Of a DNA stretch of 60,167 nt, positions 1 to 60,167 are shown piece after piece. Source of the stretch: a virus (taxonomy: Duplodnaviria > Caudoviricetes); the IMG/VR virus record IMGVR_UViG_3300017989_000015, positions 1 to 60,167 of that record. One strand, written 5' to 3'. The notes beneath the pieces were generated by a model. It saw nothing but the letters and a program-made list of their open reading frames with translations. It ran no database searches and was not told where the DNA came from. The position numbers were made by a program, and so were the translations under genes. Each line of letters starts with the position of its first letter. Position 1 is the first letter of the stretch.

Positions 1-123
1 CGTCATCTGACGATCTCCGACAGCCGCCGTCGTCGCCAATGACACCTGTATCGACAATAATTGCCAAACCTTGGAAGCCGTTACAGCGATCGTTTTGTCG
101 CTGTCGTCTGCCGTTACATCTGC
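1..123. repeat. Direct terminal repeat, identical to 60045-60167 (circular assembly overlap)
   Basis: The first 123 nt (cgtcatctga...acatctgc) match the last 123 nt exactly, and an ORF reads through the junction. Confidence 0.95.
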
Positions 124-291
124 CGTGACGACGGTATCCCAAGGATCAGTAACTGCCACCGGCAAATCGCCCTGGTCGCTGGCAATGGTAACAGCAAATG
201 AGTTGGCCATTGTCTTCTGGCCCAACGATGCAGGCAAAATCCCTGCGAGGAATGCGGCGACATTAGAAACGACCTGAGTGATTCTAGGCAT
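1..291 (-). CDS. 5' part of an origin-spanning putative virion protein (~183 aa; continues 60044->59784)
   Basis: ATG at 291 overlaps the upstream stop. It reads MPRITQVV...LGQKTMANSFAVTIASDQ...SKVWQLLSIQVSL in frame into the 59784..60101 ORF. Confidence 0.75.
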   Translation of the reverse strand, partial: MPRITQVVSNVAAFLAGILPASLGQKTMANSFAVTIASDQGDLPVAVTDPWDTVVTADVTADDSDKTIAVTASKVWQLLSIQVSLATTAAVGDRQMT

Positions 292-773
292 TATGCTTGC
301 CCCCATCCGTTGCCGTCAGCAGGTGTCAATGAGCAGACGATCTCTAACGTCCCAGGAGCCCCTACGTTGCCGCTCTCTCGGGCGCCGATGCGTATCCTCT
401 CAATGCCTGATAATTGCAGCTCGTAGGCAACCGATTCTGCGGCTGCTCCCGTTGCTGTGTATGTAATATGACCTGATCGTTGTAGATCGCTCGCCACGTC
501 AGCTCCGGCGGCAAATGCGCCCAATTGCTCGATGGAGACGTCATGCCAAATGCCTACGCCCAGCGTCCCCGCATCCGTGCTGTACTCGCTTACTTCGATC
601 CGAATGTCAAAGGCGCCCGCTGCGCCACCCCTGACGTAGCGACATAGGACCGTAACATGGCTACAGCCTGGCGTAATGACCTCTTCCGGATCTGTGTCCC
701 ATGCTCCAGCCGCTGCCAGTACCGCACTTGCTCGCTGTACACTGACGGGTACAACTCCTGGTATGAACCCCAT
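291..773 (-). CDS. Hypothetical beta-rich virion protein, first gene after the late promoter
   Basis: ORF 291..878; likely start MGFIPG at 773 with a GGGGGAG Shine-Dalgarno. Confidence 0.6.
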   Translation of the reverse strand: MGFIPGVVPVSVQRASAVLAAAGAWDTDPEEVITPGCSHVTVLCRYVRGGAAGAFDIRIEVSEYSTDAGTLGVGIWHDVSIEQLGAFAAGADVASDLQRSGHITYTATGAAAESVAYELQLSGIERIRIGARESGNVGAPGTLEIVCSLTPADGNGWGQA

Positions 774-793
774 TCGCTCCCCCTTTGAATAAC

Positions 794-830
794 AAAAAAC
801 GGACCGACACATTTCTGTGTCAGCCCGTTT
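794..830 (-). terminator. Intrinsic terminator in the late leader
   Basis: Minus strand AAACGGGCTGACACA-GAAA-TGTGTCGGTCCGTTT followed by TTTGTT. Confidence 0.7.
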
Positions 831-911
831 AGATGGGCGGGTCTTCGATTGTAGTGAGAAACGAAGCAGAAGCCTCAACTAGAATATTGAAACCGGTCCC
901 GCCTCGCCTCT

Positions 912-940
912 ATAGTATCACGGATCGCCCTCATTGTCAA
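912..940 (-). promoter_or_regulatory. Sigma70-type promoter (candidate late promoter)
   Basis: TTGACA-17 nt-TACTAT with an extended -10 TG. Confidence 0.65.
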
Positions 941-1154
941 GGGTATCGTCAAGCAAATGTCCAAGTAGCTCGTACCCGCCCCCTTTGGGCTCGAACCGCT
1001 TGACCTCGGGAGTCTGCCACATGCGCAGGTTGCCGTCCATCAGAACGAGTGTCACCTTCATAATGACGAACCCATTGCCTCTCTGCGTCTCTGCTACTCT
1101 CTGGAGACGATGTAGCAGATTTTGCCAGTCCCCTTCCTCATTATGTGGTCTCAT
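918..1154 (-). CDS. Hypothetical protein
   Basis: 78-aa ORF overlapping the upstream gene. Confidence 0.55.
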   Translation of the reverse strand: MRPHNEEGDWQNLLHRLQRVAETQRGNGFVIMKVTLVLMDGNLRMWQTPEVKRFEPKGGGYELLGHLLDDTLDNEGDP

Positions 1155-1545
1155 CGTCCTCCAATTCTATCCTCATATAGACGAATAGCTTCTGGGCCGT
1201 CTTGGGACAATACGCCTCAGCTTGAGGCGGGAATCCTGGGAGCATCGTTCTCAGCGGCTGTGCGGCTAACTGCTCATGGCTTCCGCCACAGTGCGGACAT
1301 TCTACCACATCGACGAGCTGCTCAGGTAGATCCCTCGGTAGTCGGGCACTCTTGTAAACGATGCGCGGTAGGTCTGCGCTGATCTGCATCTCTTCAGTAG
1401 CCTGCTCGATCACGTAGGTTCTGTCTGAGAGTTCCTTGATCCCATCGATGTCGAACTGGCTATAGCCGTCAGAGTTTGGCGGTGTCGCCCAGCCTCGCAC
1501 TACGTAACACTGCTTAATGGTCGGGAACATGACTGCTACGATCAT
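1141..1545 (-). CDS. Hypothetical protein with CPHC/YCP zinc-ribbon motif
   Basis: 134 aa, GGAGG Shine-Dalgarno. Confidence 0.6.
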   Translation of the reverse strand: MIVAVMFPTIKQCYVVRGWATPPNSDGYSQFDIDGIKELSDRTYVIEQATEEMQISADLPRIVYKSARLPRDLPEQLVDVVECPHCGGSHEQLAAQPLRTMLPGFPPQAEAYCPKTAQKLFVYMRIELEDDETT

Positions 1546-1554
1546 TCGTCCTCC

Positions 1555-2466
1555 TTATGGTAGTCTAGGCAAAGGGCCTTTAGAACAAGGTTCCTTAGTG
1601 AGCTGAAGCGTACAGGCGCAAGCCCAGCCGTGGCATTCAAGATAGTCACATCCAGGCACCTGCGGCAGGATGCCTTTCTCGTGCCAGTAGCTCATGCGCT
1701 TGACCTTGCCGTGTAGCTTCAAACACGAGGCACAATGCTCAGCCTCGCCTAAAGTCCACACGGCCTTTTGGTCACGGCACCCGTAGGTCATGCCCAAATC
1801 GAACGCCTCGATCCACCGGGCCTCCCACATTCGTAAGCGTCCAGCGACCGCTCCCCACGTGCCGCCTTTGTCCCTGGTCCGTTCCAGAATCCACTCGCCG
1901 AATCCGACGATGTAGACATACTGAGAGGCAATAAAGTTCCGCATCTCGTTCCGCTCGACGTCGGTCATGTCCTCTTTGGTAATGCCGCACTTTGTCAGGC
2001 CCATCAGAAAAGCTCGGCGCAATCCGGTCTCCAATACGTCGTGCATCCCGTCGAAAAATTCCTTGATCGTAAACACGTCCTGCCAGAGACCTCTTGCTAC
2101 CTGGCGTAGGTCGCGCCCGAATCTCTCCCGAGCGCCCTGCTCAGACTCCTCCAGCGAATCAACGGATAGCAGGAGACATCCTTCTCCTCGCCCAGCATCA
2201 TACGCTTCTCTGAACAGCTTGCGCAGGTACTGCGCCCGCTCCTTGATCTTACCCTCCACCTCTGCCATTAGAAGCACTCGGCGCTCGATCTCCTTCTGGT
2301 TCAGCGTCCAGCGTTCTAGCTCCCAGCCAGTCATCTCGTCAAAGACGACCTGCCTGGTTCTCTGTCCGTTCACATAAGCGTCCCAGCAGAGATAGATTAC
2401 CTGACCAGCGGATAGCTCCCCGCCTTCCTCAAACTCCTTGATGACGACCTTAAATGCCTCATTCAT
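1555..2466 (-). CDS. Minor head / head morphogenesis protein (Mu gpF-like)
   Basis: Directly after the portal gene; C-terminal HCxxC...CHGWxCxC motif. Confidence 0.65.
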   Translation of the reverse strand: MNEAFKVVIKEFEEGGELSAGQVIYLCWDAYVNGQRTRQVVFDEMTGWELERWTLNQKEIERRVLLMAEVEGKIKERAQYLRKLFREAYDAGRGEGCLLLSVDSLEESEQGARERFGRDLRQVARGLWQDVFTIKEFFDGMHDVLETGLRRAFLMGLTKCGITKEDMTDVERNEMRNFIASQYVYIVGFGEWILERTRDKGGTWGAVAGRLRMWEARWIEAFDLGMTYGCRDQKAVWTLGEAEHCASCLKLHGKVKRMSYWHEKGILPQVPGCDYLECHGWACACTLQLTKEPCSKGPLPRLP

Positions 2467-4070
2467 CGAGCGCCCCCCACGTAGGTCAGCTCTACCAGCG
2501 CCCGTAGTGCCCGCAATTCATCCTCTAGCCCTTCTTCCGTCTCTTCCTCTTCCGGCGCCTCTTCTGATTCCTCTTCCTCGCCCTCTGGATACATCTGCTC
2601 AATTGTCGCTGTGATGATATCCGAGGTCAGGCCAAGCTGAGGCTGCTGCAGTGCGATTGTCGTCAGCACCTTCTGATCGATCATCCCCGTATCCCAGAAT
2701 GTGCCCAACGCCGCCACCATCACGTCAAAGTCCACATCGACCACCGAGCCAAGGCTGACGATGATCTCTCTGTTGTAGTCCTCTGGAATTTGACCCTGCT
2801 CGACTGCCGCATCCATCACGATTGTAAAGATGTCCTCGAACACAGACCGCCATAGGTTCTGATATTCACCCCACGCTCGAAGAGTAGGTCTCATGGCGAC
2901 CTCAGCGATGGCGCGATTCTGGGCCATGTCCGTCCTGCCTAACATGAAGGCAGGCGACTGTGTTCCCGTCGCCGCTTGTCCAATCAGCATCATACTGTCT
3001 TGTGCAGCATCACTCGCCCCAGTGGACATCGGCAGCCGCCTGGTATTGACGGCCTCATTCTGGACGCGGTAACTTCCTGCGCCTGGAGGCGGGTTATCCT
3101 CATAATTCTGGCCGACCGTATTCAAGCCGCTCTGTAGCTGGCTCTTCAGCATATCGACCATGCGCGGCCCACCCTTGACCTCATACTCCTCAATGACTGA
3201 GGCCACATTGCGAGCCACTGCTGCACGGTCAGTGGCAAACTGCTTGTATGCTTTGGCCCAGGGCTCAGAAGCGGTACAGAGCGGCCAGCCTCGGCCATCC
3301 ATCCCATAGAGGGAAACGTGAATGACCACCGGCACCAGCTCGGCATTCTGATCCGCTCTATCAGCACTAGGCGGCAACTTGACCTTGGCGAGGTTATCTG
3401 GGCCTGCTAGCCAGTCAGGATAGTAGCGGGTCTGCTGCTTCGGCCCGTTGCCTCGGTCTTCCATCCACTCGCGCTTGTAGTAGAGCGGCTGATCCTTGTC
3501 GCCTTCCATCGAGATAATCTCAGTAATCTCTTCTGTCTTGATCGTCCTAATCGAGCATTCGCCGTTGACCTTCTTCTTCCAGATGACCAGGAATAGCTCG
3601 CCATCTGTCAGGAGGCTGTTCGAGAGCTTGCGAATATGCCGGTCGCCCAGAATGCGCCGGTTCGCCTTGCTCGTCCAGAAGGCGTCCCATATCTCCTGCT
3701 CTTGCTCTTCCGCCTTCAGTGAGACCTCTTGCCCGAATCCATAGGCCGTCCACAGTTTGGTCATGGCCGAGATGAGCGGATCATACACTGCCCACCACCG
3801 TGCCCATTGAACGATCCTCAATCGATCCTTCTCATTCGGCCCAGCGGTACTCCCGAACGGGCTGACGATGACCTCATTCTGTTGGAGCCTCTGTAGCCAT
3901 GAGATCATACGCGGATCAAGCTCGCTCAACAGATGTTGTGACGTCATATGCCAGGGTGCTTTCCGATAGGCCGCTTCGTAGCCTGCTGCCTTGGCCCTTA
4001 GCGTCGTTACCTCCGATGCCGTCTGGACAACGGGACGCTTCTCTGCCCACCACTCACTCAGACGACTCAT
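2463..4070 (-). CDS. Portal protein
   Basis: 535 aa between terL and the minor head gene; LLTDGELFLV motif; acidic C-terminal tail. Confidence 0.8.
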   Translation of the reverse strand: MSRLSEWWAEKRPVVQTASEVTTLRAKAAGYEAAYRKAPWHMTSQHLLSELDPRMISWLQRLQQNEVIVSPFGSTAGPNEKDRLRIVQWARWWAVYDPLISAMTKLWTAYGFGQEVSLKAEEQEQEIWDAFWTSKANRRILGDRHIRKLSNSLLTDGELFLVIWKKKVNGECSIRTIKTEEITEIISMEGDKDQPLYYKREWMEDRGNGPKQQTRYYPDWLAGPDNLAKVKLPPSADRADQNAELVPVVIHVSLYGMDGRGWPLCTASEPWAKAYKQFATDRAAVARNVASVIEEYEVKGGPRMVDMLKSQLQSGLNTVGQNYEDNPPPGAGSYRVQNEAVNTRRLPMSTGASDAAQDSMMLIGQAATGTQSPAFMLGRTDMAQNRAIAEVAMRPTLRAWGEYQNLWRSVFEDIFTIVMDAAVEQGQIPEDYNREIIVSLGSVVDVDFDVMVAALGTFWDTGMIDQKVLTTIALQQPQLGLTSDIITATIEQMYPEGEEEESEEAPEEEETEEGLEDELRALRALVELTYVGGAR

Positions 4071-4462
4071 GCCTTCCCCCCAATGATATAGATAGTGTCT
4101 GTCTCATCCCGGCACTTGGCTAAGGCTTCTTCCAGGCTACCAAGCGGTGTGTCTGCCGAGTAGCCGTTCCCGTTACCCTTTCCAGGAGAGACGTAGAAAC
4201 AGGAGTCGGGATCATCCGCCCCGATCTCGGCCAGGTAACGAGTTATCTTCTCGCCCGTCTCCTCCAACTGAGCGAAGTACGAATCTCTGTCCATACCCAG
4301 ATCGTCTACTATCAAAGGTATGTCCATACCCAGATCGTCTAGTATCAAAGGTGAGCCATGAGCAACGAGAGGCTCTTCTACGTCGCGCACAAAGGCCCTC
4401 TTCGGCATGGCCGCGGCTGCTACCGCTAGCACTACCGACCTCAGAAATCCGCGTCTATTCAT
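4067..4462 (-). CDS. Twin-arginine-signal protein with a truncated beta-helix N-cap motif
   Basis: MNRRGFL N-terminus; FYVSPGKGNGNGYSADTPLGSLEEAL motif; internal 33-nt duplication. Confidence 0.55.
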   Translation of the reverse strand: MNRRGFLRSVVLAVAAAAMPKRAFVRDVEEPLVAHGSPLILDDLGMDIPLIVDDLGMDRDSYFAQLEETGEKITRYLAEIGADDPDSCFYVSPGKGNGNGYSADTPLGSLEEALAKCRDETDTIYIIGGKA

Positions 4463-4682
4463 CTTCCACCTCTATTCCCATGCCGGACACCCAACACCCG
4501 ACCTTGAGTAGCCATATGCCTAGCCGGACGCGCCAGTCGCGCTTGACGTGAACCACCACCTGCATCGTGATCTCCTTCGCCAAGTCGCGCTCGCAGATAC
4601 ACGCTGCCCGTCGCTGTAGCTTTGGCCCGTTCGGATGCTGCTTTTCGTACTCAGCTCCCCACTGCTCCAGCGGACTAGCCAT
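4455..4682 (-). CDS. Hypothetical protein
   Basis: ORF 4455..4775; likely start MASPLEQ. Confidence 0.45.
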   Translation of the reverse strand: MASPLEQWGAEYEKQHPNGPKLQRRAACICERDLAKEITMQVVVHVKRDWRVRLGIWLLKVGCWVSGMGIEVEDE

Positions 4683-5019
4683 TACTCCCCCCCTCAGCGC
4701 AGTCAGGGCACATCGCGCCATAAGTATCCTCGCTGAGTATCCAGCGCCAGCCGCAAGCCTCAGCACAATCCGCATGATTAGACCGCTGATCCAGCAGGTT
4801 CTCCCCGCAGACGATCAGCGTCGCCGCACACCCCTCCGTATGGTTGACGCAACGGATGGTCGATTCATAGTAGCTCGTTCTTATCGTCTCACAAGCCTGC
4901 TTGACCATGATCTCCCCCCTGAATCCTCGCCTCTTGATCTCAGCGATGTAGGCGTCTAGTTGGCTCGTGCCGTCCATATCACATTCCCCCAATCTCCGCA
5001 GGCGCAGTAGGCACACCAC
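4675..5019 (-). CDS. Hypothetical Cys-rich (zinc-finger-like) protein
   Basis: CxxxxxxC and CPDC motifs. Confidence 0.45.
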   Translation of the reverse strand: MVCLLRLRRLGECDMDGTSQLDAYIAEIKRRGFRGEIMVKQACETIRTSYYESTIRCVNHTEGCAATLIVCGENLLDQRSNHADCAEACGWRWILSEDTYGAMCPDCAEGGSNG

Positions 5020-6026
5020 TGAATCTCTTCGTTCCCCGGCTCGATGAACATCTGCCCGACGTACTGAATGCCGCCGATCTCTTGCTGATATTCAGGCGAG
5101 ACCGGTGAATATCCTCTGGCCGTCCCTGCCTTGAGCAATGCCGCATTATAATTGAGAGGGATGATGTGCTGCTGCCCAATCTCAGCCATGACCTTACCGA
5201 TGTCCGCTGGCGAGCTTGCCAGCCAATCGACTATTCGCTTGGTCACAGATTCGTTATGGGCAAAGCTCGGCCAGGTCTCGTCCTGCCAGGTGAAAGGCGT
5301 TGCGGCTATAATGGCCTCGTCCTTATCCCACTTCTCTGATGTCTCCTGTAACTGGCGCACATACTCTGCCTCGTCGCCCTTGAGCTGGTAGCGCCAACCG
5401 CTTGTCTCTGGGTTGCCGTTCTCGTCGATGCCGGTCTCGCTGATGATGATGCGAGGCTCTGCGTATCCAGACTGAGCGAGAATCTCCAATACCCTGCGGT
5501 ATCTGCCCAGCCAGTAGGTATCCCAGTTCATCGTCTTATAGCCGTACTCGTGCAGGCCCAGGTAGTCGCCGATCCCTTGTCCTAGAATAGGCCAGAGGTT
5601 CAGTTCGGGATTGCCCACGCTGAAGCAATAGGAGAGCGTCTGGTGTCCTATCTGGTTCAGGTAGTACGTCCGCCACCTCTCGAATTGCGCAAGAGCATTG
5701 GCCTCTTCTTCTGTGACAATGTATGGCTCATTCGGCCCTTCGATGATCTGGCACCATCGGCACTTTGCTAGCTTCGGTTCGGCCATCGCCATCCACTCAT
5801 CCGCTCCCTGCTTGCCCTTGTAGATCAACTGCTTGTCAGGCTCGCCTTGCCCGAACCAGAGCCGCCCGATGTAGGTCATCCCTCCCAGCGGTGGCCCATC
5901 GTAGAGGTCGGGATGCATGATCTTTAGAAGGTTGACTCGTGACCGAACGATCTCCGTCTTGAGCCAGGGCTCGATGCCCGGCTTTTGGATATGGAACGTG
6001 AGCTTCGCCATCTTAATAGTCTCCAA
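4956..6026 (-). CDS. Putative clan GH-A glycoside hydrolase, candidate endolysin
   Basis: GPNEP (acid/base), LGLHEY and IIISETG (nucleophile) motifs of GH-A TIM barrels, plus a small C-terminal domain. Confidence 0.6.
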   Translation of the reverse strand: METIKMAKLTFHIQKPGIEPWLKTEIVRSRVNLLKIMHPDLYDGPPLGGMTYIGRLWFGQGEPDKQLIYKGKQGADEWMAMAEPKLAKCRWCQIIEGPNEPYIVTEEEANALAQFERWRTYYLNQIGHQTLSYCFSVGNPELNLWPILGQGIGDYLGLHEYGYKTMNWDTYWLGRYRRVLEILAQSGYAEPRIIISETGIDENGNPETSGWRYQLKGDEAEYVRQLQETSEKWDKDEAIIAATPFTWQDETWPSFAHNESVTKRIVDWLASSPADIGKVMAEIGQQHIIPLNYNAALLKAGTARGYSPVSPEYQQEIGGIQYVGQMFIEPGNEEIQWCAYCACGDWGNVIWTARAN

Positions 6027-7626
6027 TCCGATATTGGCTTTGACGCATATTCGACCTCGGCGCCGCGGCTTGTTCTGCGTTCAGTAGAATAGGCCCAAAC
6101 ACACCATGAAGGATGCTATCGCTCAGGTCAGTCGAGCGGCCTATGTCCGACCTTACGTCCTCCTTGGCAATTACGCTCTTCTGATTGCGAAGGTTGACGC
6201 CGGCACTCCTCATTGCTAGTAGCTCCATCTGTAACTCTTCGTTCTGTGGAATCCAGAGTCCGATGTCCCCTTTGCCGCTCAAAAAGTCGGCCAGCCCAAA
6301 CCAGGCGGCAGAGCGCCAATTCGTGAACCCAAATATGCCCGCTTCGTCCATAAGCTCTGTGCGATTCCCTGCCATAAAAGCAATCGCCGGACAGCCCTGC
6401 GTCCTCAACCAGTGCAGGATACCTGCGCCAATACCGATGCCGTCAACGCTCACCGTCGCCTGTGGATTCTTCCGCCACTGAGCCAGCACATAGGCGGCAA
6501 GCTCCATCGTGGCGATGTTCGGGTCTTCCGCGTGTTTGATCACTTCTAGGTCTCCAACGATATGCCCATCATAGATAAAGGCAATCGTCGAGCTATCATT
6601 CCCAGCCAGCCCGCCGCCCACGTCTATGCCTATGTGCGTCATCACACTAGCCGAGCCATGGTCCCGCGTCCGGCCTCGTGCCTCCCATTCTGCATGTAAC
6701 TCATTGCTCCTGGTAATCCAGCGCAGGGTCATCAGGCCATGAACGCTACCTTCTGAGAACTGGCCCTCGACGCGATTTTGAAACTCGGCACTCTCTTCGC
6801 CCCATTGCTCGCGCCTTTGATCGATCCATTCCTGAGCCACTCGCCCCGCCGCGACCGCCTCTTCCTTGGTAACGTGGCGTACCCACCAGTCGGTGTAACC
6901 TCTTTGCTGACTGTGGATCTGGTAGAATCTGCCCACTGGATCGCCTGGCGTACTGATTGCCAACACGAACGCTCGCCTATCCATCCCTACGCCAGCCTGA
7001 GAGAAGACTCCTTCCATCGCATCCCACATCGGATCCGGGATGGCCTTGGCCTCATCAAAGATGACCAGCACTTCCTTCGCGTGACCGCCCTCCATGCGGT
7101 GATGGTCCGAACTAGTCAACGCCGCTGCGTACCCATGCTTCAGGTTCAGCCGCTGATTCAGCAGTTCCTTGCCGATCCGGTAGGGCTGTGGGCGCGCAAT
7201 AATATCCCAGTTGAGATTCCTTGCTACCAGATGGATCTCCGGCCATAGAAAGAGGACGAGCTGCGCCCAGGCGGTGGCCGTCGTAAGCGCCTTCCAGTCG
7301 AGCCCGAGTGCGTCTCGTGTCAAGGCGAACCAATGAATAACCCCTGCTGCGATTCTCGTCTTGCCGAGTCCATGAATCCCTCTTGCTGATACGCGGCTCT
7401 CAGTAATCAGACTGCTGACGATCTCTAGCTGATAATCCGTCGCCCCTTGCTGGCTGTTCTCTTCAGGCCAGATAATACAATCGCGAAAGAAGCCCGCTGG
7501 GTCGTCGTAGTATTTCTCCCCAAACTCCTGGAAAGGCGTCTTGGGTTCCTGGAATGTGCCAGCCTCTTTGCGCCGGTCAATCTCGCGATCTATGAGCACT
7601 AGCTCCATCTCAGCTAGGGCATTCAT
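6013..7626 (-). CDS. terL: Terminase large subunit
   Basis: Walker A RGIHGLGKT, Walker B VLVIFDEA, ISTPG coupling motif, nuclease motifs IGIDVG and RSTDLSD. Confidence 0.92.
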   Translation of the reverse strand: MNALAEMELVLIDREIDRRKEAGTFQEPKTPFQEFGEKYYDDPAGFFRDCIIWPEENSQQGATDYQLEIVSSLITESRVSARGIHGLGKTRIAAGVIHWFALTRDALGLDWKALTTATAWAQLVLFLWPEIHLVARNLNWDIIARPQPYRIGKELLNQRLNLKHGYAAALTSSDHHRMEGGHAKEVLVIFDEAKAIPDPMWDAMEGVFSQAGVGMDRRAFVLAISTPGDPVGRFYQIHSQQRGYTDWWVRHVTKEEAVAAGRVAQEWIDQRREQWGEESAEFQNRVEGQFSEGSVHGLMTLRWITRSNELHAEWEARGRTRDHGSASVMTHIGIDVGGGLAGNDSSTIAFIYDGHIVGDLEVIKHAEDPNIATMELAAYVLAQWRKNPQATVSVDGIGIGAGILHWLRTQGCPAIAFMAGNRTELMDEAGIFGFTNWRSAAWFGLADFLSGKGDIGLWIPQNEELQMELLAMRSAGVNLRNQKSVIAKEDVRSDIGRSTDLSDSILHGVFGPILLNAEQAAAPRSNMRQSQYRIGDY

Positions 7627-8153
7627 TCAGGCCAGTTCTCGTCAGCCATAATCTCTGATGCTAATTTCCCTATCCTGATCCCTTCTCGCAGGGCAATGAT
7701 CTGAGCATCTGATAGACTCGCATAGTCTACGTTGACGTTGAAGCTCTCCATCTTGGTTGGCTCGCCTACAATGTCGCGAATCTCCCCGTTCGCTTCTAGC
7801 ACCATATCCAGGTCGCCTTTCGCCCAGGCTGCCCGCTGAACCTCGAAGGCGGTGGCGAGCATGTGGCCGTAGTACTCTTTAATCTTCTCAGCCGACTGAT
7901 CCCGCCATTCTCCCTTTAGTTCTTCGATGTCACGCTCGATGGTCTTCCTATCATAAGGATTGCCTGTCCTTGGGTTCACGGTATAGGATGGATTTGGTTC
8001 TTGGTATCCGTCGCGGCCCGCTCGTGTCTCCTGAGATAGTGCCGTCACAATCTCATGCGTCTTGAGACCACGAATCAGCAGCGACGCTATGCGCTGCCTG
8101 CGTACCTCGTGCATATTAGGTGACCATCGTCTATCTATCGCTCGTACGGACAT
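7623..8153 (-). CDS. terS: Terminase small subunit (HTH)
   Basis: Immediately upstream of terL with an ATGA overlap; HTH-like RKTIERDI. Confidence 0.65.
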   Translation of the reverse strand: MSVRAIDRRWSPNMHEVRRQRIASLLIRGLKTHEIVTALSQETRAGRDGYQEPNPSYTVNPRTGNPYDRKTIERDIEELKGEWRDQSAEKIKEYYGHMLATAFEVQRAAWAKGDLDMVLEANGEIRDIVGEPTKMESFNVNVDYASLSDAQIIALREGIRIGKLASEIMADENWPE

Positions 8154-8196
8154 ATATATGGGAGTCCTTTATAGGAGGCCCGTCCCTCCTATATAT

Positions 8197-8829
8197 TTAC
8201 AAAATGGGCTTATCCTTGACCAGATAGATCGTTGGTAGGCTAACGATGGTTACGACAGCCTTCCAGAGGATTTGTCCTGCCACGATACTCATGGCCGCCA
8301 AGAAAGGTATGGGTTCTCCTCCTAGGATCGGAGGGAGCAGAACAAATGCCAGAACCCCGAATAGAAACGAATCAAGCGGTAGACTGATCGCGTTTGATAA
8401 CAGTACGGCGACCCATTGCGGCCCTCGATCCTTGAACACATGGTAGACCTCAGTGTCTACCAATTGGCTAATCACCTCAGAGATGATGCTTCCTGCCGTG
8501 ACTGCCGGGACGATCGCGAAGACCTGTCCCCATTGCTCCCCGAGGGCAAAGAAAGGAGGGAAAGGCATATTCGCTACCCATGCCAGATAGCCTGCTTGGA
8601 CCACATTGAAAATACCGCACATGATGATCACTGCGCGCGCCCATTCTTTCCCCAGTCTCTTGTGAAGCAAGTCTCGTAGCGTGAAAGTCAGGGCAAAGAC
8701 GAAGGTGCCCGCAGGGAAGGTGATCCCTCGGTAGAACACGAGCTTCGTCGCTCCGATGTCTGCAATAGCCTGACAGATCACATAGCCCCCCACTAGGACT
8801 ATGATGGTCCAGATAGTCGCTTTCTTCAT
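8197..8829 (-). CDS. yhhQ: Queuosine-precursor (preQ0/preQ1) transporter, YhhQ/VUT family
   Basis: About 6 TM helices; PAGTFVFALTFTLRD, SQLVDTEVY and SNAISLPLDS family motifs. Confidence 0.88.
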   Translation of the reverse strand: MKKATIWTIIVLVGGYVICQAIADIGATKLVFYRGITFPAGTFVFALTFTLRDLLHKRLGKEWARAVIIMCGIFNVVQAGYLAWVANMPFPPFFALGEQWGQVFAIVPAVTAGSIISEVISQLVDTEVYHVFKDRGPQWVAVLLSNAISLPLDSFLFGVLAFVLLPPILGGEPIPFLAAMSIVAGQILWKAVVTIVSLPTIYLVKDKPIL

Positions 8830-9161
8830 GTCATACCTCTTTCGATAGTTGCGCTCACCGGCGCATGTACGGTTGTCCGTGCCCGTGCAGTCACGCGCAA
8901 CGGAATGTCACCAAGCGCCTTCGACAACACATCGAAAACGCGACGGGCCATATCTTCTACGGTCATGGCTTCGGTAGCTAGCCCGTTGAGCCAATCCTCG
9001 AAAGACTCGAACTCTAACAGCGTGTCCCCTGGTCGGTAGGTAATATCTAGGACTCCCCAGAAGGGCCGTTTTCCTATAGAGCAGAGTGTCGAGAACGGCG
9101 GCGTATACTCGATCAAATCTACGCAACTATCGTTGGCGATCGTCTTTATATTGTCTGACAT
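8826..9161 (-). CDS. QueF/QueF-like T-fold protein (atypical)
   Basis: FSTLCSIGKRP...ITYRP...LLEFES...TVED pattern of unimodular QueF. It lacks the E(S/L)K(S/A)hK NADPH motif. Likely start MSDNIK at 9161. Confidence 0.7.
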   Translation of the reverse strand: MSDNIKTIANDSCVDLIEYTPPFSTLCSIGKRPFWGVLDITYRPGDTLLEFESFEDWLNGLATEAMTVEDMARRVFDVLSKALGDIPLRVTARARTTVHAPVSATIERGMT

Positions 9162-9961
9162 ATGAATCCTATCTCCTTTGCTGACTTTGGAAATAATGGG
9201 CTGAGCATAGGCCCTAGCCACTTGGAGGGAATGAAGGTCGAGCATCGTTCGTATAATGTGTCCAGGCCGACCTTTTCTAGCTCTTCGCGCAAAACCTTCG
9301 CGTTATGCAAAAGCCCGTATTCGGCCTTGATCTCGAATCCCGCCTCAGTGAGTCCGGTAACCAATTCGCTGCGCTTCCATTCGTAGACGTGGGCAGCATA
9401 CTGGGTATCATAACCGTCTTGGCCTTCGGGCGTATTGGGGCAAGTAAGGTATAACATAGCCCCGTCCTTGCTAACCGCACGACATTCTCTCAGAGAGGCC
9501 ATGCCCAGATCACGGTGCATATGCTCGATGGAACTGGTATAGACAAGGAGGTCAAATCGTTGGGGGAGCAGACTAACAGCCATCTGTGCTACGTTTGACT
9601 CTATGAATCTCACCGGGAATGGGTAGTAATCATCCTTTATGGGCTTGCCATCCGTCACTCGCTTCTCTAGGAACTTGGCGTTCTTTGGCGCAATGTCTAC
9701 GCCCGTATAACTCCCCAAGTCTTTTCGTTGGTAGCGCAAGAGAGGGAGCAAGAGGCCGCGCCCACAGCAGACATCGAGCAAAGCCGTGCCCTTCTTGGCC
9801 CAACGGATAATCTGCTCATGCTGTATATAATTCATCACATCGAGGGCTGAGAAGAAGCCGTCCCCGAATTGGCGATAGAAGTTGCGCATCTGGTAAGTCG
9901 TTGCCAATATCTCGCGCACGTCCATTCCTGGCTCTACTTTATAGACAATCTTTTTACTCAC
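9146..9961 (-). CDS. Class I SAM-dependent methyltransferase
   Basis: LLDVCCGRG, YTGVDI, FDLLV...IEHM and LYLTCPN motifs. Confidence 0.85.
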   Translation of the reverse strand: MSKKIVYKVEPGMDVREILATTYQMRNFYRQFGDGFFSALDVMNYIQHEQIIRWAKKGTALLDVCCGRGLLLPLLRYQRKDLGSYTGVDIAPKNAKFLEKRVTDGKPIKDDYYPFPVRFIESNVAQMAVSLLPQRFDLLVYTSSIEHMHRDLGMASLRECRAVSKDGAMLYLTCPNTPEGQDGYDTQYAAHVYEWKRSELVTGLTEAGFEIKAEYGLLHNAKVLREELEKVGLDTLYERCSTFIPSKWLGPMLSPLFPKSAKEIGFICQTI

Positions 9962-11231
9962 CTTGTAACTCTCCTATCGCCAAGGCTACATTGGGAGGCT
10001 TGTCAGTGGTATCTACGAGGAATAACTTCATTCCTCTATCCGCATCACTCCAATTGATCCCGTTTGAGGTGTCGGCTAAATGCAGGCGTGGTCCCACGCC
10101 TGCCTGTGCCAGGGCCGCGACGCTCATATTACCTCCACGAGAACTTCCTGTACCATCTCCATCCGCCCCCGTGACTAGATGAGCCTTCAATCCCGAAGGC
10201 TCATCTTCGCGTCCTGGAATCCTTACCTCGCCATGTCGTTTTCTCAACCATCGTTCTGCTAGCATATAAGATAATGCCGAGATTGCGCAGATCTTCGCCC
10301 TTTCGTTGCGTTCTCGGTCTATGAAATCCATTGGTTCGAATCCTAACGATCGAATGAGGGCCGAATGCTTTACTCCACTTTTGACGTCCCCCAGCCCTAC
10401 CTGTACAAATCGCCCTCGCTTCTCATCGAATAAGGGCACCCTCCCGTATCGAAATCCTGAGCCCCAAGAGGACGAGTCTACCGAGTACCAGGGAAAGCTC
10501 TTCATCACGTTCCAGGAGGTAAGCCCAAAGCCATGAAACACGCTCTCTCCCTTGGCAATCTGATAGCACTTGGTGATCCAAGCCATGATCTCATCACGTC
10601 GGGCCTGCATCCCTGCAACGCCCAAAGCAATATAGGGATACCGTTCTATATAATGCTCCAACCATAACCATTCTTCGAGAACATGAAAGCAGGGCAAGGG
10701 CGTCGTGCCCATATCTTCCATGATTTGCTGGTTTCGCCAGGTTGCTTCTGCGTCTTTGATGACGTCCAGATTCGCATAGCTCGAGAATAAGTGCTTCCAT
10801 CGCTTGATCCATTCTACATACTTGGGAATTGTTATCGTGACGCCTTGTGTCATAGCAGAGAAAGCCCCCGAATCAGCGAATACGTCTGGATAGGGCTCTG
10901 TAAAATACTTGGCGAATAATTGGTCCAGATCGGTGTCCTTGTAGTACCAGTAAGATAGCAAGATACGAAGGCGTAGTCCATTTCGTACAGCACCACGGCT
11001 TGCCCAGCCGTGGTGCTGTGGATCGCTATCTGCCAAATGGATCTTGGCCATTTTTTCAAATCCTTCCCATTGCTGAGTCCCGCTTACGAAGCGAGACTCA
11101 GGATTCTTGCTCTCCCCGTGCCCTTCGGGCCAGCTTGCCAAATATATCCCCGCGTGAGCCCTTAGCGAATTCACTAGTCGCCCTGCCCCCCCCCAGGCCT
11201 CAGGATAGCCCAGTGTCAAATAGAGAAACAT
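9954..11231 (-). CDS. dpdA: DpdA, TGT-family DNA 7-deazaguanine transglycosylase
   Basis: FADSGAFS, YANLDVI, PCFH, YIALG, HGFGLT and PWYSVDSSSW motifs; adjacent to yhhQ and the QueF-like gene. Likely start at 11231 (GGAGG). Confidence 0.85.
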   Translation of the reverse strand: MFLYLTLGYPEAWGGAGRLVNSLRAHAGIYLASWPEGHGESKNPESRFVSGTQQWEGFEKMAKIHLADSDPQHHGWASRGAVRNGLRLRILLSYWYYKDTDLDQLFAKYFTEPYPDVFADSGAFSAMTQGVTITIPKYVEWIKRWKHLFSSYANLDVIKDAEATWRNQQIMEDMGTTPLPCFHVLEEWLWLEHYIERYPYIALGVAGMQARRDEIMAWITKCYQIAKGESVFHGFGLTSWNVMKSFPWYSVDSSSWGSGFRYGRVPLFDEKRGRFVQVGLGDVKSGVKHSALIRSLGFEPMDFIDRERNERAKICAISALSYMLAERWLRKRHGEVRIPGREDEPSGLKAHLVTGADGDGTGSSRGGNMSVAALAQAGVGPRLHLADTSNGINWSDADRGMKLFLVDTTDKPPNVALAIGELQGE

Positions 11232-11829
11232 CGACCGCCTCCAGAAGCGTCTGTACCTTGGCCGCCCCGTCCACGCCCGGCGCCTTCTCCATAAGAGAAT
11301 AGAAATAATCCAAGGTGTCCGGAGAGACCTGGATGCGGATAAAGGGCCAGAAGTCGCGCTCCTGGGGCTCTCCATACTGTGTTGCTAGATCATCCAAGTC
11401 AGGCGCCGCGGAAGCGGCCTTATCCAAGATGCCCAATAGTTCCTCCTCATAGAACATTCCAGAAAGATCAAGCTTTGCATCGAGGTCGGCTACAATCTGC
11501 TGGGCATCCCAGGAAGCCAGCTCCGCCGTGCGATTGTCGAAGTAACTCAATATCTGTTTCTGTTCATCGGTCAGGCCCGTCCGCCGTACTGCGATGATCT
11601 CATCCCCGTCTGCCTCGATCACGCGCACCTTCTCGATCCCTGCCTCAGCCGCCGCGTCTATAACGCCATTCCCAGCTAGGATGACGTCGTTCTCATCAAT
11701 AACGATTGACCTGGCTGCACCCACTTTGCGTAGTGAGTCCGAGATCATACCGATATTTCTGGGGCTGTGAATTCGTGGGTTCGTTGGATCCGGCTTGAGA
11801 TCACCGATATGGTCTACTTGTTTTGGCAT
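11200..11829 (-). CDS. ParB/Srx-like N-terminal domain protein
   Basis: LKPDPTNPRIH...SIVIDENDVILAGNG...DNRTAELASWD; typical partner of phage DNA-modification genes. Confidence 0.85.
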   Translation of the reverse strand: MPKQVDHIGDLKPDPTNPRIHSPRNIGMISDSLRKVGAARSIVIDENDVILAGNGVIDAAAEAGIEKVRVIEADGDEIIAVRRTGLTDEQKQILSYFDNRTAELASWDAQQIVADLDAKLDLSGMFYEEELLGILDKAASAAPDLDDLATQYGEPQERDFWPFIRIQVSPDTLDYFYSLMEKAPGVDGAAKVQTLLEAVDVSLFDTGLS

Positions 11830-11844
11830 AATCCCTCCTGACTC

Positions 11845-11873
11845 ATTATAGCATATTCTGGGCTATATGTCTT
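11845..11873 (-). promoter_or_regulatory. Promoter for the ParB-dpdA operon
   Basis: AAGACA-17 nt-TATAAT with an extended TG, followed by GGAGG and ATG. Confidence 0.55.
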
Positions 11874-12141
11874 GGTTCATAATGACGCCTTCCCATAATT
11901 CACCTTGATAAACATAGCCGTAGCGACTCCGCAGGATGTCTATATGGCGCTCTCTGGCTGCTCGATTGTGCGCCTCTCTGTGACAGGCGGTACAGAGCGT
12001 GACAAGATTCTCGATGCACCAGGCTCCGCGATGCCCTCGACCTACTATGTGATGAACCTCCTGCGAATAAGCCCCACAGTCAATACAGCAGTTATCATCC
12101 CTCTCCAGGGCTGCCAGTCTCAGCCGGGTCTGTCTCCTCAT
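11863..12141 (-). CDS. HNH endonuclease
   Basis: CIDCG...EVHHI...NLVTLCTACH. Confidence 0.88.
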   Translation of the reverse strand: MRRQTRLRLAALERDDNCCIDCGAYSQEVHHIVGRGHRGAWCIENLVTLCTACHREAHNRAARERHIDILRSRYGYVYQGELWEGVIMNQDI

Positions 12142-12340
12142 CTCGTGCCTCCATATACTCTACCGCTCGACGCCGCGGGCAGTCCACAACCTGCGCTCCG
12201 CTCTGATCTCGTTCCCAATGCTCACAATCAGAGCACCACCCGTCGCAAGTTAGCGCCAGCGCCAGGTCCGCCACGATCCGCTCGGCGGTGGTCAATTTGT
12301 CAGTAATCGGAATAGTCATAGTCCGCATCCGTCTGGTCAT
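12095..12340 (-). CDS. Hypothetical Cys-containing protein
   Basis: CxxxCxxC motif; part of a coupled gene chain. Confidence 0.45.
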   Translation of the reverse strand: MTRRMRTMTIPITDKLTTAERIVADLALALTCDGWCSDCEHWERDQSGAQVVDCPRRRAVEYMEARDEETDPAETGSPGEG

Positions 12341-12438
12341 AATCTACAAGGTCCTCAAGCGTCGCCCCGGCAAAAAGGTTGAAAATGCCCACAAGGGCAG
12401 AGACCAAAGAGGCCAATGCGCCAATCAGCGCGAACATA

Positions 12439-12786
12439 TCACGCCCCCTTCGGCTTGATCGACATACCCAATGCCAACTCAGATCGCACAACCAGCCGAT
12501 CAAGATCATCCCCTACCGGCTCGCCAGTGACAATGTGGCCAATGGCAAGGCTCAGCAGCGGCTCTATCTCTGACAGGCGGCTACTCAGCTCCTCTATCTC
12601 GGCGTCATAGGCGCGAGCATTCCAGCCGTCCGCTGCCGCCTCCTTTGATCGCCATGGCATCGTTATTACTGGACACTCACTGCAAGCTACTCGCCATCCC
12701 GTCGTGACCTGGCCTGGTTCCCAGGCCGAGTAGTACGCCTTCTTCCCACAAAACGGACATTCTCTCAGCTCTTCTAGCGCATTCAT
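12439..12786 (-). CDS. Lar-family restriction alleviation protein
   Basis: ELRECPFCG...VACSEC...AADGWNAR signature. Confidence 0.75.
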   Translation of the reverse strand: MNALEELRECPFCGKKAYYSAWEPGQVTTGWRVACSECPVITMPWRSKEAAADGWNARAYDAEIEELSSRLSEIEPLLSLAIGHIVTGEPVGDDLDRLVVRSELALGMSIKPKGA

Positions 12787-12983
12787 ATGGCCCTCCCTAG
12801 CATACTACCCACATATCCAATGGCCACCAATACAAAGGGCAGAATCGTCATCACACATCCACCACCGTTGGCCTCATATTCGGCCCTGCGCAATTCCGCA
12901 TAATAATTGTCCCACTCTTTCTGACCCTGCTCGGCTTCCTCATTGGAAACCGGCGTTGGTATGCTCACCGTTCTATCGCCCAT
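12783..12983 (-). CDS. Small membrane protein
   Basis: Likely start MGDRTV after GGAGG; C-terminal TM segment. Confidence 0.45.
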   Translation of the reverse strand: MGDRTVSIPTPVSNEEAEQGQKEWDNYYAELRRAEYEANGGGCVMTILPFVLVAIGYVGSMLGRAI

Positions 12984-13222
12984 GTTTCCTCCCTCTTGGG
13001 AATGGGCCGGGCTTTGTACGTTGCTCGCCACCCGGCCCACCGTGTGCCCCGCTGTCTCTGTTATCGGTCTCGATCTCCGGGCTCTGGGCTCCGAGCCCAA
13101 GCCATCCTTTTCGCCCTAGTCGCCGTGGCGGTCGAGCGCACCGTGCGCTCTGCTGCCCCCCACAAAAGCCGCTGGCCAGAGTCGCACTGGCCTAAACTGT
13201 GAGCGGCTATCTCTGCCATTCC

Positions 13223-13366
13223 CTATGGCCATACGATGCGGCGCCTCACCTTCCCGCACTTGACGCATTCCTGATTAGCGACCCACGAGCCCAACGGCTT
13301 GACGAATTGGCACACGCGATCTTCCCAGCGATGCCGACAGAACACTTGCCGCAACCAAATACTCAT
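13223..13366 (-). CDS. 47-aa zinc-ribbon protein (not in the ORF track)
   Basis: MSIWLRQVFCRHRW...CVKCGKVRRR; ATGA overlap; paralog at 25360-25500. Confidence 0.65.
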   Translation of the reverse strand: MSIWLRQVFCRHRWEDRVCQFVKPLGSWVANQECVKCGKVRRRIVWP

Positions 13367-13611
13367 CTAATCTCCTCCATGTCCGCCAAGCAGCGGCTCA
13401 CCACCTCTTCCAATGTATTCCCAAACCATGTCATGCTCTGACTCTGGTTGATCATCTCGATCTCAAATCCGGGCTTTACGCAACCTATCACCATCAGCAC
13501 AGCGTCTACTTTTCCCATTCCTGTCGGTCCAAACAATACCCGAGAAAGGCTCTCTGAGTAACGTATCTTCTTGCCCACCAGGGCGAATATCTGATCTAGC
13601 TCTGTGTTCAT
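13363..13611 (-). CDS. Hypothetical protein
   Basis: 82 aa, coupled to its neighbours. Confidence 0.5.
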   Translation of the reverse strand: MNTELDQIFALVGKKIRYSESLSRVLFGPTGMGKVDAVLMVIGCVKPGFEIEMINQSQSMTWFGNTLEEVVSRCLADMEEIR

Positions 13612-14318
13612 TTCTCGCTCCTCGCTTGGCTTGCCGCCAAGCGCTTGGCTTGCGCCTCAGCCACCATCTTTTGGTACGGCGTCCGCGTACCGGTGGCCAC
13701 TGGGCCAGCCTCTGTCGTCGTTACGACATACGGCCTACCAGGTATTTGCCGAACATTGTCATGGCCAGCAGATTTACGCCACGCCTCCCGCGTCGGCGTC
13801 ACGCAGCCGTCGCGCGTTAGCGCGCGATTCAATGAGTGGGAATTGCCATAGTAGAACGACGTGATGGGCGATCCGTCCGGGCCCATCACGGAAAACGCGT
13901 TGTTCACGTCGTTCCACCGGCGAATGCGCCCGTCGGCGCATCGGGCCTCGTGTACGTGCGGGTCACTGGTGGATGCCGTATCCGCCCAAGCCCCCACCGC
14001 ATCCTGGCCGTGCTTGACTACAGCGTGACTGTCTGGGCTCAATGTCTCGGGGCGTTGTACCACGGCGGTCGCTTGAGTTGCCATTCGCAAGCGGGCGCGC
14101 GCGTTCATCTGAGCGTATGGGCTTGTGAGTCCCTTCGCCGCGAGTAGGCCCGTGCCGATTGTCGTGATTGCGCCACCCCCACCACTGCCACCAGCAGGCC
14201 CTTGCCACTCCATGGTGGCCACACCCTGCGCGTGACTGGCGGGAGCTAGTATTAACAGGAGAAACACCACCAAGATCATCGCTCCAATTGTTAGTACGCC
14301 CCAAATGATCCTACTCAT
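13608..14318 (-). CDS. Secreted protein with a possible BECR/colicin-D-like RNase domain
   Basis: Signal peptide ending ASHA; HAVVKHG...WNDVNNAFSVMGPDGSPITSF. Confidence 0.45.
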   Translation of the reverse strand: MSRIIWGVLTIGAMILVVFLLLILAPASHAQGVATMEWQGPAGGSGGGGAITTIGTGLLAAKGLTSPYAQMNARARLRMATQATAVVQRPETLSPDSHAVVKHGQDAVGAWADTASTSDPHVHEARCADGRIRRWNDVNNAFSVMGPDGSPITSFYYGNSHSLNRALTRDGCVTPTREAWRKSAGHDNVRQIPGRPYVVTTTEAGPVATGTRTPYQKMVAEAQAKRLAASQARSEK

Positions 14319-15207
14319 TTTGCTCCTCCTCTGTTAGATAATCGAACAGCCGCTTCAACTGCCATGCCTTTGCCGCGTCCCATGCCGCGTCCCTTGCCGC
14401 GTCCCTTGCCGCGTCCCTTGCCGCGTCCCTTGCCGCGTCCCATGCCGCGTCCCTTGCCGCGGCCCTTGCCACGCCCCTTGCCGCGGCCCTTGCCGCGTCC
14501 CTTGCCGCGTCCCTTGCCGCGGCCCATTCCACGGCCCTTGCCGCGTCCCTTGCCGCGGCCCTTGCGGCGTCCCATGCCGCGTCCCTTGCCGCGGCCCTTG
14601 CCGCGGCCCTTGCCGCGTCCCTTGCCGCGTCCCTTGCCGCGTCCCTTGCCGCGGCCCTTGCGGCGTCCCATACGGCGGCAAGCTCTTCTTGTGTCGCATG
14701 TCCATTGGCGTAGCGCCGCGCTACCTCTATTGCTTTCCGTGGCCGGGCATCATCTGGATATGCCCGCTCGAATATCGGTAACACACGCTCGGCACAGTCT
14801 GAGGCGAATAGCCGCCACTTGCGCGCGGACATGCCACCGACCTTGCGCGGCAACCGGCCTTGATGCCCGTTTACTTTGTCACCGTACTCTTCTACGTCGC
14901 CCTTAAACTCGAGCTCATAGAGAACCCCCTCCTCACAGCAGTACGCCAGGAGGGACTCAATTTCTTCAAGGCTGCCGTGATACCCTTTTTCGCACTCGAC
15001 TAAATCATCGACGGAGTCAGTCCACTCGCCAGGTTCGTACTCTACCCAGCCGCCGTCGCCGTCGCAGCGATCACACCAGGCGCTGTCCTCTGTTCCTCCC
15101 TGCCCGTGGCAAAGCGGGCACTCCACCCATCGCTCTGTCGGCAAAGGCCATGCGAACTTTGCGTACGGCGACTTCCCGTCTGGCGATAACCATTTATAGT
15201 ACGTCAC
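14311..15207 (-). CDS. Phage protein with an Imm5-like domain and AARD/AAWD repeats
   Basis: LFASDCAERVLPIFE...DARPRKAIEVARRYA motif, CxxCxGxG zinc finger, Ala-rich repeats. Confidence 0.7.
   Translation of the reverse strand: MTYYKWLSPDGKSPYAKFAWPLPTERWVECPLCHGQGGTEDSAWCDRCDGDGGWVEYEPGEWTDSVDDLVECEKGYHGSLEEIESLLAYCCEEGVLYELEFKGDVEEYGDKVNGHQGRLPRKVGGMSARKWRLFASDCAERVLPIFERAYPDDARPRKAIEVARRYANGHATQEELAAVWDAARAAARDAARDAARDAARAAARAAARDAAWDAARAAARDAARAVEWAAARDAARDAARAAARGVARAAARDAAWDAARDAARDAARDAARDAAWDAAKAWQLKRLFDYLTEEEQNE
14365..14670. repeat. 12-bp coding tandem repeat, about 25 units (GCGGCAAGGGAC on minus)
   Basis: Directly visible; encodes AARD/AAWD/AARA. Confidence 0.95.
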
Positions 15208-15578
15208 CTCGTGGCCTCCTCTTCAGCGATCCACTGATTGCAAAGAATCAACGCCATCTCCAGCCGCCCGCGCATATATTTCGCGAGCGACAGGTCATAC
15301 TGATGAGCTCCTGTCCAGGAGCCCAGGACATCGTCAAAGAGATAGCCGTCTATCTCCTTGACCGCATCGGAGGCATCCGCGTCGGCAGACATGCGCTGCT
15401 GCAAACGTAACCAGCGATGTATCCCCTCTGTCGCCTTTGTGTTTGACAAATAATTCCTTGCGCTTCCATCGATCCCATGAATGACGAGATTTAACGGACA
15501 ATCTTTTTGCCGTATCTCTGTGACCAAAAGCACATTATCAGTATTCAGCCATTCATGATCTGAAATCTTGACTAGCAT
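15204..15578 (-). CDS. Hypothetical protein (paralog of 15599-16099)
   Basis: Shares RWLxLQQR...(I/V)DxxLFxD with its neighbour. Confidence 0.6.
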   Translation of the reverse strand: MLVKISDHEWLNTDNVLLVTEIRQKDCPLNLVIHGIDGSARNYLSNTKATEGIHRWLRLQQRMSADADASDAVKEIDGYLFDDVLGSWTGAHQYDLSLAKYMRGRLEMALILCNQWIAEEEATR

Positions 15579-15598
15579 CGCGTTCCCCCTTTGTTCTG

Positions 15599-16099
15599 CT
15601 AGACCAACTGTTGCTGCCCCTTTTCTTCCAGAAACGCCTTGACCACTTTGGCCGCTTCAGCCATCGCATCTGGATGCGGTACATGCGATCCGCTTTCGTC
15701 GATGGTCTGCGACCACTTGAGCAGCACATCACACTCGGCTTCCGTCCAGCCTGGCACGTTTTCTTTAGTAACACTGGATTGCTTCCCCAGCAAGTAGCCG
15801 GTTAGGGCGTGGCGGTTTTGTTCTGCCCCCTTCAGCCCAGAATCCTTTAGATGAATCCATGCCGGAATGAGATCATTGAATAGCGCCTCGTCTACTTTCT
15901 TCATCCAAGAGCTCATCCCTTTCTTGGTGAGTCTCTGCTGGAGCAAAAGCCAACGTCGCACCTCCTCATATTCAATAGAGCCCTCAGCGAATATGAGATA
16001 GTCATACGCAAACTGGACTATAGCGTAATCCTCTTCTATGACAACCTCTACCGCGCTATCCAGATTCACTGCTCGTAGCTCATCCACCATCAGCCACAC
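15599..16099 (-). CDS. Hypothetical protein
   Basis: 166 aa; N-terminal half paralogous to 15204-15578. Confidence 0.6.
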   Translation of the reverse strand: MWLMVDELRAVNLDSAVEVVIEEDYAIVQFAYDYLIFAEGSIEYEEVRRWLLLQQRLTKKGMSSWMKKVDEALFNDLIPAWIHLKDSGLKGAEQNRHALTGYLLGKQSSVTKENVPGWTEAECDVLLKWSQTIDESGSHVPHPDAMAEAAKVVKAFLEEKGQQQLV

Positions 16100-16321
16100 T
16101 TAGGCCTCCTTATACCAGCCGGCCATTTCATTCTGCTTCCGCCATTCTAGAGACGCCTCTCGATAGGTCTGCTTGCTCATGGACCTGACCCGCTGCTTGA
16201 ATCGTCTGGCCCATTCGTCTATCGCCTCTTCTACGTCCATGCCCACGCCCATCACGCCTACCCAAGAGTCTCTAACGATAATCCGGTTCTCCTTAGATGT
16301 TATTGATAGAGCACATTCCAT
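16100..16321 (-). CDS. HicB-like small protein
   Basis: GVMGVGMDVEEAIDEW resembles the HicB N-terminal G-x-T/D-x-EEA motif. Confidence 0.4.
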   Translation of the reverse strand: MECALSITSKENRIIVRDSWVGVMGVGMDVEEAIDEWARRFKQRVRSMSKQTYREASLEWRKQNEMAGWYKEA

Positions 16322-16388
16322 TCAGTATCTCCTCTCAGGCTGTCTTCTAAAACCTACGTCCGGACGTATAATTGCCCTAGGAACCGTC

Positions 16389-16724
16389 TCAATTCTGCTC
16401 ATCGCGCTGCTTCCACATTTCCTTTACCAAGCTCAGCGCTTCGCCGCTCTTGATCGTGGTCGCCGTGGCGTACAAGATCATCCAGCCCAATCGCAGTGCT
16501 TCATTGTATTTTTCAATGTCCCGCGTGACGCCCTTGCCGCTGGTATGGCCGCCCTTTTTCAGCCACAACCCGCCCTGCACCTCAATGGCCAACTTGCGTT
16601 CTTTGTTGGCAAAGTCAAATCGCCAGCGTCGCGTCGGGTGAAACCGATGCTCTCGTACAAACGGCAAACTAACAGCCTTGAGCTGAAAGTCCAGTGTGTC
16701 TTCAAGCTCACTTTTTTTTGCCAT
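16389..16724 (-). CDS. PD-(D/E)xK endonuclease (DUF559/Vsr-like)
   Basis: REHRFHPTRRWRFDFA...LAIEVQGG...RDIEKYN. Confidence 0.8.
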   Translation of the reverse strand: MAKKSELEDTLDFQLKAVSLPFVREHRFHPTRRWRFDFANKERKLAIEVQGGLWLKKGGHTSGKGVTRDIEKYNEALRLGWMILYATATTIKSGEALSLVKEMWKQRDEQN

Positions 16725-16792
16725 GCTGCACTCCTCCTCTCCGCCGCTACAGCGTCCTCCCTTTCTGATGGGGACCGAAGCCCCCCATCAGT

Positions 16793-17056
16793 CTACTCGA
16801 ACCAGCGTCGCCGCCGCTCACCACCATCTACCTGGTGCTTGACGGAATGGTAGCCGTTCGCTCGGTGCAGATCGCGGAGACGATTCGCTTCCGCCTCATC
16901 GAAATCCGCCTGACTCACGCCGTGGTTCCTGCCATGCCACCAGCCCACCTTGTAGGTTGGCTCGATCCCCAATTCCTCGTCGCTGTGCCAGGTATCGTCG
17001 CCCCCCTCCACCGTATCATTATCACCAAGTCCAACTAGCGCTGCCCAGAACCCCAT
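16793..17056 (-). CDS. Hypothetical protein
   Basis: Likely start MGFWAAL after GAGGAGG. Confidence 0.45.
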   Translation of the reverse strand: MGFWAALVGLGDNDTVEGGDDTWHSDEELGIEPTYKVGWWHGRNHGVSQADFDEAEANRLRDLHRANGYHSVKHQVDGGERRRRWFE

Positions 17057-17568
17057 CACTCTACCTCCTCTTTCGTTCCGTCCCCGCTCTCCACCCAGAC
17101 GCGCCGCCTGGGTTCTTCTCCTTTGTAGCATTGGGCAATCCACCGAACCCACCCCCTGCTATCCCACCAAGAGCCGTGACCTTCCGTCTGATCCGTCTGC
17201 CACGCCATGCGCCATACGGAAATACGCCTAGGCTTTTCTGGATATGCTAACACGTTACGCCTCCCTTCGTGTATCTAACCAAACCTACTTCCACTTCACA
17301 CCGCCCCCTTAGGTTTCTGTAGATCGCTCGGGCTTTGGGAGCGCGAGGCCTTGTGCCTGCCTGGTAGAATCGCCATGAATATCTCAGTCATACCGTTCTC
17401 TCCCAGCCTTATAGGCTGAGCCTATCGCAAACAACTGTCCCAGCATAGCCGCCAGGAAGGTAATGATCTTCAGAATCAGCGCCATCTCAGAACCAGCTAT
17501 CAGCGCCGTTGCTATAACCAGGACCGCTAGAGCTGCTATACATGCCATCATCTCCGAGTCACTGGCTT

Positions 17569-18273
17569 TCATGATTCCTCCTTCATCTCTTCGTAAATCG
17601 CCCTGTAAAGATCGCTCGCCGATTCTCCCCATAACCGTTCATCCGCTGGCTTGGCTATATCCAGCGCAAAGCGCAGCGCCCAGCGCCTCTCTGTCATCTC
17701 ATCTGTCTCCCGCTTATTCACTCCCATCGAGAGGTCTGGTCCATCAAATAGCCAGCCCGTCACCGTACAGTAGGTAACAGGAGGGCTCTTGTACCAACGC
17801 ACGCAGAAATCCTTTTGCCGGCCTACATCAGCTACCTGCACAAATGTCTCTCCCCGAGGACGCCACTGCTGCTCAACCACGTTCGTCGCGGCGTCGGGCT
17901 TGATATGGCTTTGCTGCATGATCATGATGCGCTCCCGAATGTTCTGGTAAAACACCCGCCGATCATGCTTGCTCCAAAGGTTGCCTGTCATCCGACGCGC
18001 GGAAATCTTCATGCCCTGATAGATATTCGATTCTTCTTCGAAGCGACAATAGGCCGCTCCGAAGATCGTATTCGGAATGTCGCCGCCGCTCGGCACTTTC
18101 CACTGGGCGAAGCAGATCGTCTCTGCTCCGCAGAAATACCACTCTACCAGCGCCTCTATTCCATCGAATGGAATCCGTCTTGAAATCACTCCTGGCATAA
18201 CCCCTCCAGTAGATCTCTCATCTGCGAATTCTCCTTCTTGCTTGTGCTTTTCCAGAATCTGCCGGTCGCGCAT
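17569..18273 (-). CDS. Hypothetical protein with two similar domains
   Basis: VEWY...ICF and VRWY...YCT segments repeat. Confidence 0.5.
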   Translation of the reverse strand: MRDRQILEKHKQEGEFADERSTGGVMPGVISRRIPFDGIEALVEWYFCGAETICFAQWKVPSGGDIPNTIFGAAYCRFEEESNIYQGMKISARRMTGNLWSKHDRRVFYQNIRERIMIMQQSHIKPDAATNVVEQQWRPRGETFVQVADVGRQKDFCVRWYKSPPVTYCTVTGWLFDGPDLSMGVNKRETDEMTERRWALRFALDIAKPADERLWGESASDLYRAIYEEMKEES

Positions 18274-18517
18274 TGTCCCTCAGCCACTGCTCGTGGGCCA
18301 TCATTCTCAGCTCGAAACGGCGCTCGATCACACAGTCGCACTCGGCCTCTTCCTCATCAGGGCGGTCCGAGCCACTGTATACGAGGCCCGTTCCATGGCA
18401 TTTCTGGCATCGTGAGGAGGGTCGGACCTTGCCGACCACTCCCAGCTCGTTGCGAGGTACCCAGACGGTTCGGTCCCGATCATAGGCATCCATAATCTCG
18501 ATCATGCCGTGCTTCAT
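18218..18517 (-). CDS. Zinc-finger protein (CxxCxGxG)
   Basis: CQKCHGTG...CDC; AAGGAGG Shine-Dalgarno. Confidence 0.55.
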   Translation of the reverse strand: MKHGMIEIMDAYDRDRTVWVPRNELGVVGKVRPSSRCQKCHGTGLVYSGSDRPDEEEAECDCVIERRFELRMMAHEQWLRDNARPADSGKAQARRRIRR

Positions 18518-18540
18518 TCTGCTCCTCCTTAGATATGATA

Positions 18541-18557
18541 GGGGCCTTGCGGCCCCC
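18541..18557 (-). repeat. GCAA-tetraloop hairpin repeat (copy 1 of 3)
   Basis: GGGGCC-GCAA-GGCCCC on minus; same element at 33474-33491 and 33726-33743. Confidence 0.8.
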
Positions 18558-18573
18558 GTGTCTATCTCCGCTA

Positions 18574-18906
18574 CTAGCAGCTTGCATCATCGTAACAGTT
18601 TACACAACAGCGCCCCATTGATGCCGACATCAGCGAGTTTCTTTGTACCCATAACCCGCAATGCGGGCATTGTACCGAATCGTCTGCCGAATCCCACGCC
18701 GCCTCTGCCTCTTCCCGTAACCTGGTTTCTATCGCTTTGATTCGCTTTTTCAACGGCCATAAAACTTTGTATATCCGAGCGCACTCTTCACGGCTACACC
18801 CGGCCACTCCCGGGTCATAATATTGAATCGAATACGCCATCTCCATCAGCTCGCTGTCCGAAATCGTAACTTCTTCCTGACTGTCCAATAATTCTCTGAA
18901 TTTCAT
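18574..18906 (-). CDS. Hypothetical zinc-finger protein
   Basis: Start MKFRELL after GAGGAGG; CPHC...CVNC. Confidence 0.55.
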   Translation of the reverse strand: MKFRELLDSQEEVTISDSELMEMAYSIQYYDPGVAGCSREECARIYKVLWPLKKRIKAIETRLREEAEAAWDSADDSVQCPHCGLWVQRNSLMSASMGRCCVNCYDDASC

Positions 18907-18926
18907 TGTGTCCTCCTCGTGTGTGC

Positions 18927-19151
18927 CTATTCTACCCAAAACCACTTGTCGCCGACCTTGGCGGAAAAAACGTTGTAGGTATAGACCGTGCCGGCTCTTG
19001 CTTGCGGATGGTATGAACAATTTACCCCGAATGTGTTGGGATCGTATCGGTTGGGCATTTCTACGATCTCGCCGATGCCCTCCACGTCTGCCTTGAATTG
19101 TACCAACATGCCGATTCTCAGTTCTGCTTTTGTGATCGTGTTAGCGTTCAT
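18927..19151 (-). CDS. Small early protein
   Basis: First gene after the promoter at 19193-19221. Confidence 0.55.
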   Translation of the reverse strand: MNANTITKAELRIGMLVQFKADVEGIGEIVEMPNRYDPNTFGVNCSYHPQARAGTVYTYNVFSAKVGDKWFWVE

Positions 19152-19192
19152 TTGGATACTCCCTCTTGTCTCTCTCCCTCAACTCTATGGAC

Positions 19193-19221
19193 ATTATAAC
19201 ACATGTTTGTCTATATGTCAA
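19193..19221 (-). promoter_or_regulatory. Consensus sigma70 early promoter (repeat copy 1 of 4)
   Basis: TTGACA-17 nt-TATAAT, followed by GTCCATAGAGTTGAG. Confidence 0.85.
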
Positions 19222-19343
19222 GAGGCAAATAGGACTTTTTTTGCATTACGCGGAGCTTCATATAAAGAAAGGTCTTCCCAGCTACCACTGCATCACCGAC
19301 TAGCATCATGACCCTCCTAGGGGAGCCGGAAGGCTCCCCTTAT

Positions 19344-20543
19344 CTATCGCGCCTCATCCAGTTTCTCGCCTATCGCGTCGAACGCGGCGTCAGAATCCTC
19401 GTACTTGGTCAGATCAACCAGCTTGATGAGTTCCTCCGGCGCCTCGTCATAGGTCATTCCCAGATTTGCTATCAGCACGTCCAATTGATCCTGGTCCTGT
19501 GACCAGTGAGAAGGAATCAGAGCCTCCTCTAGCGCAGCCTGCGCCTCGGCCATCGTCGCAAACTGAGTGGCGTCTATCGCAGAAGCTACCTGCTGCGTGG
19601 TGATCTTGTAGGCGATGCTTCCCTGCTTGAGATAGTCCGCCCACTGCGCTGCGTCCCGATGCCACGGCTTGTCCTTGTCCTGCTTTGGTTCTGCCTGCTT
19701 AGGTTCTGCTTTTGATTCCGCCTTCGTTTCTTCAGGCTTGTCCTCGTGCTGACTCATTACAACGTGATCGATAACCTCACTCTCGCTCCAGCCGAACCCC
19801 GGCAGATCTTCGAAGTCCACCGTGAAGAACGCGCCCACTGCTGTAGCCGATAAGATGCAGCTCACATAGGCTCTCTTTACGGCCATCTTCAAAATCGTGT
19901 TGACCTGAGAGGCCAGATCAGGATTGCTGATCCGGTACGCTCGGTCGGTAACGATGTACCCGACGTCCTGCTCATTCGGATTGAACCGATTCGGTGCGGT
20001 GTACTGCTTGGCCTTCCCTGCTGCGAGTGCCTCATGAAACATCCGCCAGTATTCTACGGGCTTGGCATACTTGCCCGTCGTCTCGGCCTTCTGGAGCTGC
20101 CAGGCTAGACAGCGATACTCGACCTCTCGATAAGGCAGATCTTCCGCCCTCTGTCCTGGCGGGATGTCTCCCTCACTCACCCAACGGTAACGGTAGTTGC
20201 CCTCCCAAGAATTGGCCGAGCCCAGGCCCTCACCCAGATGTTGCCCGTTGCGCGATGCCTTGCAGCGGACGCGATAGTAGAAGAAGCTCTCACCGTCATG
20301 ATCCTTGCCTGTCCAATCCTCCACCTTCTCTTCGATCTCAATCTCGACGCCTAGCCGGAACAGCATCGCCAACTTCTGCGCTCCGCTCTGGAGCAGAGAG
20401 GGCTTGCCAGACGTGCCTGGGATCGTCATGTAATCCACGCCCTCCATCATCGCCTTCTCATAGAACTGGGCAATCATGCCCAGTCGACGCTCCACGTTCG
20501 CCATCGTCATCAACTCATCTCGAACCATCAACTGATCTTCCAT
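19344..20543 (-). CDS. Putative single-strand annealing / recombination protein
   Basis: DYMTIPGTSGKPSLLQSGAQKL...GEGLGSANSWE...NTILKMAVKRAYV...FFTVDFED pattern. Confidence 0.55.
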   Translation of the reverse strand: MEDQLMVRDELMTMANVERRLGMIAQFYEKAMMEGVDYMTIPGTSGKPSLLQSGAQKLAMLFRLGVEIEIEEKVEDWTGKDHDGESFFYYRVRCKASRNGQHLGEGLGSANSWEGNYRYRWVSEGDIPPGQRAEDLPYREVEYRCLAWQLQKAETTGKYAKPVEYWRMFHEALAAGKAKQYTAPNRFNPNEQDVGYIVTDRAYRISNPDLASQVNTILKMAVKRAYVSCILSATAVGAFFTVDFEDLPGFGWSESEVIDHVVMSQHEDKPEETKAESKAEPKQAEPKQDKDKPWHRDAAQWADYLKQGSIAYKITTQQVASAIDATQFATMAEAQAALEEALIPSHWSQDQDQLDVLIANLGMTYDEAPEELIKLVDLTKYEDSDAAFDAIGEKLDEAR

Positions 20544-20544
20544 T

Positions 20545-20703
20545 CTAGTCTCCCTTGGTGATCTCTGTCACATAGATTCTCTGATTCGCCGCTCCTTGGA
20601 GCTTATCCACTGCCTCACGCATATTCTCGGCCTCTACCTCCTCTTCGCGTTTTGGCGTCTTGCCATCCTCAACGGTGTAATACTCGACCTTGAATCGCTT
20701 CAT
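20545..20703 (-). CDS. 52-aa hypothetical protein (not in the ORF track)
   Basis: MKRFKVEYYTVEDG...; ATGA overlap; fills the intergenic gap. Confidence 0.55.
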   Translation of the reverse strand: MKRFKVEYYTVEDGKTPKREEEVEAENMREAVDKLQGAANQRIYVTEITKGD

Positions 20704-21008
20704 TTGACCTCATCCATTGCCTGCTTGTAGGCACTGGCGTCCCTGATGAGAACGTGCAGATCCATATTCGAGACGCCCCACGTAATGATATGGGCGATGT
20801 TTGCCGCTACATCGATTGGATTCTCCTCACGCTCCATGTCCCGATCTATCTCCTCGATCATCGCGGCCAGACGATTTTTCACTCTCGTCACGTCGGCCTC
20901 GAAACGAGCCCCGAACCAGGCCGCTGCATAGGCCGTTGACGACGCCTCAACCTCTCTTCGCTCTGCTGCCTCTGAACTAAGAACCTTGAACTCTGCTGCT
21001 GATCTCAT
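20700..21008 (-). CDS. Small early protein
   Basis: Start MRSAAEF after GGAGG, downstream of a promoter. Confidence 0.55.
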   Translation of the reverse strand: MRSAAEFKVLSSEAAERREVEASSTAYAAAWFGARFEADVTRVKNRLAAMIEEIDRDMEREENPIDVAANIAHIITWGVSNMDLHVLIRDASAYKQAMDEVK

Positions 21009-21046
21009 TTCCGTCCTCCCTGTTTGATTCATTTGACTCTATGGAC

Positions 21047-21075
21047 ATTATAACATATGTTCAACGATATGTCAA
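21047..21075 (-). promoter_or_regulatory. Consensus sigma70 early promoter (copy 2 of 4)
   Basis: TTGACA-17 nt-TATAAT-GTCCATAGAG. Confidence 0.85.
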
Positions 21076-21512
21076 GAGGCAATTTCATAGCCAAGATGAA
21101 CCAGGCGCTCTTGGCTCAACTCGCCGTCAGTGTGCCGCTCGCCCTTGGTTAGCTCATAGGCGCAATAGTCGCAAAGTACCTCAGGATGTACATTCTTAGA
21201 TTCTGGGAATCGGCCATTGTCCCGAGGTATCCCGCACCGCTCGCATCGCAACGCCGGGTCCACCCTTGAATTGCGCAGTAAGCCCTCCTTCTTTCGGTCG
21301 CTGCGACGCCGATAGTCGAACGCCTCGAACGCCTCTCGATCCTCCCGACTCATGTGGGCGAGGGCATAGGCGCGCCCGTCCTTCGATGCCGCCGACCGAC
21401 TACGACCCTGCCTTTCACCGATCTCCACATACGAAAGCCCCTCTTCATAATGCAGCCGCCACGCCTCATACCGCAGATCGAGTCGTTCGCGTGTCCAGTA
21501 TGTCATCGTCAA
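21072..21512 (-). CDS. HTH (sigma70 region 4-like) plus zinc-finger protein, last gene of the type IV-like operon
   Basis: GLSYVEIGERQGRSRSAASK; CERC...CDYC; ATGA overlap with the csf3 stop. Confidence 0.65.
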   Translation of the reverse strand: MTMTYWTRERLDLRYEAWRLHYEEGLSYVEIGERQGRSRSAASKDGRAYALAHMSREDREAFEAFDYRRRSDRKKEGLLRNSRVDPALRCERCGIPRDNGRFPESKNVHPEVLCDYCAYELTKGERHTDGELSQERLVHLGYEIAS

Positions 21513-22267
21513 ACCGCCTCATACCAATCCACCTCAACCTGCGTTCCCACTCTCCATCCAGGCGCGAACAGCCCAGGCAGCCAATAGGGCGGCGTCCATC
21601 CCACGAGAGACGGATACCCCTGGGGCTGGTCTGCGTTCAATAACGAGGCCACGCAGCCCTCTGGGATTGTGCGCGCCAGGGCGAAGTTCTCAACCAATCG
21701 CCATTCCCGCTCATCCGGCTCGATCAGCCAGTGATCCACCGCCCCAAACCCTCTCGCCCGCTCTTTGCCCACCGCCCGCAGATACTCCAATAGCCGCCCA
21801 ACTTCAATCGCATTCCCCACACATCGAATTGTCCACCGATCCGCGATCTCTGTGGGAACGGGCACGCGCCGCTCCATGAATCGCCCATCAGATGGCGAGA
21901 TATTGAATCTCCCTTTCCGCCCTTTGACAAATCTGCCCGACGGATGCTTCTTGTGACGATAACTGACATCCTTGGTGCTCGCGCCTTCTGGATGCGCTGG
22001 GGTTGTGGCCCACAGAGGGAACCCTTCCGCGTCTCTCCACAAACACTGTAACGGCGTAGGCAATAAATATCCTTCCTCGCTCTGGGGGACGCCTTGCCCC
22101 AGCGTTAATTCATGTACCATGCACCAGGCCAGCACGCCGTCCAATAACAGCGGGTCATATCCCGCTATCTGCGCGCCCTGTCGCAATTTCAGCGTGATCT
22201 TTAGCGGCTGCTTTTCCATCGCCTCGTATTCCTGCCACCGTTTGTAGAATCCTGGTAATACAATCAC
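21509..22267 (-). CDS. csf3: Type IV CRISPR-associated Csf3 (Cas5-like RAMP)
   Basis: LLLDGVLAW, LWATTP, CVGNAIEVGRLL, G-rich loop VGKERARGFGAV and C-terminal PPYW. GTG start at 22267 overlaps the methyltransferase stop. Confidence 0.82.
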   Translation of the reverse strand: MIVLPGFYKRWQEYEAMEKQPLKITLKLRQGAQIAGYDPLLLDGVLAWCMVHELTLGQGVPQSEEGYLLPTPLQCLWRDAEGFPLWATTPAHPEGASTKDVSYRHKKHPSGRFVKGRKGRFNISPSDGRFMERRVPVPTEIADRWTIRCVGNAIEVGRLLEYLRAVGKERARGFGAVDHWLIEPDEREWRLVENFALARTIPEGCVASLLNADQPQGYPSLVGWTPPYWLPGLFAPGWRVGTQVEVDWYEAV

Positions 22268-22989
22268 AGCGTCTCCACTTCTGCGCCCATCCGCGTCATA
22301 CGATCCAATATATGCGCCACATAGCGTGGCTCTTTCTCGATCCCAATGCACGATCTTCCCAGTTGGTCGCAGGCCGCCAGCGTGGTACCGCTCCCTGCAA
22401 ACGGGTCAACGACGATCAGCTCCGGCGCAAAGCAGTCGCCAATCAACAGCCGAATCCAGTCCAATGGCTTCTCATGGCGATGCGCCCCCCTCTTGTGCAA
22501 TGCCGAGATCGACTCGCGATAAATCTCCGCAAGACGATTGCCGCGTGCCTTTGTGCCACGCAACTCTCGCTCCGCATAGCGCCGATCCGCTACCCCCGCA
22601 AAATCGCTCCCCTCTTTGCCATAAAAAGCGCCTATGGGATTAAACTGCAACACATCGCCATACCACAGCGCCAACTTGACCTGCATCAGTGGACGGCCCT
22701 CAGCATAGTGGCCACTCATACAGTCCCACACGAACAGCCATGTAGGCGCGCCGAATCGCTCAATCGTTCGGTACATGTACTGTGGATTGGTAAATGCCAG
22801 CACCGACGCATGGCCGCTCGCGTCCAGCCCCTGCGGAATGTGCCACGGCGGATCATACACCAGCGCAGATGGGCGAGTGGGAATCACCCCACTCGCCATC
22901 GCCTCGACGCAATCGCCGCAAATCAAGAGATGACGCCCGCGCCCGCGAATGCGCCACGTCTTTCCCGGCTTGACATGCCATCTATCCAT
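22264..22989 (-). CDS. DNA amino-methyltransferase (N6-A/N4-C, beta class)
   Basis: LICGDC, VYDPPW (motif IV), HEKPLDW, VVDPFAGSGTT (motif I) and GIEKEPRY. Confidence 0.88.
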   Translation of the reverse strand: MDRWHVKPGKTWRIRGRGRHLLICGDCVEAMASGVIPTRPSALVYDPPWHIPQGLDASGHASVLAFTNPQYMYRTIERFGAPTWLFVWDCMSGHYAEGRPLMQVKLALWYGDVLQFNPIGAFYGKEGSDFAGVADRRYAERELRGTKARGNRLAEIYRESISALHKRGAHRHEKPLDWIRLLIGDCFAPELIVVDPFAGSGTTLAACDQLGRSCIGIEKEPRYVAHILDRMTRMGAEVETL

Positions 22990-24407
22990 CAGAACCTCAG
23001 CTTGCCCGTACCCAACGTCCCGTCCACCAATCCCGCAACCAGCTCGTCGCGGTTGGCATCCAAATAGCTCTCATATTCGGTCTCGAACGCCTTGGCCTCC
23101 ACGTGGCGCGTCATCCACAGCGCCTCGTATCGACCATACCCTCTAGCGCCCTGGCCGCCTAATGTAGGCAACTGCTCTAGCGCGTATTGGGTCGCAGCCA
23201 GTAGCGCCCCATGCGTTCTCGCGTGCGTTTGGGGCAACACGTCCAGTTCGACATATACCTGCGCTCCTGTTTTGAGCGCCTCAAATCCCGTAATCATCTG
23301 CCCCAGACCCTGCTCCGTCGCTCTGCGCGTCAGGGTCACGTCGTCTAGCTGGTCAAACGCGCTCACCCCCGCCAGCGCCAATCCGTCTGGCAAAGCGGTG
23401 GCGTTCTCAGCGCATACCAGCCAGGCGCTCACCTGCAACCGGCTGTCTTGCAGAAAGAACGAGCCTACACACCCGCCCAGCAGATCGAGCAGCGGGTATC
23501 GATCCTTGATCTCGGCGGCCAACGCGAACGCATTAGACGGGGCTGCTCCCTCCAAATTGCCGCCATTGACAAACAGCGCCTCTACCATTGCCGGCAATTC
23601 CCCCTCGCCTGGCTTGGCCGCCAACAAACCCAGTCGATCCACCATGTGCATCCATCCGGGCTCTCGCACCAATGAATGGCGAATTGCGTTGCTGCTGATC
23701 GCCGGCACCTCGATCACCCTGGCAGAGCAATCGCTAGGGTCATCGTTCGCCCCAAACTCCATTTCGTGCATTGGCGTCACAAGCGCCATCTTTCCCACCG
23801 CCTGAGCGTACTCTTCGCTGGCTAGCTTTCGAATCTCTGCCCATCGCCGCGCAATAGGGATCACGCTATGCGATTGCGAAATCAAAACACGCAAGGCAGC
23901 CATCTGCGTTCCGCTAGGCACGGACAGCAAATCGAGCAGCTCCAGGTCGTGCTTCCCGCTATGCAACCCCACGTTGAGTAGTTTGCACAACCGGCTCCAG
24001 TAGGCGCGTAGCGTCTGGCTGGGAATCGCCGCCGTGCGCATCCTCGTCTCCAGGTAGCGATAGCGCTCCATCCCTGAGAACAGCCCCTCGCCGTCCTGGC
24101 CGCCGTGCATCTCGATGAACAATCGTGTTAGCGCGACTGCCACAAACTCCGGGAACGGCATGTCCTCAAATATCCCCACCAAATCAGCAGGGACAAGATG
24201 CGCCTGGGCAATGACCGCCATTTGATCACTGCTCGCAGTGGCTTTACTGCCCTCGCTGCGTATGATCTGCCCCTGCCGATTGAACAGCGATTGATTCGAC
24301 CCGTCCGCCGTCGCTGGGTCGTGGTGGCTGACCGGTTGCTGAAACGTCAACAGCAAGCTGTATCTCGCGCGCCTCGCCTCTACACGTAATACGTCACTCA
24401 TGATCAT
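22989..24407 (-). CDS. csf2: Type IV Csf2 (Cas7-like RAMP) with a large Cas11-like insertion
   Basis: LTFQQPVSHH...NQSLFNRQ, VPAISSNAIRH, LFVNGG, PLLDLLGG, QMITGFEAL and G-rich loop LGGQGARGYG. Confidence 0.82.
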   Translation of the reverse strand: MIMSDVLRVEARRARYSLLLTFQQPVSHHDPATADGSNQSLFNRQGQIIRSEGSKATASSDQMAVIAQAHLVPADLVGIFEDMPFPEFVAVALTRLFIEMHGGQDGEGLFSGMERYRYLETRMRTAAIPSQTLRAYWSRLCKLLNVGLHSGKHDLELLDLLSVPSGTQMAALRVLISQSHSVIPIARRWAEIRKLASEEYAQAVGKMALVTPMHEMEFGANDDPSDCSARVIEVPAISSNAIRHSLVREPGWMHMVDRLGLLAAKPGEGELPAMVEALFVNGGNLEGAAPSNAFALAAEIKDRYPLLDLLGGCVGSFFLQDSRLQVSAWLVCAENATALPDGLALAGVSAFDQLDDVTLTRRATEQGLGQMITGFEALKTGAQVYVELDVLPQTHARTHGALLAATQYALEQLPTLGGQGARGYGRYEALWMTRHVEAKAFETEYESYLDANRDELVAGLVDGTLGTGKLRF

Positions 24408-25153
24408 TCTCCCTTTCGCTGCGCAATCAGCAGCGCTACATCAAACCACGGCAATTGCCGTCCCGACACCAACGAATCATCTAGCCTCCGCGTTTCCGCC
24501 AGCCCCACCTCCGTTGCGATTCGGTAGTCGCTCATCAGGCTCTCCGAAATCGCTCTCTTTGTAAACCCCATCTCGTAAATGATCTCAATCGCCTGCAACC
24601 AAATCAATAGCGACGGCCAATCGCAATACACCGTTTGCGCCGCGCCGTTGGCGTACAAATACACGGGCGTCCTGCTTCCCAGCGGCCCCGTGGTCGCCAT
24701 CGGCCAGAGCCGCTTTTTCGGATCCGTTGTCAACAACATCGCCATCGTTTGCCCCGCCCGAGCAGGCCAAATCTCGCGCACGAGGTCGGACCAGCACGGC
24801 CTGGCTTGTTTCGCCGCCGATTCGCGGCTGATCAGCGGGTAATAATATGTCCCGTCCGCGAAAACCAGACATTGCCGTGACGTTGGCATCCCCTCACGCG
24901 GGTTGTTATTGCGAAAACAGATACCCTCGTTTTCGCTAATCCACCCGCCCGGGTTCCCGTGAAACTGCGTGAGAGGGTCTGATGTGGATTTGGTCGCAAA
25001 GTCAGCCGCGTGATACCCGTATGATAGCGACTGCCCGCTAATACAAGAGCGCGCCCCTTCTGGCGCATCTATCGGTCGCTCCTCTAATGGCCCCAGACCG
25101 AGGCCCTTGACCAACAAGTCTGCTACGGTTTCCATTCGCGTGTAATCCGCCAT
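24404..25153 (-). CDS. csf1: Type IV Csf1 (Cas8-like large subunit)
   Basis: 249 aa directly upstream of csf2; degenerate N-terminal zinc finger (SCISG); KKRLWP and GFTKRAI motifs. Confidence 0.68.
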   Translation of the reverse strand: MADYTRMETVADLLVKGLGLGPLEERPIDAPEGARSCISGQSLSYGYHAADFATKSTSDPLTQFHGNPGGWISENEGICFRNNNPREGMPTSRQCLVFADGTYYYPLISRESAAKQARPCWSDLVREIWPARAGQTMAMLLTTDPKKRLWPMATTGPLGSRTPVYLYANGAAQTVYCDWPSLLIWLQAIEIIYEMGFTKRAISESLMSDYRIATEVGLAETRRLDDSLVSGRQLPWFDVALLIAQRKGE

Positions 25154-25323
25154 CGATCCTCCTCTCGCGTAAACGGAACAAACAACGGGCTCCCTTGCAG
25201 TGCAGCAATATCGCGGTTAATCGTTCTGTGCGATACCCCACACCGCGCGGCGAGCTCCCTCGCCAAAAATCCACGCTCTCTGCATAAACGAATGATATAC
25301 AACAGCCGAAGGCCCTGGTTCAT
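25123..25323 (-). CDS. HTH_11-type DNA-binding protein (WYL-regulator-like HTH only)
   Basis: ARELAARCGVSHRTINRDIAAL; overlaps the csf1 start. Confidence 0.75.
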   Translation of the reverse strand: MNQGLRLLYIIRLCRERGFLARELAARCGVSHRTINRDIAALQGSPLFVPFTREEDRWRITREWKP

Positions 25324-25359
25324 CTTTTCTGCGCACCCCTTAGCGCGATTGGCCGCTGC

Positions 25360-25500
25360 TCACAGCCTCACCTTCCTCCGCACCTTCCCACATCGCCCGC
25401 ACACATCCTCGATCACCCACGCCCCCAGCGACGCGCACCAACCCGCCGGCCCACTCGCCCACACGTGCCGGCAAAACAAACGCCTCAACCACCGCAACAT
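25360..25500 (-). CDS. 46-aa zinc-ribbon protein (not in the ORF track)
   Basis: MLRWLRRLFCRHVW...CGRCGKVRRK; paralog of 13223-13366. Confidence 0.65.
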   Translation of the reverse strand: MLRWLRRLFCRHVWASGPAGWCASLGAWVIEDVCGRCGKVRRKVRL

Positions 25501-26006
25501 CACGCTCCCTTCAGCCGTCTGGCCGCCTCTCTGTAAGGTGCCCCTGGATCGCTCTCGAATCCCTCAATCCCGTGTTTTGCCGCCCACGCCTCGGCGCTGA
25601 TGTCAAAGTTCGGGTCACGCGCCGCATAGTAGAGAGGCCGTTTGGACAACTCCTCCTGGTACATCTGTTGCCAAAACATCGGGCATTGTTTTTCCAGCCG
25701 CTTTTCGAGCCTCTGCTTTCTGGCCTTTGCTTTCCGCTCGCGTGACCAGCTCTTCCTCGCATCTGGCCCGTTGTCATCATAGAGCGATGTATAGATCGTA
25801 TAGCCCCAGCGCGACCGACTGAGCTGCTCAAGATCGTCTGGATACCGCTTGTCGCTGCTGTGCCAGTCTGGCACCAGGCTCTCGGCCAGGACACGCGGCC
25901 AGCCCGCTGGCGGCTCGGTGTATGGAGAATGCCACGCCACGCGGTAGACGCAGATCATCTTCCCCTGATCCCCCGCTGCGCCGCGATCGCCACGTTCCTC
26001 AGCCAC
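25500..26006 (-). CDS. Hypothetical basic protein
   Basis: WSRERKAKARKQRLEKRLEK...PMF...EELSKRPLYY; the true start is probably MICVYR. Confidence 0.55.
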   Translation of the reverse strand: MAEERGDRGAAGDQGKMICVYRVAWHSPYTEPPAGWPRVLAESLVPDWHSSDKRYPDDLEQLSRSRWGYTIYTSLYDDNGPDARKSWSRERKAKARKQRLEKRLEKQCPMFWQQMYQEELSKRPLYYAARDPNFDISAEAWAAKHGIEGFESDPGAPYREAARRLKGA

Positions 26007-26320
26007 AGCGCGTCCCTGAGCGCATCCTCCAGGGTAAACTCGATGAACCCATGCACCCCATGTTCAGCGCATTCGCTCAGAAACGCCTCTTCCGATCCCT
26101 CGATCCGTCCCCCCTCGGCCTTGACCTCAACGAACGCGCCCACCGGCCCCATCCACACCAGCAGATCGCTGATCCCGCCGTGCACCCGTTTCTCCCGACG
26201 AACAAACGAGAACGTCGCCGCCGCCTTGCTCAGGTCCAACACCCAGAACCCGCAGCGCGACCAGACGTCGACGATCTCGGCCTGATTCGCGTCGGTGCGC
26301 GCGTCGTATCGTGGCGTCAT
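25955..26320 (-). CDS. VRR-NUC-like / resolvase-type nuclease
   Basis: RTDANQAEIV...GISDLLV...FVEVK PD-(D/E)xK pattern. Confidence 0.7.
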   Translation of the reverse strand: MTPRYDARTDANQAEIVDVWSRCGFWVLDLSKAAATFSFVRREKRVHGGISDLLVWMGPVGAFVEVKAEGGRIEGSEEAFLSECAEHGVHGFIEFTLEDALRDALWLRNVAIAAQRGIRGR

Positions 26321-26601
26321 CGCGCCGCCGCCCCCAACACCTCGCCCGTCTCGCGATCCACCAGGCTCACCGTATCGCCGGCCGGCGTCAGATCGAGCAA
26401 CCGGTACTGCACCAGTTGCACCGTCTCGTCCAACATCTCCTCCAGCTCTTCGCCGTACAGTTTCACCTGCTCCTTTGCCAATTGCTGTTCCTTGTACGCA
26501 TCCGTCTCTTTGAGGTCGCGCTTGGCCGCCACCAGCCGATCTAGGTCACTCATCGTCCTCTCCTGTCTCTTTGGAGCAGGCTGGGCAGACCAACGCATCA
26601 T
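26317..26601 (-). CDS. Hypothetical coiled-coil protein
   Basis: Ends VDRETGEVL, common in phage proteins. Confidence 0.5.
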   Translation of the reverse strand: MMRWSAQPAPKRQERTMSDLDRLVAAKRDLKETDAYKEQQLAKEQVKLYGEELEEMLDETVQLVQYRLLDLTPAGDTVSLVDRETGEVLGAAAR

Positions 26602-26742
26602 CTGCGCCTACCCACCCGCGTCGATGAAGCTCGTTTCGTGTGGCCGCGCCCAGCTCAATCAGTTCGTCTATATCGCCATCATCTACATAGACGAGTCTGG
26701 CTTTCCCGCAAGCGGCACAAAATGTAAACACAGCAAACCTAT

Positions 26743-27168
26743 TCATAATACCACCCCCATCGCCCGCAGCGTCGCCATGCAGACGGCGTGAGGAAAAGAA
26801 GGGACGCTTGCCCAGTCCCACTCGCATCCCCCCGTCCGAAAGTCACAATCAATCTGCCCATTGTCATGAGACAGATTGATTTCATACCCCTTCGCCCACA
26901 TCGCCTTCACAACATTCCAAGCCGCATCATCGTCGGTTGAGTAGTGGCAATCTCTATCGCAGTAGACCATCGGATCATAATAGTTACAATATCCCTGATA
27001 CGTCCGGCCACAATGAGGGCAATTCGTCTTGCCGCCGTTCCACGGAATAAACTTCCAGCCCATCACATGCTCTGCAATGAGCGCATCCATCTCTCTCCCT
27101 GGTTGCATTTTATCCTCCAATTCTACGTCGGGATGTACCTTCTTCTCTACCACTCCTGTATCGGCCAT
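26743..27168 (-). CDS. Phage ABA-sandwich/BC1872-like protein
   Basis: GREMDALIAEHVMGW...YSTDDDAAWNVV. Confidence 0.65.
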   Translation of the reverse strand: MADTGVVEKKVHPDVELEDKMQPGREMDALIAEHVMGWKFIPWNGGKTNCPHCGRTYQGYCNYYDPMVYCDRDCHYSTDDDAAWNVVKAMWAKGYEINLSHDNGQIDCDFRTGGCEWDWASVPSFPHAVCMATLRAMGVVL

Positions 27169-28136
27169 ATCTCGTTAGCCTCATAGTCGATGTGCATAGG
27201 CCAGAAGCCGCCCGCTGGCCCTCTCTTTTGTTTCAATAGCGCCATAATCATCAGATTTTCCGTGACCTCAAGCCGTGTCCCCGCTGGCGTAGAGAGCCAG
27301 GTTGCTTGATTCACTGGGTCTGATAATCCCTCTGTCTTGTGCGGAATCCATAGCGACAGCATCAAGGTGGCGAATTGCTCCAAGGCGCTTGTCTCTTGAG
27401 CGTGCCAAGGTTGCGGCACTTTCCATTTTGACTCATTACTGGTCCGCCCAGACTGCGCTCCCATGATGATCGGCGCGCCTAATGCCCCGCCTAGCTGCTC
27501 TGCTCGAAATGTGTTCTCCATCACGTCTGTCCTGCGTCCATCGCGGCCCCAGCTCCCCTTGCCCTCGGGCATGATCTTCTGCACATAGTCCAGAAATATC
27601 GCCCGGATCGTCACGCCCATTTTATCAGCCACCCAGGTCAGCACGTCCTCCGTCTCGGTCATGGTCAATCGCTTTGTCTCTCTCGGTCTGGCCGAGCTGT
27701 TGCCTACGATCCACAATGGCAGAGCCCCACGTGTAAATGACGCCGCCTTTAGCCGCTCCATATCCTGCTCACTGATCGTCCCGGCGGTAATGGCGTCCAT
27801 CTCGATCTTGGCGGCATTGGCTAGATCATAGATGCCCATATCCTCTACCGTATCCTCCCACGATACAAATACCACAATCTCCCCGCCCTTGCTGGCGTCT
27901 CTCAACTTCTCGGCCAGCCACCGCGCCCAAAAGGTCATCAGTCCCGTCTTATAGTTGCTCGTGTATGCCTGGATCACCGCCAGCTTGCCGGGCCTCAAGG
28001 GCTTGATCTTCTTGTTGCAGTGCGGCCACGGCGTGATGATGCCCAGACTGGCCTGTTGTATACATCGCTCAATCTCCGCCAGCGCCAACGCCCCGACCTC
28101 TTGCGGCGCATAAGCCATCTTTGGACGCATTACCAT
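27147..28136 (-). CDS. DnaB-like (SF4) replicative helicase, C-terminal domain only
   Basis: Deviant Walker A AYTSNYKT, FVSWE, IFLDYVQ, AQSGR and KQKRG. Confidence 0.75.
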   Translation of the reverse strand: MVMRPKMAYAPQEVGALALAEIERCIQQASLGIITPWPHCNKKIKPLRPGKLAVIQAYTSNYKTGLMTFWARWLAEKLRDASKGGEIVVFVSWEDTVEDMGIYDLANAAKIEMDAITAGTISEQDMERLKAASFTRGALPLWIVGNSSARPRETKRLTMTETEDVLTWVADKMGVTIRAIFLDYVQKIMPEGKGSWGRDGRRTDVMENTFRAEQLGGALGAPIIMGAQSGRTSNESKWKVPQPWHAQETSALEQFATLMLSLWIPHKTEGLSDPVNQATWLSTPAGTRLEVTENLMIMALLKQKRGPAGGFWPMHIDYEANEIWPIQEW

Positions 28137-28996
28137 TGTTGAGCCCTCCCTGTTTGGCTAAATCCCACAGCCGCCAATGCTCGACACGTCTTCAAGATAC
28201 TGTTCGGATCGCTTATCGTCATTCCTTCCAGCTTGATCACCGCAGATGATATAAGTTGCTTGGCTCTGTTTACGTCCCATTCGGCCATTACGCAAATCTC
28301 CCTAATCGGTGACCACCAGAGTCTCCCTAATGCCTTGGCATTCGTAGCGGGTGGCTTCAAATGTGTTACCTCTTGGAAATGCTCACCCACCGCCTTCCTG
28401 ATCGCGTTCTGCTGCGCTCGCTTGGACGGAGCCTTGGGAGAGGCCGGAGCGGGCTCGGCCCGTGTCAGCGTACTCGCTGACGAAGTATTGCTGTGTGTCT
28501 GGGTACTCACAGACACACTCGGTAAGTCAGTACTTAGTAAATCAGTACTTATTATATGTTCAGGTTTTCCATCAATGGATTTACTATCTATGGATTTACC
28601 ATCTATAGGTTTTCTATATATGGTCTTCCTGGTAATGGGAACCTCATAGACCGTTGTCGTCCAGATGAACCGGCCCTTCCTAGATGTCCTCGTTCTAACG
28701 ATATGCCCAGCCGCCTCGATCTCCTTAAAGATGCGCCTTGTCTTGGTTGCTCCAGCAGGCGACTGTCTCACTAAGTCAGTGAATCGTACTGTCCAATCAT
28801 TGGGCTTGCTCAGAAGGTAGCCCAGCATCCCGCGAGCTTCCCAGGATAACTCGGCATCTTCCAACACGGCTTGGCTTATCATGGTATAGGGATTCTTGCG
28901 GTTATGCTCTACCCGGATGATCCCAGATGTGGTGCCCTTTGTATCGTCAGGAATGACTATATCCTCAACGCTATACTCTTGCTCTTGCTCACTCAT
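28130..28996 (-). CDS. Replication initiator (lambda O-like, N-terminal wHTH)
   Basis: PYTMISQAVLEDAELSWEARGMLGYLLSKPNDW; internal iteron-like repeats; upstream of the helicase. Confidence 0.75.
   Translation of the reverse strand: MSEQEQEYSVEDIVIPDDTKGTTSGIIRVEHNRKNPYTMISQAVLEDAELSWEARGMLGYLLSKPNDWTVRFTDLVRQSPAGATKTRRIFKEIEAAGHIVRTRTSRKGRFIWTTTVYEVPITRKTIYRKPIDGKSIDSKSIDGKPEHIISTDLLSTDLPSVSVSTQTHSNTSSASTLTRAEPAPASPKAPSKRAQQNAIRKAVGEHFQEVTHLKPPATNAKALGRLWWSPIREICVMAEWDVNRAKQLISSAVIKLEGMTISDPNSILKTCRALAAVGFSQTGRAQQW
28526..28640. repeat. Candidate replication origin: 15-bp iterons plus AT-rich repeats inside the initiator gene
   Basis: About five degenerate 15-mers (ggatttactatctat, ggatttaccatctat and similar) plus two copies of tcagtactta. 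Confidence 0.6.
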
Positions 28997-29085
28997 CTCG
29001 GATCTCCAATCATCCCACGCGTACGTGGGGCGCACTTTTTGTAGGCCCTAAGTCGCTTCATGTGTTCCGGCTCCAGTAAATGCAA

Positions 29086-29190
29086 AGCCCAGGTCCGGCG
29101 GTGCTGTAAGATAATCGCAGAGGCGATGTCTTCCGCCGGGCCTGGGCTAATTGCCATGTTATTATACCTCTGCTTTCATACCTTACAGCA
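29086..29190 (-). ncRNA. Attenuator-like leader RNA before the initiator gene
   Basis: 16-bp stem 29086-29101/29133-29148; loop segment complementary to upstream 29179-29190. Confidence 0.5.
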
Positions 29191-29195
29191 AAAAC

Positions 29196-29224
29196 ATTTT
29201 ATCATAGATATCTCTAAATGTCAA
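29196..29224 (-). promoter_or_regulatory. Sigma70 promoter for the initiator-helicase operon
   Basis: TTGACA-17 nt-TAAAAT; a second TATAAT at 29161-29166. Confidence 0.7.
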
Positions 29225-30180
29225 CCTGCGGGTACCGCTGTTCTGATCATGGTCTCCAGATCGCGCTTGCTCATCCCAGAGGCCATAATCCCGTCGTCTA
29301 TCTTCATGCTTGGTATCAGCACTCTGCACCGCTGGCGGCCCAGCTTGCCCGTCATCCGCCAGGTCTCGCGCCTTGCGCCAGGGTCCATAATCAGCGTTAC
29401 GCTATCCGCCTGGGCCAGCTCCGTAATCACGTCATCGCTCGGATTGGTGCCTGGCAGTCCTACCACTTTGGCGTTTGCATTGTCCAGCGTTACCATCACC
29501 ACCATGGCCTTGACCTCTCCCTCAACGGCTATCACATGCTCAGATAGGTCCAGATCAGGATTGCACCGGAACAGCCCTTGGCCTTGACCAGCTAACTCGT
29601 AACGATACTTTCCGCCATTTGGGGGCACCTTTATCAGCCGATGCTTTATATTCAGCGGCGCCCAATCCTTGCCCATGATCGGGATAGTCGCCGTCGCTGT
29701 GTGCCACGGCTCGCCACGCACAAAGAACCTATGATCCGGGTCATAGCCTAGTTGCCACCACATACGATACGTTTTTGGTATACCGCGCTGCTCCCAGTAT
29801 CGTTCACCTACGTCGCCCATCTGATCGTGGTATCGCTCCCAGAATCGGTCTCGCCGTAGATGCTCTAGGGCTCTCTCGGCGGATCGTTTGCGCTCCTGCT
29901 CGCGCTTCTCTTGACGCTGCCGCCACTTTTCCAGCGCTTCCGGGTCTGGCTCATAGCCATCCGCATCGGACCAGAAGACGCCACCACACCTTCGACAATA
30001 GCCGAGAGGCTTGCTATCAGCGAACCACACACAACGGTCTGGCCATTCGCCGCCTGGGTGAACGTCACCACCACACTGAGGACAGCTTGACGTCCAGGTC
30101 GTGTCGCTCTCGCGCTGAATATAGGAGACCTTACCAAGATAGGCGTTGAATACTGCTGGCAAACTGTCCTCTCGCGGCAT
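29221..30180 (-). CDS. DNA primase (zinc finger + TOPRIM)
   Basis: CPQCGG...DR...CRRC, IAVEGEVKA, LIMDPG and KIDD. Confidence 0.8.
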   Translation of the reverse strand: MPREDSLPAVFNAYLGKVSYIQRESDTTWTSSCPQCGGDVHPGGEWPDRCVWFADSKPLGYCRRCGGVFWSDADGYEPDPEALEKWRQRQEKREQERKRSAERALEHLRRDRFWERYHDQMGDVGERYWEQRGIPKTYRMWWQLGYDPDHRFFVRGEPWHTATATIPIMGKDWAPLNIKHRLIKVPPNGGKYRYELAGQGQGLFRCNPDLDLSEHVIAVEGEVKAMVVMVTLDNANAKVVGLPGTNPSDDVITELAQADSVTLIMDPGARRETWRMTGKLGRQRCRVLIPSMKIDDGIMASGMSKRDLETMIRTAVPAG

Positions 30181-30261
30181 GGCTATGCTCCTTTAATGGC
30201 ACGCTCATCATATTTCTACCTCTTCGTCGAACACGCTCTCAGGCAAGTCATAGCCACGAAA

Positions 30262-30389
30262 ATATAAAAAGCCCTTTGCTTCTCTAGGGCGGCGACCCGG
30301 CGGCACATACCAGCATTTCTATGTTGGTTAGACATAGATCCGTCTCTGCCGCCCTAGAGAAATCAAGGGCTCTTGCTGGTAGTGTTGCC
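30262..30389 (-). ncRNA. Attenuator-like leader RNA / terminator before the primase gene
   Basis: Long stem 30270-30293/30348-30371 followed by a U-tract; loop segment complementary to 30374-30389. Confidence 0.55.
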
Positions 30390-30445
30390 TAGTTTTTCTA
30401 TCCCTCAAGTTACCATCTTAAAGGCTGTGATCTGCTCACACCCAC

Positions 30446-30474
30446 ATTATACCACATGTGTGGCTAAATGTAAA
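30446..30474 (-). promoter_or_regulatory. Sigma70 promoter for the primase
   Basis: TTTACA-17 nt-TATAAT with TG; CCAC-N4-GTGG palindrome in the spacer. Confidence 0.65.
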
Positions 30475-30696
30475 CCCTTTTCTCGGATCAAACGACGCGG
30501 GCTGTGTGACGAGTCCCACGTCGTGCAGCTTTTGGGCACATAATTGGACACAATAGAATCCGCTCCGCTTCGCTCGTAGGCTCTTTAGGCCCGGTTACAT
30601 AACACACCTCCTTTTCGAGTATCTCAATCCTCATCTCAGCAATCTCCGTCCCGATGTAGATTCCTGGCCCTCTTCATCATCCTATCGCACGCGATG

Positions 30697-30710
30697 CGAA
30701 CGTTTGTTCT
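30697..30710. promoter_or_regulatory. Candidate LexA (SOS) box, GAAC-N4-GTTC
   Basis: cGAACgtttGTTCt at the 3' end of the LmbU-like gene, upstream of the replication module. Confidence 0.4.
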
Positions 30711-31377
30711 ATATTGAGAGCCACAGTGTCTCGATCTTCTCGAAGACTGCCTGCTCGCTAGGCGCCATCTCCTCCTCACGACGGGCAAAGAACGTCCACA
30801 AAATCCCTACCTCACTCGTTGATAGGGTCAGCGTAAACTCCCGCGCCCAGGGTAACGGAGGATAACTAGACGGGAACGCGCCAGCTACTTCTACGACAGG
30901 TTCGATGATGGGCTCTACCTCTACGACTTCTATGGGCTTTGCTTCTGCCTTTGGTGCCTCGATCTGCTCTAGGGACCTGATAGCTACCCTCAGCTCGCCG
31001 GTGTCCCACTGATTGACCTCAGCACGATCTAGCCAACACTCCTGTTCCTCTGGCTCGAACTTTGCTACCAGGACGTGATGCGTCCAATTGAGGCCTTCCC
31101 GTCTCCGCTCTGGCGCGACCTTGGAACATACGCTCTTATAATTCGTCAATGTCTGCACACTATATCCGGTGTCCTCAACCGCCTGGGCGTAGGTCTCTCC
31201 ATAGTGCGCCTCGCCGTAGTTCAAGAGATCTCCCACATAGTAGGGTAGGGCGTTCTGAATCCGGCGCACCTGCTGGAACGTTGTTTCCCACTCTTCAAAG
31301 GATACGCCTTCTCTCATTGTAAGTGAGACCGGAGTCAGTGTAAATAGCTTATCCTTCGACACTAACCAGCCTGTCAT
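30709..31377 (-). CDS. LmbU-like DNA-binding protein
   Basis: YYVGDLLNYGEAHYGETYAQA...TLTNYKSV...LNWTHH...WLDRAE; start MTGWL after AAGGAG. Confidence 0.65.
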   Translation of the reverse strand: MTGWLVSKDKLFTLTPVSLTMREGVSFEEWETTFQQVRRIQNALPYYVGDLLNYGEAHYGETYAQAVEDTGYSVQTLTNYKSVCSKVAPERRREGLNWTHHVLVAKFEPEEQECWLDRAEVNQWDTGELRVAIRSLEQIEAPKAEAKPIEVVEVEPIIEPVVEVAGAFPSSYPPLPWAREFTLTLSTSEVGILWTFFARREEEMAPSEQAVFEKIETLWLSI

Positions 31378-31385
31378 GTTGCTCC

Positions 31386-31483
31386 TTGCTATCGCGCTCA
31401 CGATGTGCTATTATGAATATGAAGAAGGGCTTATCCGCCCATCTGAACTGTAGACGGAGACCGGTCACCTCCGTCTCTTTTTT
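31386..31483 (+). ncRNA. Plus-strand small-RNA unit (promoter, ~63-nt RNA, terminator)
   Basis: TTGCTA-17 nt-TATTAT (31386-31414), then an AGACGGAG/CTCCGTCT stem followed by CTTTTTT. Confidence 0.5.
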
Positions 31484-31859
31484 ATGCTATGTCTTGATAC
31501 GACTCGCCTCGCCACACGCGCCGAAAAGCTCTCTCGCTGACCTTGGCTAGGTAATCCTGGTAGACCTCCTCCAACGTCTCGCCCTTGCGCTTTCTCGCTC
31601 TAATGGTCTTTACGTCAGACCGTCGCAATTTCGCGCCGTGGGTGAATGTTGGCTGCCTCCAATCTCGTATCTTGTCCAATGGTACGTACATAAATCTGCC
31701 CTCTCGATAGAATGGGATCTTCCCAGTAATCGCCCAGTATCTCACGGTGCTCCAGCTTCTGCCGATCGTCGTTGCTAGTTCGGCCAGATGCGGGTCTCGA
31801 TTATACAGACGAGAGATGGTCGCCAATCGCTCGAACTGCTTGTCAGTAATTTTGTTCAT
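31482..31859 (-). CDS. Excisionase-like HTH DNA-binding protein
   Basis: LAELATTIGRSWSTVRYWAITGKIP plus a second helical domain. Confidence 0.6.
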   Translation of the reverse strand: MNKITDKQFERLATISRLYNRDPHLAELATTIGRSWSTVRYWAITGKIPFYREGRFMYVPLDKIRDWRQPTFTHGAKLRRSDVKTIRARKRKGETLEEVYQDYLAKVSERAFRRVWRGESYQDIA

Positions 31860-31882
31860 ACTTCCCTCCTTTCAATAATAGC

Positions 31883-31911
31883 ATTATAACATTATTATCA
31901 TATAATGGCAA
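31883..31911 (-). promoter_or_regulatory. Sigma70 promoter
   Basis: TTGCCA-17 nt-TATAAT upstream of AAGGAGG...ATG at 31859. Confidence 0.65.
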
Positions 31912-32860
31912 GCCCAGGAACCCGATAGATTGTGCAGGTCTCACCCTCGATCTCGACCTCAGTAAACCAGGGCGAGTCCTGCGGCTCATAGAGATACGAG
32001 GACTCTATTACATACGGCCCATTGATCGTTACCAAGTGGCCCTCGATCTCGCCATCCTTATCGACGCCAGTGATAGTGAACCATGGGCCGTCTTGGGTCG
32101 CCTGATCCACATGGTAGCACCGATCTATTCCGGGAACCCTCAGCAGGTGCTTCTGATGCCCGCCCTCGAATGCCGCCGCCTGGATCTCCTCACATGCCTT
32201 GGCGATTCTAGCACGCTTCTCGGTCCATTCTTCTTGAACGAGAAGCGTCGCGATCTTCTGTTGAGTGTACTGGCGGATCGTCTTGGCCTCAGCGGGTTCT
32301 GCTAGGGCAAGCCACTGCTGCTGCAAATACTCAATCTCAGCGGCCCTCCACTTGCCCTCAGCCTTAAGTGTACGGAATGCCTCATTCATCATCGCGACCG
32401 CGTTCTGCTGGAGCAGGCTTCTCCGCGTATCACGAGCCTCCTCAATCCAAACGGATCGCGTCGCCAGAAACATCGCCAGGTCGAATGTGTAGCTGCTCGC
32501 CTGCTTCCGGAGCTCTTCCTTCTCATCGCTAGGATTCAGCTTTGTGTGTTCAGAGATCCACCCGACTAGCCAAACGTCGGCCCAGAAAGCAGGCGGCGAT
32601 ACCTGCGCATTCCGGAACTCGACATCAGGCCCGTCACCGCTGTGAGGCCGGAACCGAATCACCGGATTGCCAGATTTTGTCGTCAGCTCATACTCCTCAG
32701 CGAACGCCCGTCCCTCGTCCGTCTCCTTGGTCCAGAGTAGAACCTTTTCAAATACATCTCTAATCACCACCAGCTCTCGCGCCTGACGAGCCTTCCGTTC
32801 CTCTTCATTCACGGCCTTCTTCGCGGCCAGCTGCTTATCCATTACCTGCTGCAATTGCAT
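31898..32860 (-). CDS. Hypothetical protein
   Basis: 320 aa, GAGGAGG Shine-Dalgarno. Confidence 0.65.
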   Translation of the reverse strand: MQLQQVMDKQLAAKKAVNEEERKARQARELVVIRDVFEKVLLWTKETDEGRAFAEEYELTTKSGNPVIRFRPHSGDGPDVEFRNAQVSPPAFWADVWLVGWISEHTKLNPSDEKEELRKQASSYTFDLAMFLATRSVWIEEARDTRRSLLQQNAVAMMNEAFRTLKAEGKWRAAEIEYLQQQWLALAEPAEAKTIRQYTQQKIATLLVQEEWTEKRARIAKACEEIQAAAFEGGHQKHLLRVPGIDRCYHVDQATQDGPWFTITGVDKDGEIEGHLVTINGPYVIESSYLYEPQDSPWFTEVEIEGETCTIYRVPGLAII

Positions 32861-33072
32861 ATTGCCTCCTCATAGACTAGCCCAGCCTCTTCACCTGCCT
32901 CAGCTACCGTCACGAATACATCTACCAGCCCGGTCGCTCGATGATACGTCCCATCCTGGAACCGCTCATACTCCTTATAACTGGTACGGTACGTGGTATG
33001 AATCTAGATATATCCCAATCTTGCCGTACCGGTCAACCGTACCGGGATATATCTATTCCGTGCCACCCATTC

Positions 33073-33447
33073 TTACCACCCGCGCAATTCTTCCATCTCG
33101 GACTCAATATCGGCAACCTTGTCGTAGCACTGCCCGAACAGCTCGATCAAATTGTCTTTCGAGGTACCTGCATCCTCGTCACACGCCAGCCACAACGCTT
33201 CGTTATCCAATTCTTCTGCAATCTGCGCCAGGCGGAGCATCGCATCTACGTATGCTGGGTCGATAAGCTCCAGCGGACTCATCTCCCTCAGCAAGCCTTC
33301 GCCCTCTTCGATCAGGGAGTCGACCTCTTCCTTGCGATCTTCTAGATCAGCGTACCCGCTCTCGGCGCGCCATCGCGCATCTATTTCGTCGTGCGAATCA
33401 CTGATGCTCTGCTCCCAGTCGGCTCCCAATCCTGTGACCTTTGCCAT
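33073..33447 (-). CDS. Highly acidic hypothetical protein
   Basis: 124 aa, D/E-rich. Confidence 0.6.
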   Translation of the reverse strand: MAKVTGLGADWEQSISDSHDEIDARWRAESGYADLEDRKEEVDSLIEEGEGLLREMSPLELIDPAYVDAMLRLAQIAEELDNEALWLACDEDAGTSKDNLIELFGQCYDKVADIESEMEELRGW

Positions 33448-33473
33448 CTATTCCTCCGCCTTGCTTGTATAGT

Positions 33474-33491
33474 GGGGGCCTTGCGGCCCCC
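33474..33491 (-). repeat. GCAA-tetraloop hairpin repeat (copy 2 of 3)
   Basis: GGGGGCC-GCAA-GGCCCCC. Confidence 0.8.
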
Positions 33492-33500
33492 TCGTCTGTC

Positions 33501-33701
33501 TCAACTCTGAAATTCATCGTGTCTGTCTCTGTCTCCGCCCAGTTCAGCCCCCTCCAGGTATGCCCCGCGCAGTTCAGCCCCCCCCAGGTCCACCCCGCGC
33601 AGGTCCGCCCAACCCAGTTCAGCTCTGCGGCCTTGCTGTCCATCAGTCTCTAGCCAGACTTTATGCGCCTTCAATACCACGTTCAACTTTTCCTGCTTCA
33701 T
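33501..33701 (-). CDS. Short or truncated pentapeptide-repeat protein
   Basis: LKAHKVWL...GRRAELGWADLRGVDLGGAELRGAYLEGAEL. Confidence 0.7.
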   Translation of the reverse strand: MKQEKLNVVLKAHKVWLETDGQQGRRAELGWADLRGVDLGGAELRGAYLEGAELGGDRDRHDEFQS

Positions 33702-33725
33702 CGTGTCCTCCCTTGCTTGTGTAAT

Positions 33726-33743
33726 GGGGGCCTTGCGGCCCCC
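33726..33743 (-). repeat. GCAA-tetraloop hairpin repeat (copy 3 of 3)
   Basis: GGGGGCC-GCAA-GGCCCCC. Confidence 0.8.
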
Positions 33744-33749
33744 TACTTC

Positions 33750-34001
33750 CTAATCGACGTGATAACCCACTGTCTCCCAGGCAATCCCATCCGCCGCTGG
33801 TTCGCGCAAGGCGCGGCGTGTACATGCCCGCCATAGCTCGCGCAATCGGCGCTGTTCGTCGCTGGGCGCTGTGTTGTCCTCAATCGCAATAGCCCAGTCC
33901 AGGTCGTCCTGTAGGTCGTGCCGCTCGGCGAATCGCGCCTTTGCTGCTGCCAACCGATCCCCGTCCTCTATTGTTGCCTTCCGAATGATTACCCATGCCA
34001 T
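33750..34001 (-). CDS. Small early protein
   Basis: Downstream of the promoter at 34044-34072. Confidence 0.55.
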   Translation of the reverse strand: MAWVIIRKATIEDGDRLAAAKARFAERHDLQDDLDWAIAIEDNTAPSDEQRRLRELWRACTRRALREPAADGIAWETVGYHVD

Positions 34002-34043
34002 TTCGTGTCCTCCTCTGTCTGTGTGTCTCTCAACTCTGAATCC

Positions 34044-34072
34044 ATTATAACACAGGTTCAGCGATATGTCAA
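34044..34072 (-). promoter_or_regulatory. Consensus sigma70 early promoter (copy 3 of 4)
   Basis: TTGACA-17 nt-TATAAT. Confidence 0.85.
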
Positions 34073-34082
34073 GGCTGTTTTA

Positions 34083-34940
34083 TCAATATGACAAAACTGT
34101 AATACTGTGTTCTATTTTTGTTCTACATAGCGCCATCTCGACCTCGGCGACCATCTGCTCCGCAGTTTCTTGAATCCGGCTCATCGAGGTCTTGAAGAAC
34201 TGCTCCAGCTTATCCTCATCTTGATGTGACCAGAAGGCGAGGTAGGCGAAAGAATATCCCTCAGTCTCGACGCCTAGTAGGTTGGAGACCACATAGGCCA
34301 CCGACTCGGCTTCCAATTCTCTCGCCTCATGCTCGGTATTCCCGTCAGAGTGGAGGCGCATATGAGCCAGCTCGTGGATGAGCGTCTTCATTCTCATTCC
34401 CGTCGAACCTGTCTCATCTAGGACAATGGCCTTCGTCGTATGATCTGCCCAGCCTCTCACGCCAGGGTGGTATGCTGTATCAGTGACTTGCTCGGTCACC
34501 GTATAACCCTCAGCCTCGGCAATCTCCTTCAGTGCGGCCAACTTCTCAGGAACCTCTGTCGCTTGGATCAGGCTCTCGTCTGCTATCTCAGGCAGGTCAT
34601 CGCCGTCTGTCTGACTGATGTCGAATACCGCGACTGATCGGTAATAGGCCACTTGCTCTTTTTCGTCATCCGTCTTCTTTTTGTAGAAGCAGGGAGCCAG
34701 AATGGATAGGCCCTGCTCTCCTTTGCGAACCTGCCGGCCCAGAGATTGCCAGGTTCGGTATCCTGCGACTCTGGTAGCGTCTGGGCTCTGGAGCATAATC
34801 AGCATCAGGTTCTGGAACGAGTAACGGTGGAACCGGCTATAGAAGGATAACCAGCTCTCCCACTTCTCAGTATCGGAGGCGGCTAGTGCCGCACCCTTCT
34901 TTGCCTGCTGGATTAGACTCGCCACTTTGCCCTTGCTCAT
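34083..34940 (-). CDS. ardC: ArdC-like ssDNA-binding anti-restriction protein with a zincin domain
   Basis: RFHRYSFQNLMLI...VAGYRTWQSLGRQVRKGE...VFDISQT; LIHELAH; ELEAESVAY. Confidence 0.8.
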   Translation of the reverse strand: MSKGKVASLIQQAKKGAALAASDTEKWESWLSFYSRFHRYSFQNLMLIMLQSPDATRVAGYRTWQSLGRQVRKGEQGLSILAPCFYKKKTDDEKEQVAYYRSVAVFDISQTDGDDLPEIADESLIQATEVPEKLAALKEIAEAEGYTVTEQVTDTAYHPGVRGWADHTTKAIVLDETGSTGMRMKTLIHELAHMRLHSDGNTEHEARELEAESVAYVVSNLLGVETEGYSFAYLAFWSHQDEDKLEQFFKTSMSRIQETAEQMVAEVEMALCRTKIEHSITVLSY

Positions 34941-35119
34941 GCGAGCCCTCCTGCGATATAAGCGACCTTCTTCACCTTGCGCTGGCCCTCTGCGCTCTCA
35001 GACCAGTCCTTGCTCGCTAGGCAATACCCGCCTAGTGAACGATCCCAGTAAACGAGCCACTGGTCGCCCGTCATCTCCGCCTTGATATTCGCTCTCTTGA
35101 TTGCTCTACTTTTAGACAT
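34937..35119 (-). CDS. Small early protein
   Basis: Start MSKSRAI after GGAGG, downstream of a promoter. Confidence 0.55.
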   Translation of the reverse strand: MSKSRAIKRANIKAEMTGDQWLVYWDRSLGGYCLASKDWSESAEGQRKVKKVAYIAGGLA

Positions 35120-35158
35120 TTCATGCCTCCCTTGTTTTCGTGTCTCAACTCTATGGAC

Positions 35159-35187
35159 ATTATAACATAGGTTCAGCGACATGTCAA
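35159..35187 (-). promoter_or_regulatory. Consensus sigma70 early promoter (copy 4 of 4)
   Basis: TTGACA-17 nt-TATAAT-GTCCATAGAGTTGAG. Confidence 0.85.
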
Positions 35188-35203
35188 GAGGCAATTTATA
35201 GCA

Positions 35204-35233
35204 GACCCCCCTCTCAATGGCGAGAGGGGGGTC
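35204..35233 (-). terminator. Strong hairpin ending the late operon
   Basis: 12-bp perfect stem GACCCCCCTCTC/GAGAGGGGGGTC between the holin-like gene and the early promoter; weak U-tract. Confidence 0.55.
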
Positions 35234-35270
35234 ACGGAGGAACCCGAGGCGTCGCAGGCCCCGGCCAAAC

Positions 35271-35627
35271 CTACCGCCTGTCGAGAGCTTCCCGCAGGTG
35301 GTAGCGTTCTACAGGGTTCTCTCCTTTATCGACCTTGCCATGCGCTAGCGTACTTCCAGCAAAGGCCGCTATCGTATAGCCCACCGTGGCGACGAGCCAT
35401 TCTCGCCATGTAGCAGGCGCAGGCATGAACAGCATCCCAATGGCTGCCCAATAGAACGCCTGGACGACGACGAAGGCCAGGACAGCCACCGCTATGCGCT
35501 TGAGCGTGATCTCAAGTTGCGCTGCCCAATAGAACGCTTCCTCCATTTTCTTCCATAGGTACGCCGTCACGATCCCGATTCCCGCTCCTGAGAGCCCCCA
35601 TCCGATCAGCAATTCTTCGAATGTCAT
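35271..35627 (-). CDS. Holin-like membrane protein (3 TM)
   Basis: Small, 3 hydrophobic helices, charged C-terminus, at the end of the tail module. Confidence 0.55.
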   Translation of the reverse strand: MTFEELLIGWGLSGAGIGIVTAYLWKKMEEAFYWAAQLEITLKRIAVAVLAFVVVQAFYWAAIGMLFMPAPATWREWLVATVGYTIAAFAGSTLAHGKVDKGENPVERYHLREALDRR

Positions 35628-35628
35628 G

Positions 35629-35967
35629 CTACTTCCCCTTTCGCTCTTGGCTTATGCGAATGCTCACTATACACATCGCTATTAGCCCAATGTCTATGAT
35701 GATCATGCTCAATATTTGGATTAGCGCCGGCCATAGCGTTACGCTCGCTCGTATCATAATCAGCCATAGCGCAACCGAAGAGTTCCCAACTAACAGAATC
35801 GCCAACGCGAGTGCAAGCCCGAAGAACAGGCTGGCAGTTTGACGTTCCGCTTTCCTGCGAGATCGTCTCATCGTATCAAACGTAACCGATAAGAGAACTC
35901 CCGCTGGCGGAATGCCGATCATACCCAGGACAACGTATCCGAAGCGGATTGCCGTCAACATATTCAT
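35629..35967 (-). CDS. Membrane protein (3 TM)
   Basis: Hydrophobic segments; lysis-cluster position. Confidence 0.5.
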   Translation of the reverse strand: MNMLTAIRFGYVVLGMIGIPPAGVLLSVTFDTMRRSRRKAERQTASLFFGLALALAILLVGNSSVALWLIMIRASVTLWPALIQILSMIIIDIGLIAMCIVSIRISQERKGK

Positions 35968-36281
35968 TTGGGCCGTTCCTGGAGAAGGGCGATTATCCGC
36001 TCCTGCCTCTCGGCAGCGCGCTCTTCGTTTCCAAGTCGCTCGAATGCCGTAGAGTTTCTATCCAGCGCAGCTGCTACTTTCTCCAATATCTCTGCCTGAC
36101 AGGTCTGGATATCCTGGACTAACAGTCGATACGCCTCCAGTTGCTCCTCCTTGTCCTTCGTACGCTCTTTCTTGTGAATCTCTCGGTCTTTCAGCCATAG
36201 CCTCCCCACTATGATTATCCCCACCAGGAGAATCGCAGGGGTTCCGCCTGCTAGCAGTTGCTGAATCAGTGCAAAGTCCAT
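35964..36281 (-). CDS. Holin-like protein (1 TM + coiled coil)
   Basis: N-terminal TM helix followed by a coiled coil. Confidence 0.5.
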   Translation of the reverse strand: MDFALIQQLLAGGTPAILLVGIIIVGRLWLKDREIHKKERTKDKEEQLEAYRLLVQDIQTCQAEILEKVAAALDRNSTAFERLGNEERAAERQERIIALLQERPK

Positions 36282-36302
36282 CCTCTCCCCCTCGTCTCTC
36301 CG

Positions 36303-36539
36303 CTAGTCCATGGTCATCCGATCTTGCTCACTAAACCCCAGCTTGTGCAATGGGCTCGCGTCGTTATCAGTCGCTTGGCTCGCTGGTCGAAAGTAACAAT
36401 CTTCCGCCCAGCCTCGAAGCGCTTCTTGGGCATCACTGCCAAAGCCGAAGCAGAACGTCGTATCATCGCTGACGACAATCTGCCCACGTTCATCTCGCAC
36501 AATAGAGAGCTTGATATGGCCAAGGAGTTGATCGCTCAT
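36303..36539 (-). CDS. HicB-like small protein
   Basis: FGFGSDAQEAL motif. Confidence 0.35.
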   Translation of the reverse strand: MSDQLLGHIKLSIVRDERGQIVVSDDTTFCFGFGSDAQEALRGWAEDCYFRPASQATDNDASPLHKLGFSEQDRMTMD

Positions 36540-39500
36540 TCTGTCTCCAACATCGGCGGCGGCTCTCGATCCTCAATCACCACCAACCTGCTGCCCTCTA
36601 CACTGCTAAAGTAGAACTCGGCCAAAAAATCATCCCACTGGCTCGCCTCAGTGAACGTGAACAGCGTCCCACCGACGTATTCGTCAAACTCTAGTGCGCT
36701 GCTTGTTTGTGGGAAGTAGATGGCCACACCCTTTGCGTCTCGCAGCTCCACATAGGCGCTATAGCCTGGCCCGTACATCATGCCGCCCACTGCGTGTGAG
36801 ACCAACACATAATCGTCTATTGCCGCGATCAGAGCCTGACACGCCGTCTTGAGCGATTCATCCTCTGCTTTCCGTAATAGCTCTAGCGCAAAGTCGCCCA
36901 GGTCGATGTATTCATCCGCAGGTGTCAGGTAGAAATAGTCCAACGTATCGAACCGCTGCGCCCATTTGCGGCCTGCCAGCACCATCGCTCTATCGGTTTT
37001 ACGCAACACATCGACAAGATCGTTCAATCTGTCCATAACTGGTCCGATTTTCGACAGGTCAACCGCTGAGGAGGTGCGCGGATCGCCTTTGAGCTTTTCG
37101 TGCGCGTGATAGGCGTCGGCGATGCCGATTGCCAACTCTCTTGGCGTCACGCCCGTGTCCGCGATCTTGGCGTATTCGTCATAGGCGAACACACTCCAGC
37201 CTAGGTTCTCATAGGCGACATAATAATCTGCCACGTCCCTGACCTGGTAGCCGTTCTCCAGCATGGCCATCAGGCAGGCGTCGGCGTGCAATACGTCGAT
37301 ATGCTGGCCTGTAAGCGCCGCCCGCAATTCGCTGGGGCTCAGATTATCCTTGTAACTCGTATCATCATAGGCGATGCCATGCGTGCCACGACCGTGATCC
37401 GAAACCGCCAGATAGGTGTACTCGCTGGGATACCGCGCCGTGGCCCAAACGACGAAATCCCTGAGCGTGGCCGTTTCGCCGGTATTGACCTCGCCCAAGT
37501 CCCAACTGTTCACCAGGTCGGTATACGGGCCGTCGCTTTGTGGCTCGACATAGTAGGCCAGCGCCTCGTATGGCCCGTCAACAAACAATATAACATGCGT
37601 GTTATTCAGTGGCAACAGCATTTCCAGGTAGCCGATAGCCCTGCCAAAGTAGTAGGCCAGATTGTTGTCGCCAGCCATGTAGATCATCATCGTCCAGGTC
37701 TTCTTTTCCTTCGGCGTCACGCTCGGCTCACGAAACGCTTCGACCTTGTGCGTATAGCGCGAGCCGATCACTGAGAACTCGGTACAATCAGGTACGTCGA
37801 ACCCGAGCGTTACCCAGTCGCCGGTCGATCCCACTTCCTGGCCAAACGCCTCGCCTCCAGCGATGACTGTCACCGTCTGGCCGACCGGGAACACTGTGAC
37901 CTCTACCCTGCGCACCACAAAGGGCGCCTCGGCCTGGAACGTCTGTTCCTCGATGATGTCTCGGCACTGTCTACCATAAACGCCGCCGCCACCTCTTGGT
38001 AGCTCGTCTCGCCATACCCGCTCTGCAGGGCCTTCCGTCTGCAGTCCCTGGGTCCAGTTACCCATGTAGCCTGAGACGCCGCCTGTCCCCCAACTCTGCT
38101 TCTCGAACTCTCGGTCGCGTAGCACTGCCCAGATGCTAGGCGTGTCCTCAATAGATACGCCGATATGCTGGCCTACCCAGCGAGTCCATTCGCTCTCGAT
38201 GGTTAGGTATTCCGGATGAACACTGATCACGTCGGGCCAGTAGTGGAGCCCCGCTAGGTAGGCCCAGTAGCGCTTCTCCTCATTGCCCAAGCCTGTTGGA
38301 GATTCTACCCAAATGGGCAGCGTCCTGGAGTAAACTCTCTCCATGTCCCATGAGCCCGGCCAGAAGGTGCCGTATCCCTGATGGCTATCCAGATCAACAA
38401 CCATCCCTGAATGCTTGAGTCCGATGGGCGGATCATAGGTCGCCGCCGCGTTAGCCGTTACCTCTCGTAACTCTTTTGGTGCGTTATTGATAAAGATGGT
38501 CTTGCTCGGCAAAGCCTCTCGGTAGACGCCCATCAATTCCAGCACGAACTCCTCAAATGTCTTTTCCAGTCCTGGATACTGCTCATTCATAGCCTTTGTC
38601 TTCCAGGCGTAAGCGCCAGCGTCCTTCGTCGCCTGGCTCTCCCCATCTATGCCCGTAGGGATGACGACTGCCTTTACGCGGTCGTCGTTGTTGTACCTCG
38701 CTCCAAATGCCCTAGCGATGTCGTACTGAATTTCTCGCCACTGGGCGTTGTCGTAGGGAGGAATCACTGCTGTTCTGTCCAGGTAGGTCATCACGTATGG
38801 AGCTGGCCAATGAGGAGCGCCCCAGTAGATAAAGTCATGGCCGTCCTCTCCTGGGATGTCGCTGGTATACCCAATCACGCCAGCGAACACAACCGGCTTG
38901 GCCACCTCTGAGCCGTCCCAAAGCGTGACCATCAGCCCGTCCTCTTTGGCAAGGTTCGCCTCCATCGCGTCCCAATTATAGATACCTGGCGAGGGATTCG
39001 TCCTGCACGTATCTATCCACTGATCGCTGCCAATCGGCCCGTATTCGGGATACGTTGTCTGATAGTCCGTGCCATAGTCGAACATCTTATAGATGATCGG
39101 CAGAGGCGTCTGATTCGGACCAGGCGTCGGCGTTATCGTGGCCGTCGCTGGCGGAACCGTCGGTCTCGGCGTATAGGTGCGGGTGGGGGCAATTGTACGT
39201 GTGGATGTAGGTTTGAGAGTCTGCGTGGCGGTCGGGACTGGTGTCGGGATATAAGCCCACAGACTTTCCTCATATACGCACCCCCTAGCGTAGATGTAGA
39301 CGATTGCATTGGTACCCACAGTCCAGCAGAACGTCTCGCTGTCAATCTCGATCTGCATCACATAGTTGAGCGGAGCGGCTTTGGATTCAGAATCGCCTCC
39401 ACCGCTCATGCTCAACCATATGTCCCTATCGGTATGCCAGTCAATACCTAGCCGTTCCTGTGCTTCACGGGCAATAGCAACAGCGTATCGGGCAGGCAAA

Positions 39501-39982
39501 CTTGCCCACGGCGTGGCCGTAGCGATAGGAACAGTTGGCACAGATGTCTGGGTATCCGTAGGAATAGGTGAAATTGTCTTCGTAGGCCGAGTAGTCTCTG
39601 TAGGAGTAGGCGGCGTCGTGGGCGTTCCCAACGACGAGACGTGGATCACCTCCTTCGCATGAGACATGGTAAACGGATACGTCACCGGCTCGTAGCCTTC
39701 CGCCTCTGCCCATATAGTGTACTCCTCTCCTATGACTCCCCACGCTGTTCCGCAGCCATTCGTCGTATTTGTCGTGTATCTGATCCCACCTCCTCGTCCA
39801 AACTCGAACTGGTCAATCACTGGTGGCTCGAAACAGATCAATGGATAGGCGTAGTCAGCCAGCACTCCGACAGACCCCGGATAAGAAGTCGGGACATATG
39901 TCGGCCTGGGCGCAGGCGTGGGATGACACCCACAAAGGATCGCCACAATCAGCGCCAGCACCGCCGTGAGTCTCAGTTTCAT
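36536..39982 (-). CDS. Lipoprotein with PT-rich linkers, a GH-A-like hydrolase domain and a clostripain (C11) peptidase domain
   Basis: Lipobox ILCGC; YNWD...AFGARYNNDDRV...GIDGE; WTMMIYMAGDNNL with catalytic SDHG and DACLM. Confidence 0.8.
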   Translation of the reverse strand: MKLRLTAVLALIVAILCGCHPTPAPRPTYVPTSYPGSVGVLADYAYPLICFEPPVIDQFEFGRGGGIRYTTNTTNGCGTAWGVIGEEYTIWAEAEGYEPVTYPFTMSHAKEVIHVSSLGTPTTPPTPTETTRPTKTISPIPTDTQTSVPTVPIATATPWASLPARYAVAIAREAQERLGIDWHTDRDIWLSMSGGGDSESKAAPLNYVMQIEIDSETFCWTVGTNAIVYIYARGCVYEESLWAYIPTPVPTATQTLKPTSTRTIAPTRTYTPRPTVPPATATITPTPGPNQTPLPIIYKMFDYGTDYQTTYPEYGPIGSDQWIDTCRTNPSPGIYNWDAMEANLAKEDGLMVTLWDGSEVAKPVVFAGVIGYTSDIPGEDGHDFIYWGAPHWPAPYVMTYLDRTAVIPPYDNAQWREIQYDIARAFGARYNNDDRVKAVVIPTGIDGESQATKDAGAYAWKTKAMNEQYPGLEKTFEEFVLELMGVYREALPSKTIFINNAPKELREVTANAAATYDPPIGLKHSGMVVDLDSHQGYGTFWPGSWDMERVYSRTLPIWVESPTGLGNEEKRYWAYLAGLHYWPDVISVHPEYLTIESEWTRWVGQHIGVSIEDTPSIWAVLRDREFEKQSWGTGGVSGYMGNWTQGLQTEGPAERVWRDELPRGGGGVYGRQCRDIIEEQTFQAEAPFVVRRVEVTVFPVGQTVTVIAGGEAFGQEVGSTGDWVTLGFDVPDCTEFSVIGSRYTHKVEAFREPSVTPKEKKTWTMMIYMAGDNNLAYYFGRAIGYLEMLLPLNNTHVILFVDGPYEALAYYVEPQSDGPYTDLVNSWDLGEVNTGETATLRDFVVWATARYPSEYTYLAVSDHGRGTHGIAYDDTSYKDNLSPSELRAALTGQHIDVLHADACLMAMLENGYQVRDVADYYVAYENLGWSVFAYDEYAKIADTGVTPRELAIGIADAYHAHEKLKGDPRTSSAVDLSKIGPVMDRLNDLVDVLRKTDRAMVLAGRKWAQRFDTLDYFYLTPADEYIDLGDFALELLRKAEDESLKTACQALIAAIDDYVLVSHAVGGMMYGPGYSAYVELRDAKGVAIYFPQTSSALEFDEYVGGTLFTFTEASQWDDFLAEFYFSSVEGSRLVVIEDREPPPMLETE

Positions 39983-40410
39983 GACGACTCTTCCTGAGTC
40001 ACTACCCTCACCGGTACAGTGAAAGTCAGCCCGTCCAACTGCTCCCGCAGCGCCTGAATACGCGCCAGGGAGATTTCGACAGCGGTATTCAGTTCTCGCA
40101 ACCCAGGCAGGGATACCGCCAGCGGATCAGGAACCTCCTGCCCCGCCGCTTCCAACTGTGCGGTATATGCCCGTCGCACTTGCTCCTCTATGCGGTCGAT
40201 GGTGCCGTCCTGGTGACGGATATTTCCGTCACCATCGTCCAGGTCTCGGCCGCAAATCGACATCAACTGGTTTTCAATCTGCTGGAATCGCTCGGATAGA
40301 AACCCCATGCTCCTATAGTCCACCGTCATCTGCTCCATTTGTTCAGCCATCTCGCTCCTTGTTGGCTTGCGCCAATGCTTTTCGCTTTTCGTCTTCTGGT
40401 AGCGCGTCAA
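39979..40410 (-). CDS. Hypothetical coiled-coil protein
   Basis: 143 aa in the late operon. Confidence 0.5.
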   Translation of the reverse strand: MTRYQKTKSEKHWRKPTRSEMAEQMEQMTVDYRSMGFLSERFQQIENQLMSICGRDLDDGDGNIRHQDGTIDRIEEQVRRAYTAQLEAAGQEVPDPLAVSLPGLRELNTAVEISLARIQALREQLDGLTFTVPVRVVTQEESS

Positions 40411-40747
40411 AAGCGTCCTTCGCCTGCGCGTCCTTGATTAGTCCCGCCATCCGCTCGATCAGCTCCCCGAATGCGGCCATGATCTGATCTGTCCACTTGG
40501 AGAATGACCAGTGCTGGCCGTTCTCCAAGTGCCAGTGCAACTGGGCCAACTCGTTGACGTTCAAGTCAATGCTGAGGCTACGTTCTCCTCTCGGATCGAG
40601 CCTGGTGCTTCCTTCCGGCGCAATGGCCTGGAGCCGCCGCGCCAGGTCGCGAGAGGCCATGGCCTCGGCGTATGATTGACCCGACTGCGCCATCTGCGCG
40701 GCCTGAAACAATATCGCGGATTCGAACACGTTGAGCTTGACGTGCAT
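40343..40747 (-). CDS. Hypothetical protein after the tail tip (possible chaperone)
   Basis: 134 aa, GGAGG Shine-Dalgarno. Confidence 0.5.
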   Translation of the reverse strand: MHVKLNVFESAILFQAAQMAQSGQSYAEAMASRDLARRLQAIAPEGSTRLDPRGERSLSIDLNVNELAQLHWHLENGQHWSFSKWTDQIMAAFGELIERMAGLIKDAQAKDAFDALPEDEKRKALAQANKERDG

Positions 40748-40756
40748 TGTTCCTCC

Positions 40757-42940
40757 CTATGGTGCTATTTGTGTGCCCGTGTTGAGCGCCAACGCATGTG
40801 TGTGCGAGCTGGAAAAGGTGTGCGTATGACTGGTCGATTTGATGTATCCTATTTTTGTACTCTGGTCGGTATCATATACATCGATCCACCCCCTATCGCC
40901 CTCAGACCCCGCTGTCCAGTCGCTCGTCGTACCCGACGCAGTCCCAGGATTCGTATTCCCGTTTATCGCGTGTTTGTGGTCTGCCAGGTCCGCCAGCACC
41001 ATCGCTCGGAATGTTGGCGCAGCCGCCCCGCCCGATGTTGGTCCCGCGAAAATCGTGTTGGCGCTTTGCGTGTCCAGACCCAGCTCCTGGCCGGTCAACG
41101 ACAAAAGATTGCTGTTGAGCGTTGCGCTCAGTGTCACCGCGTCGTGGCCGTCGCTCAGGTCGTCCATGGAAAGCTCCGCGCCAATGTAGCGCGTCCCATC
41201 GGACTTGAGCACGTAATCGAGCGTGTTGTCGTTTAGGATCACGCCCTTATTAGCGGCGGTAATCCGCACGTCGTTGTTGAAATACGCGCCGTTCCACTGA
41301 TAGGTCGCGTCGCCCAACCTCAGCGCTCCCGTCCTGGACTGCAGCGTTGTTGTCACGAGTCGCATTTGCTCGACGCCGCCCACAAAAAACCGTTGCCCTA
41401 ATGGCGCGTCGTACGTTATGTATGATCCAAATTGCATCCACGCATCTGTTTCCGTTGTGCCCACCGCTCTCAGCAGGTACACATAAGCCGTGCTGCTATC
41501 GAGCCAGATGTTTGCGCCGACCTTGACATCGTCGCCGGCGTTGGCGGGATACAAGAACGGGTCTCCCGCCGTGTCGCGGTCCCAAAGCAATGCGCCTGGA
41601 ACAGATAAGTCAATCGTATTCGTGGGCACATCGCCAGTAATGACTGTAGATAGATCCGCGCTCTCGAACGTGACATAAGAAGGATTGGTATTGGTAAATG
41701 GCACCCTTGTCAGTTCAGCATATAACGCCAGCTCGACCGGGCTCGGTGGCGTTCCATCATTTGCCAGCCCACCTCCTCCACTCGATTCCTCAATGTTATT
41801 GGAGAGCGTCTTCTCATATCGCCCGAACGTTAGTCCGATTGTCTCTTCCCCATTGATATCCAGGGTGAACTGAATGCTCTGAACCTCGCTATTCTCAGCC
41901 GGGATCGAGAGATATTGGCTGGCTATCGTGACCTCATCTCCTGGCTCAAACTCCCAATCCTCGGTCTGTCCCACCGACATCATTTCTGACTCTGCAAAGT
42001 CGAACTCGAATCCGATGCGCTGCGCTCGCGCCTTGAGCAACATATCCAATGCGTCTGTATCATCTGTCTGGGCCTGAATCTCATGCCTTCCATAAAGGGC
42101 GATGCTGGCAGCGTCTTTGACCTCGGTTTGCAGGTCTTTCGAGAATACGACGTTGGCAAATCCAATTGCCGGGCGATAGCGCCTGGCAGCGGTAATCTCA
42201 CCACTGGCATCGTTGATGATGATGGGCGCTCTGACCCCGTTTCCCTCCGTCTTATCTACGCCTCGCGACGGATAGAACGTCTCGAACACCATCTGATTTG
42301 CGATGCCGCCCGTCTTCTCTAGCCGGACGCGCCAGTCCACATCCCAATTGACGCCATACTTCTGTAAAAACTGATAGAGGTCAACGCCGCTTCCTTGGTC
42401 GAGGGCCTGAGAGACTGGGTGAGAACTCGTGTCTGCAGCAATCGTGAGGCCTGGAATGGCCCGTGAACTAGCGCCAGGCCCATCGTAGGCGTTCGGGCCA
42501 CACACATGATCGACCATCCATTTTATGTTATCGTCTATCGTACCTGCCGGCGTCGTGAGCTTATCCGTCCCGCCATCAGGATAGCCGAACTTGCCCAGGA
42601 ATATCTGGTCCAAGGGTACCAGATTGAACATAATATACTCATCTAGATACTGGCTAGTGATAGTATAGCCGCGGTCATCCTTTGCCAGCATAAAGTCGCG
42701 AATCTGAACGCCATCTCGGAAAGAGCGAATGTACCAATTCCCCGCGGCAAGAAAGTCCTCCGCAACGGTAGATTCGATATGAATAGAGAGCGAGCCATCA
42801 CCGTATCCGTAAATGCCCCACTTGACAGCCCAGCCTACGGCTTCGTCCAGTAGGCCGACTGTATCTAGTGAGGAGTCAATCAGCTCTAACTCCCAATCTT
42901 CCCATCTATGCGGTCGCCAGATTCCAGATTCATATGGCAT
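40757..42940 (-). CDS. Tail tip / baseplate hub protein with a fibre-like C-terminus
   Basis: Follows the Dit-like gene; FAGPTSGGAAAPTFRAMV and HTH/SHTH fibre motifs. Confidence 0.7.
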   Translation of the reverse strand: MPYESGIWRPHRWEDWELELIDSSLDTVGLLDEAVGWAVKWGIYGYGDGSLSIHIESTVAEDFLAAGNWYIRSFRDGVQIRDFMLAKDDRGYTITSQYLDEYIMFNLVPLDQIFLGKFGYPDGGTDKLTTPAGTIDDNIKWMVDHVCGPNAYDGPGASSRAIPGLTIAADTSSHPVSQALDQGSGVDLYQFLQKYGVNWDVDWRVRLEKTGGIANQMVFETFYPSRGVDKTEGNGVRAPIIINDASGEITAARRYRPAIGFANVVFSKDLQTEVKDAASIALYGRHEIQAQTDDTDALDMLLKARAQRIGFEFDFAESEMMSVGQTEDWEFEPGDEVTIASQYLSIPAENSEVQSIQFTLDINGEETIGLTFGRYEKTLSNNIEESSGGGGLANDGTPPSPVELALYAELTRVPFTNTNPSYVTFESADLSTVITGDVPTNTIDLSVPGALLWDRDTAGDPFLYPANAGDDVKVGANIWLDSSTAYVYLLRAVGTTETDAWMQFGSYITYDAPLGQRFFVGGVEQMRLVTTTLQSRTGALRLGDATYQWNGAYFNNDVRITAANKGVILNDNTLDYVLKSDGTRYIGAELSMDDLSDGHDAVTLSATLNSNLLSLTGQELGLDTQSANTIFAGPTSGGAAAPTFRAMVLADLADHKHAINGNTNPGTASGTTSDWTAGSEGDRGWIDVYDTDQSTKIGYIKSTSHTHTFSSSHTHALALNTGTQIAP

Positions 42941-43734
42941 TAGATAAACGCCTCAAAATAGTTGTACCAGTATAGCGTCAATACGCCTGTCCCCGCTGCG
43001 GCTACCATGTCGAGCGTCCCACTTCCGACAGGGAGCTTTGCCTTCCTGAAACTCGTTGCGCTTGTGCGATACCCATACGCCTTGGAATCAGCCCCAACGT
43101 TGGGACGATACCAGACAGTGGCCGGTGTGCGCGTATTTACGTCCAGCTCATCGTTGAGCGGAATATCCAGGTCGAACTCGATCTCCCATTCTGTAGAATA
43201 ACTGACCTTTGGATCTGTTACCGCCCCGGCAAAGTTGAGCCGTACCCAGGTAGGAACCGTGCCTTGATTATCGAAGGCGATCGTCGTAGGCACTGCTGCG
43301 GTATAGGCCACAGAATCGCTCTGCTCTGCCGATTCCTTCCAGAGCGGGAGTGCTGCCGTGTAAACCTGTGTCACGGTTGCATAACGAATACCTACTTCGC
43401 TCCACTGTGGTGTCTCTGGAACAGCCGTCAACTGAAGAACTCGCCCAGAGGTCATCACGCGCTCGACCGTCCTCTCCCCTCCGTTCTTCGTGTGCAGGTC
43501 TTCCCACCAGTTCATCAGCTCAGGAATGGATTTGGTTCGGCTCGCGCCTAGCCTCATCACAAGCGTGTATTCTCTGTTCAGCGCCTTGCTGTCCCGGTAA
43601 AGGTTCATCTGACGGTCGCCCTGCTCCTCGATGGCATTCAGACGTCCGTTCAGGTCAATCTCTGATTCGATGTAGGCGTGTTCCCATGAGCCGTCGTTCG
43701 CCCAGATTGTCTCCGAGTCAAACTTGATATACAT
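42940..43734 (-). CDS. Distal tail (Dit-like) protein
   Basis: Directly after the tape measure; NQGTVPTW motif. Confidence 0.65.
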   Translation of the reverse strand: MYIKFDSETIWANDGSWEHAYIESEIDLNGRLNAIEEQGDRQMNLYRDSKALNREYTLVMRLGASRTKSIPELMNWWEDLHTKNGGERTVERVMTSGRVLQLTAVPETPQWSEVGIRYATVTQVYTAALPLWKESAEQSDSVAYTAAVPTTIAFDNQGTVPTWVRLNFAGAVTDPKVSYSTEWEIEFDLDIPLNDELDVNTRTPATVWYRPNVGADSKAYGYRTSATSFRKAKLPVGSGTLDMVAAAGTGVLTLYWYNYFEAFI

Positions 43735-43735
43735 G

Positions 43736-46700
43736 CTACACTCCCGCCGTATCTAGGCGCATCGAGATCGTCTGTAGCGACCGCTCAATCCGACCAATCC
43801 GGAATGTTACCATACGCCGTTCTGCCTGATCCTGGACGATGTTCAGCTCCATCTCCATTCTCGTTCCCTCGAAAGCGGATCTAACCGCTGTCCGTATTTG
43901 ATCTGCCCAGGCCGCGCCTCCCATGAGATTGTCTGATTCCGCTTGAAGAGCCTTGATAACGCCCTCTTGAACGATAGAGACGCCGTCTGTCCCTACTGTC
44001 TTGGTTGTAGCCGGAACGTCCTCAATTCCAATAGACCCAAGCCCTGACGCTATAGGCGTCAGGTTGTTGATGGCATTGATGGCCAGCTCCAAGTCCGCAA
44101 TACGGTTCAGTAGCAAGTTGATGTTCCAGATGTTGTCCTCATCGCTCATATTCATGATTTCCATACCGGCTGAGATTGCGTTGCCGATATTGCTGAACAC
44201 GGCTGCGATATTCTCAGAGACCTGGATGCTATAATCAAAGCCGTTCGTAAACAGGTCATCAACGATCTTGAGATGCTCCTGAATGTAGGCGGCGTTCATC
44301 TCCAGATCCGTGAACAGTTCTACTACCACATTCGAGAAGGAGGTGTAATGCTGTCCCGGCTTGAGCGGCGTCTGTACCTGGAGGTCGTTTATCATGCCTG
44401 CAAGATCGAGGATAGAGAATACCTTCTTGATCGTTTCGGTCAGACCAGCGTCCGCCTCGATGTCCGCGCCTGCCTTTTCCCATTCTTCCTTGACTGCCTT
44501 GATGCCCTCACGAACGATAGGCGCTCCCTGTTTCAGCGCCTCGAAGAATCCCGTCAATCTAGTGATAAAGCCCACGCCCGGAGATGTCACGGCAAGATTG
44601 ATGTCCAGCACGGCGAACACTTTTGTGACGTTATCGGCAATCCCAGCAGCCTCGGCCAGTGCCTGCGTCCAAACAGGGTTACTGCTGATCTTCTTGAGAT
44701 AGTCCATGATATAGATACCGACTAACTCAACCTGGCCCATCTTCACCTGAAGACCTCTCCGATCCAGAGAGGCTACCGGCTTTAGATCAGCGAACTCAAG
44801 CTCAATGACCTTGAACACTTTGGTCACATTCTCAGCCACATCCGCAGCCTCGGCTAGTGCCTGCGTCCAGACAGGATTATCCGCAATCTTGCGCAGGTAA
44901 TCCATGATGTAGACGCCAACTACCTCGATCTGGCCCATTTTTACCTGAAGCCCTCGCCGATCAAACGATTTTATCGGCTCTAGGTTGGTAAGCCCAATAT
45001 CCAGAATCTTGAATACCTTGACCACGTTATCAGCGATAGCTGAGGCTTCGTCGAGCGCCTGAACCCAGACCGGATTACTGGCAATAGTGCGCAGATAATC
45101 CATGATCTGCCGACCGGCTATGTCGACCTGTCCCAACTTCTCGTCGATCCCGCCAATACTCAAGTCCTCAAAAGCGCCTACGCCTTTATAGGGTTGGGTC
45201 ATTTGCTCAGTCAGCGTAACCCCAAGCACCTTGAACACTTTGACAATGTTATCAGCAATAGCCGCTGATTCAGCCAGAGCCTGCGTCCAAACGGGATTGC
45301 TTGCAATCTGCCGCAGGTAGTCCAGAATCTGCCTACCCGCCATGTCAATCTGACCCAGCTTCTCCTTGATGCCGCCTATGCTCAAGTCCTCAAAGGCTCC
45401 CTCTCCCCGATAGGGCTGGGTCATTTCCTCAGTGAGGGTAATCCCCAGAACCTTGAAGACCTCAACGACATTATCGACAATCGCAGCCGCCTCCTCCAGT
45501 GCTTGTGTCCAGACAGGATTATCCGCAATCGTTCGCAGATAATCCAGGATGTGCCGGCCTGTGAACTCGACCTGCCCGAAGTATGCGTCAACGTCGGACG
45601 CATATGATTCCGATGAGGCCGGCACAGCCTTATTCAGGCCCACGTCTAATAGCCTGAATACTTCGGTAAGCGGTGCAATGTAATCCTTCACATCGTCGAT
45701 CATGGCTTTCAGATTGTATTGCGGATCGTCGAACCAGCCATAGATAGAGGTCATGGCCCTCTTCACGAACTCGCCCATCCGTTCTAGTCCAGCATATGCC
45801 GCCTCGTCTACCTCTATGTCAGGCAAGGCATCAAGCGCATCCTGAACAGCCTTGATGCTTGAATCGAGGTCTCTTGCAACTTCATCGAGAGTCGCGGTAA
45901 GAGGCTTGGCCGCAGCCTTTGTTTTGGCCGCCGTCCCAGAGAATCCCTTCCCAGTATCTCCCCCGCCATAGTCTCCACCACTCAGCTCAGGTAAGGTGAT
46001 ACTGAAATTGTCCCAGTCCGATTGTAGCTGATCTCGGATTCCTCTTGCCGCGTCTAGCTCGAAGTTCAGAATCTTCAGCGCAGCCTCGGCAGTTGTCTCC
46101 ATCTGATTCAGAACGCCAACGCCGCTATCATGGGCAATCTGTACGCGATTGATGCCGTGCTGTAGCTCGATCTTTTCCTGCTCCGCTAGATCGATGCCCA
46201 GCTCGGAGAGCATTAGCGCCTTCTCTGCACGATTCAGCGCCATGAACTTCTCAGAGCCTTCGAGCTGATTCATGATTCGATCTATGAGGAACTGACGCTG
46301 TTTCTGTAGCTCTTCAACATAGGCTCGCGCCTGATCAAGCTGCTGCTTGAGAATCGTCCTCTGACGAAGTTGCTCCTGGACGCTATAGGCTGCGGACGCC
46401 TTGCTCTCTTGATCTGCAAACTTAGCGGCAAGGTCAGCTGCTTCCTGCTCTCGACCCGCCGCGATGAGCGCATTGTATTCCGCCTGGAATGCCTGCTCTG
46501 CCTGTTGTCGCTCCAGGTTGAAGTTGAACTGAGCGTCGATCTCTGCGTCACGCGCTCCCTGCATAATGTCCGCCAGGCTCTCATTCATGGCATCAAACTG
46601 TGTCTCAGCGGTGTCCTGCATGTCCTCCAGGGCCTCAGCGAACTCATCACTATCAAATGCCTCAGCCAGAATCCCGTCTATCTCTTCCACTTTCCGCGCA

Positions 46701-48154
46701 TGGTCTACCAATCCTTGATAGAACTCGCTGGCCGCACCAACCTGGGCCTCCATTGCCGTCTGCGTATCCATCATGCCGTCTTTGAGCCCTTGAAGAGCTG
46801 GCCCCACTTCGCCCTCTATAATCTGGGCGTAGGATGACCAGTGCTGCTCGGAGACCATCAGGCCCTTGGCCTCGGCCTCTTGTAGAATCAACTGCTCTGG
46901 ATAGTGTTCTCCAACGTCCATAGAGACACGTAACGCCTCTAGCATTCGTTCCTTGTACTCGGCATAGGACTCCGATGTACTAGCAATGCTGCGCGACATA
47001 TCGTCCTGCTGTTGGATAAACTGAGCCTCTTCTTCCCGGATGCGCTTTACAGATTTTGCGATGGCTAACCCGGCGGCAGCAATCGCCGTTGCCACTAGAA
47101 TGACCGGATTCGCCATCATTGCCGTAGTCAACGCGCCAAGGGCACCTATAAGACCGCCAGCACCAGAGATCGCAGACACTACCCCTACGATAGAAGGCGT
47201 CATTGTAAGCAGAACGCCCGTGACCGCCAGCACCTTCAGATCGAATTGTCCTAGGAAATCAGCCACAGAAAGTAGGGCATCCCCAAGCTCTAGCATTTTA
47301 CCCAGAGCAGGGATAATTCCCGCCTGCAATTTAGGCCCAAAGTCCTCAGCCCAGGCGATCACCTGTGGCCCATAGGTCCCCGCCAAATCAGCAAGCACCT
47401 TCATAACCTCTTGGAGGGCTGGCAAGAGGGCGACGCCGATACTATCCTTCACGTCTTGGAGCGTGTTCTTGAAGCTGCCCCAAATCTGATCTACAGACCC
47501 CATCGCATCAGGCATCGAGGCAGTATTGGTGGCAAGCTTCTCCATTACGACATTCATCAGAGCGGTCTGCTGTTCGGCCTTCGTCAGCGAATCGACTTCT
47601 CTCCCTAGCGATTGAGCATAGGCTTCGTTCGCCTCGGTTAGGTTCACTTGGACGCCCAAGTTGTCCAGGATCATAGGCGAGAGACGGCCCACACCCAGGA
47701 CGAGCGCGTTGAGCATATACTCCATAGACTCGCCCGTAGCCCGGGAAACCTTACCTAGATAGCCCATTGCGTCCGGGAGCTTCTGAGCGAAATCCACGCC
47801 GACAAGCTGGGCAGCCTGGTTGAATGTCTTCATCAACTCGGTACTGCCCACCATGCCCTGAGTTGCCTCGACCATCACGTCAATGGACCCACCCAGGTTA
47901 TCGAATGTTTGCGCGATGACAGGAATCTCTTTAGCGTCCAGAGCGAGCTTGACCATGCCAGCGCCAGCAGCAGATAACGCCGTTCCAGCCACGCCGAGAA
48001 CCTTCCCCACCGTGGAGAATAGGTTTTTTGTGGCCGCGGCAAGTTGCTGATTGCTTGCGTCCATCTGTTCGTTCTTTTTGACATACTCGCTCTGAGCCTT
48101 GATATACTGGCTCAGGTCGAGTATGGCTTGGAGACCAAACTTCTCATATGCCAT
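43736..48154 (-). CDS. Tail tape measure protein
   Basis: 1472 aa, helical and Ala-rich; LGVGRLSPMILDNLG; central hydrophobic region; internal repeats. Confidence 0.9.
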   Translation of the reverse strand: MAYEKFGLQAILDLSQYIKAQSEYVKKNEQMDASNQQLAAATKNLFSTVGKVLGVAGTALSAAGAGMVKLALDAKEIPVIAQTFDNLGGSIDVMVEATQGMVGSTELMKTFNQAAQLVGVDFAQKLPDAMGYLGKVSRATGESMEYMLNALVLGVGRLSPMILDNLGVQVNLTEANEAYAQSLGREVDSLTKAEQQTALMNVVMEKLATNTASMPDAMGSVDQIWGSFKNTLQDVKDSIGVALLPALQEVMKVLADLAGTYGPQVIAWAEDFGPKLQAGIIPALGKMLELGDALLSVADFLGQFDLKVLAVTGVLLTMTPSIVGVVSAISGAGGLIGALGALTTAMMANPVILVATAIAAAGLAIAKSVKRIREEEAQFIQQQDDMSRSIASTSESYAEYKERMLEALRVSMDVGEHYPEQLILQEAEAKGLMVSEQHWSSYAQIIEGEVGPALQGLKDGMMDTQTAMEAQVGAASEFYQGLVDHARKVEEIDGILAEAFDSDEFAEALEDMQDTAETQFDAMNESLADIMQGARDAEIDAQFNFNLERQQAEQAFQAEYNALIAAGREQEAADLAAKFADQESKASAAYSVQEQLRQRTILKQQLDQARAYVEELQKQRQFLIDRIMNQLEGSEKFMALNRAEKALMLSELGIDLAEQEKIELQHGINRVQIAHDSGVGVLNQMETTAEAALKILNFELDAARGIRDQLQSDWDNFSITLPELSGGDYGGGDTGKGFSGTAAKTKAAAKPLTATLDEVARDLDSSIKAVQDALDALPDIEVDEAAYAGLERMGEFVKRAMTSIYGWFDDPQYNLKAMIDDVKDYIAPLTEVFRLLDVGLNKAVPASSESYASDVDAYFGQVEFTGRHILDYLRTIADNPVWTQALEEAAAIVDNVVEVFKVLGITLTEEMTQPYRGEGAFEDLSIGGIKEKLGQIDMAGRQILDYLRQIASNPVWTQALAESAAIADNIVKVFKVLGVTLTEQMTQPYKGVGAFEDLSIGGIDEKLGQVDIAGRQIMDYLRTIASNPVWVQALDEASAIADNVVKVFKILDIGLTNLEPIKSFDRRGLQVKMGQIEVVGVYIMDYLRKIADNPVWTQALAEAADVAENVTKVFKVIELEFADLKPVASLDRRGLQVKMGQVELVGIYIMDYLKKISSNPVWTQALAEAAGIADNVTKVFAVLDINLAVTSPGVGFITRLTGFFEALKQGAPIVREGIKAVKEEWEKAGADIEADAGLTETIKKVFSILDLAGMINDLQVQTPLKPGQHYTSFSNVVVELFTDLEMNAAYIQEHLKIVDDLFTNGFDYSIQVSENIAAVFSNIGNAISAGMEIMNMSDEDNIWNINLLLNRIADLELAINAINNLTPIASGLGSIGIEDVPATTKTVGTDGVSIVQEGVIKALQAESDNLMGGAAWADQIRTAVRSAFEGTRMEMELNIVQDQAERRMVTFRIGRIERSLQTISMRLDTAGV
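44600..45580 (-). repeat. Five ~60-70-aa repeats in the tape measure
   Basis: GQ(V/I)...I(L/M)DYLRxIAxNPVW(T/V)QALxEAAxIxDNVxxVFxxL occurs five times. Confidence 0.85.
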
Positions 48155-48155
48155 G

Positions 48156-48426
48156 CTATAGCCTTTGCTCTGCGTCCACTAGGGCCATCTTAGATTCGAC
48201 GTCTACAAATGCGATCATCTGCGCCTTGTCATCAGGCTCTAGGTCATCCCACTGATTTGGCGTCAGGCCCCACGCCTTCGCCGTCTTCAGCTCCTTGAAC
48301 CTGTAGCTCGTCTGCCAACTGCTTAGCTTCTTCTTGCCCAGTCGAGCGATTGAAGAGGCGTATAGCTGATCCAAGTCTTTGTTCTGCGACGCCCCTTGCC
48401 GCACTCTCAGCGCCCTTGCGAAAGCT
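48156..48426 (-). CDS. Tail assembly chaperone, T part (probably reached by frameshift)
   Basis: Overlaps the G ORF in the +1 frame; TAKAWGLTPNQWDDL; abuts the tape measure. Confidence 0.55.
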
Positions 48427-48936
48427 GGCCACCGTTTCAGGATCAACCGCCTTCCCATAGGACGCTACCTGTAGCTCGACCATGATTCGCTGTAATTCGA
48501 TAGGCGTTAGGCCATAGTAGAGGAGATACATCCACCGGCGCTCCGATGTCTTATCGGGTACGTCTATGAACGCTCCTTCTAACTGCTCAATCCAGGAGTC
48601 ATCTTCAGGTAGGTCAAATGAGATACCATAGGTCAGGAGGTATTTCTGTTTGGCCTCTTCTTGAGCAAGAGCTAGGTCCACGAGAGCGGCCTTGTGTGCG
48701 GCCCAGAGGCTCTTGCGCATCTCGGTCTGCTCCGGGTCTGCTGACTGCAGAACGTCCTCGGTCAGCACAAATTGCTGCACGTCGCCTAGCGCATTGGGCA
48801 AAGAATAGGTCGGAACATCTACAGGTTCTCCCCGTTCGCGGAATTGTCTTTCTACTTCGATAGCAATACGCTCAAGCAAAGCGGGCGATACCGCCTTGAG
48901 TTCGAGGGTTACGCCTTGTTCTGTTTCAAATTGCAT
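48244..48936 (-). CDS. Tail assembly chaperone G
   Basis: Between the tail tube and the tape measure. Confidence 0.65.
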   Translation of the reverse strand: MQFETEQGVTLELKAVSPALLERIAIEVERQFRERGEPVDVPTYSLPNALGDVQQFVLTEDVLQSADPEQTEMRKSLWAAHKAALVDLALAQEEAKQKYLLTYGISFDLPEDDSWIEQLEGAFIDVPDKTSERRWMYLLYYGLTPIELQRIMVELQVASYGKAVDPETVASFRKGAESAARGVAEQRLGSAIRLFNRSTGQEEAKQLADELQVQGAEDGEGVGPDAKSVG

Positions 48937-49046
48937 GTGAGGTCTCCCTTAGAGGATTTATGCCCTCCTCTGACGGCTACCCAGGGAGACGGGAAGGGCC
49001 GCCAGAGGAGAAAGCATCGAGGATATTAGAGGATCTATTCGGTTGT

Positions 49047-50591
49047 TTAGCCGACGATCTCAGCAACTTCCATAACCAGGCCAGTACCGGCGACGACATC
49101 GCCTACTGCAAATGCGCGGTTATAGTCACAGGCGATCATGCTATTCATGCCTACGACCGCTCCTGTAGCAGGAGCCAGCCAATACTCCCAGTTCCGCCCG
49201 CCGTTGATCGTGCGACCAACCACTCCGAACGGGTTACCACCAACTGTAGCGGTACCACAAATCCAGAAACAGTAAGAGTCGATTACGGCGATGTCCCTGA
49301 TGTCGGTGATGGCCGTCGCGCCCTCTGGCAGTGGAAGATCCCGCTCGGCCCAGGTGTCGCCGCCATCCTGCGTGTACCAAACCTCACCATCATCGTAGCC
49401 TACCCACCAGTTATGCTCGTCCAAGACCCCGCAGGAAAGCGCATCCGCAGCCGCTTGTGCAGCAGGTCCCGTAATGACCGACCAGTGAGCGCCACCATCA
49501 GCCGTCCATTGGATCTCGTTCGTATCTCCTACGGTTAGCACCTGGTAGCGGCTCGCAGCGTCTAGCGCATTCAGTGAGTCCGTCGCGCCAGTTAGCTGAA
49601 TCGTCCAGGTCGCGCCCGCATCAGCAGAGAAGTATACATTCCCACCAGCGCCAGCGCCCGTATCTGTGCAGACCCAAATCGCCTCATTACTCCAGGCAGC
49701 AATATCGTTGATCCACTCAGTATTCGTCGAGCCGACGTTTACGAGCGTCCAGCTCGCGCCTTCATCATCTGTATAGGCGACTCGAGCAGGCGTCCCAGCA
49801 ACGGTTATAGAGCAGGCTGCGAAGGCTCGCATGGTCGATTTATCAATCGGTACTGCGGCCAGTGGGCCTGCATCCTCAGCGACCGCAAACGGGTCTGCAG
49901 CTGAGGCTGTCCAGGTGTGACCAAAATCAGTACTCCAATAGATGATCGTCTCCTGAGCCACTGCCGAGGTATCTGAACAAATCAGATGCTCACAAACCTC
50001 TTGAGCAGGCCCGCAAGCGCCTCTGCACCGGTCTCGACCAACCGTAGCGACTCCCAACAGCGCCGTAGTCGCAGCATGAGCCCATCGTGTCTCGACCAAC
50101 GAGAAGTAGTCCACCGCGGTCATATAGGTGAACGTGAAGGTGCGCATCGACTCGCCAGCCGGAGCGCCATCTGGGTTACGTGATGCTAGTCCGGTCCTAG
50201 TCCCTGCCGAGATCAGCGTATCCTCATATACGATTCCTCGGTCATAGTTGTTAAATACGTTACGCTCGCCGCATTCTGACTGCTGGACGTAGACGGGCAC
50301 AGTACAATTGCGCCGGTCCAGAACCTCCAGCCAGTCAGCCGTCTTCCCAACTGGGAAGGTGATGTCAAACGTACCCTCTGCTCGCTGTCCCTGTGTGCGC
50401 AAGGCAACCAGGTGACGGCCTCGCCCAGATGGGTCAGGACAGAATGTTCTCGTCGTATCCCTCGACTGGCCGCTGTCATCTCCCATATCATGGCAGCCTA
50501 GCCAGTAGGTATCCCCGTTCGGCCCGTCAGGCTGAATGAAGATAGCCCCCATGTCGTTGTCCAACACCTCTGCAAAACTCGTTCGTGGCAT
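49047..50591 (-). CDS. Major tail (tube) protein with a C-terminal BNR/Asp-box beta-propeller
   Basis: Position; repeated STDFGHTW, TDDEGASW, SADAGATW, TADGGAHW, TQDGGDTW and TINGGRNW. Confidence 0.7.
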   Translation of the reverse strand: MPRTSFAEVLDNDMGAIFIQPDGPNGDTYWLGCHDMGDDSGQSRDTTRTFCPDPSGRGRHLVALRTQGQRAEGTFDITFPVGKTADWLEVLDRRNCTVPVYVQQSECGERNVFNNYDRGIVYEDTLISAGTRTGLASRNPDGAPAGESMRTFTFTYMTAVDYFSLVETRWAHAATTALLGVATVGRDRCRGACGPAQEVCEHLICSDTSAVAQETIIYWSTDFGHTWTASAADPFAVAEDAGPLAAVPIDKSTMRAFAACSITVAGTPARVAYTDDEGASWTLVNVGSTNTEWINDIAAWSNEAIWVCTDTGAGAGGNVYFSADAGATWTIQLTGATDSLNALDAASRYQVLTVGDTNEIQWTADGGAHWSVITGPAAQAAADALSCGVLDEHNWWVGYDDGEVWYTQDGGDTWAERDLPLPEGATAITDIRDIAVIDSYCFWICGTATVGGNPFGVVGRTINGGRNWEYWLAPATGAVVGMNSMIACDYNRAFAVGDVVAGTGLVMEVAEIVG

Positions 50592-50592
50592 G

Positions 50593-51006
50593 TTATGCCT
50601 CCTCCTCTACCGCTCGAATGAGCGCCCCGAGATCGAATTGAATGGCCCCCCAAACTGCCTGCTTCGCAATAGGCCCCTTGGCTCGCAAGTCGTCGATTGT
50701 CCAAATGCCTATGCGTCGCATCTCCCTGGCGATCCGCTTGGGAGTAAGTGCCTTGATGTCCAAGAAATCTTCCCAAGGAACGCCATAAGGGATCGCCGCC
50801 TCAAGGACTGTCTCATCTACCTGTCCCTCCTGGAGGGTCTCAGGCGGCACGAATGCTCGCTTGTAGTCCTCTCCGTCAGGCCATTGGATCAGCGCCGCAC
50901 CCTCGACTCGGCCCACTATTTTGACAGCCACCTTCTTCACTTTGCGGCGTGGCCTGTCGTCTGTATGTACTCGCTCATCGCGTCCTCGATCTGTCTCTTG
51001 AACCAT
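50593..51006 (-). CDS. Hypothetical neck-region protein
   Basis: Position in the head-tail module. Confidence 0.5.
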   Translation of the reverse strand: MVQETDRGRDERVHTDDRPRRKVKKVAVKIVGRVEGAALIQWPDGEDYKRAFVPPETLQEGQVDETVLEAAIPYGVPWEDFLDIKALTPKRIAREMRRIGIWTIDDLRAKGPIAKQAVWGAIQFDLGALIRAVEEEA

Positions 51007-51473
51007 GGTATCCTCTTTTTCATTATCGCTACACCGAAACGACGCGGCTTAGTTCCCGGATGGTTCACATAGATTCTAAATACTGTATCCCCACCCCTCT
51101 TGCCCTTCGTCGAGCCGATCACGCCTGGCCTCGTCTTCGGTGAAAATATACTCGGGAAGGCCAACGCCTTCTTGTTGCTCTTGCCGGTATAGGCTCCCGC
51201 CCAAATCTCGTGAGGCTTTGTACCCCCTTCGACATAGGAGAAGATCTCGCCTTCTACATCGATCTCGATCCAAGGCGACGGCTCCTTGGTTGCCCAGACG
51301 TGCGTATGAAGCGTGATCTCCGGCTTGTTCTTCTCAGACCAATTCTTGAGAATGGCTCCATAATCCTCGCGGATGACGGTTCGGCCAGTACGTCGAGAGG
51401 CATTACGAATAACCCTCCTGAAGTCCTTGTCCTCGAACCGCTTCATCTTGATCTCCTTCATCAGGAGAACCAT
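50937..51473 (-). CDS. Neck protein (HK97 gp10-like)
   Basis: YVEGGTKPHEI...VNHPGTKP. Confidence 0.65.
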   Translation of the reverse strand: MVLLMKEIKMKRFEDKDFRRVIRNASRRTGRTVIREDYGAILKNWSEKNKPEITLHTHVWATKEPSPWIEIDVEGEIFSYVEGGTKPHEIWAGAYTGKSNKKALAFPSIFSPKTRPGVIGSTKGKRGGDTVFRIYVNHPGTKPRRFGVAIMKKRIPWFKRQIEDAMSEYIQTTGHAAK

Positions 51474-51654
51474 CTGCCATCTCCAATCTCAGGAACCGTT
51501 GTCGCATTCCCAGAGCGTCCCAGTCTCGCAGATCAACGTATAACCTGTCACCTGTTCGCCTGTACCAGATTCCAGTGATAGGCCCCTTGAACTTGCGCGT
51601 ACCCTCTCCGATCATGACCAGAATCAAGGGCGCCTCGCCCAACCTCGGTACCAC
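51403..51654 (-). CDS. Hypothetical protein
   Basis: FKGPITGIWY...YVDLRD; head-tail region. Confidence 0.4.
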   Translation of the reverse strand: MVPRLGEAPLILVMIGEGTRKFKGPITGIWYRRTGDRLYVDLRDWDALGMRQRFLRLEMADGSPDEGDQDEAVRGQGLQEGYS

Positions 51655-51701
51655 CGGTGCCGTCGCAACTGGACGGCTTCTCGCTGCTCTGCATCAACCC
51701 A

Positions 51702-52349
51702 TTATGAGGATTCTCTGAGCAGCCTGTCAACAATGATCTCTGCCGCTCTCCAATCCGTCCATGCCATCTGAGCAAAGCCCACTGCGGGCACTGAAGATCC
51801 GCCATATCCTGAGCAAAGCTCCATCGCGCCTGTCCTGATGTTGTCTAGCTGCTCGGTGATCCAGAATAGATACCCTTGCCTCTGTGTGTCGCTCAGGTTC
51901 GGTCGGGCGCAAGGGCAATTGTGCCAGATGGCCGCGTCAATCACGTTGAGCTTGCGCATGTACATATCCATCGCCGGACTAATCGTACAGTCACAAGCGG
52001 CTGCGGATTCCCTGGCAGCGTTGATGTCGCCCGCTGCTATGCGCAGATAGGACTCGATCATTGCCACCGTATCCGCCTCGACCCTGGCTATCTGGTAAGA
52101 GTCTCCCAGAGTCCAAGTGATCGTCGTGCCTAGTGTCGTGTCTGCGACACTCGTGATCTTGCCGTACGTGTTAGCCGTAGCGTTATACAGAGGCATTCCT
52201 ACCTCTAGCCGGTCGCCCGTCAAGAAGGTAGCCGTCGCATCCGTCAAGGTCGTTCCAGCGCCAGCGGTGTCTATGCCAGAAATGATGGACGCGCATTGCC
52301 ATATTAGACTGTAATCGAACGCCTCGGCATAGCGCAGGTCGCAGGACAT
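51702..52349 (-). CDS. Head-tail connector-like protein
   Basis: Position downstream of the capsid genes; helical C-terminal half. Confidence 0.5.
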   Translation of the reverse strand: MSCDLRYAEAFDYSLIWQCASIISGIDTAGAGTTLTDATATFLTGDRLEVGMPLYNATANTYGKITSVADTTLGTTITWTLGDSYQIARVEADTVAMIESYLRIAAGDINAARESAAACDCTISPAMDMYMRKLNVIDAAIWHNCPCARPNLSDTQRQGYLFWITEQLDNIRTGAMELCSGYGGSSVPAVGFAQMAWTDWRAAEIIVDRLLRESS

Positions 52350-52526
52350 CTATCGACGCCCCTGAGCAGAAATAGCCTGCATCCGCCCGTATATAGCCAT
52401 AGCTACTCTGCGATTCTTCCTCACTGAATCTTCCAGAGAGGCGGCAAAGGCGGACAGGTCTATCATCGTATTCATCTCGTCGATCTTTGCGAGAGCCTTC
52501 TTGATACTCTCTTGCTGACTAGGCAT
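52350..52526 (-). CDS. 58-aa hypothetical protein (not in the ORF track)
   Basis: MPSQQESIKKAL...; Shine-Dalgarno present; fills the gap. Confidence 0.5.
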   Translation of the reverse strand: MPSQQESIKKALAKIDEMNTMIDLSAFAASLEDSVRKNRRVAMAIYGRMQAISAQGRR

Positions 52527-52536
52527 GTTCCCCCCT

Positions 52537-53535
52537 CTACGCTGGCCGTGCCACTGTCCAGCCGTCAGCGGTCACCTCAGCCTCAGCAACGTCGTCTGAG
52601 CGATTGCCCATCCAGTAGTCTGCCGCGCCTGCAGTGAATCCTCCGGCAATGCTGTAGTCGCCCTCAAAGATGTTTTCCGTCACGATGTTATCATCGCCTG
52701 GATTGCCACCGACGCTCGTCTGAAGCACCTGGGTAGCCGCATAGGCGTACCCGTTCTGCTGGAATCGGTTGCCCACGACCTCCGACCCGTTCATGGGGCA
52801 TATCACGTGGTTGTCGTTATCCCAGAACACATTGCCATTGATATGCTGACGATACGGGATAGCCAGCGGCGACGTCTGTAGCCATACGGCAATAGCTCCG
52901 CCCGCCACTGCGTTATGGAACAACTGGAATACGTTATTGACGATCCAAACGTCATAGCACCCATGCGTAGCGATGCCGTAGCGCCCGGTCGTCAACCCGT
53001 CAAACAGGTTGTCTGAAATCTGCGTCCGGATTGCAATGTCGTTGGCTCCCGTATCGGTGTGCCTTAGCTGAATACATGCTTCCGTCGTTGGAGCAAGAAA
53101 GCGGAATCCGCTCACTCGCCATCCAACAGCTCGCATATCCAGGCAAGGACTGGCTGCCGCACCGCTCTCCCAAGAAGGTGAATACCCCGATGGGCCTACG
53201 CCGATTATCGAGATATAACTGGGCGCCTCGGTATAATCGGGCGTTACTACGGTTTCGCTCAGAGAGTCTAGCACGTAGATCACGTCATAGCTGGTCATCA
53301 GCGAATTATCCACAGCTTCTTGCATGGTGGAAAAGGCTGACAAGGGGGTCTCTCCATTGCCCCCTACAGCGCCTGTCGCGGGAGACACGAACCACGCCTT
53401 GCTGTTGCAATTCGTGACCTGAGGCTCTGCCCCAGTGTTATCTACACCCCATATGAAGTGCCGGCCGTCTGTAACGAGCTGCGGCACTGCCACATTCTGC
53501 GGATAAAGCATAACTCCTCCTATCGTGATGGGCAC
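52537..53535 (-). CDS. Right-handed beta-helix (pectin-lyase-like) virion protein
   Basis: WFVSP...NGETPLSAFSTMQEAV cap; repeated (I/V)xxNxF rungs. Confidence 0.7.
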   Translation of the reverse strand: MPITIGGVMLYPQNVAVPQLVTDGRHFIWGVDNTGAEPQVTNCNSKAWFVSPATGAVGGNGETPLSAFSTMQEAVDNSLMTSYDVIYVLDSLSETVVTPDYTEAPSYISIIGVGPSGYSPSWESGAAASPCLDMRAVGWRVSGFRFLAPTTEACIQLRHTDTGANDIAIRTQISDNLFDGLTTGRYGIATHGCYDVWIVNNVFQLFHNAVAGGAIAVWLQTSPLAIPYRQHINGNVFWDNDNHVICPMNGSEVVGNRFQQNGYAYAATQVLQTSVGGNPGDDNIVTENIFEGDYSIAGGFTAGAADYWMGNRSDDVAEAEVTADGWTVARPA

Positions 53536-53581
53536 GTTCGAGCCAGAGACGGAATGATCGGCCCTGGATATTGCTTCATAG

Positions 53582-53827
53582 CTATCTCCTATTCCCCACC
53601 CGCCACGCCTTCCGAGTGCTGACTACCTCAGGCTTGGCCTTCCAAGCCTCAAGCATCGCCAGCGCATTCTCGTAGACATCGTAGGGCCAGGCGGCGGGGT
53701 TCTCTTCGCGTTCCTTAATGATGGTCTGAGCCTTCTGAATACTTATCCCATACCCCGCCTCAAGGAACGCTGCCATCTCTTTTGAGCCTGGCTTGAATTG
53801 TACAGTCACATGATCTGATCTAACCAT
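53582..53827 (-). CDS. Hypothetical protein after the capsid gene
   Basis: 81 aa with a Shine-Dalgarno. Confidence 0.55.
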   Translation of the reverse strand: MVRSDHVTVQFKPGSKEMAAFLEAGYGISIQKAQTIIKEREENPAAWPYDVYENALAMLEAWKAKPEVVSTRKAWRVGNRR

Positions 53828-53874
53828 TATCTGTCTCCCTTATCTACCGCTCACTCACATCAAAGACTCCGCTG

Positions 53875-54963
53875 TTAGGGCGTTGTACCCGAACTAAAAT
53901 AAACTGCCCGGAAGTCAGTTACGCCCACGTATGAGGCATCGTCCCACGCGCCTACAATATCCTCGACCATGAACTCGATGTCTCCGGTAGCGAAGGAGCC
54001 CATTCGCATTGCGGCAGGCATGGTGCCCGTCAGAATGCTGATGTCACTCGTCTTCTGCATCACGGCAGGGCCATCGACTCCCTGGAGGCGAACCAGCGTG
54101 ACCGCTCGCGCCTCGCTCACATCAGCGAATAGATACCAGGGCACATTTGCACCAGCGGTCGTGATGTAAGGATCAACGTGAACGTCGTTGCCGGTCAGGA
54201 ACTGCCCCAGCACATTCCCGCCTGCGCCGCCATAATTGATGAGGTCTTGCAGGATCGACGCAGCCTGGATCTGGAGAATGGGCGGAATCACCAGGTGAAG
54301 CCGGCTCCACTCAATCGGGTTCCCCAAAGCGTCGGTACGCTGCATCATAGCATTGATACCGATAGCCAGATTCGCGGCTGTCAGTCGTCCGGTACCAGCC
54401 CAAGGCGCACCGAGGGCGGCCAGTGTAGCCTGAGTCGTCGCGTTGTCATAGAGAGCCGAGACATAGCTGTTCAGCCATCGTCCAGCAGCGCTCGCCATAC
54501 GCATCGGCGTGTCTTGAATCTTAGCCAGGTCGTCATTGAGCAAGGTTCGCCAGGAGAAGTCCATCTGACGGCTCCACTCTTCGACACCGTAGTAGATCAC
54601 ACTATCCACAATCGAATCCGTCTCAGCCTCACCCTTCTCGCCCCTCTTATAGAGAGTACCGGGCTCGGTCATGCGGAGCCGATCAACGTCTCGGAAGTCG
54701 GGAGCCCTGTCCAGATAGACATAGGCAGGCCACGATCCGATCTTGTACTGGTAGTCGGCCAGAAACTCTTTGCTCAGCGCGTCTGCAAAGTAGTATTGGA
54801 AATGCGCTGTGGTCATGGCCTCCTGAAACTGCTCACCGGTCATAGTCCGGTAGTCCCGGGACAGGTCTCTCAGTGCCGCTACATGCGTATCTACAGCAGC
54901 CTCGTTGAGAGGCGTCCGAGAAGCGATGGCGACATCCTCAATCCATCGAATGGTTCTATACAT
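53875..54963 (-). CDS. Major capsid protein (HK97 fold, Mu gpT-like)
   Basis: APDFRDVDR, FSWRTLLNDDL, LVIPP and WYLFAD motifs; position after the decoration gene. Confidence 0.8.
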   Translation of the reverse strand: MYRTIRWIEDVAIASRTPLNEAAVDTHVAALRDLSRDYRTMTGEQFQEAMTTAHFQYYFADALSKEFLADYQYKIGSWPAYVYLDRAPDFRDVDRLRMTEPGTLYKRGEKGEAETDSIVDSVIYYGVEEWSRQMDFSWRTLLNDDLAKIQDTPMRMASAAGRWLNSYVSALYDNATTQATLAALGAPWAGTGRLTAANLAIGINAMMQRTDALGNPIEWSRLHLVIPPILQIQAASILQDLINYGGAGGNVLGQFLTGNDVHVDPYITTAGANVPWYLFADVSEARAVTLVRLQGVDGPAVMQKTSDISILTGTMPAAMRMGSFATGDIEFMVEDIVGAWDDASYVGVTDFRAVYFSSGTTP

Positions 54964-54972
54964 TTTGTCCTC

Positions 54973-55461
54973 CTATGCACCAGCGCCGCGTTGCATCACG
55001 GGCACTTCCTGAGTAGACGCCACACCAGCTGTGCCGAGCGGGTAGGTCACGCGTCCGCTATAAACCGCCGTACCATACAAGTCGTTTGCCGCTCCCGTAT
55101 TGTCCAGCGGCGATAGGCTCAGCTTCGTGCCAGCAGGCATGGTGGCCGACCCATCATAGTAAATCCGTTGGCCGATATTGATGACGCCCCAAGTGTCCTC
55201 TACTGCCGCAGCATAGGTCAGCACGTTCCGAACCTCGTGCAGGTAGACCATGCCGCAGGTAAAGTCCACGACCGCGATGCTGTCCGAAGGGTCAATGGAA
55301 AGCACTGTGCCACAGACGTTAGAGCCCGCCGTGATCCCAGTCAGTCGAGCAGGCTGGGTCGGCGTTGGCGTCACGTCCGTCATTCTGGCGTAAGGCACCG
55401 GCCAATGCCGTACTGCCCCCTCGCTAGAAACCTCGTAATCGTTTCTGATCTCTTCAGCCAT
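54973..55461 (-). CDS. Capsid decoration/cement protein
   Basis: Between protease and major capsid; INIGQRIYYD motif. Confidence 0.6.
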   Translation of the reverse strand: MAEEIRNDYEVSSEGAVRHWPVPYARMTDVTPTPTQPARLTGITAGSNVCGTVLSIDPSDSIAVVDFTCGMVYLHEVRNVLTYAAAVEDTWGVINIGQRIYYDGSATMPAGTKLSLSPLDNTGAANDLYGTAVYSGRVTYPLGTAGVASTQEVPVMQRGAGA

Positions 55462-55473
55462 TGTTATCTCCTC

Positions 55474-56739
55474 CTACCTAGTGCCGCCGCCCAGATGCTT
55501 CCGGTTGGCCGCTAGAATCCGCTCCGTCACTTGAGCCTCTGTTACAGGCTCGGTTACAACTGACCCGCCCCCACCATTGTCTCTCGCTGCTGGAATGAGG
55601 GCAGCCAAGTCTTCCTTCATCTGCCCAATCGCTTCCCTCAGCTCCGTCTCGTTCTCATAGTTCGCCTTGAGCAGCGTCCGCTTGATGGCCGGTGGAAGGT
55701 GCTGCTCTTCGATGATCGGCGCCCCGTCAAATGGCTCCTCTATTGGTTCTTCCACAGGTTCTACCATAGGTTCCGCCGATTCATTGACCTCGGACACTTC
55801 GACCGCATGGCCACCTGCCCCAGCCCAGGTGACCCAATCGACACTGCCTACCTCATCAATCGACTGAACAATCTCATACTCCTCACCCTCAATCTCGCCA
55901 GTCGATACCGACCCGACTGCATGAAGCGAACACTGGAGCATATTCATAATGCTGGCGTCCTTCATGTTCCGGACCTTCTCACAGAAGTCGGGATCATAGG
56001 CTACGACATTGGCAATCAGTCCGTGAGCCGGATCATAGCCCTCAATCGATTGGATGACGGATGCCTCAGAGCGAACGCCCTTCTCTTCCTGGACATGCTC
56101 TGTCATATACATCTTGGCACCCACAAATCGGTCAGCCGACGCCTCGATGGTCTCTTGAGGATACCAATGTCGGTCTCTCTTATTCCCCGCACCTGCTCGA
56201 ATGAGCGCCGTGCGAATGTTGAGCGGCCCACGCCGATTTCCCTCTGTCACAGACTGCGCTTCCAGGATAGCCCCGGTATTGGCATGCTCCTCGATAGTAG
56301 CTGGTCGCGCCTCTTGCAGTACAACCTTGCGCGTCTCTGCTACCTCGGCCTCTTCTACTTCTTCCAATTCCGCCTCATCCACTTTCGCCTCATTGATCTC
56401 CATAGGCTCTTCGTCCATCTTTGCCTCCTCTACAGGAACATTGCCGATCATTGTGGCCAGCTCTTGGGCGGCGTTGATAATGGCTGGACCCTTGGCAGGC
56501 ACCTCTTCCTCAGTCGCCCACAGGATGTTAGCCGCTACATCCATAAACAAATACGCCAATTCGTTGTACTGTTCTTGTAGCTCCGCGGCCTTCCTCGCAT
56601 CCAAGGCATCGCCCATCGAGGTCGCCCAGCCGATTCCATACTGCTCCTTGACTCGGGTAATGTTCTCCGCGAGTGAGGATACGGGAGCCCCTCGATCCTC
56701 TTCTTCTGTCCTCATAATCGTAATATCATTCGGCATCAA
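55474..56739 (-). CDS. Prohead protease / scaffold
   Basis: LIRAGAGN...YPQE, MYMTEH, CSLHA and SVDWVTWAGAGG; acidic scaffold regions. Confidence 0.75.
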   Translation of the reverse strand: MMPNDITIMRTEEEDRGAPVSSLAENITRVKEQYGIGWATSMGDALDARKAAELQEQYNELAYLFMDVAANILWATEEEVPAKGPAIINAAQELATMIGNVPVEEAKMDEEPMEINEAKVDEAELEEVEEAEVAETRKVVLQEARPATIEEHANTGAILEAQSVTEGNRRGPLNIRTALIRAGAGNKRDRHWYPQETIEASADRFVGAKMYMTEHVQEEKGVRSEASVIQSIEGYDPAHGLIANVVAYDPDFCEKVRNMKDASIMNMLQCSLHAVGSVSTGEIEGEEYEIVQSIDEVGSVDWVTWAGAGGHAVEVSEVNESAEPMVEPVEEPIEEPFDGAPIIEEQHLPPAIKRTLLKANYENETELREAIGQMKEDLAALIPAARDNGGGGSVVTEPVTEAQVTERILAANRKHLGGGTR

Positions 56740-56746
56740 TCCCCCC

Positions 56747-56932
56747 TTAGTTGCGAGACGGGAGAGTCTGTCGCAGGGTCGCCCGCTTCGCGCTGCCCAC
56801 TACGTCTTCCAAATCAACGTTGGAGGCGGCCTGAATCTTGGCAGGCGTGTCATATCCCGCATTTGTCAGGTCTTCAGCTACGTCTTGTGCTAGACCCTTC
56901 CGAACCAATTTGTCCACTTGTGCCTGGCTCAT
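56747..56932 (-). CDS. Small helix-hairpin-helix-like protein
   Basis: AEDLTNAGYDTPAKIQAAS...VVG. Confidence 0.5.
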   Translation of the reverse strand: MSQAQVDKLVRKGLAQDVAEDLTNAGYDTPAKIQAASNVDLEDVVGSAKRATLRQTLPSRN

Positions 56933-56944
56933 CTTATCTCCTCA

Positions 56945-57913
56945 TCACGTCGGGTTGGTCACGGCTAGGCCGTCCATGCAGTGGTTGTTGATCCAGGCGT
57001 CTGTCGCCCCAGCCGTGTTCAGGTCGTCCCAGTCTCCGTTAGCTGGCACTGGGAGCAAGCACGAAAACGAGCAGTTCTCTACCACGTTATCGTCTCCGCC
57101 TGTAAAGTTGAATCCCTCATTCGCCGCAGCCGCAGCGCCCTGGGCGTTGGCGTTCCAAACTTGACAATCCTTGACCAGATTCTCGTCACAGCCGCCTAGC
57201 GCGCTGATCGCGCCTGTGGCAACATCGCGGAAGATGCACCGCCTAATGATGCAGTAGGAAAAGCCGCTCCCTCCCGGATCTGAATAGATGCCATAATCCG
57301 TCTCTTGGAACTGACAATCCTCAATGAGATTATTCCAGCTATATTCTAGCTGAATCGCTTCGTCCAGAGAGCCGTCAAAGAAACAGTGGTGAATGCGTGC
57401 GTTCTCTCCAAAGGTGGCCGTTCCGTCCCACTCGCAATAGATACCTCTGGCCGCACCCCAGTCAGGGTCTTGGAAGCAGAAACCTCCAACCTCCACGCCG
57501 AGCGCAGTAATCGTCAAGCACGTGCCCCCATCAGTCGCCGGTTGCCAAGGGACGCCGAGCGGGTCTGGGCTAATCCCTAGAATCGTCACGCCTTCCACGG
57601 TCACGGTAACATCCTCAGTAATCGGCGTGTTCCAGGCGGAGCCTCCGCCGTACTGCCAGGCATCATTCGACCCTACGAGGATCGTGTCCCCTCGGTTGTT
57701 CACGCATTGCGCAAGCGCAGCCGCTATCGTGATGAACGGGCATTCTGAATCTTCGCCCGTATTGCCATTGTCCACCGCAAGCGTTGAGTTGGGCTGCACG
57801 TAGAACACACGCCCATCTGTGCCTGCAATCCTAGATCCTCTGCTCGTATTCGCCACGCCCCACACGCCCATCTGTGCGGCCATTGACCCTTGTGGATAGC
57901 TCAAATTAGGCAT
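56945..57913 (-). CDS. Right-handed beta-helix virion protein (paralog of 52537-53535)
   Basis: FYVQPNS...GNTGEDSECPFITIAAAL cap; IxxCxF rungs. Confidence 0.7.
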   Translation of the reverse strand: MPNLSYPQGSMAAQMGVWGVANTSRGSRIAGTDGRVFYVQPNSTLAVDNGNTGEDSECPFITIAAALAQCVNNRGDTILVGSNDAWQYGGGSAWNTPITEDVTVTVEGVTILGISPDPLGVPWQPATDGGTCLTITALGVEVGGFCFQDPDWGAARGIYCEWDGTATFGENARIHHCFFDGSLDEAIQLEYSWNNLIEDCQFQETDYGIYSDPGGSGFSYCIIRRCIFRDVATGAISALGGCDENLVKDCQVWNANAQGAAAAANEGFNFTGGDDNVVENCSFSCLLPVPANGDWDDLNTAGATDAWINNHCMDGLAVTNPT

Positions 57914-57935
57914 ATTTATCCTCCACGGTCTTGTA

Positions 57936-58031
57936 CTATTCCCCCAGCCTGAACCAGATCAGCGCCAGCGCCAAGAGCATCGCCAAGATCAATCCGCCGT
58001 TTCCCATCCAGAACCTGTCAAACTTGCTCAT
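57936..58031 (-). CDS. 31-aa single-TM peptide (not in the ORF track)
   Basis: MSKFDRFWMGNGGLILAMLLALALIWFRLGE; ATGA overlap. Confidence 0.4.
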   Translation of the reverse strand: MSKFDRFWMGNGGLILAMLLALALIWFRLGE

Positions 58032-58660
58032 AGTTTAGTCCATCCATAGACGCCCGGCTCCCAGCTATTCGCCCCAGAAGCATCGCCAGCGGTGCACTCC
58101 CACGTCGAGCCGTTATGCGTTACCCTGTCGCCTATGTGGTACACATCATGCGCCCCAGTCGGCTGCACCCAAGGCTGCGGCTCTTCGCTTGTCTGTACCA
58201 CCTTCCACAATGCAGGGGCCGCCGAAGGGACAAATGCCGCGTCGGTCACGTGCGCCTGAACGCATTCGTACATTTTGCCATCGTAGATGCGCCGCATACC
58301 AACCGCCACCTTCTCCGCTGGTATCCACTCCAGGTTATCCGCGTCCTCTCGATACGTCACAAACAGGTTCAGCGTCTCATCAGGTGGATAGATCGTGCGC
58401 CAGTGTGATTGCCTCACCATTACCGCCGTGTCGTTCCAGGCGTAGACCGCGCCCGCCTCTAGCCAACCTGTGCTCGGTAGCTCTGGCAGTTCGGCCACGT
58501 GCTCGGCCAAAGCCCCGACGTAGGCGTTCTCGTCCTCCGCCGTTACGACGGTCAATCCCGTCGCCAAATAGTCGCCACTTCGCAGGACGCCCGACGTTAC
58601 GATCTCGCCGTCAGCAAATATCGCGTATCGCTTACCGCGCTCATCTGTTGTTATCCTCAT
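58028..58660 (-). CDS. Carbohydrate-binding (CBM5/12-like) protein
   Basis: YDGKMYECVQAH...PALW; WVQPTGAHDVYHIGDRVTHNGSTW...WEPGVYGW. Confidence 0.75.
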   Translation of the reverse strand: MRITTDERGKRYAIFADGEIVTSGVLRSGDYLATGLTVVTAEDENAYVGALAEHVAELPELPSTGWLEAGAVYAWNDTAVMVRQSHWRTIYPPDETLNLFVTYREDADNLEWIPAEKVAVGMRRIYDGKMYECVQAHVTDAAFVPSAAPALWKVVQTSEEPQPWVQPTGAHDVYHIGDRVTHNGSTWECTAGDASGANSWEPGVYGWTKL

Positions 58661-59787
58661 GGAGCACTCCCGCCGTTCCAAACGACGCTGGCAAATTCCG
58701 GCCCTGCTGGTGTGCAGTTGCCATTGACCAGATCATAGACCTCTTCTAGCGCCGTCGTTGGCGGGCATACCGCCTGATAGGTGCCACCTGGCGTAGCGTT
58801 GCCCGCGCCACCAAGATCTAACTCTGGCGTCGCGTCCGTCATGGTGGCTTTTAGCGCGAGGAATCCAGCGATGATGTTCTCAGCGCTGGCCTGGGTCATA
58901 TTGCAATCGTTGGCCGTAAACTCCTCTATCCCTGTCCAAACGATGTCTGCCGAATTAGCGCAAGCGACAGTTATCAGCGGGCAATCGGATAGGGAAAACC
59001 AGGACGACAGTCCCCAGCCGACCATGTCGGCACTGTCCAATTGCCCCGTTACACTCGGGCAATTGTATAGGAGAAACCGGTACGACAGGCCCCAGCCGAC
59101 CATGTCGGCACTGTCCAATTGCCCCGTTACACTCGGGCAATTGTATAGGTAAAACCAGTGCGACAGGCCCCAGCCGGTCATGTCTGCCGAATCCAATTGG
59201 CCAGTCATCAACGGGCAATTGTAAAGGGAAAACCGGTACGACAGTCCCCAGCCGGTCATGTCTGCCGAATCCAATTGGCCAGTCATCAACGAGCAGTTGT
59301 ATAGGGAAAACCGGTACGACAGGCCCCAGCTGGTCATGTCGGCACTGTCCAATTGCCCCGTTACACTCGGGCAATTGTATAGGAAAAACTGATACGACAG
59401 TCCCCAGCCGACCATATCTGCCGAATGGACCGTCTGTGCTTTGGACAATCCGTTCAGATAGAATGTTTCCATGCTGCGGCATCCGCGCAGGTCGCGGGTA
59501 TTCAGTCCGCCGAGCTTGTCATCGCGCAGGTCTAGCGTCGTGATGGCGCTGGCCTTGTACACGACGATGGCGTATTCTCCCGTCGCCGCGTAGACGTGCG
59601 ATAACGCGGCTACATGGCCCGCCGCGACCTGCTCCCGGCTCCCGTCCCCCCAGTCGATGGCGGTTGGAACGGAATGCGTGATTTGTTGCAGCGTTACGGT
59701 TTGTCCTGCGCCCGTCGTTGTGGCGGTTAGGTGCAGGACGGCATTGTCAGGCGCTCGGATTTGGCTCAATGGCAATGCGCCTATCAT
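58657..59787 (-). CDS. PKD-like plus LRR-like repeat protein (adhesin / receptor-binding candidate)
   Basis: IDWGDG...HVYA PKD motif; six 26-aa repeats LYNCPxxTGQLDSADMxGWGLS. Confidence 0.7.
   Translation of the reverse strand: MIGALPLSQIRAPDNAVLHLTATTTGAGQTVTLQQITHSVPTAIDWGDGSREQVAAGHVAALSHVYAATGEYAIVVYKASAITTLDLRDDKLGGLNTRDLRGCRSMETFYLNGLSKAQTVHSADMVGWGLSYQFFLYNCPSVTGQLDSADMTSWGLSYRFSLYNCSLMTGQLDSADMTGWGLSYRFSLYNCPLMTGQLDSADMTGWGLSHWFYLYNCPSVTGQLDSADMVGWGLSYRFLLYNCPSVTGQLDSADMVGWGLSSWFSLSDCPLITVACANSADIVWTGIEEFTANDCNMTQASAENIIAGFLALKATMTDATPELDLGGAGNATPGGTYQAVCPPTTALEEVYDLVNGNCTPAGPEFASVVWNGGSAP
58978..59428. repeat. 78-bp coding tandem repeat, about 5.8 copies
   Basis: Units begin at 58978, 59056, 59134, 59212, 59290 and 59368. 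Confidence 0.92.
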
Positions 59788-60044
59788 GCGGCACGCTCCA
59801 TAACGGTTACGCGCACCGTCATGTCGTCAGCAGCCGCCGCAATTGCCGCCGAGTCATAGACACGAATTTTGTAACCAGCAGGCAGAATCAGCGGCAGCAA
59901 TGGCGTGGTCAGGTGTAAGGACAAGACCGCTGGCTGATCAGACAAGCCAACGCCGAATGTATAGGTATATGTAAGACTTGCCGCTTGGGTCACACCCGCT
60001 CGCATCCTCGCGAGCAGATTGTCCGAGGCATCAGTTACATCCAC
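59784..60044 (-). CDS. 3' part of the origin-spanning virion protein
   Basis: In frame with 1..291 across the terminal repeat. Confidence 0.75.
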   Translation of the reverse strand: MDVTDASDNLLARMRAGVTQAASLTYTYTFGVGLSDQPAVLSLHLTTPLLPLILPAGYKIRVYDSAAIAAAADDMTVRVTVMERAA

Positions 60045-60167
60045 CGTCATCTGACGATCTCCGACAGCCGCCGTCGTCGCCAATGACACCTGTATCGACA
60101 ATAATTGCCAAACCTTGGAAGCCGTTACAGCGATCGTTTTGTCGCTGTCGTCTGCCGTTACATCTGC
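60045..60167. repeat. Direct terminal repeat, identical to 1-123
   Basis: Exact copy of the window start. Confidence 0.95.

Follow-up and report, generated by a model that had tools for sequence, protein, structure and literature searches.

A predicted DNA methyltransferase in place of CysH in a phage-borne type IV-B-like Csf operon hints at a nucleic-acid-modifying partner for this Cas subtype

Introduction

Type IV-B is an enigmatic Cas subtype whose function was still called unclear in 2026 (PMC13676074). Canonical systems, such as that on a plasmid of Mycobacterium sp. JS623 (PDB 7JHY), contain Csf1, Cas11, Csf2/Cas7 and Csf3/Cas5, lack an array, Cas6, Cas1 and DinG, and reside on a mobile element. 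Published accounts call the link between cysH and the subtype strict or nearly invariable (PMC8175902; PMC7038947). The cysH product, CasCysH, reportedly has no catalytic cysteine of the kind that sulphur chemistry requires (PMC8175902), and in earlier speculation cysH was taken as a sign of epigenetic functions or of functions related to restriction-modification (PMC7038947). The complex of the only studied IV-B system is described as assembling on heterogeneous non-CRISPR RNA (PMC7937560; PMC8175902). IV-B effector modules have also been reported from viral genomes, those of the Bathyarchaeia 'Fuxivirus' (PMC10848311) and of a Methanoperedens virus (bioRxiv 10.1101/2023.08.02.551345), where they are read as possible counter-defence. 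The phage genome analysed here (IMGVR_UViG_3300017989_000015, 60,167 nt; this whole stretch is referred to as the window) likewise carries such a module with all four Csf components, but without a cysH-like gene and with a DNA methyltransferase in its place.

Results

The genome is complete, as indicated by a 123-nt direct terminal repeat and a completeness estimate of 100%, and it carries an array-less type IV-B-like Csf effector module, in line with the initial annotation. Six tightly coupled ORFs on the minus strand (25323-21072) encode, in order, an HTH protein, Csf1, Cas7 (Csf2), the methyltransferase, Cas5 (Csf3) and an HTH/zinc-ribbon protein. Over 11,410 nt the same arrangement recurs with 100% identity in another public record (L111), which makes an assembly chimera unlikely. 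The clade to which this Csf module belongs is large, with members in viral contigs and in Chloroflexota-binned contigs.

Read directly, the junctions agree with the overlapping chain described in the initial annotation, except for the last. The HTH gene (25323..25123) overlaps the start of csf1 (ATG 25153, preceded by GAGGAGG) by 31 nt. The stop of csf1 and the start of cas7 share ATGA at 24407-24404, with a second cas7 ATG at 24401 that is the start of the 470-aa database protein P0001. The cas7 stop and methyltransferase start share TGATG at 22991-22987, and the methyltransferase stop and cas5 start share GTGA at 22267-22264. Conservation reaches the very C-terminus of Cas7 and sets in at the first codon of Cas5; GTG 22267 is taken as the true cas5 start, giving a predicted 252 aa versus 280 aa in the longest ORF, since relatives have 'MI..' starts that line up with the N-terminus MIVLPG. 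At 21512-21509 the sequence reads TTGA and not the ATGA claimed earlier. The last gene likely starts at ATG 21506, 2 nt past the cas5 stop, and would encode 144 aa like database protein P0155.

The first gene of the operon (25123..25323, minus strand, 66 aa) encodes a putative HTH regulator (Pfam HTH_11, 1.3e-6; HTH part of a PADLOC WYL-type regulator profile, 5.5e-9), and several relatives (e.g. L003, L032, L035, L043, L053 and L059) have homologous ORFs adjoining their csf operons. The last gene (21072..21506, minus strand) combines an HTH, weakly matching Sigma70_r4_2 (1.8e-4), with a four-cysteine zinc ribbon (invariant C88, C91, C112 and C115). Its family comprises only 10 clusters among 1.84 billion representatives, and of the other surveyed loci only L111, identical to the window, has it; it is lineage-specific and lies outside the conserved csf module. 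A sigma-70 consensus promoter (TTGACA-17-TATAAT, 12/12 match; 21047..21075, minus strand), one of four copies of a 64-nt repeat (family D7), overlaps the stop of this gene and marks the 3' boundary of the operon.

The three ORFs originally named Csf1, Csf2 and Csf3 retain these names. The csf1 product (24404..25153, minus strand, 249 aa), a Cas8-like large subunit, gave no match by itself in Pfam, PADLOC and other profile searches. Its homologues, found with jackhmmer, lie upstream of cas7 in relatives, and 20/40 family members match the PADLOC typeIV_Cas8 profile Csf1_0_IV (best 4.4e-15). The AF2 model (pLDDT 95) has as its top three Foldseek PDB matches chains of type IV-A Csf complexes (7xg1_A, E 1.5e-3, TM 0.56; 8rc3_G; 8rc2_G), which differ from the Csf3 chains. 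The Csf1 assignment applies at family level only. The backbone subunit Csf2/Cas7 (22989..24407, minus strand, 472 aa, or 470 aa from ATG 24401) matches PADLOC typeIV_Cas7 over residues 231-458 (2e-26), and its homologues form 78 clusters of about 440-500 aa. The family profile matches the type IV-B Csf2 chain 7jhy_e (1.6e-6), with Foldseek matches to type IV-A Csf2 chains (3.5e-7) and to 7jhy_a (4.7e-5). Cas5 (21509..22267, minus strand) matches PADLOC typeIV_Cas5 (6.6e-29) and NCBIfam cas5_csf3 (2.9e-11), and its family profile matches solved Csf3 chains over nearly their full length (8rc3_F, 5.4e-18; 7xfz_B, 1.2e-17).

Cas11, absent from the gene list of the initial annotation, is present as a helical domain within Cas7 (about residues 58-205; 23793..24236, minus strand; PADLOC typeIV_Cas11, 1.1e-4, residues 93-174). 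In the AF2 model of Cas7, residues 58-201 are all-helical and lie between the N-terminal strands and the RRM core. At split loci, a separate ORF of 140-152 aa corresponds to Cas7 profile positions 70-204 and the separate Cas7 to positions 10-46 plus 227-473.

The gene between cas7 and cas5 (22264..22989, minus strand) encodes a 241-aa beta-class N6/N4 amino-methyltransferase (PF01555, 9.1e-18, 65.4 bits against a cut-off of 26.7; phrog_67, 9.3e-22). The DPPW (residues 46-49) and DPFAGSG (195-201) motifs, IV and I respectively, are intact, as had been noted. It belongs to the same catalytic subfamily as phage ParB-methyltransferase fusions (PF02195 + PF01555; phrog_67) and shares with them HRLxCGD, DPPW, FVWDC, HxKPxDW and DPFAGSGTT. 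Eleven of the 14 nearest homologue clusters (34-45% identity) are 383-418 aa long, and six of the 14 carry a precomputed ParB_N domain. The fusions have a ParB-like N-terminal domain of roughly 150-190 residues, whereas the window protein is cut at the boundary of that domain and lies embedded in a Cas operon. It has lost the ParB domain of most nearest homologues, and no ParB_N was found anywhere in the phage genome. The nearest methyltransferase in viral contigs (L028, 46% identity) is stand-alone, and csf genes lie in the flank at 1/79 loci of the subfamily (L147). With no Csf-specific clade among the homologues and with stand-alone relatives, the methyltransferase stems from the general stock of phage orphan methyltransferases, which ordinarily serve in anti-restriction self-methylation. 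It is the only N6_N4 methyltransferase of the genome, in which no C5 or D12 methyltransferase was found either. Methyltransferases and csf genes both lie within the replication/early module, and some co-location is therefore expected from synteny alone.

A CysH-like PP-loop gene, placed either between cas7 and cas5 or adjoining cas5, is present in 33 of 40 dereplicated fused-Cas7 lineages, the four nearest relatives of the window among them. This bears out the earlier suggestion that the methyltransferase stands where cysH is expected. In the nearest relative (L001, Cas7 72% identity) cas7 and cas5 flank a 270-aa PAPS-reductase-like gene, whose product has BrxP as its best PADLOC match; the PP-loop motif SxGKDS is kept in the CysH-like family. 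In the Cas7 tree the window joins the cysH-bearing L001/L035 (100/98), then L017 (100/100) and L037 (99/95). This nesting among cysH-bearing relatives points to a derived replacement. Judged from sequence, cysH has been precisely replaced by a beta-class amino-methyltransferase core: the overlapping stop/start coupling was preserved at both ends, and the 4-nt overlap with cas5 is the same as that of cysH in L001, L003, L004, L007, L008, L017 and L026. The window and L111, identical to it, represent the sole lineage with a methyltransferase in the slot and no cysH, and every close relative has cysH. The complete phage genome has no PAPS_reduct (cysH) gene, in a search whose control recovered PAPS_reductase in 14/14 genomes. 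Searches of the phage genome for Cas1 and Helicase_C_2/DinG likewise gave no match, in agreement with the initial annotation. The methyltransferase is not distinctive in GC3 (0.665 against a genome mean of 0.625, sd 0.054), which together with saturated synonymous sites (pS about 0.72 against L001, at 64-72% protein identity) leaves the swap undatable.

The slot varies in other lineages as well. A B12-binding radical-SAM enzyme takes the place of cysH in three lineages (L010/L075, L061 and L073). The Cas7 proteins of these lineages are not monophyletic (AU p = 0.00013, for a group named after the tree was seen). Elsewhere GT2 and GT25 are added, or an IbrA/IbrB-like module, seen as PAPS_reduct+DUF3440 with a ParB-like gene, together with a methyltransferase-like gene. 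ParB-methyltransferases lie directly downstream of cas5 in L061, L073 and L013, one relative (L016) has a Cas6e-like gene in the slot, and L018 and L019 apparently have cas7-cas5 without a recognisable accessory enzyme. Neither glycosyltransferases nor B12-binding radical-SAM enzymes need act on nucleic acids.

Discussion

The exchange of a methyltransferase for cysH at the same position is a hint that type IV-B works with a nucleic-acid-modifying enzyme. We propose, with a probability of about 0.5, that the slot is an exchangeable socket for an enzyme of this kind acting together with the Csf complex. Its default filler is a CysH-like PP-loop ATP pyrophosphatase, a methyltransferase or a B12-binding radical-SAM enzyme replaces it in some lineages, and glycosyltransferases or the IbrA/IbrB-like module are add-ons. 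The Csf ribonucleoprotein filament would bind or present a nucleic-acid substrate (DNA, RNA or an R-loop strand), assuming the DNA-loading role of the lost ParB domain, and the enzyme would mark this substrate, in the window phage by N6-adenine or N4-cytosine methylation. The phage would likely benefit in conflict with host defences or rival elements.

Alternatively, an orphan anti-restriction methyltransferase may have displaced cysH by cassette recombination between the conserved cas7 and cas5 flanks and may act alone, while the Csf module runs without an accessory enzyme or does an unrelated job such as RNA or crRNA sequestration. This is a serious possibility, although we lean against it. 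The initial annotation held that absence of the methyltransferase from close homologous loci would speak for a recent passenger insertion, and this is indeed what all close loci show, each having cysH. The restriction to a single lineage, the stand-alone phage or MAG ParB-methyltransferases as nearest homologues, with csf genes near just one of the 79 loci, and the two lineages apparently running cas7-cas5 by themselves fit such a passenger, and the phage's only detected DNA methyltransferase (three families searched) would be needed anyway for self-protection. However, an independent passenger does not readily account for a like-for-like exchange that keeps translational coupling at both ends, for the loss of the ParB domain in a genome without ParB, or for the fact that cysH was replaced rather than joined, in a slot that three lineages have independently filled with another SAM-dependent enzyme and that other modifying enzymes extend elsewhere. 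Nor do the csf genes show any sign of relaxed constraint. A further idea is that cysH loss, possibly disabling given the linkage described for the subtype (PMC8175902; PMC7038947), left a remnant heading to pseudogenisation. This is very improbable, as no ORF of the operon is disrupted and their translational coupling persists, Cas7 and Cas5 retain each residue that is invariant in their families, the terminal Cas7 branch (0.158) does not exceed the path length to the sister lineages (stem 0.29), and dN/dS against L001 is about 0.11-0.13, a rough value with saturated dS.

RNA-guided methylation, in which a defined guide RNA bound in the Cas7 filament would target the methyltransferase to DNA complementary to that RNA, was raised in the initial annotation and has lost ground. 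Cas7, Cas5 and Csf1 are homologous, by fold and profile matches, to type IV-A subunits that bind DNA via crRNA, and the Cas6e-like gene of L016 could point the same way. In the phage genome, however, searches found no CRISPR-like array or mini-array and no Cas6e or Cas6, as already stated in the initial annotation, and no Rfam family; relatives share no conserved sequence with it upstream of the operon, and L016 has no array in its 13.4 kb. Together with the non-CRISPR RNA described in the studied complex, this makes RNA-guided methylation very improbable. Finally, the methyltransferase as writer and the HTH/zinc-ribbon protein as reader might control phage transcription, unrelated to the Csf complex. 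Both genes are lineage-specific within the operon, and the latter protein has a sigma-70 region-4-like HTH with a very weak match to the GcrA family (E 0.057). As this match is far below significance, cas5 lies between the two genes, and the HTH/zinc-ribbon family is tiny and uncharacterised, such a pair is highly unlikely. On balance, the earlier interpretation is supported in part, and the exchangeable socket is our preferred reading.

Compared with canonical type IV-B, Cas11 in the window is a domain inserted after the first ~50 Cas7 residues and not a separate gene, and the accessory gene lies between cas7 and cas5 instead of after cas5; more distant relatives in the survey show the canonical order csf1-cas11-cas7-cas5-cysH. 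Fuxivirus and the Methanoperedens virus resemble the window in carrying the effector module in a viral genome, but both are described as keeping a CysH-like gene beside cas5 (PMC10848311; bioRxiv 10.1101/2023.08.02.551345), whereas in the window phage cysH is gone and the methyltransferase lies inside the operon. Fuxivirus is also described as having a mini-array and, at another place in its genome, a stand-alone methyltransferase gene (PMC10848311). Type IV-A (CasDinG) and the IV-D variant (RecD) have the Csf core in common with the window. Their accessory proteins are helicases with crRNA-guided DNA binding, while neither helicase nor array nor Cas6 was found in the window, but the principle would be the same, in that the function of the Csf complex is set by an accessory enzyme specific to the subtype. 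A further parallel is found in BREX, a multi-gene system whose modifying component is described as a methyltransferase (PglX) in type 1 and a PAPS-reductase-domain protein (BrxP) in type 4, so that these two enzyme families stand in for each other there too. BREX is devoid of Cas proteins; in the window, the exchange runs from a PAPS-reductase-like enzyme to a methyltransferase.

Genomic setting and layout of the operon

The operon is a chain of six ORFs on the minus strand (25323 to 21072) that opens with a 66-aa HTH protein, continues with ORF249, ORF472, a 241-aa methyltransferase and a Cas5-like ORF, and closes with an HTH/zinc-ribbon protein of 144-146 aa (21072-21506). Nearly all genes of the window share this orientation, and the operon's upstream neighbours encode a replication initiator and a DnaB-like helicase. 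Direct terminal repeats mark the record (bases 1-123 recur at 60045-60167), and its completeness is rated at 100%. An assembly chimera was rejected because an identical second record exists, a Chloroflexota genome-bin locus (L111) that matches the window at 100% identity over 11,410 nt. A nucleotide search with the operon against GenBank phages gave no match. Among sequencing runs that contain the phage, four DNA datasets, which may be its source samples, and no RNA dataset came up.

All of the overlapping junctions described in the initial annotation are real on reading the sequence, except that the last one reads TTGA rather than ATGA. The last gene probably starts at ATG 21506, 2 bases past the cas5 stop, in agreement with a 144-aa database protein, and cas5 starts at GTG 22267, where its MIVLPG N-terminus lines up with the 'MI' starts of 35 relatives. 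The HTH and four-cysteine zinc-ribbon family of the last gene is tiny (10 clusters among 1.84 billion representatives), with C88, C91, C112 and C115 invariant.

The operon has a clear 3' boundary: its final stop codon is overlapped by a perfect TTGACA-17-TATAAT promoter that forms part of a 64-nt repeat. The four copies of this repeat (19165-19228, 21019-21082, 34016-34079 and 35131-35194) each bear such a minus-strand promoter, perfect or near-perfect, and are probably the phage's strong promoters, delimiting its transcription units. Immediately before the HTH gene, the G-rich, 176-nt intergenic stretch upstream of the operon (25324-25500) yielded no consensus promoter, no alignable counterpart in relatives and no candidate guide RNA. 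Elsewhere in the window, a 12-nt unit is repeated 25 times at 14370-14669 (89% matches), and repeats of 198 and 222 nt occupy 44600-45589. A 78-nt tandem repeat (5.6 copies, 58968-59426) was dropped as an RNA source, since it lies with a 26-codon period inside a 376-aa minus-strand ORF and probably encodes a 26-residue protein repeat.

The operon had been described as array-less, with cas1, cas6, dinG and cysH also missing, and repeat and profile searches of the complete genome bear this out. No CRISPR array-like repeats were found in the window and no Rfam family matched anywhere along it. The PAPS reductase profile PF01507 had no match in the complete genome at E <= 1, and a control search detected it in 14 of 14 genomes; Cas1, DinG-type Helicase_C_2, Cas6e and Cas6 likewise gave no matches in the genome, with positive controls in reference genomes.

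Identity of the Csf subunits

Profile matches to Cas7, Cas5 and Cas11, together with a family-level match to Csf1, uphold the assignment of the locus as a type IV-B-like Cas operon. ORF472 matches PADLOC typeIV_Cas7 over residues 231-458 (2e-26), and the Cas7 family profile picks out the type IV-B Csf2 chain 7jhy_e (1.6e-6) and, at E <= 0.01, none of the IV-A Csf2 chains. The AF2 model of ORF472 (pLDDT 81) was matched by Foldseek to IV-A Csf2 chains (3.5e-7) and to the IV-B chain 7jhy_a (4.7e-5) with probability 1.0. The Cas5-like ORF (ORF280/252) matches PADLOC typeIV_Cas5 at 6.6e-29 and NCBIfam cas5_csf3 at 2.9e-11, the latter under that model's curated cut-off, and its family profile matches solved Csf3 chains over nearly their full length (5.4e-18 and 1.2e-17). 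The fold match of ORF249 is borderline: the three best PDB matches of its AF2 model (pLDDT 95) are chains of three type IV-A effector complexes, none of them Csf3 chains, at an E of 1.5e-3 and a TM of 0.56. By itself ORF249 had no profile match in four libraries, and the Csf1 family profile found only spurious zinc-finger matches among PDB sequences. Half of its family (20 of 40 members), however, match PADLOC typeIV_Cas8 Csf1_0_IV (best 4.4e-15), and a gene of this family occupies the csf1 position in all loci, so that ORF249 can be assigned to Csf1 at the family level only.

The csf2 label was correct in that ORF472 is Cas7; what it overlooked is the small subunit. PADLOC typeIV_Cas11 matches residues 93-174 of ORF472 (1.1e-4), and distant relatives (L087, L089, L094, L098 and L107) have two genes in its place. 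In these split loci the gene of 140-152 aa corresponds to the 70-204 stretch of the fused-family profile. The gene of 277-286 aa aligns on either side of that stretch, with its initial ~40 residues at profile positions 10-46 and the remainder at 227-473. The AF2 model of ORF472 shows the corresponding order of two N-terminal strands, an all-helical block (58-201) and an RRM core. The two-piece mapping and the model together indicate that Cas11 is an internal domain of Cas7 (23793-24236, minus strand, within cas7 at 22989-24407), neither a separate gene nor a terminal fusion. This architecture is not mentioned in the parts of the type IV literature consulted.

The enzyme in the cysH position

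The position between cas7 and cas5, or beside cas5, which normally holds a CysH-like PP-loop gene, is occupied in the window by a protein of family PF01555 (65.4 bits, with a curated cut-off of 26.7, and 64 bits when the genome was scanned). Beta-class methyltransferases carry motif IV (D/S-P-P-Y/F/W) N-terminal to motif I (FxGxG), and the slot protein has this order, with DPPW at residues 46-49 and DPFAGSG at 195-201; D46, P47, D195 and G199 are invariant in the alignment of its subfamily. It is therefore predicted to be a beta-class N6/N4 amino-methyltransferase. The DPPW motif also serves catalysis in MT-A70/METTL3-type enzymes, which prefer single-stranded substrates. Since a Pfam search of the window protein gave no MT-A70 match, this likeness is no more than a hint.

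The window enzyme shares 34-45% identity with its 14 nearest homologue clusters (P0080-P0093); 11 of them are 383-418 aa long and six have a precomputed ParB_N annotation (PF02195), an N-terminal ParB-like region being visible in the alignment of most. The window enzyme starts at the domain boundary, without ParB_N, and PF02195 is absent from the window genome. Among 79 loci of the methyltransferase subfamily on viral contigs, just one has csf genes within its flank, which speaks against a long-standing Csf-specific methyltransferase lineage. The ParB-less relatives P0092 and P0085 were rejected as csf-operon members on viral contigs; only locus L147 has csf genes, 3.8 kb away.

Metagenome and genome collections were scanned with a 10-sequence Cas7 alignment, the Cas7 homologue set comprising 78 clusters of ~440-500 aa. 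The 110 loci gathered (26 viral, 79 metagenomic and 5 from genome bins, the last all Chloroflexota, including Anaerolineales and Bellilinea) were assigned gene orders by iterative profile searches across all of their ORFs. Both cas7 and cas5 are present in 90 loci, 63 of which have a full-length fused Cas7, and dereplication of these left 40 lineages. A CysH-like gene either sits in the cas7-cas5 interval or immediately follows cas5 in 33 lineages (32 labelled automatically plus L012, where an overlapping ORF masked cysH), with the PP-loop SxGKDS kept invariant in the family. One lineage (L014) has only a longer PAPS_reduct/DUF3440 gene further downstream, and two (L018 and L019) have no recognisable accessory enzyme. 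In three lineages a B12-binding radical-SAM gene of 419-467 aa replaces cysH (L010, 2075-3361; L061, 2586-3845; L073, 3672-5075), and in one, the window, the methyltransferase does. The central observation, a IV-B-type module without cysH and with a methyltransferase in its place, is confirmed from the genes: PF01555 fills the slot and PF01507 is absent genome-wide. The slot is shown to be evolutionarily exchangeable.

Further variety surrounds the slot. Additions beside cysH include GT2 and GT25 glycosyltransferases and an uncharacterised 235-aa protein. In L067 (3901-7836; also L070, L072 and L114) the slot is expanded to five genes in the order 288-aa ORF, PAPS_reduct+DUF3440, ParB-like/HTH, a weak methyltransferase-like ORF with DPPW, and cysH; we take the second and third of these to be IbrA-like and IbrB-like. 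Full ParB-methyltransferases lie just 3' of cas5 in L061, L073 and L013; in L061 a 390-aa N6/N4 methyltransferase follows cas5 directly. A phage IV-B locus (L016) has a Cas6e-like gene (7386-8096; PF08798, 1.3e-19) between cas7 and cysH, and a search of its 13.4 kb yielded no CRISPR-like array. The ORFs trailing cas7-cas5 in L018 (8147-8839, 230 aa) and L019 (7889-8725, 278 aa) have no Pfam match and possibly encode another accessory protein.

Direction of the exchange

A careful maximum-likelihood tree of the 40 lineages' Cas7 sequences joins the window first to its sisters L001/L035 (100/98), then to L017 (100/100) and L037 (99/95), all with cysH in the slot. The window is nested among cysH-bearing loci, which grade into loci with canonical IV-B gene order. 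As its nearest relatives all carry cysH, the methyltransferase is, on this tree, the derived state. Each radical-SAM lineage stands beside a different cysH-bearing sister, and an AU test rejects uniting the three (p = 0.00013, for a group picked after the tree was seen).

The swap is precise: conservation extends right to the C-terminus of Cas7 and starts with the first codon of Cas5, and the window keeps stop/start overlaps that resemble the 4-nt cysH/cas5 overlap of seven relatives. The initial annotation had held that close loci lacking the methyltransferase would point to a recent passenger insertion. The close relatives do lack it and carry cysH. Synonymous sites are saturated against the nearest of them, so the swap is not datable. 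The composition of the methyltransferase gene is unremarkable. The low dN/dS of the csf genes (a rough ~0.11-0.13) and a Cas7 branch that is not accelerated argue that these genes are still under constraint.

Discussion

Type IV-B is the one widespread CRISPR-Cas subtype whose function was still called unclear in 2026 (PMC13676074), and its CysH-like partner, seen by reviewers as key, has been called 'strictly conserved' (PMC8175902) or 'nearly invariant' (PMC7038947). Neither literature searches nor the parts of papers covered (PMC8175902, PMC10848311, PMC12669027, PMC11437467, PMC7038947, PMC13676074, bioRxiv 10.1101/2023.08.02.551345 and 10.1101/2024.06.03.597175) revealed a IV-B locus whose cysH position is taken by a methyltransferase or radical-SAM enzyme, although supplementary locus tables such as Supplementary Data S1 of PMC7038947 may list some.

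The slot enzyme is plausibly the working partner of the Csf module and would modify nucleic acid held by the Csf filament. Its position and translational coupling suggest this, as do the replacement rather than supplementation of cysH, the loss of the methyltransferase's own ParB-like domain, and the way in which other modifying enzymes repeatedly turn up in the slot. Earlier speculation on cysH (PMC7038947) agrees with such a role. The lack of a long-standing Csf-specific methyltransferase lineage, however, counts against deep functional integration. The main rival, a real possibility if short of even odds, is that a junction prone to recombination took up an ordinary anti-restriction methyltransferase. 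A predicted complex of Cas5 and Csf1 with the methyltransferase as partner, each with an alignment, scored 0.22 against a mark of 0.32 in a prediction made without control runs, and speaks neither for nor against an interaction. Of the initial interpretation, the slot swap stands, but RNA-guided methylation found no backing beyond the homology to crRNA-guided type IV-A complexes.

On a bolder, tentative reading, to which we give a probability of roughly 0.3, IV-B Csf complexes are nucleic-acid-binding platforms for plug-in modifying enzymes and not interference or sequestration devices. The default enzyme would then be the CysH-like PP-loop ATPase, for which a methyltransferase or radical-SAM enzyme can be swapped in and which glycosyltransferases may extend. 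The ParB-less methyltransferase of this phage would be recruited or activated by the Csf filament, and the operon would amount to a Cas-scaffolded epigenetic writer of natural origin, with single-stranded or R-loop nucleic acid as its possible substrate.

The locus amounts to a natural experiment in which the effector stays the same and a clean swap puts an enzyme whose chemistry is known, nucleobase methyl transfer, in the place of cysH. Compared with an orphan PP-loop ATPase, a methyltransferase is far simpler to assay. Alongside the variants with radical-SAM, glycosyltransferase or IbrA/IbrB-like genes, the locus makes the vague notion of a perhaps epigenetic function testable and provides a practical way into a Cas subtype that is still unsolved. 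If the coupling is real, the operon would also be a naturally occurring system for DNA or RNA methylation tethered to Cas proteins; otherwise, IV-B modules are still seen to persist without CysH.

A precedent in BREX also underlies the working-partner reading. There, according to a preprint (bioRxiv 10.1101/2024.06.03.597175), either the PglX methyltransferase or a PAPS-reductase-domain protein serves as the modifying component, and the same two enzyme types interchange in BREX as in the slot of the window.

Follow-up and report, generated by a model that had tools for sequence, protein, structure and literature searches.

What is the segment of about 180 residues that interrupts the Csf2 protein of a phage-borne, type IV-B-like cassette, and where does that cassette keep its small subunit, Cas11? 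The cassette lies in a 60,167-bp stretch of DNA, analysed whole and hereafter called the window, which is a complete phage genome (the virus record carries direct terminal repeats). The gene order is csf1, csf2::cas11, DNA methylase and csf3; csf2::cas11 thus sits in an operon, with a csf1-like gene upstream, csf3 downstream and overlapping start and stop codons. The features are as follows.

24404–25153, minus strand: csf1-like gene, 249 aa, for a small Cas8-like large subunit; 4-nt overlap of its stop with the csf2::cas11 start
22989–24407, minus strand: csf2::cas11 open reading frame, 472 aa, Csf2/Cas7
24258–24407, minus strand: Csf2 N-terminal segment, residues 1–50; first strand, PVSHH...N..LFNR loop and the hairpin's first strand
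24186–24257, minus strand: linker 1, residues 51–74; 24% mean pairwise identity
23808–24185, minus strand: Cas11 (small subunit) domain, residues 75–200; free-standing homologues, PADLOC, 7jhy profile and fold match
23721–23807, minus strand: linker 2, residues 201–229; 21% mean pairwise identity, low pLDDT at about 221–230
22989–23720, minus strand: Csf2 (Cas7) C-terminal core, residues 230–472 and stop codon; PADLOC typeIV_Cas7, 7jhy Csf2, Foldseek
22264–22989, minus strand: N6/N4 DNA methyltransferase, 241 aa; PF01555 at 9.1e-18, PADLOC MTase_II at 1e-15
21509–22351, minus strand: csf3 (Cas5), 280-aa maximal open reading frame; PADLOC Csf3_0_IV over residues 47–260 at 6.6e-29

The subunits around csf2::cas11 can be assigned with differing directness. 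The csf1-like protein has no direct match in Pfam, PADLOC, NCBIfam or PHROGs profile searches, but related loci carry a homologue at the corresponding place (phmmer 1e-18 to that of locus L001), and PADLOC Csf1_0_IV matches 11 of the 15 aligned members of this family, with a best E-value of 2e-12. Csf3 also matches NCBIfam cas5_csf3 at 2.9e-11, far under that model's curated cut-off. The csf3 homologues of related loci are mostly 231–282 aa long, and the true start in the window is probably the ATG at 22219, giving 236 aa. The methyltransferase gene, whose start overlaps the csf2 stop by 1 nt, occupies the slot that a cysH-like gene holds in relatives; a 72%-identical relative (L025), for example, has a PAPS_reduct gene between csf2 and csf3. 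A cysH-like gene is present in most relatives (Pfam-confirmed in L025, L001 and L003), while PF01507 is unmatched in the complete window genome, with controls matched in 14 of 14 genomes.

Repeat searches of the whole window genome found no array-like repeats. A 78-nt repeat at 58978–59415 was considered as a CRISPR array and rejected, because whole units are alike and the repeat lies inside an open reading frame. The window genome holds no homologue of the Cas6 of L001, and an Rfam search of the window returned no match. With cas11 counted as a domain, the subtype IV-B effector set of csf1, cas11, csf2 and csf3 is complete in the window.

The 472-aa protein matches four PADLOC typeIV_Cas7 models at 2e-26 to 1.4e-13, the best of which covers residues 231–458. 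The NCBIfam Csf2 model TIGR03115 gives only 18.7 bits against a cut-off of 130, Pfam gives nothing, and PHROGs yields only an unnamed family over residues 231–343. A profile of the protein's family matches the Csf2 chain of 7jhy at 3.4e-6, and the only CRISPR chains in the PDB that it matches are 7JHY Csf2, 7JHY Cas11 and one Cas7c. In a Foldseek search with the full model, the top approximately 25 matches are type IV-A/IV-B Cas7 chains, including 7xg1_F at 6.7e-7 and 7jhy_a at 4.9e-5. The 7JHY chains are only about 18–22% identical in sequence.

The interruption is sharply bounded. The roughly 180 residues 51–229 break the N-terminal β-hairpin of Csf2, and insert-less Csf2 relatives of 279–294 aa align on both sides of a single clean gap at about these residues. 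Specifically, residues 1–50 align with the N-termini of the insert-less proteins, and an HMM of this N-terminal segment (coreN) matches the short Csf2 proteins at 1e-5 to 1e-4. A preliminary description of the locus, made from the sequence, had noted two Csf2 motifs separated by about 180 aa; both are present, PVSHH...NQSLFNRQ at residues 25–45 and VPAISSNAIRH at residues 234–244, and the interval it gave, 23718–24257, corresponds exactly to residues 51–230. Its third motif, RYLETRMRTAA..SQTLRAYWSRLCKLL, is likewise found, from residue 115.

An AlphaFold2 model of the 472-aa protein (pLDDT 87.6, pTM 0.82) places an all-helical region at residues 60–203 between flanking strands at 44–50 and 229–235, with a further strand at 14–22, in agreement with the earlier impression that the insert looks helical. 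Across 54 family members, mean pairwise identity is 44% in the insert core (residues 75–200), against 21–24% in the linkers and 52–54% in the Csf2 parts; because its core is kept while the linkers vary, the insert is not chance sequence. Residues G106, G108, R122, W137 and W189 of the insert are invariant.

The insert shares both its ancestry and its fold with free-standing type IV Cas11. A phmmer search over 1.84 billion proteins found free-standing proteins of 141–176 aa that are about 40% identical to the centre of the insert (residues ~75–200), with E-values of 2e-15 to 6e-13; linker 1 lies outside the aligned stretch. Four of five of these homologues match type IV Cas11 models of PADLOC (best 1.5e-7). 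Direct matches between the insert and Cas11 are weak: PADLOC typeIV_Cas11 matches residues 93–174 at 1.1e-4, a second PADLOC typeIV_Cas11 match stands at 5.9e-3, and the family profile picks up the 7jhy Cas11 chain at 0.013. At the sequence level the strong link is transitive, through the free-standing homologues. The free-standing Cas11s and the fused clade share the motifs DG.GLFSG..RY..LE.R...AA, W and AR.

The fold leads to the same protein. Type IV Cas11 has a helical-bundle topology described as distinct from that of type I and III small subunits (PMC7937560). With the insert modelled alone (pLDDT 81.5), the top Foldseek match is 7jhy_g, the type IV-B Cas11, at a probability of 0.99 and a target TM of 0.52, with an E-value of only 0.088. 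A VIA search of the same model against 48,161 chains ranks 7jhy_h first (Z 11.5, rmsd 2.9 Å, 118 of 143 residues), a Z below the caution line of about 13 for helical bundles; the runner-up chain reaches Z 5.5, about half that value. The fold comparison with Cas11 proposed in the preliminary description thus returns the type IV-B Cas11 of 7JHY as the best match by both methods.

We then compared loci with and without the insert, calling an upstream cas11 when it matched an HMM built from either the insert or the free-standing Cas11s. Among insert-less csf2 loci with the csf2 start on the contig, a cas11 open reading frame lies directly upstream in 15 of 15. Fourteen of these are full length, and 13 match the insert HMM at 1e-20 to 1e-35; that of L024 matches only the free-Cas11 HMM (3e-6), and the fifteenth, close to the end of its contig, is a piece of 67 aa. 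In the fused sources, by contrast, the HMM search found a separate cas11 in 0 of 38 (34 distinct contigs). In the window, as in 38/38 fused sources, cas11 does not stand free between csf1 and csf2 but forms part of Csf2 as a domain. The window genome itself contains no cas11-like open reading frame of at least 40 aa, as the preliminary description had noted, and since csf1 overlaps the csf2 start by 4 nt there is no space for a gene between them. Both csf1 and csf3 are kept in all complete fused loci. The fusion stands in for a separate cas11 gene. The earlier proposal that the insert is the missing Cas11 nested in Cas7 is borne out by the free-standing homologues, the match to the 7JHY Cas11 fold and this census, in which homologues without the insert have a free-standing cas11 and no fused source has both.

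The fused architecture is shared by 38 sources and by 169 of the 219 proteins fetched, and an identical copy of the fused protein lies on an independent MAG contig (L054), reached by a genome-contig profile scan with a 10-row alignment. A protein search at E ≤ 1e-30 puts the fused clade at 109 clusters (50% identity). By tblastn, neither the 50,697 GenBank phage records nor the 72,556 plasmids (PLSDB) contain a match to the 472-aa protein. A viral-contig scan with the free-standing Cas11 alignment alone gave only two loci, both of the fused type; the split loci were reached via a viral-contig scan with an insert-less Csf2 alignment.

In a tree of the Csf2 core, the fused forms fall in one clade (SH-aLRT 95), and in a tree of the Cas11 domain, a branch with support 96 sets the free Cas11s apart. 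Because one branch parts fused from split in each tree, the fusion probably arose once, and it is conserved across a large clade of uncultivated phage-like contigs. Two proteins among the fused rows of the first Csf2 tree, P0165 and P0183, were considered as reversions to the unfused state and rejected; they are N-terminally truncated fragments, since their sequences start only at query residues 185 and 178, respectively, within the insert. A second state change in the Cas11 tree is L002, a frameshifted fused gene.

Three other accounts of the insert can be weighed against these data. The trees are unrooted in principle, and a single branch in both gives no direction, so the nested form might be ancestral and the split cas11 and csf2 of the sister clade products of gene fission. 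We consider this improbable: the distant outgroup locus L024 is split, the same holds for the solved IV-B complex of Mycobacterium and for the IV-C systems as described (PMC7937560, PMC13676074), and turning a nested domain into an intact upstream gene while resealing csf2 at the hairpin takes more steps than a single insertion. The insert could also have no relation to Cas11 and be a helical addition to Cas7 peculiar to this lineage, for instance a lid or fingers domain. Insertions in RRM-fold loops are frequent in Cas7 proteins, and the low scores of the direct Cas11 profile matches leave some room for this account; it is contradicted, however, on two counts. The insert shares approximately 40% identity with free-standing genes that sit at the cas11 position and are recognised by Cas11 models, and the IV-B Cas11 is the best fold match among 48,161 chains; the account is very improbable. 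That the long open reading frame is an assembly or frameshift artefact joining neighbouring genes is hardly credible at all. Frameshifts do occur in the family (the L002 gene is cut into open reading frames of 325 and 173 aa), but the order Csf2N–Cas11–Csf2C is impossible by read-through from cas11 into csf2, the same architecture recurs across the sources and fetched proteins counted above, and there is the identical copy on the independent MAG contig.

We therefore favour, at a probability of about 0.88, the reading that the 472-aa protein is a type IV-B-lineage Csf2 (Cas7) backbone subunit with its cognate Cas11, normally the product of a gene immediately upstream, inserted at the tip of the N-terminal β-hairpin. 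This hairpin comes after the loop equivalent to the Csm3 catalytic loop, and the Cas11 domain is held there by two variable linkers of about 25–30 residues each. Protomers, with Csf1 and Csf3, could polymerise on RNA like Csf2 in 7JHY, each placing the Cas11 domain that it carries along the filament's belly. One gene would then provide both major and minor filaments at a fixed 1:1 ratio of Cas7 to Cas11, because the two are covalently linked. In the solved split complexes, the Csf2:Cas11 ratio is reported as 6:5 in IV-B (PMC7937560), and a ratio of 7 to 6 is given for the IV-C complex (PMC13676074).

A different use of the domain has to be considered. Cas11 may have been kept but repurposed, tethered in cis and building no minor filament; it might cover or block the face with which the Csf2 that carries it binds its target, or bring in a different partner, and the complex would then work unlike split IV-B, perhaps as a filament that does no more than coat or sequester RNA. 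The pTM of the model is high (0.82), suggesting that the domain packs against its own core in a defined way; the two linkers are short, at 24 and 29 residues, and the domain has a net charge of −1 (14 K+R versus 15 D+E over residues 75–200). A contiguous positively charged surface is described for Cas11 filaments. The phage also has no array, Cas6 or cysH-like gene, and IV-B complexes are reported to bind heterogeneous RNA and to form long filaments as well (PMC7937560). However, the fused clade keeps the motifs of free-standing Cas11, which argues for a retained ancestral interface, and all complete fused loci retain csf1 and csf3. We thus consider repurposing unlikely compared with a nested Cas11 that still lines the filament.

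As to function, which here as elsewhere we can only infer for IV-B systems, the likeliest role of the phage cassette is that of an RNA-binding complex in phage–host or inter-element conflict. A more speculative and rather doubtful extension is that the one-gene unit for both class 1 filaments coats or sequesters RNAs in open-ended filaments, as a guide-independent, CRISPR-derived counter-defence and not for interference. In that case assembly would proceed without a free Cas11 that restricts or ends it, neither an array nor Cas6 would set a guide, and the sequestered RNAs could be host crRNAs or the phage's own transcripts.

Among class 1 subtypes, type IV-B is the one understood least, and a 2026 paper still describes its full architecture and function as unclear (PMC13676074). 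We found no description of a Cas7–Cas11 fusion within type IV in the literature searched. A natural Csf2::Cas11 insertion provides an independent evolutionary constraint on how Cas11 is placed with respect to Csf2: both Cas11 termini must be able to reach the tip of the hairpin that comes after the catalytic-loop equivalent. The fusion also indicates that a 1:1 ratio is tolerated, and it defines a sizeable phage-borne clade. A filament from a single gene would make reconstitution, structural work and the engineering of compact RNA-binding scaffolds easier.

[quoted passage not shown] JS623 (7JHY; Zhou et al. 2021, PMC7937560), with which the window shares the Csf2 fold and profile and the Cas11 fold. 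As described there, that system, like the window, has csf1, cas11, csf2 and csf3 without a CRISPR array, but its Cas11 is a separate 162-aa protein present in five copies per six Csf2, whereas that of the window is a domain, at 1:1. It is also encoded on a megaplasmid and not by a phage, and the window lacks the cysH-like gene that marks IV-B. The nearest relatives are the split IV-B cassettes of related phage contigs (L003–L015 and L017), which form a sister clade with csf1, cas11, csf2, csf3 and a cysH-like gene. Both groups lie on viral contigs and have the same csf1 and csf3 families; the Csf2 cores are 30–36% identical, and the sister-clade Cas11s are 21–36% identical to the insert. In the sister clade, cas11 is a free gene for 130–199 aa whose stop abuts or overlaps the csf2 start, and Csf2 (279–284 aa) has a tight hairpin, with a GG/NG turn, at the position where the window has the nested domain. 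The Fuxivirus IV-B systems of Bathyarchaeia viruses are viral too, and are described with separate Cas11 and Cas7 genes and a mini-array (PMC10848311). Type IV effector genes do fuse elsewhere, as in the IV-E csf1–csf3 fusion (PMC7038947), but with other partners.

Covalent joining of Cas11 to Cas7, as in the window, is described for type III-E Cas7-11 (gRAMP), III-I Cas7-11i and the fused subunits of III-D (PMC12669027). These single-protein effectors have three or four Cas7 and one Cas11 in tandem, forming a complete effector of fixed length. The window protein, in contrast, has one Cas7 core and one nested Cas11 within 472 aa, with no tandem array of Cas7 domains, and unlike the III-E and III-I effectors, such a unit must still polymerise. 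The Cas7–Cas11 fusion in type IV has an origin independent of III-E and III-I, and represents a third independent route to this fusion besides those two, by nesting and not by tandem joining.

The fusion gene csf2::cas11, whose 472-aa product is a Csf2 (Cas7) protein, lies in the following cassette:

24404..25153, minus strand: csf1-like gene, 249 aa, upstream; its family is found at this position in every related locus
22989..24407, minus strand: csf2::cas11, 472 aa, matched by PADLOC type IV Cas7 and Cas11 models
22264..22989, minus strand: N6/N4 DNA methylase gene (PF01555, 9.1e-18)
21509..22351, minus strand: csf3/Cas5 gene, maximal ORF (PADLOC, 6.6e-29)

The csf1 and csf2 genes overlap by 4 nt, and csf2 and the methylase gene by 1 nt. 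Residues ~230–460 of the 472-aa protein are matched by four PADLOC type IV Cas7 models (best 2e-26); the NCBIfam Csf2 model matches the protein weakly (18.7 bits, cut-off 130), and Pfam returns nothing in it. The 249-aa Csf1-like protein has no direct profile match, and PADLOC Csf1_0_IV is matched by 11 of the 15 aligned members of its family (best 2e-12). In the alignment of Csf1-like proteins, most members have two CxxC pairs near the N-terminus; in the subclade formed by the window protein and those of loci L026, L027, L034 and L037, one Cys of the first pair is kept and the second pair is lost, so the presumed Csf1 zinc finger is degenerate there. The maximal csf3 ORF shares 88 nt with the methylase gene, and its profile matches start at residue 47. 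An ATG at 22219 gives a 236-aa product and homologs are mostly 231–282 aa; judged by sequence, the annotated csf3 start is probably too far upstream.

The insert in Csf2 is real and conserved. The interval 23718..24257 corresponds to residues 51–230 of the 472-aa protein, and all the motifs quoted in the preliminary description are found in that protein. A word-index search with the protein gave 78 clusters, 75 of which cover at least 91% of the query, and exhaustive phmmer gave 314 proteins at E <= 0.001, 109 of them at E <= 1e-30; 169 of the 219 proteins fetched from these searches contain the full insert and the full Csf2 core. When four fused proteins are aligned with six insert-less relatives (279–294 aa), the N-termini are homologous (P-[IV]-[AS]-H-[GH]...N..LF.R), the insert-less relatives show a single clean gap opposite window residues ~51–229, and homology restarts at VPAIS.NA.RH. 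Among 54 family members, the equivalents of R44 and P235 are 164–197 residues apart (median 189), and mean pairwise identity is 44% for residues 75–200, 24% and 21% for the linkers, and 54% and 52% for the Csf2 parts. The AlphaFold2 model built from the family alignment (pLDDT 87.6, pTM 0.82) is all-helical over residues 60–203, as had been anticipated for the insert. Strands 44–50 and 229–235 flank this segment, so the domain forms the end of a beta-hairpin, at its tip.

The insert resembles Cas11 in both sequence and predicted fold. Two PADLOC type IV Cas11 models give weaker matches, to residues 93–174 (1.1e-4) and 118–173 (5.9e-3). Searched against all PDB sequences, the family profile retrieves at E < 0.5 only Csf2 of 7JHY, a solved type IV-B complex (3.4e-6), a Cas7c (3.6e-5), and 7JHY Cas11 (0.013), the last through profile positions 114–169 and chain residues 69–125. 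Furthermore, exhaustive phmmer recovers five free-standing proteins of 141–176 aa with a Met start (P0208, P0212, P0214, P0215 and P0218; E 2.2e-15 to 6.0e-13), which align solely to query residues ~73–229 with 37–42% identity. PADLOC type IV Cas11 models match four of the five (1.5e-7, 7.3e-7, 5e-5 and 3.7e-3) and give no match to P0218. The motif DG.GLFSG..RY..LE.R...AA......W and a later AR are common to the insert and the free-standing proteins. The insert was also modelled alone, with the free-standing proteins as alignment (pLDDT 81.5). The top Foldseek match of this model is the 7JHY Cas11 chain 7jhy_g (prob 0.99, E 0.088, 117 columns, TM 0.52 on the target). An alignment independent of Foldseek, against 48,161 representative chains, places the Cas11 chain 7jhy_h at the top with Z 11.5 (rmsd 2.9 Å, 118 of 143 residues; next Z 5.5), a score to be read with the tool's warning that helical models can reach about 13 by chance. 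The 7jhy_h match is to the protein predicted beforehand, stands twofold above all other chains and covers the whole domain.

Gene context was surveyed in 58 fetched loci and the window, by scanning all ORFs of at least 40 aa with HMMs of the insert, the free-standing Cas11s and the Csf2 parts.

State of csf2 and separate cas11-like ORFs in the 59 sources
Fused gene in one ORF: 38 sources (34 distinct contigs); separate cas11-like ORF in 0 of 38
Fused gene broken by a frameshift (L002): 1 source; the cas11-like ORF is the 325-aa piece only
Insert-less csf2, start included in the contig: 15 sources; separate cas11-like ORF in 15 of 15
csf2 cut by the contig end (L016, L048, L049, L052, L053): 5 sources; cas11 state cannot be told

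Four fused sources are redundant: L018 (= L001), L046 (= L019), L051 (= L023) and L054 (= window). In fused loci, csf1 is directly adjacent to csf2. Each of the 15 split loci has a small ORF whose end meets or overlaps the start of csf2, and it is full length in 14 (119–199 aa); the L007 cas11-like ORF is a 67-aa piece, 123 nt from the contig end. The insert HMM matches 13 of the small ORFs at 1e-20 to 1e-35, and that of the distant locus L024 is matched by the free-Cas11 HMM only (3e-6). Thus insert-less homologs carry a free-standing cas11, and the combination of insert and separate cas11, which would have contradicted the earlier proposal, is absent from all 38 fused sources. Direct profiles, free-standing homologs, fold and gene context all agree that the insert is a Cas11 nested in Csf2, as first proposed.

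The gene order of split loci is csf1, cas11, csf2, csf3, cysH-like, the textbook IV-B order (PMC8175902), and most fused loci have csf1, csf2::cas11, then csf3 and cysH-like in either order. In L025, the closest relative of the window (Csf2 72% identical), a cysH-like gene (2427–3239; PF01507, 1.2e-16) lies exactly at the methylase position between csf2::cas11 and csf3. A PAPS-reductase-like gene is absent from the complete window genome (search controls positive in 14 of 14 genomes). By its position, the methylase looks like a replacement of cysH-like, the IV-B hallmark ancillary gene. On the viral contig L002 (1494–2919, plus strand), csf2::cas11 is frameshifted into ORFs of 325 and 173 aa, reflecting either a pseudogene or a sequencing error. 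In the fused locus L001, a cas6 gene (5605–6228, plus strand; PF09559, 4.3e-43) lies between csf3 and cysH-like, and the 10 kb fetched shows no clear array; crRNA processing may persist in some fused systems.

The fusion probably had one origin, as suggested by two quick trees in which many forks are unresolved. For the Csf2 C-terminal core, a maximum-likelihood tree was built from 75 rows: every fourth of the 169 fused proteins (43), seven fused loci and 25 rows labelled unfused; it leaves out L004, L016 and L018 (incomplete or duplicate cores). When this tree is rooted on the distant split locus L024, the 50 fused rows all fall in a single clade (SH-aLRT 95). P0165 and P0183 were rejected as unfused rows within this clade; both are N-terminally truncated and start inside the insert. 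The Cas11-domain tree (96 rows, without the duplicates L018, L046, L051 and L054) requires a single change if the frameshifted L002 is counted as fused, and a branch with support 96 separates the 18 free Cas11s from the fused domains. The direction would be fusion rather than fission, because the outgroup is split, as are the IV-B and IV-C systems with solved structures. One possible route by which the upstream gene came to lie after codon ~50 is that the 5′ end of csf2 was duplicated and parts were then deleted.

In 7JHY, six Csf2 subunits form a helical backbone on RNA and five Cas11 subunits form the belly, each on a Csf2–Csf2 interface (PMC7937560), and a IV-C complex contains seven Cas7 and six Cas11 (PMC13676074). 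By analogy, the fused protomer would polymerise as Csf2 does in 7JHY and deliver its own Cas11 domain to the belly via linkers of 24 and 29 residues. As each protomer brings its own Cas11 domain, the ratio would be fixed at 1:1 with one gene fewer. The insertion site comes after the loop corresponding, by alignment, to the "catalytic loop" of Csf2 and Csm3. Since this loop in type III complexes points towards the target strand and the filament of small subunits, the site appears geometrically plausible. In a weak profile alignment, window Asn38 (about 24294–24296) aligns with the conserved Asp42 of 7JHY Csf2, discussed as a putative catalytic residue (PMC7937560). Asn38 is invariant in fused and split relatives (10-row alignment) and at least 90% conserved in the 54-row family alignment; with Asn aligned to the putative catalytic Asp, target RNA cleavage by the window Csf2 seems unlikely.

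The window is a complete 60,167-bp virus record with direct terminal repeats. Nearly all of its long ORFs are on the minus strand, and they include portal, large terminase, head protease/major head, tape measure, DnaB-like helicase and replication initiator. Repeat searches of the whole genome found no CRISPR-like array, Rfam gave no match, and a homology search found no Cas6 homolog in the window. A probable 7-deazaguanine DNA-modification module occupies 8197–11375 (minus strand), and a restriction-alleviation candidate lies nearby:

9954–11375, minus strand: DpdA-like queuine tRNA-ribosyltransferase homolog (PHROG, 1.5e-46)
9146–9961, minus strand: class I methyltransferase, part of the probable module
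8826–9245, minus strand: QueF-like protein, weak, under the Pfam cut-off
8197–8829, minus strand: YhhQ/Vut_1 transporter (1.7e-28)
12439–12786: Lar-like restriction-alleviation protein, just under cut-off

The ORF at 14311–15207 (minus strand), which bears an Imm5-like domain (PF21805, 2.7e-13), contains 25 tandem copies of a 12-nt unit (TTGCCGCGTCCC, plus strand; 14370–14669) that encode a four-residue protein repeat. The 376-aa ORF at 58657–59787 (minus strand), without a PHROG match, contains 5.6 tandem copies, 85% alike, of a 78-nt unit (58978–59415). This repeat was rejected as a CRISPR array; whole units are similar and lie inside the ORF, giving a 26-residue protein repeat.

With the 472-aa protein, tblastn gave no match in GenBank phages or PLSDB plasmids. 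Relatives are carried by IMG/VR contigs as long as 86 kb and by five MAG contigs labelled Anaerolineales, Chloroflexota (two), Bellilinea and Microbacterium. Full-text literature searches found no report of a Csf2 with a nested Cas11. Type IV systems are known to include a csf1–csf3 fusion (PMC7038947, PMC8175902) and nuclease insertions (PMC10910872). Covalent Cas7–Cas11 proteins are known from types III-E (Cas7-11) and III-I (Cas7-11i); in these, several Cas7 domains are arrayed in tandem (PMC12669027), whereas here Cas11 is nested in Csf2. Viral IV-B systems are likewise known, with separate genes (PMC10848311), in contrast to the fused gene of the window. The window system is a IV-B-lineage effector whose small subunit is inserted as a domain, here also without cysH-like.
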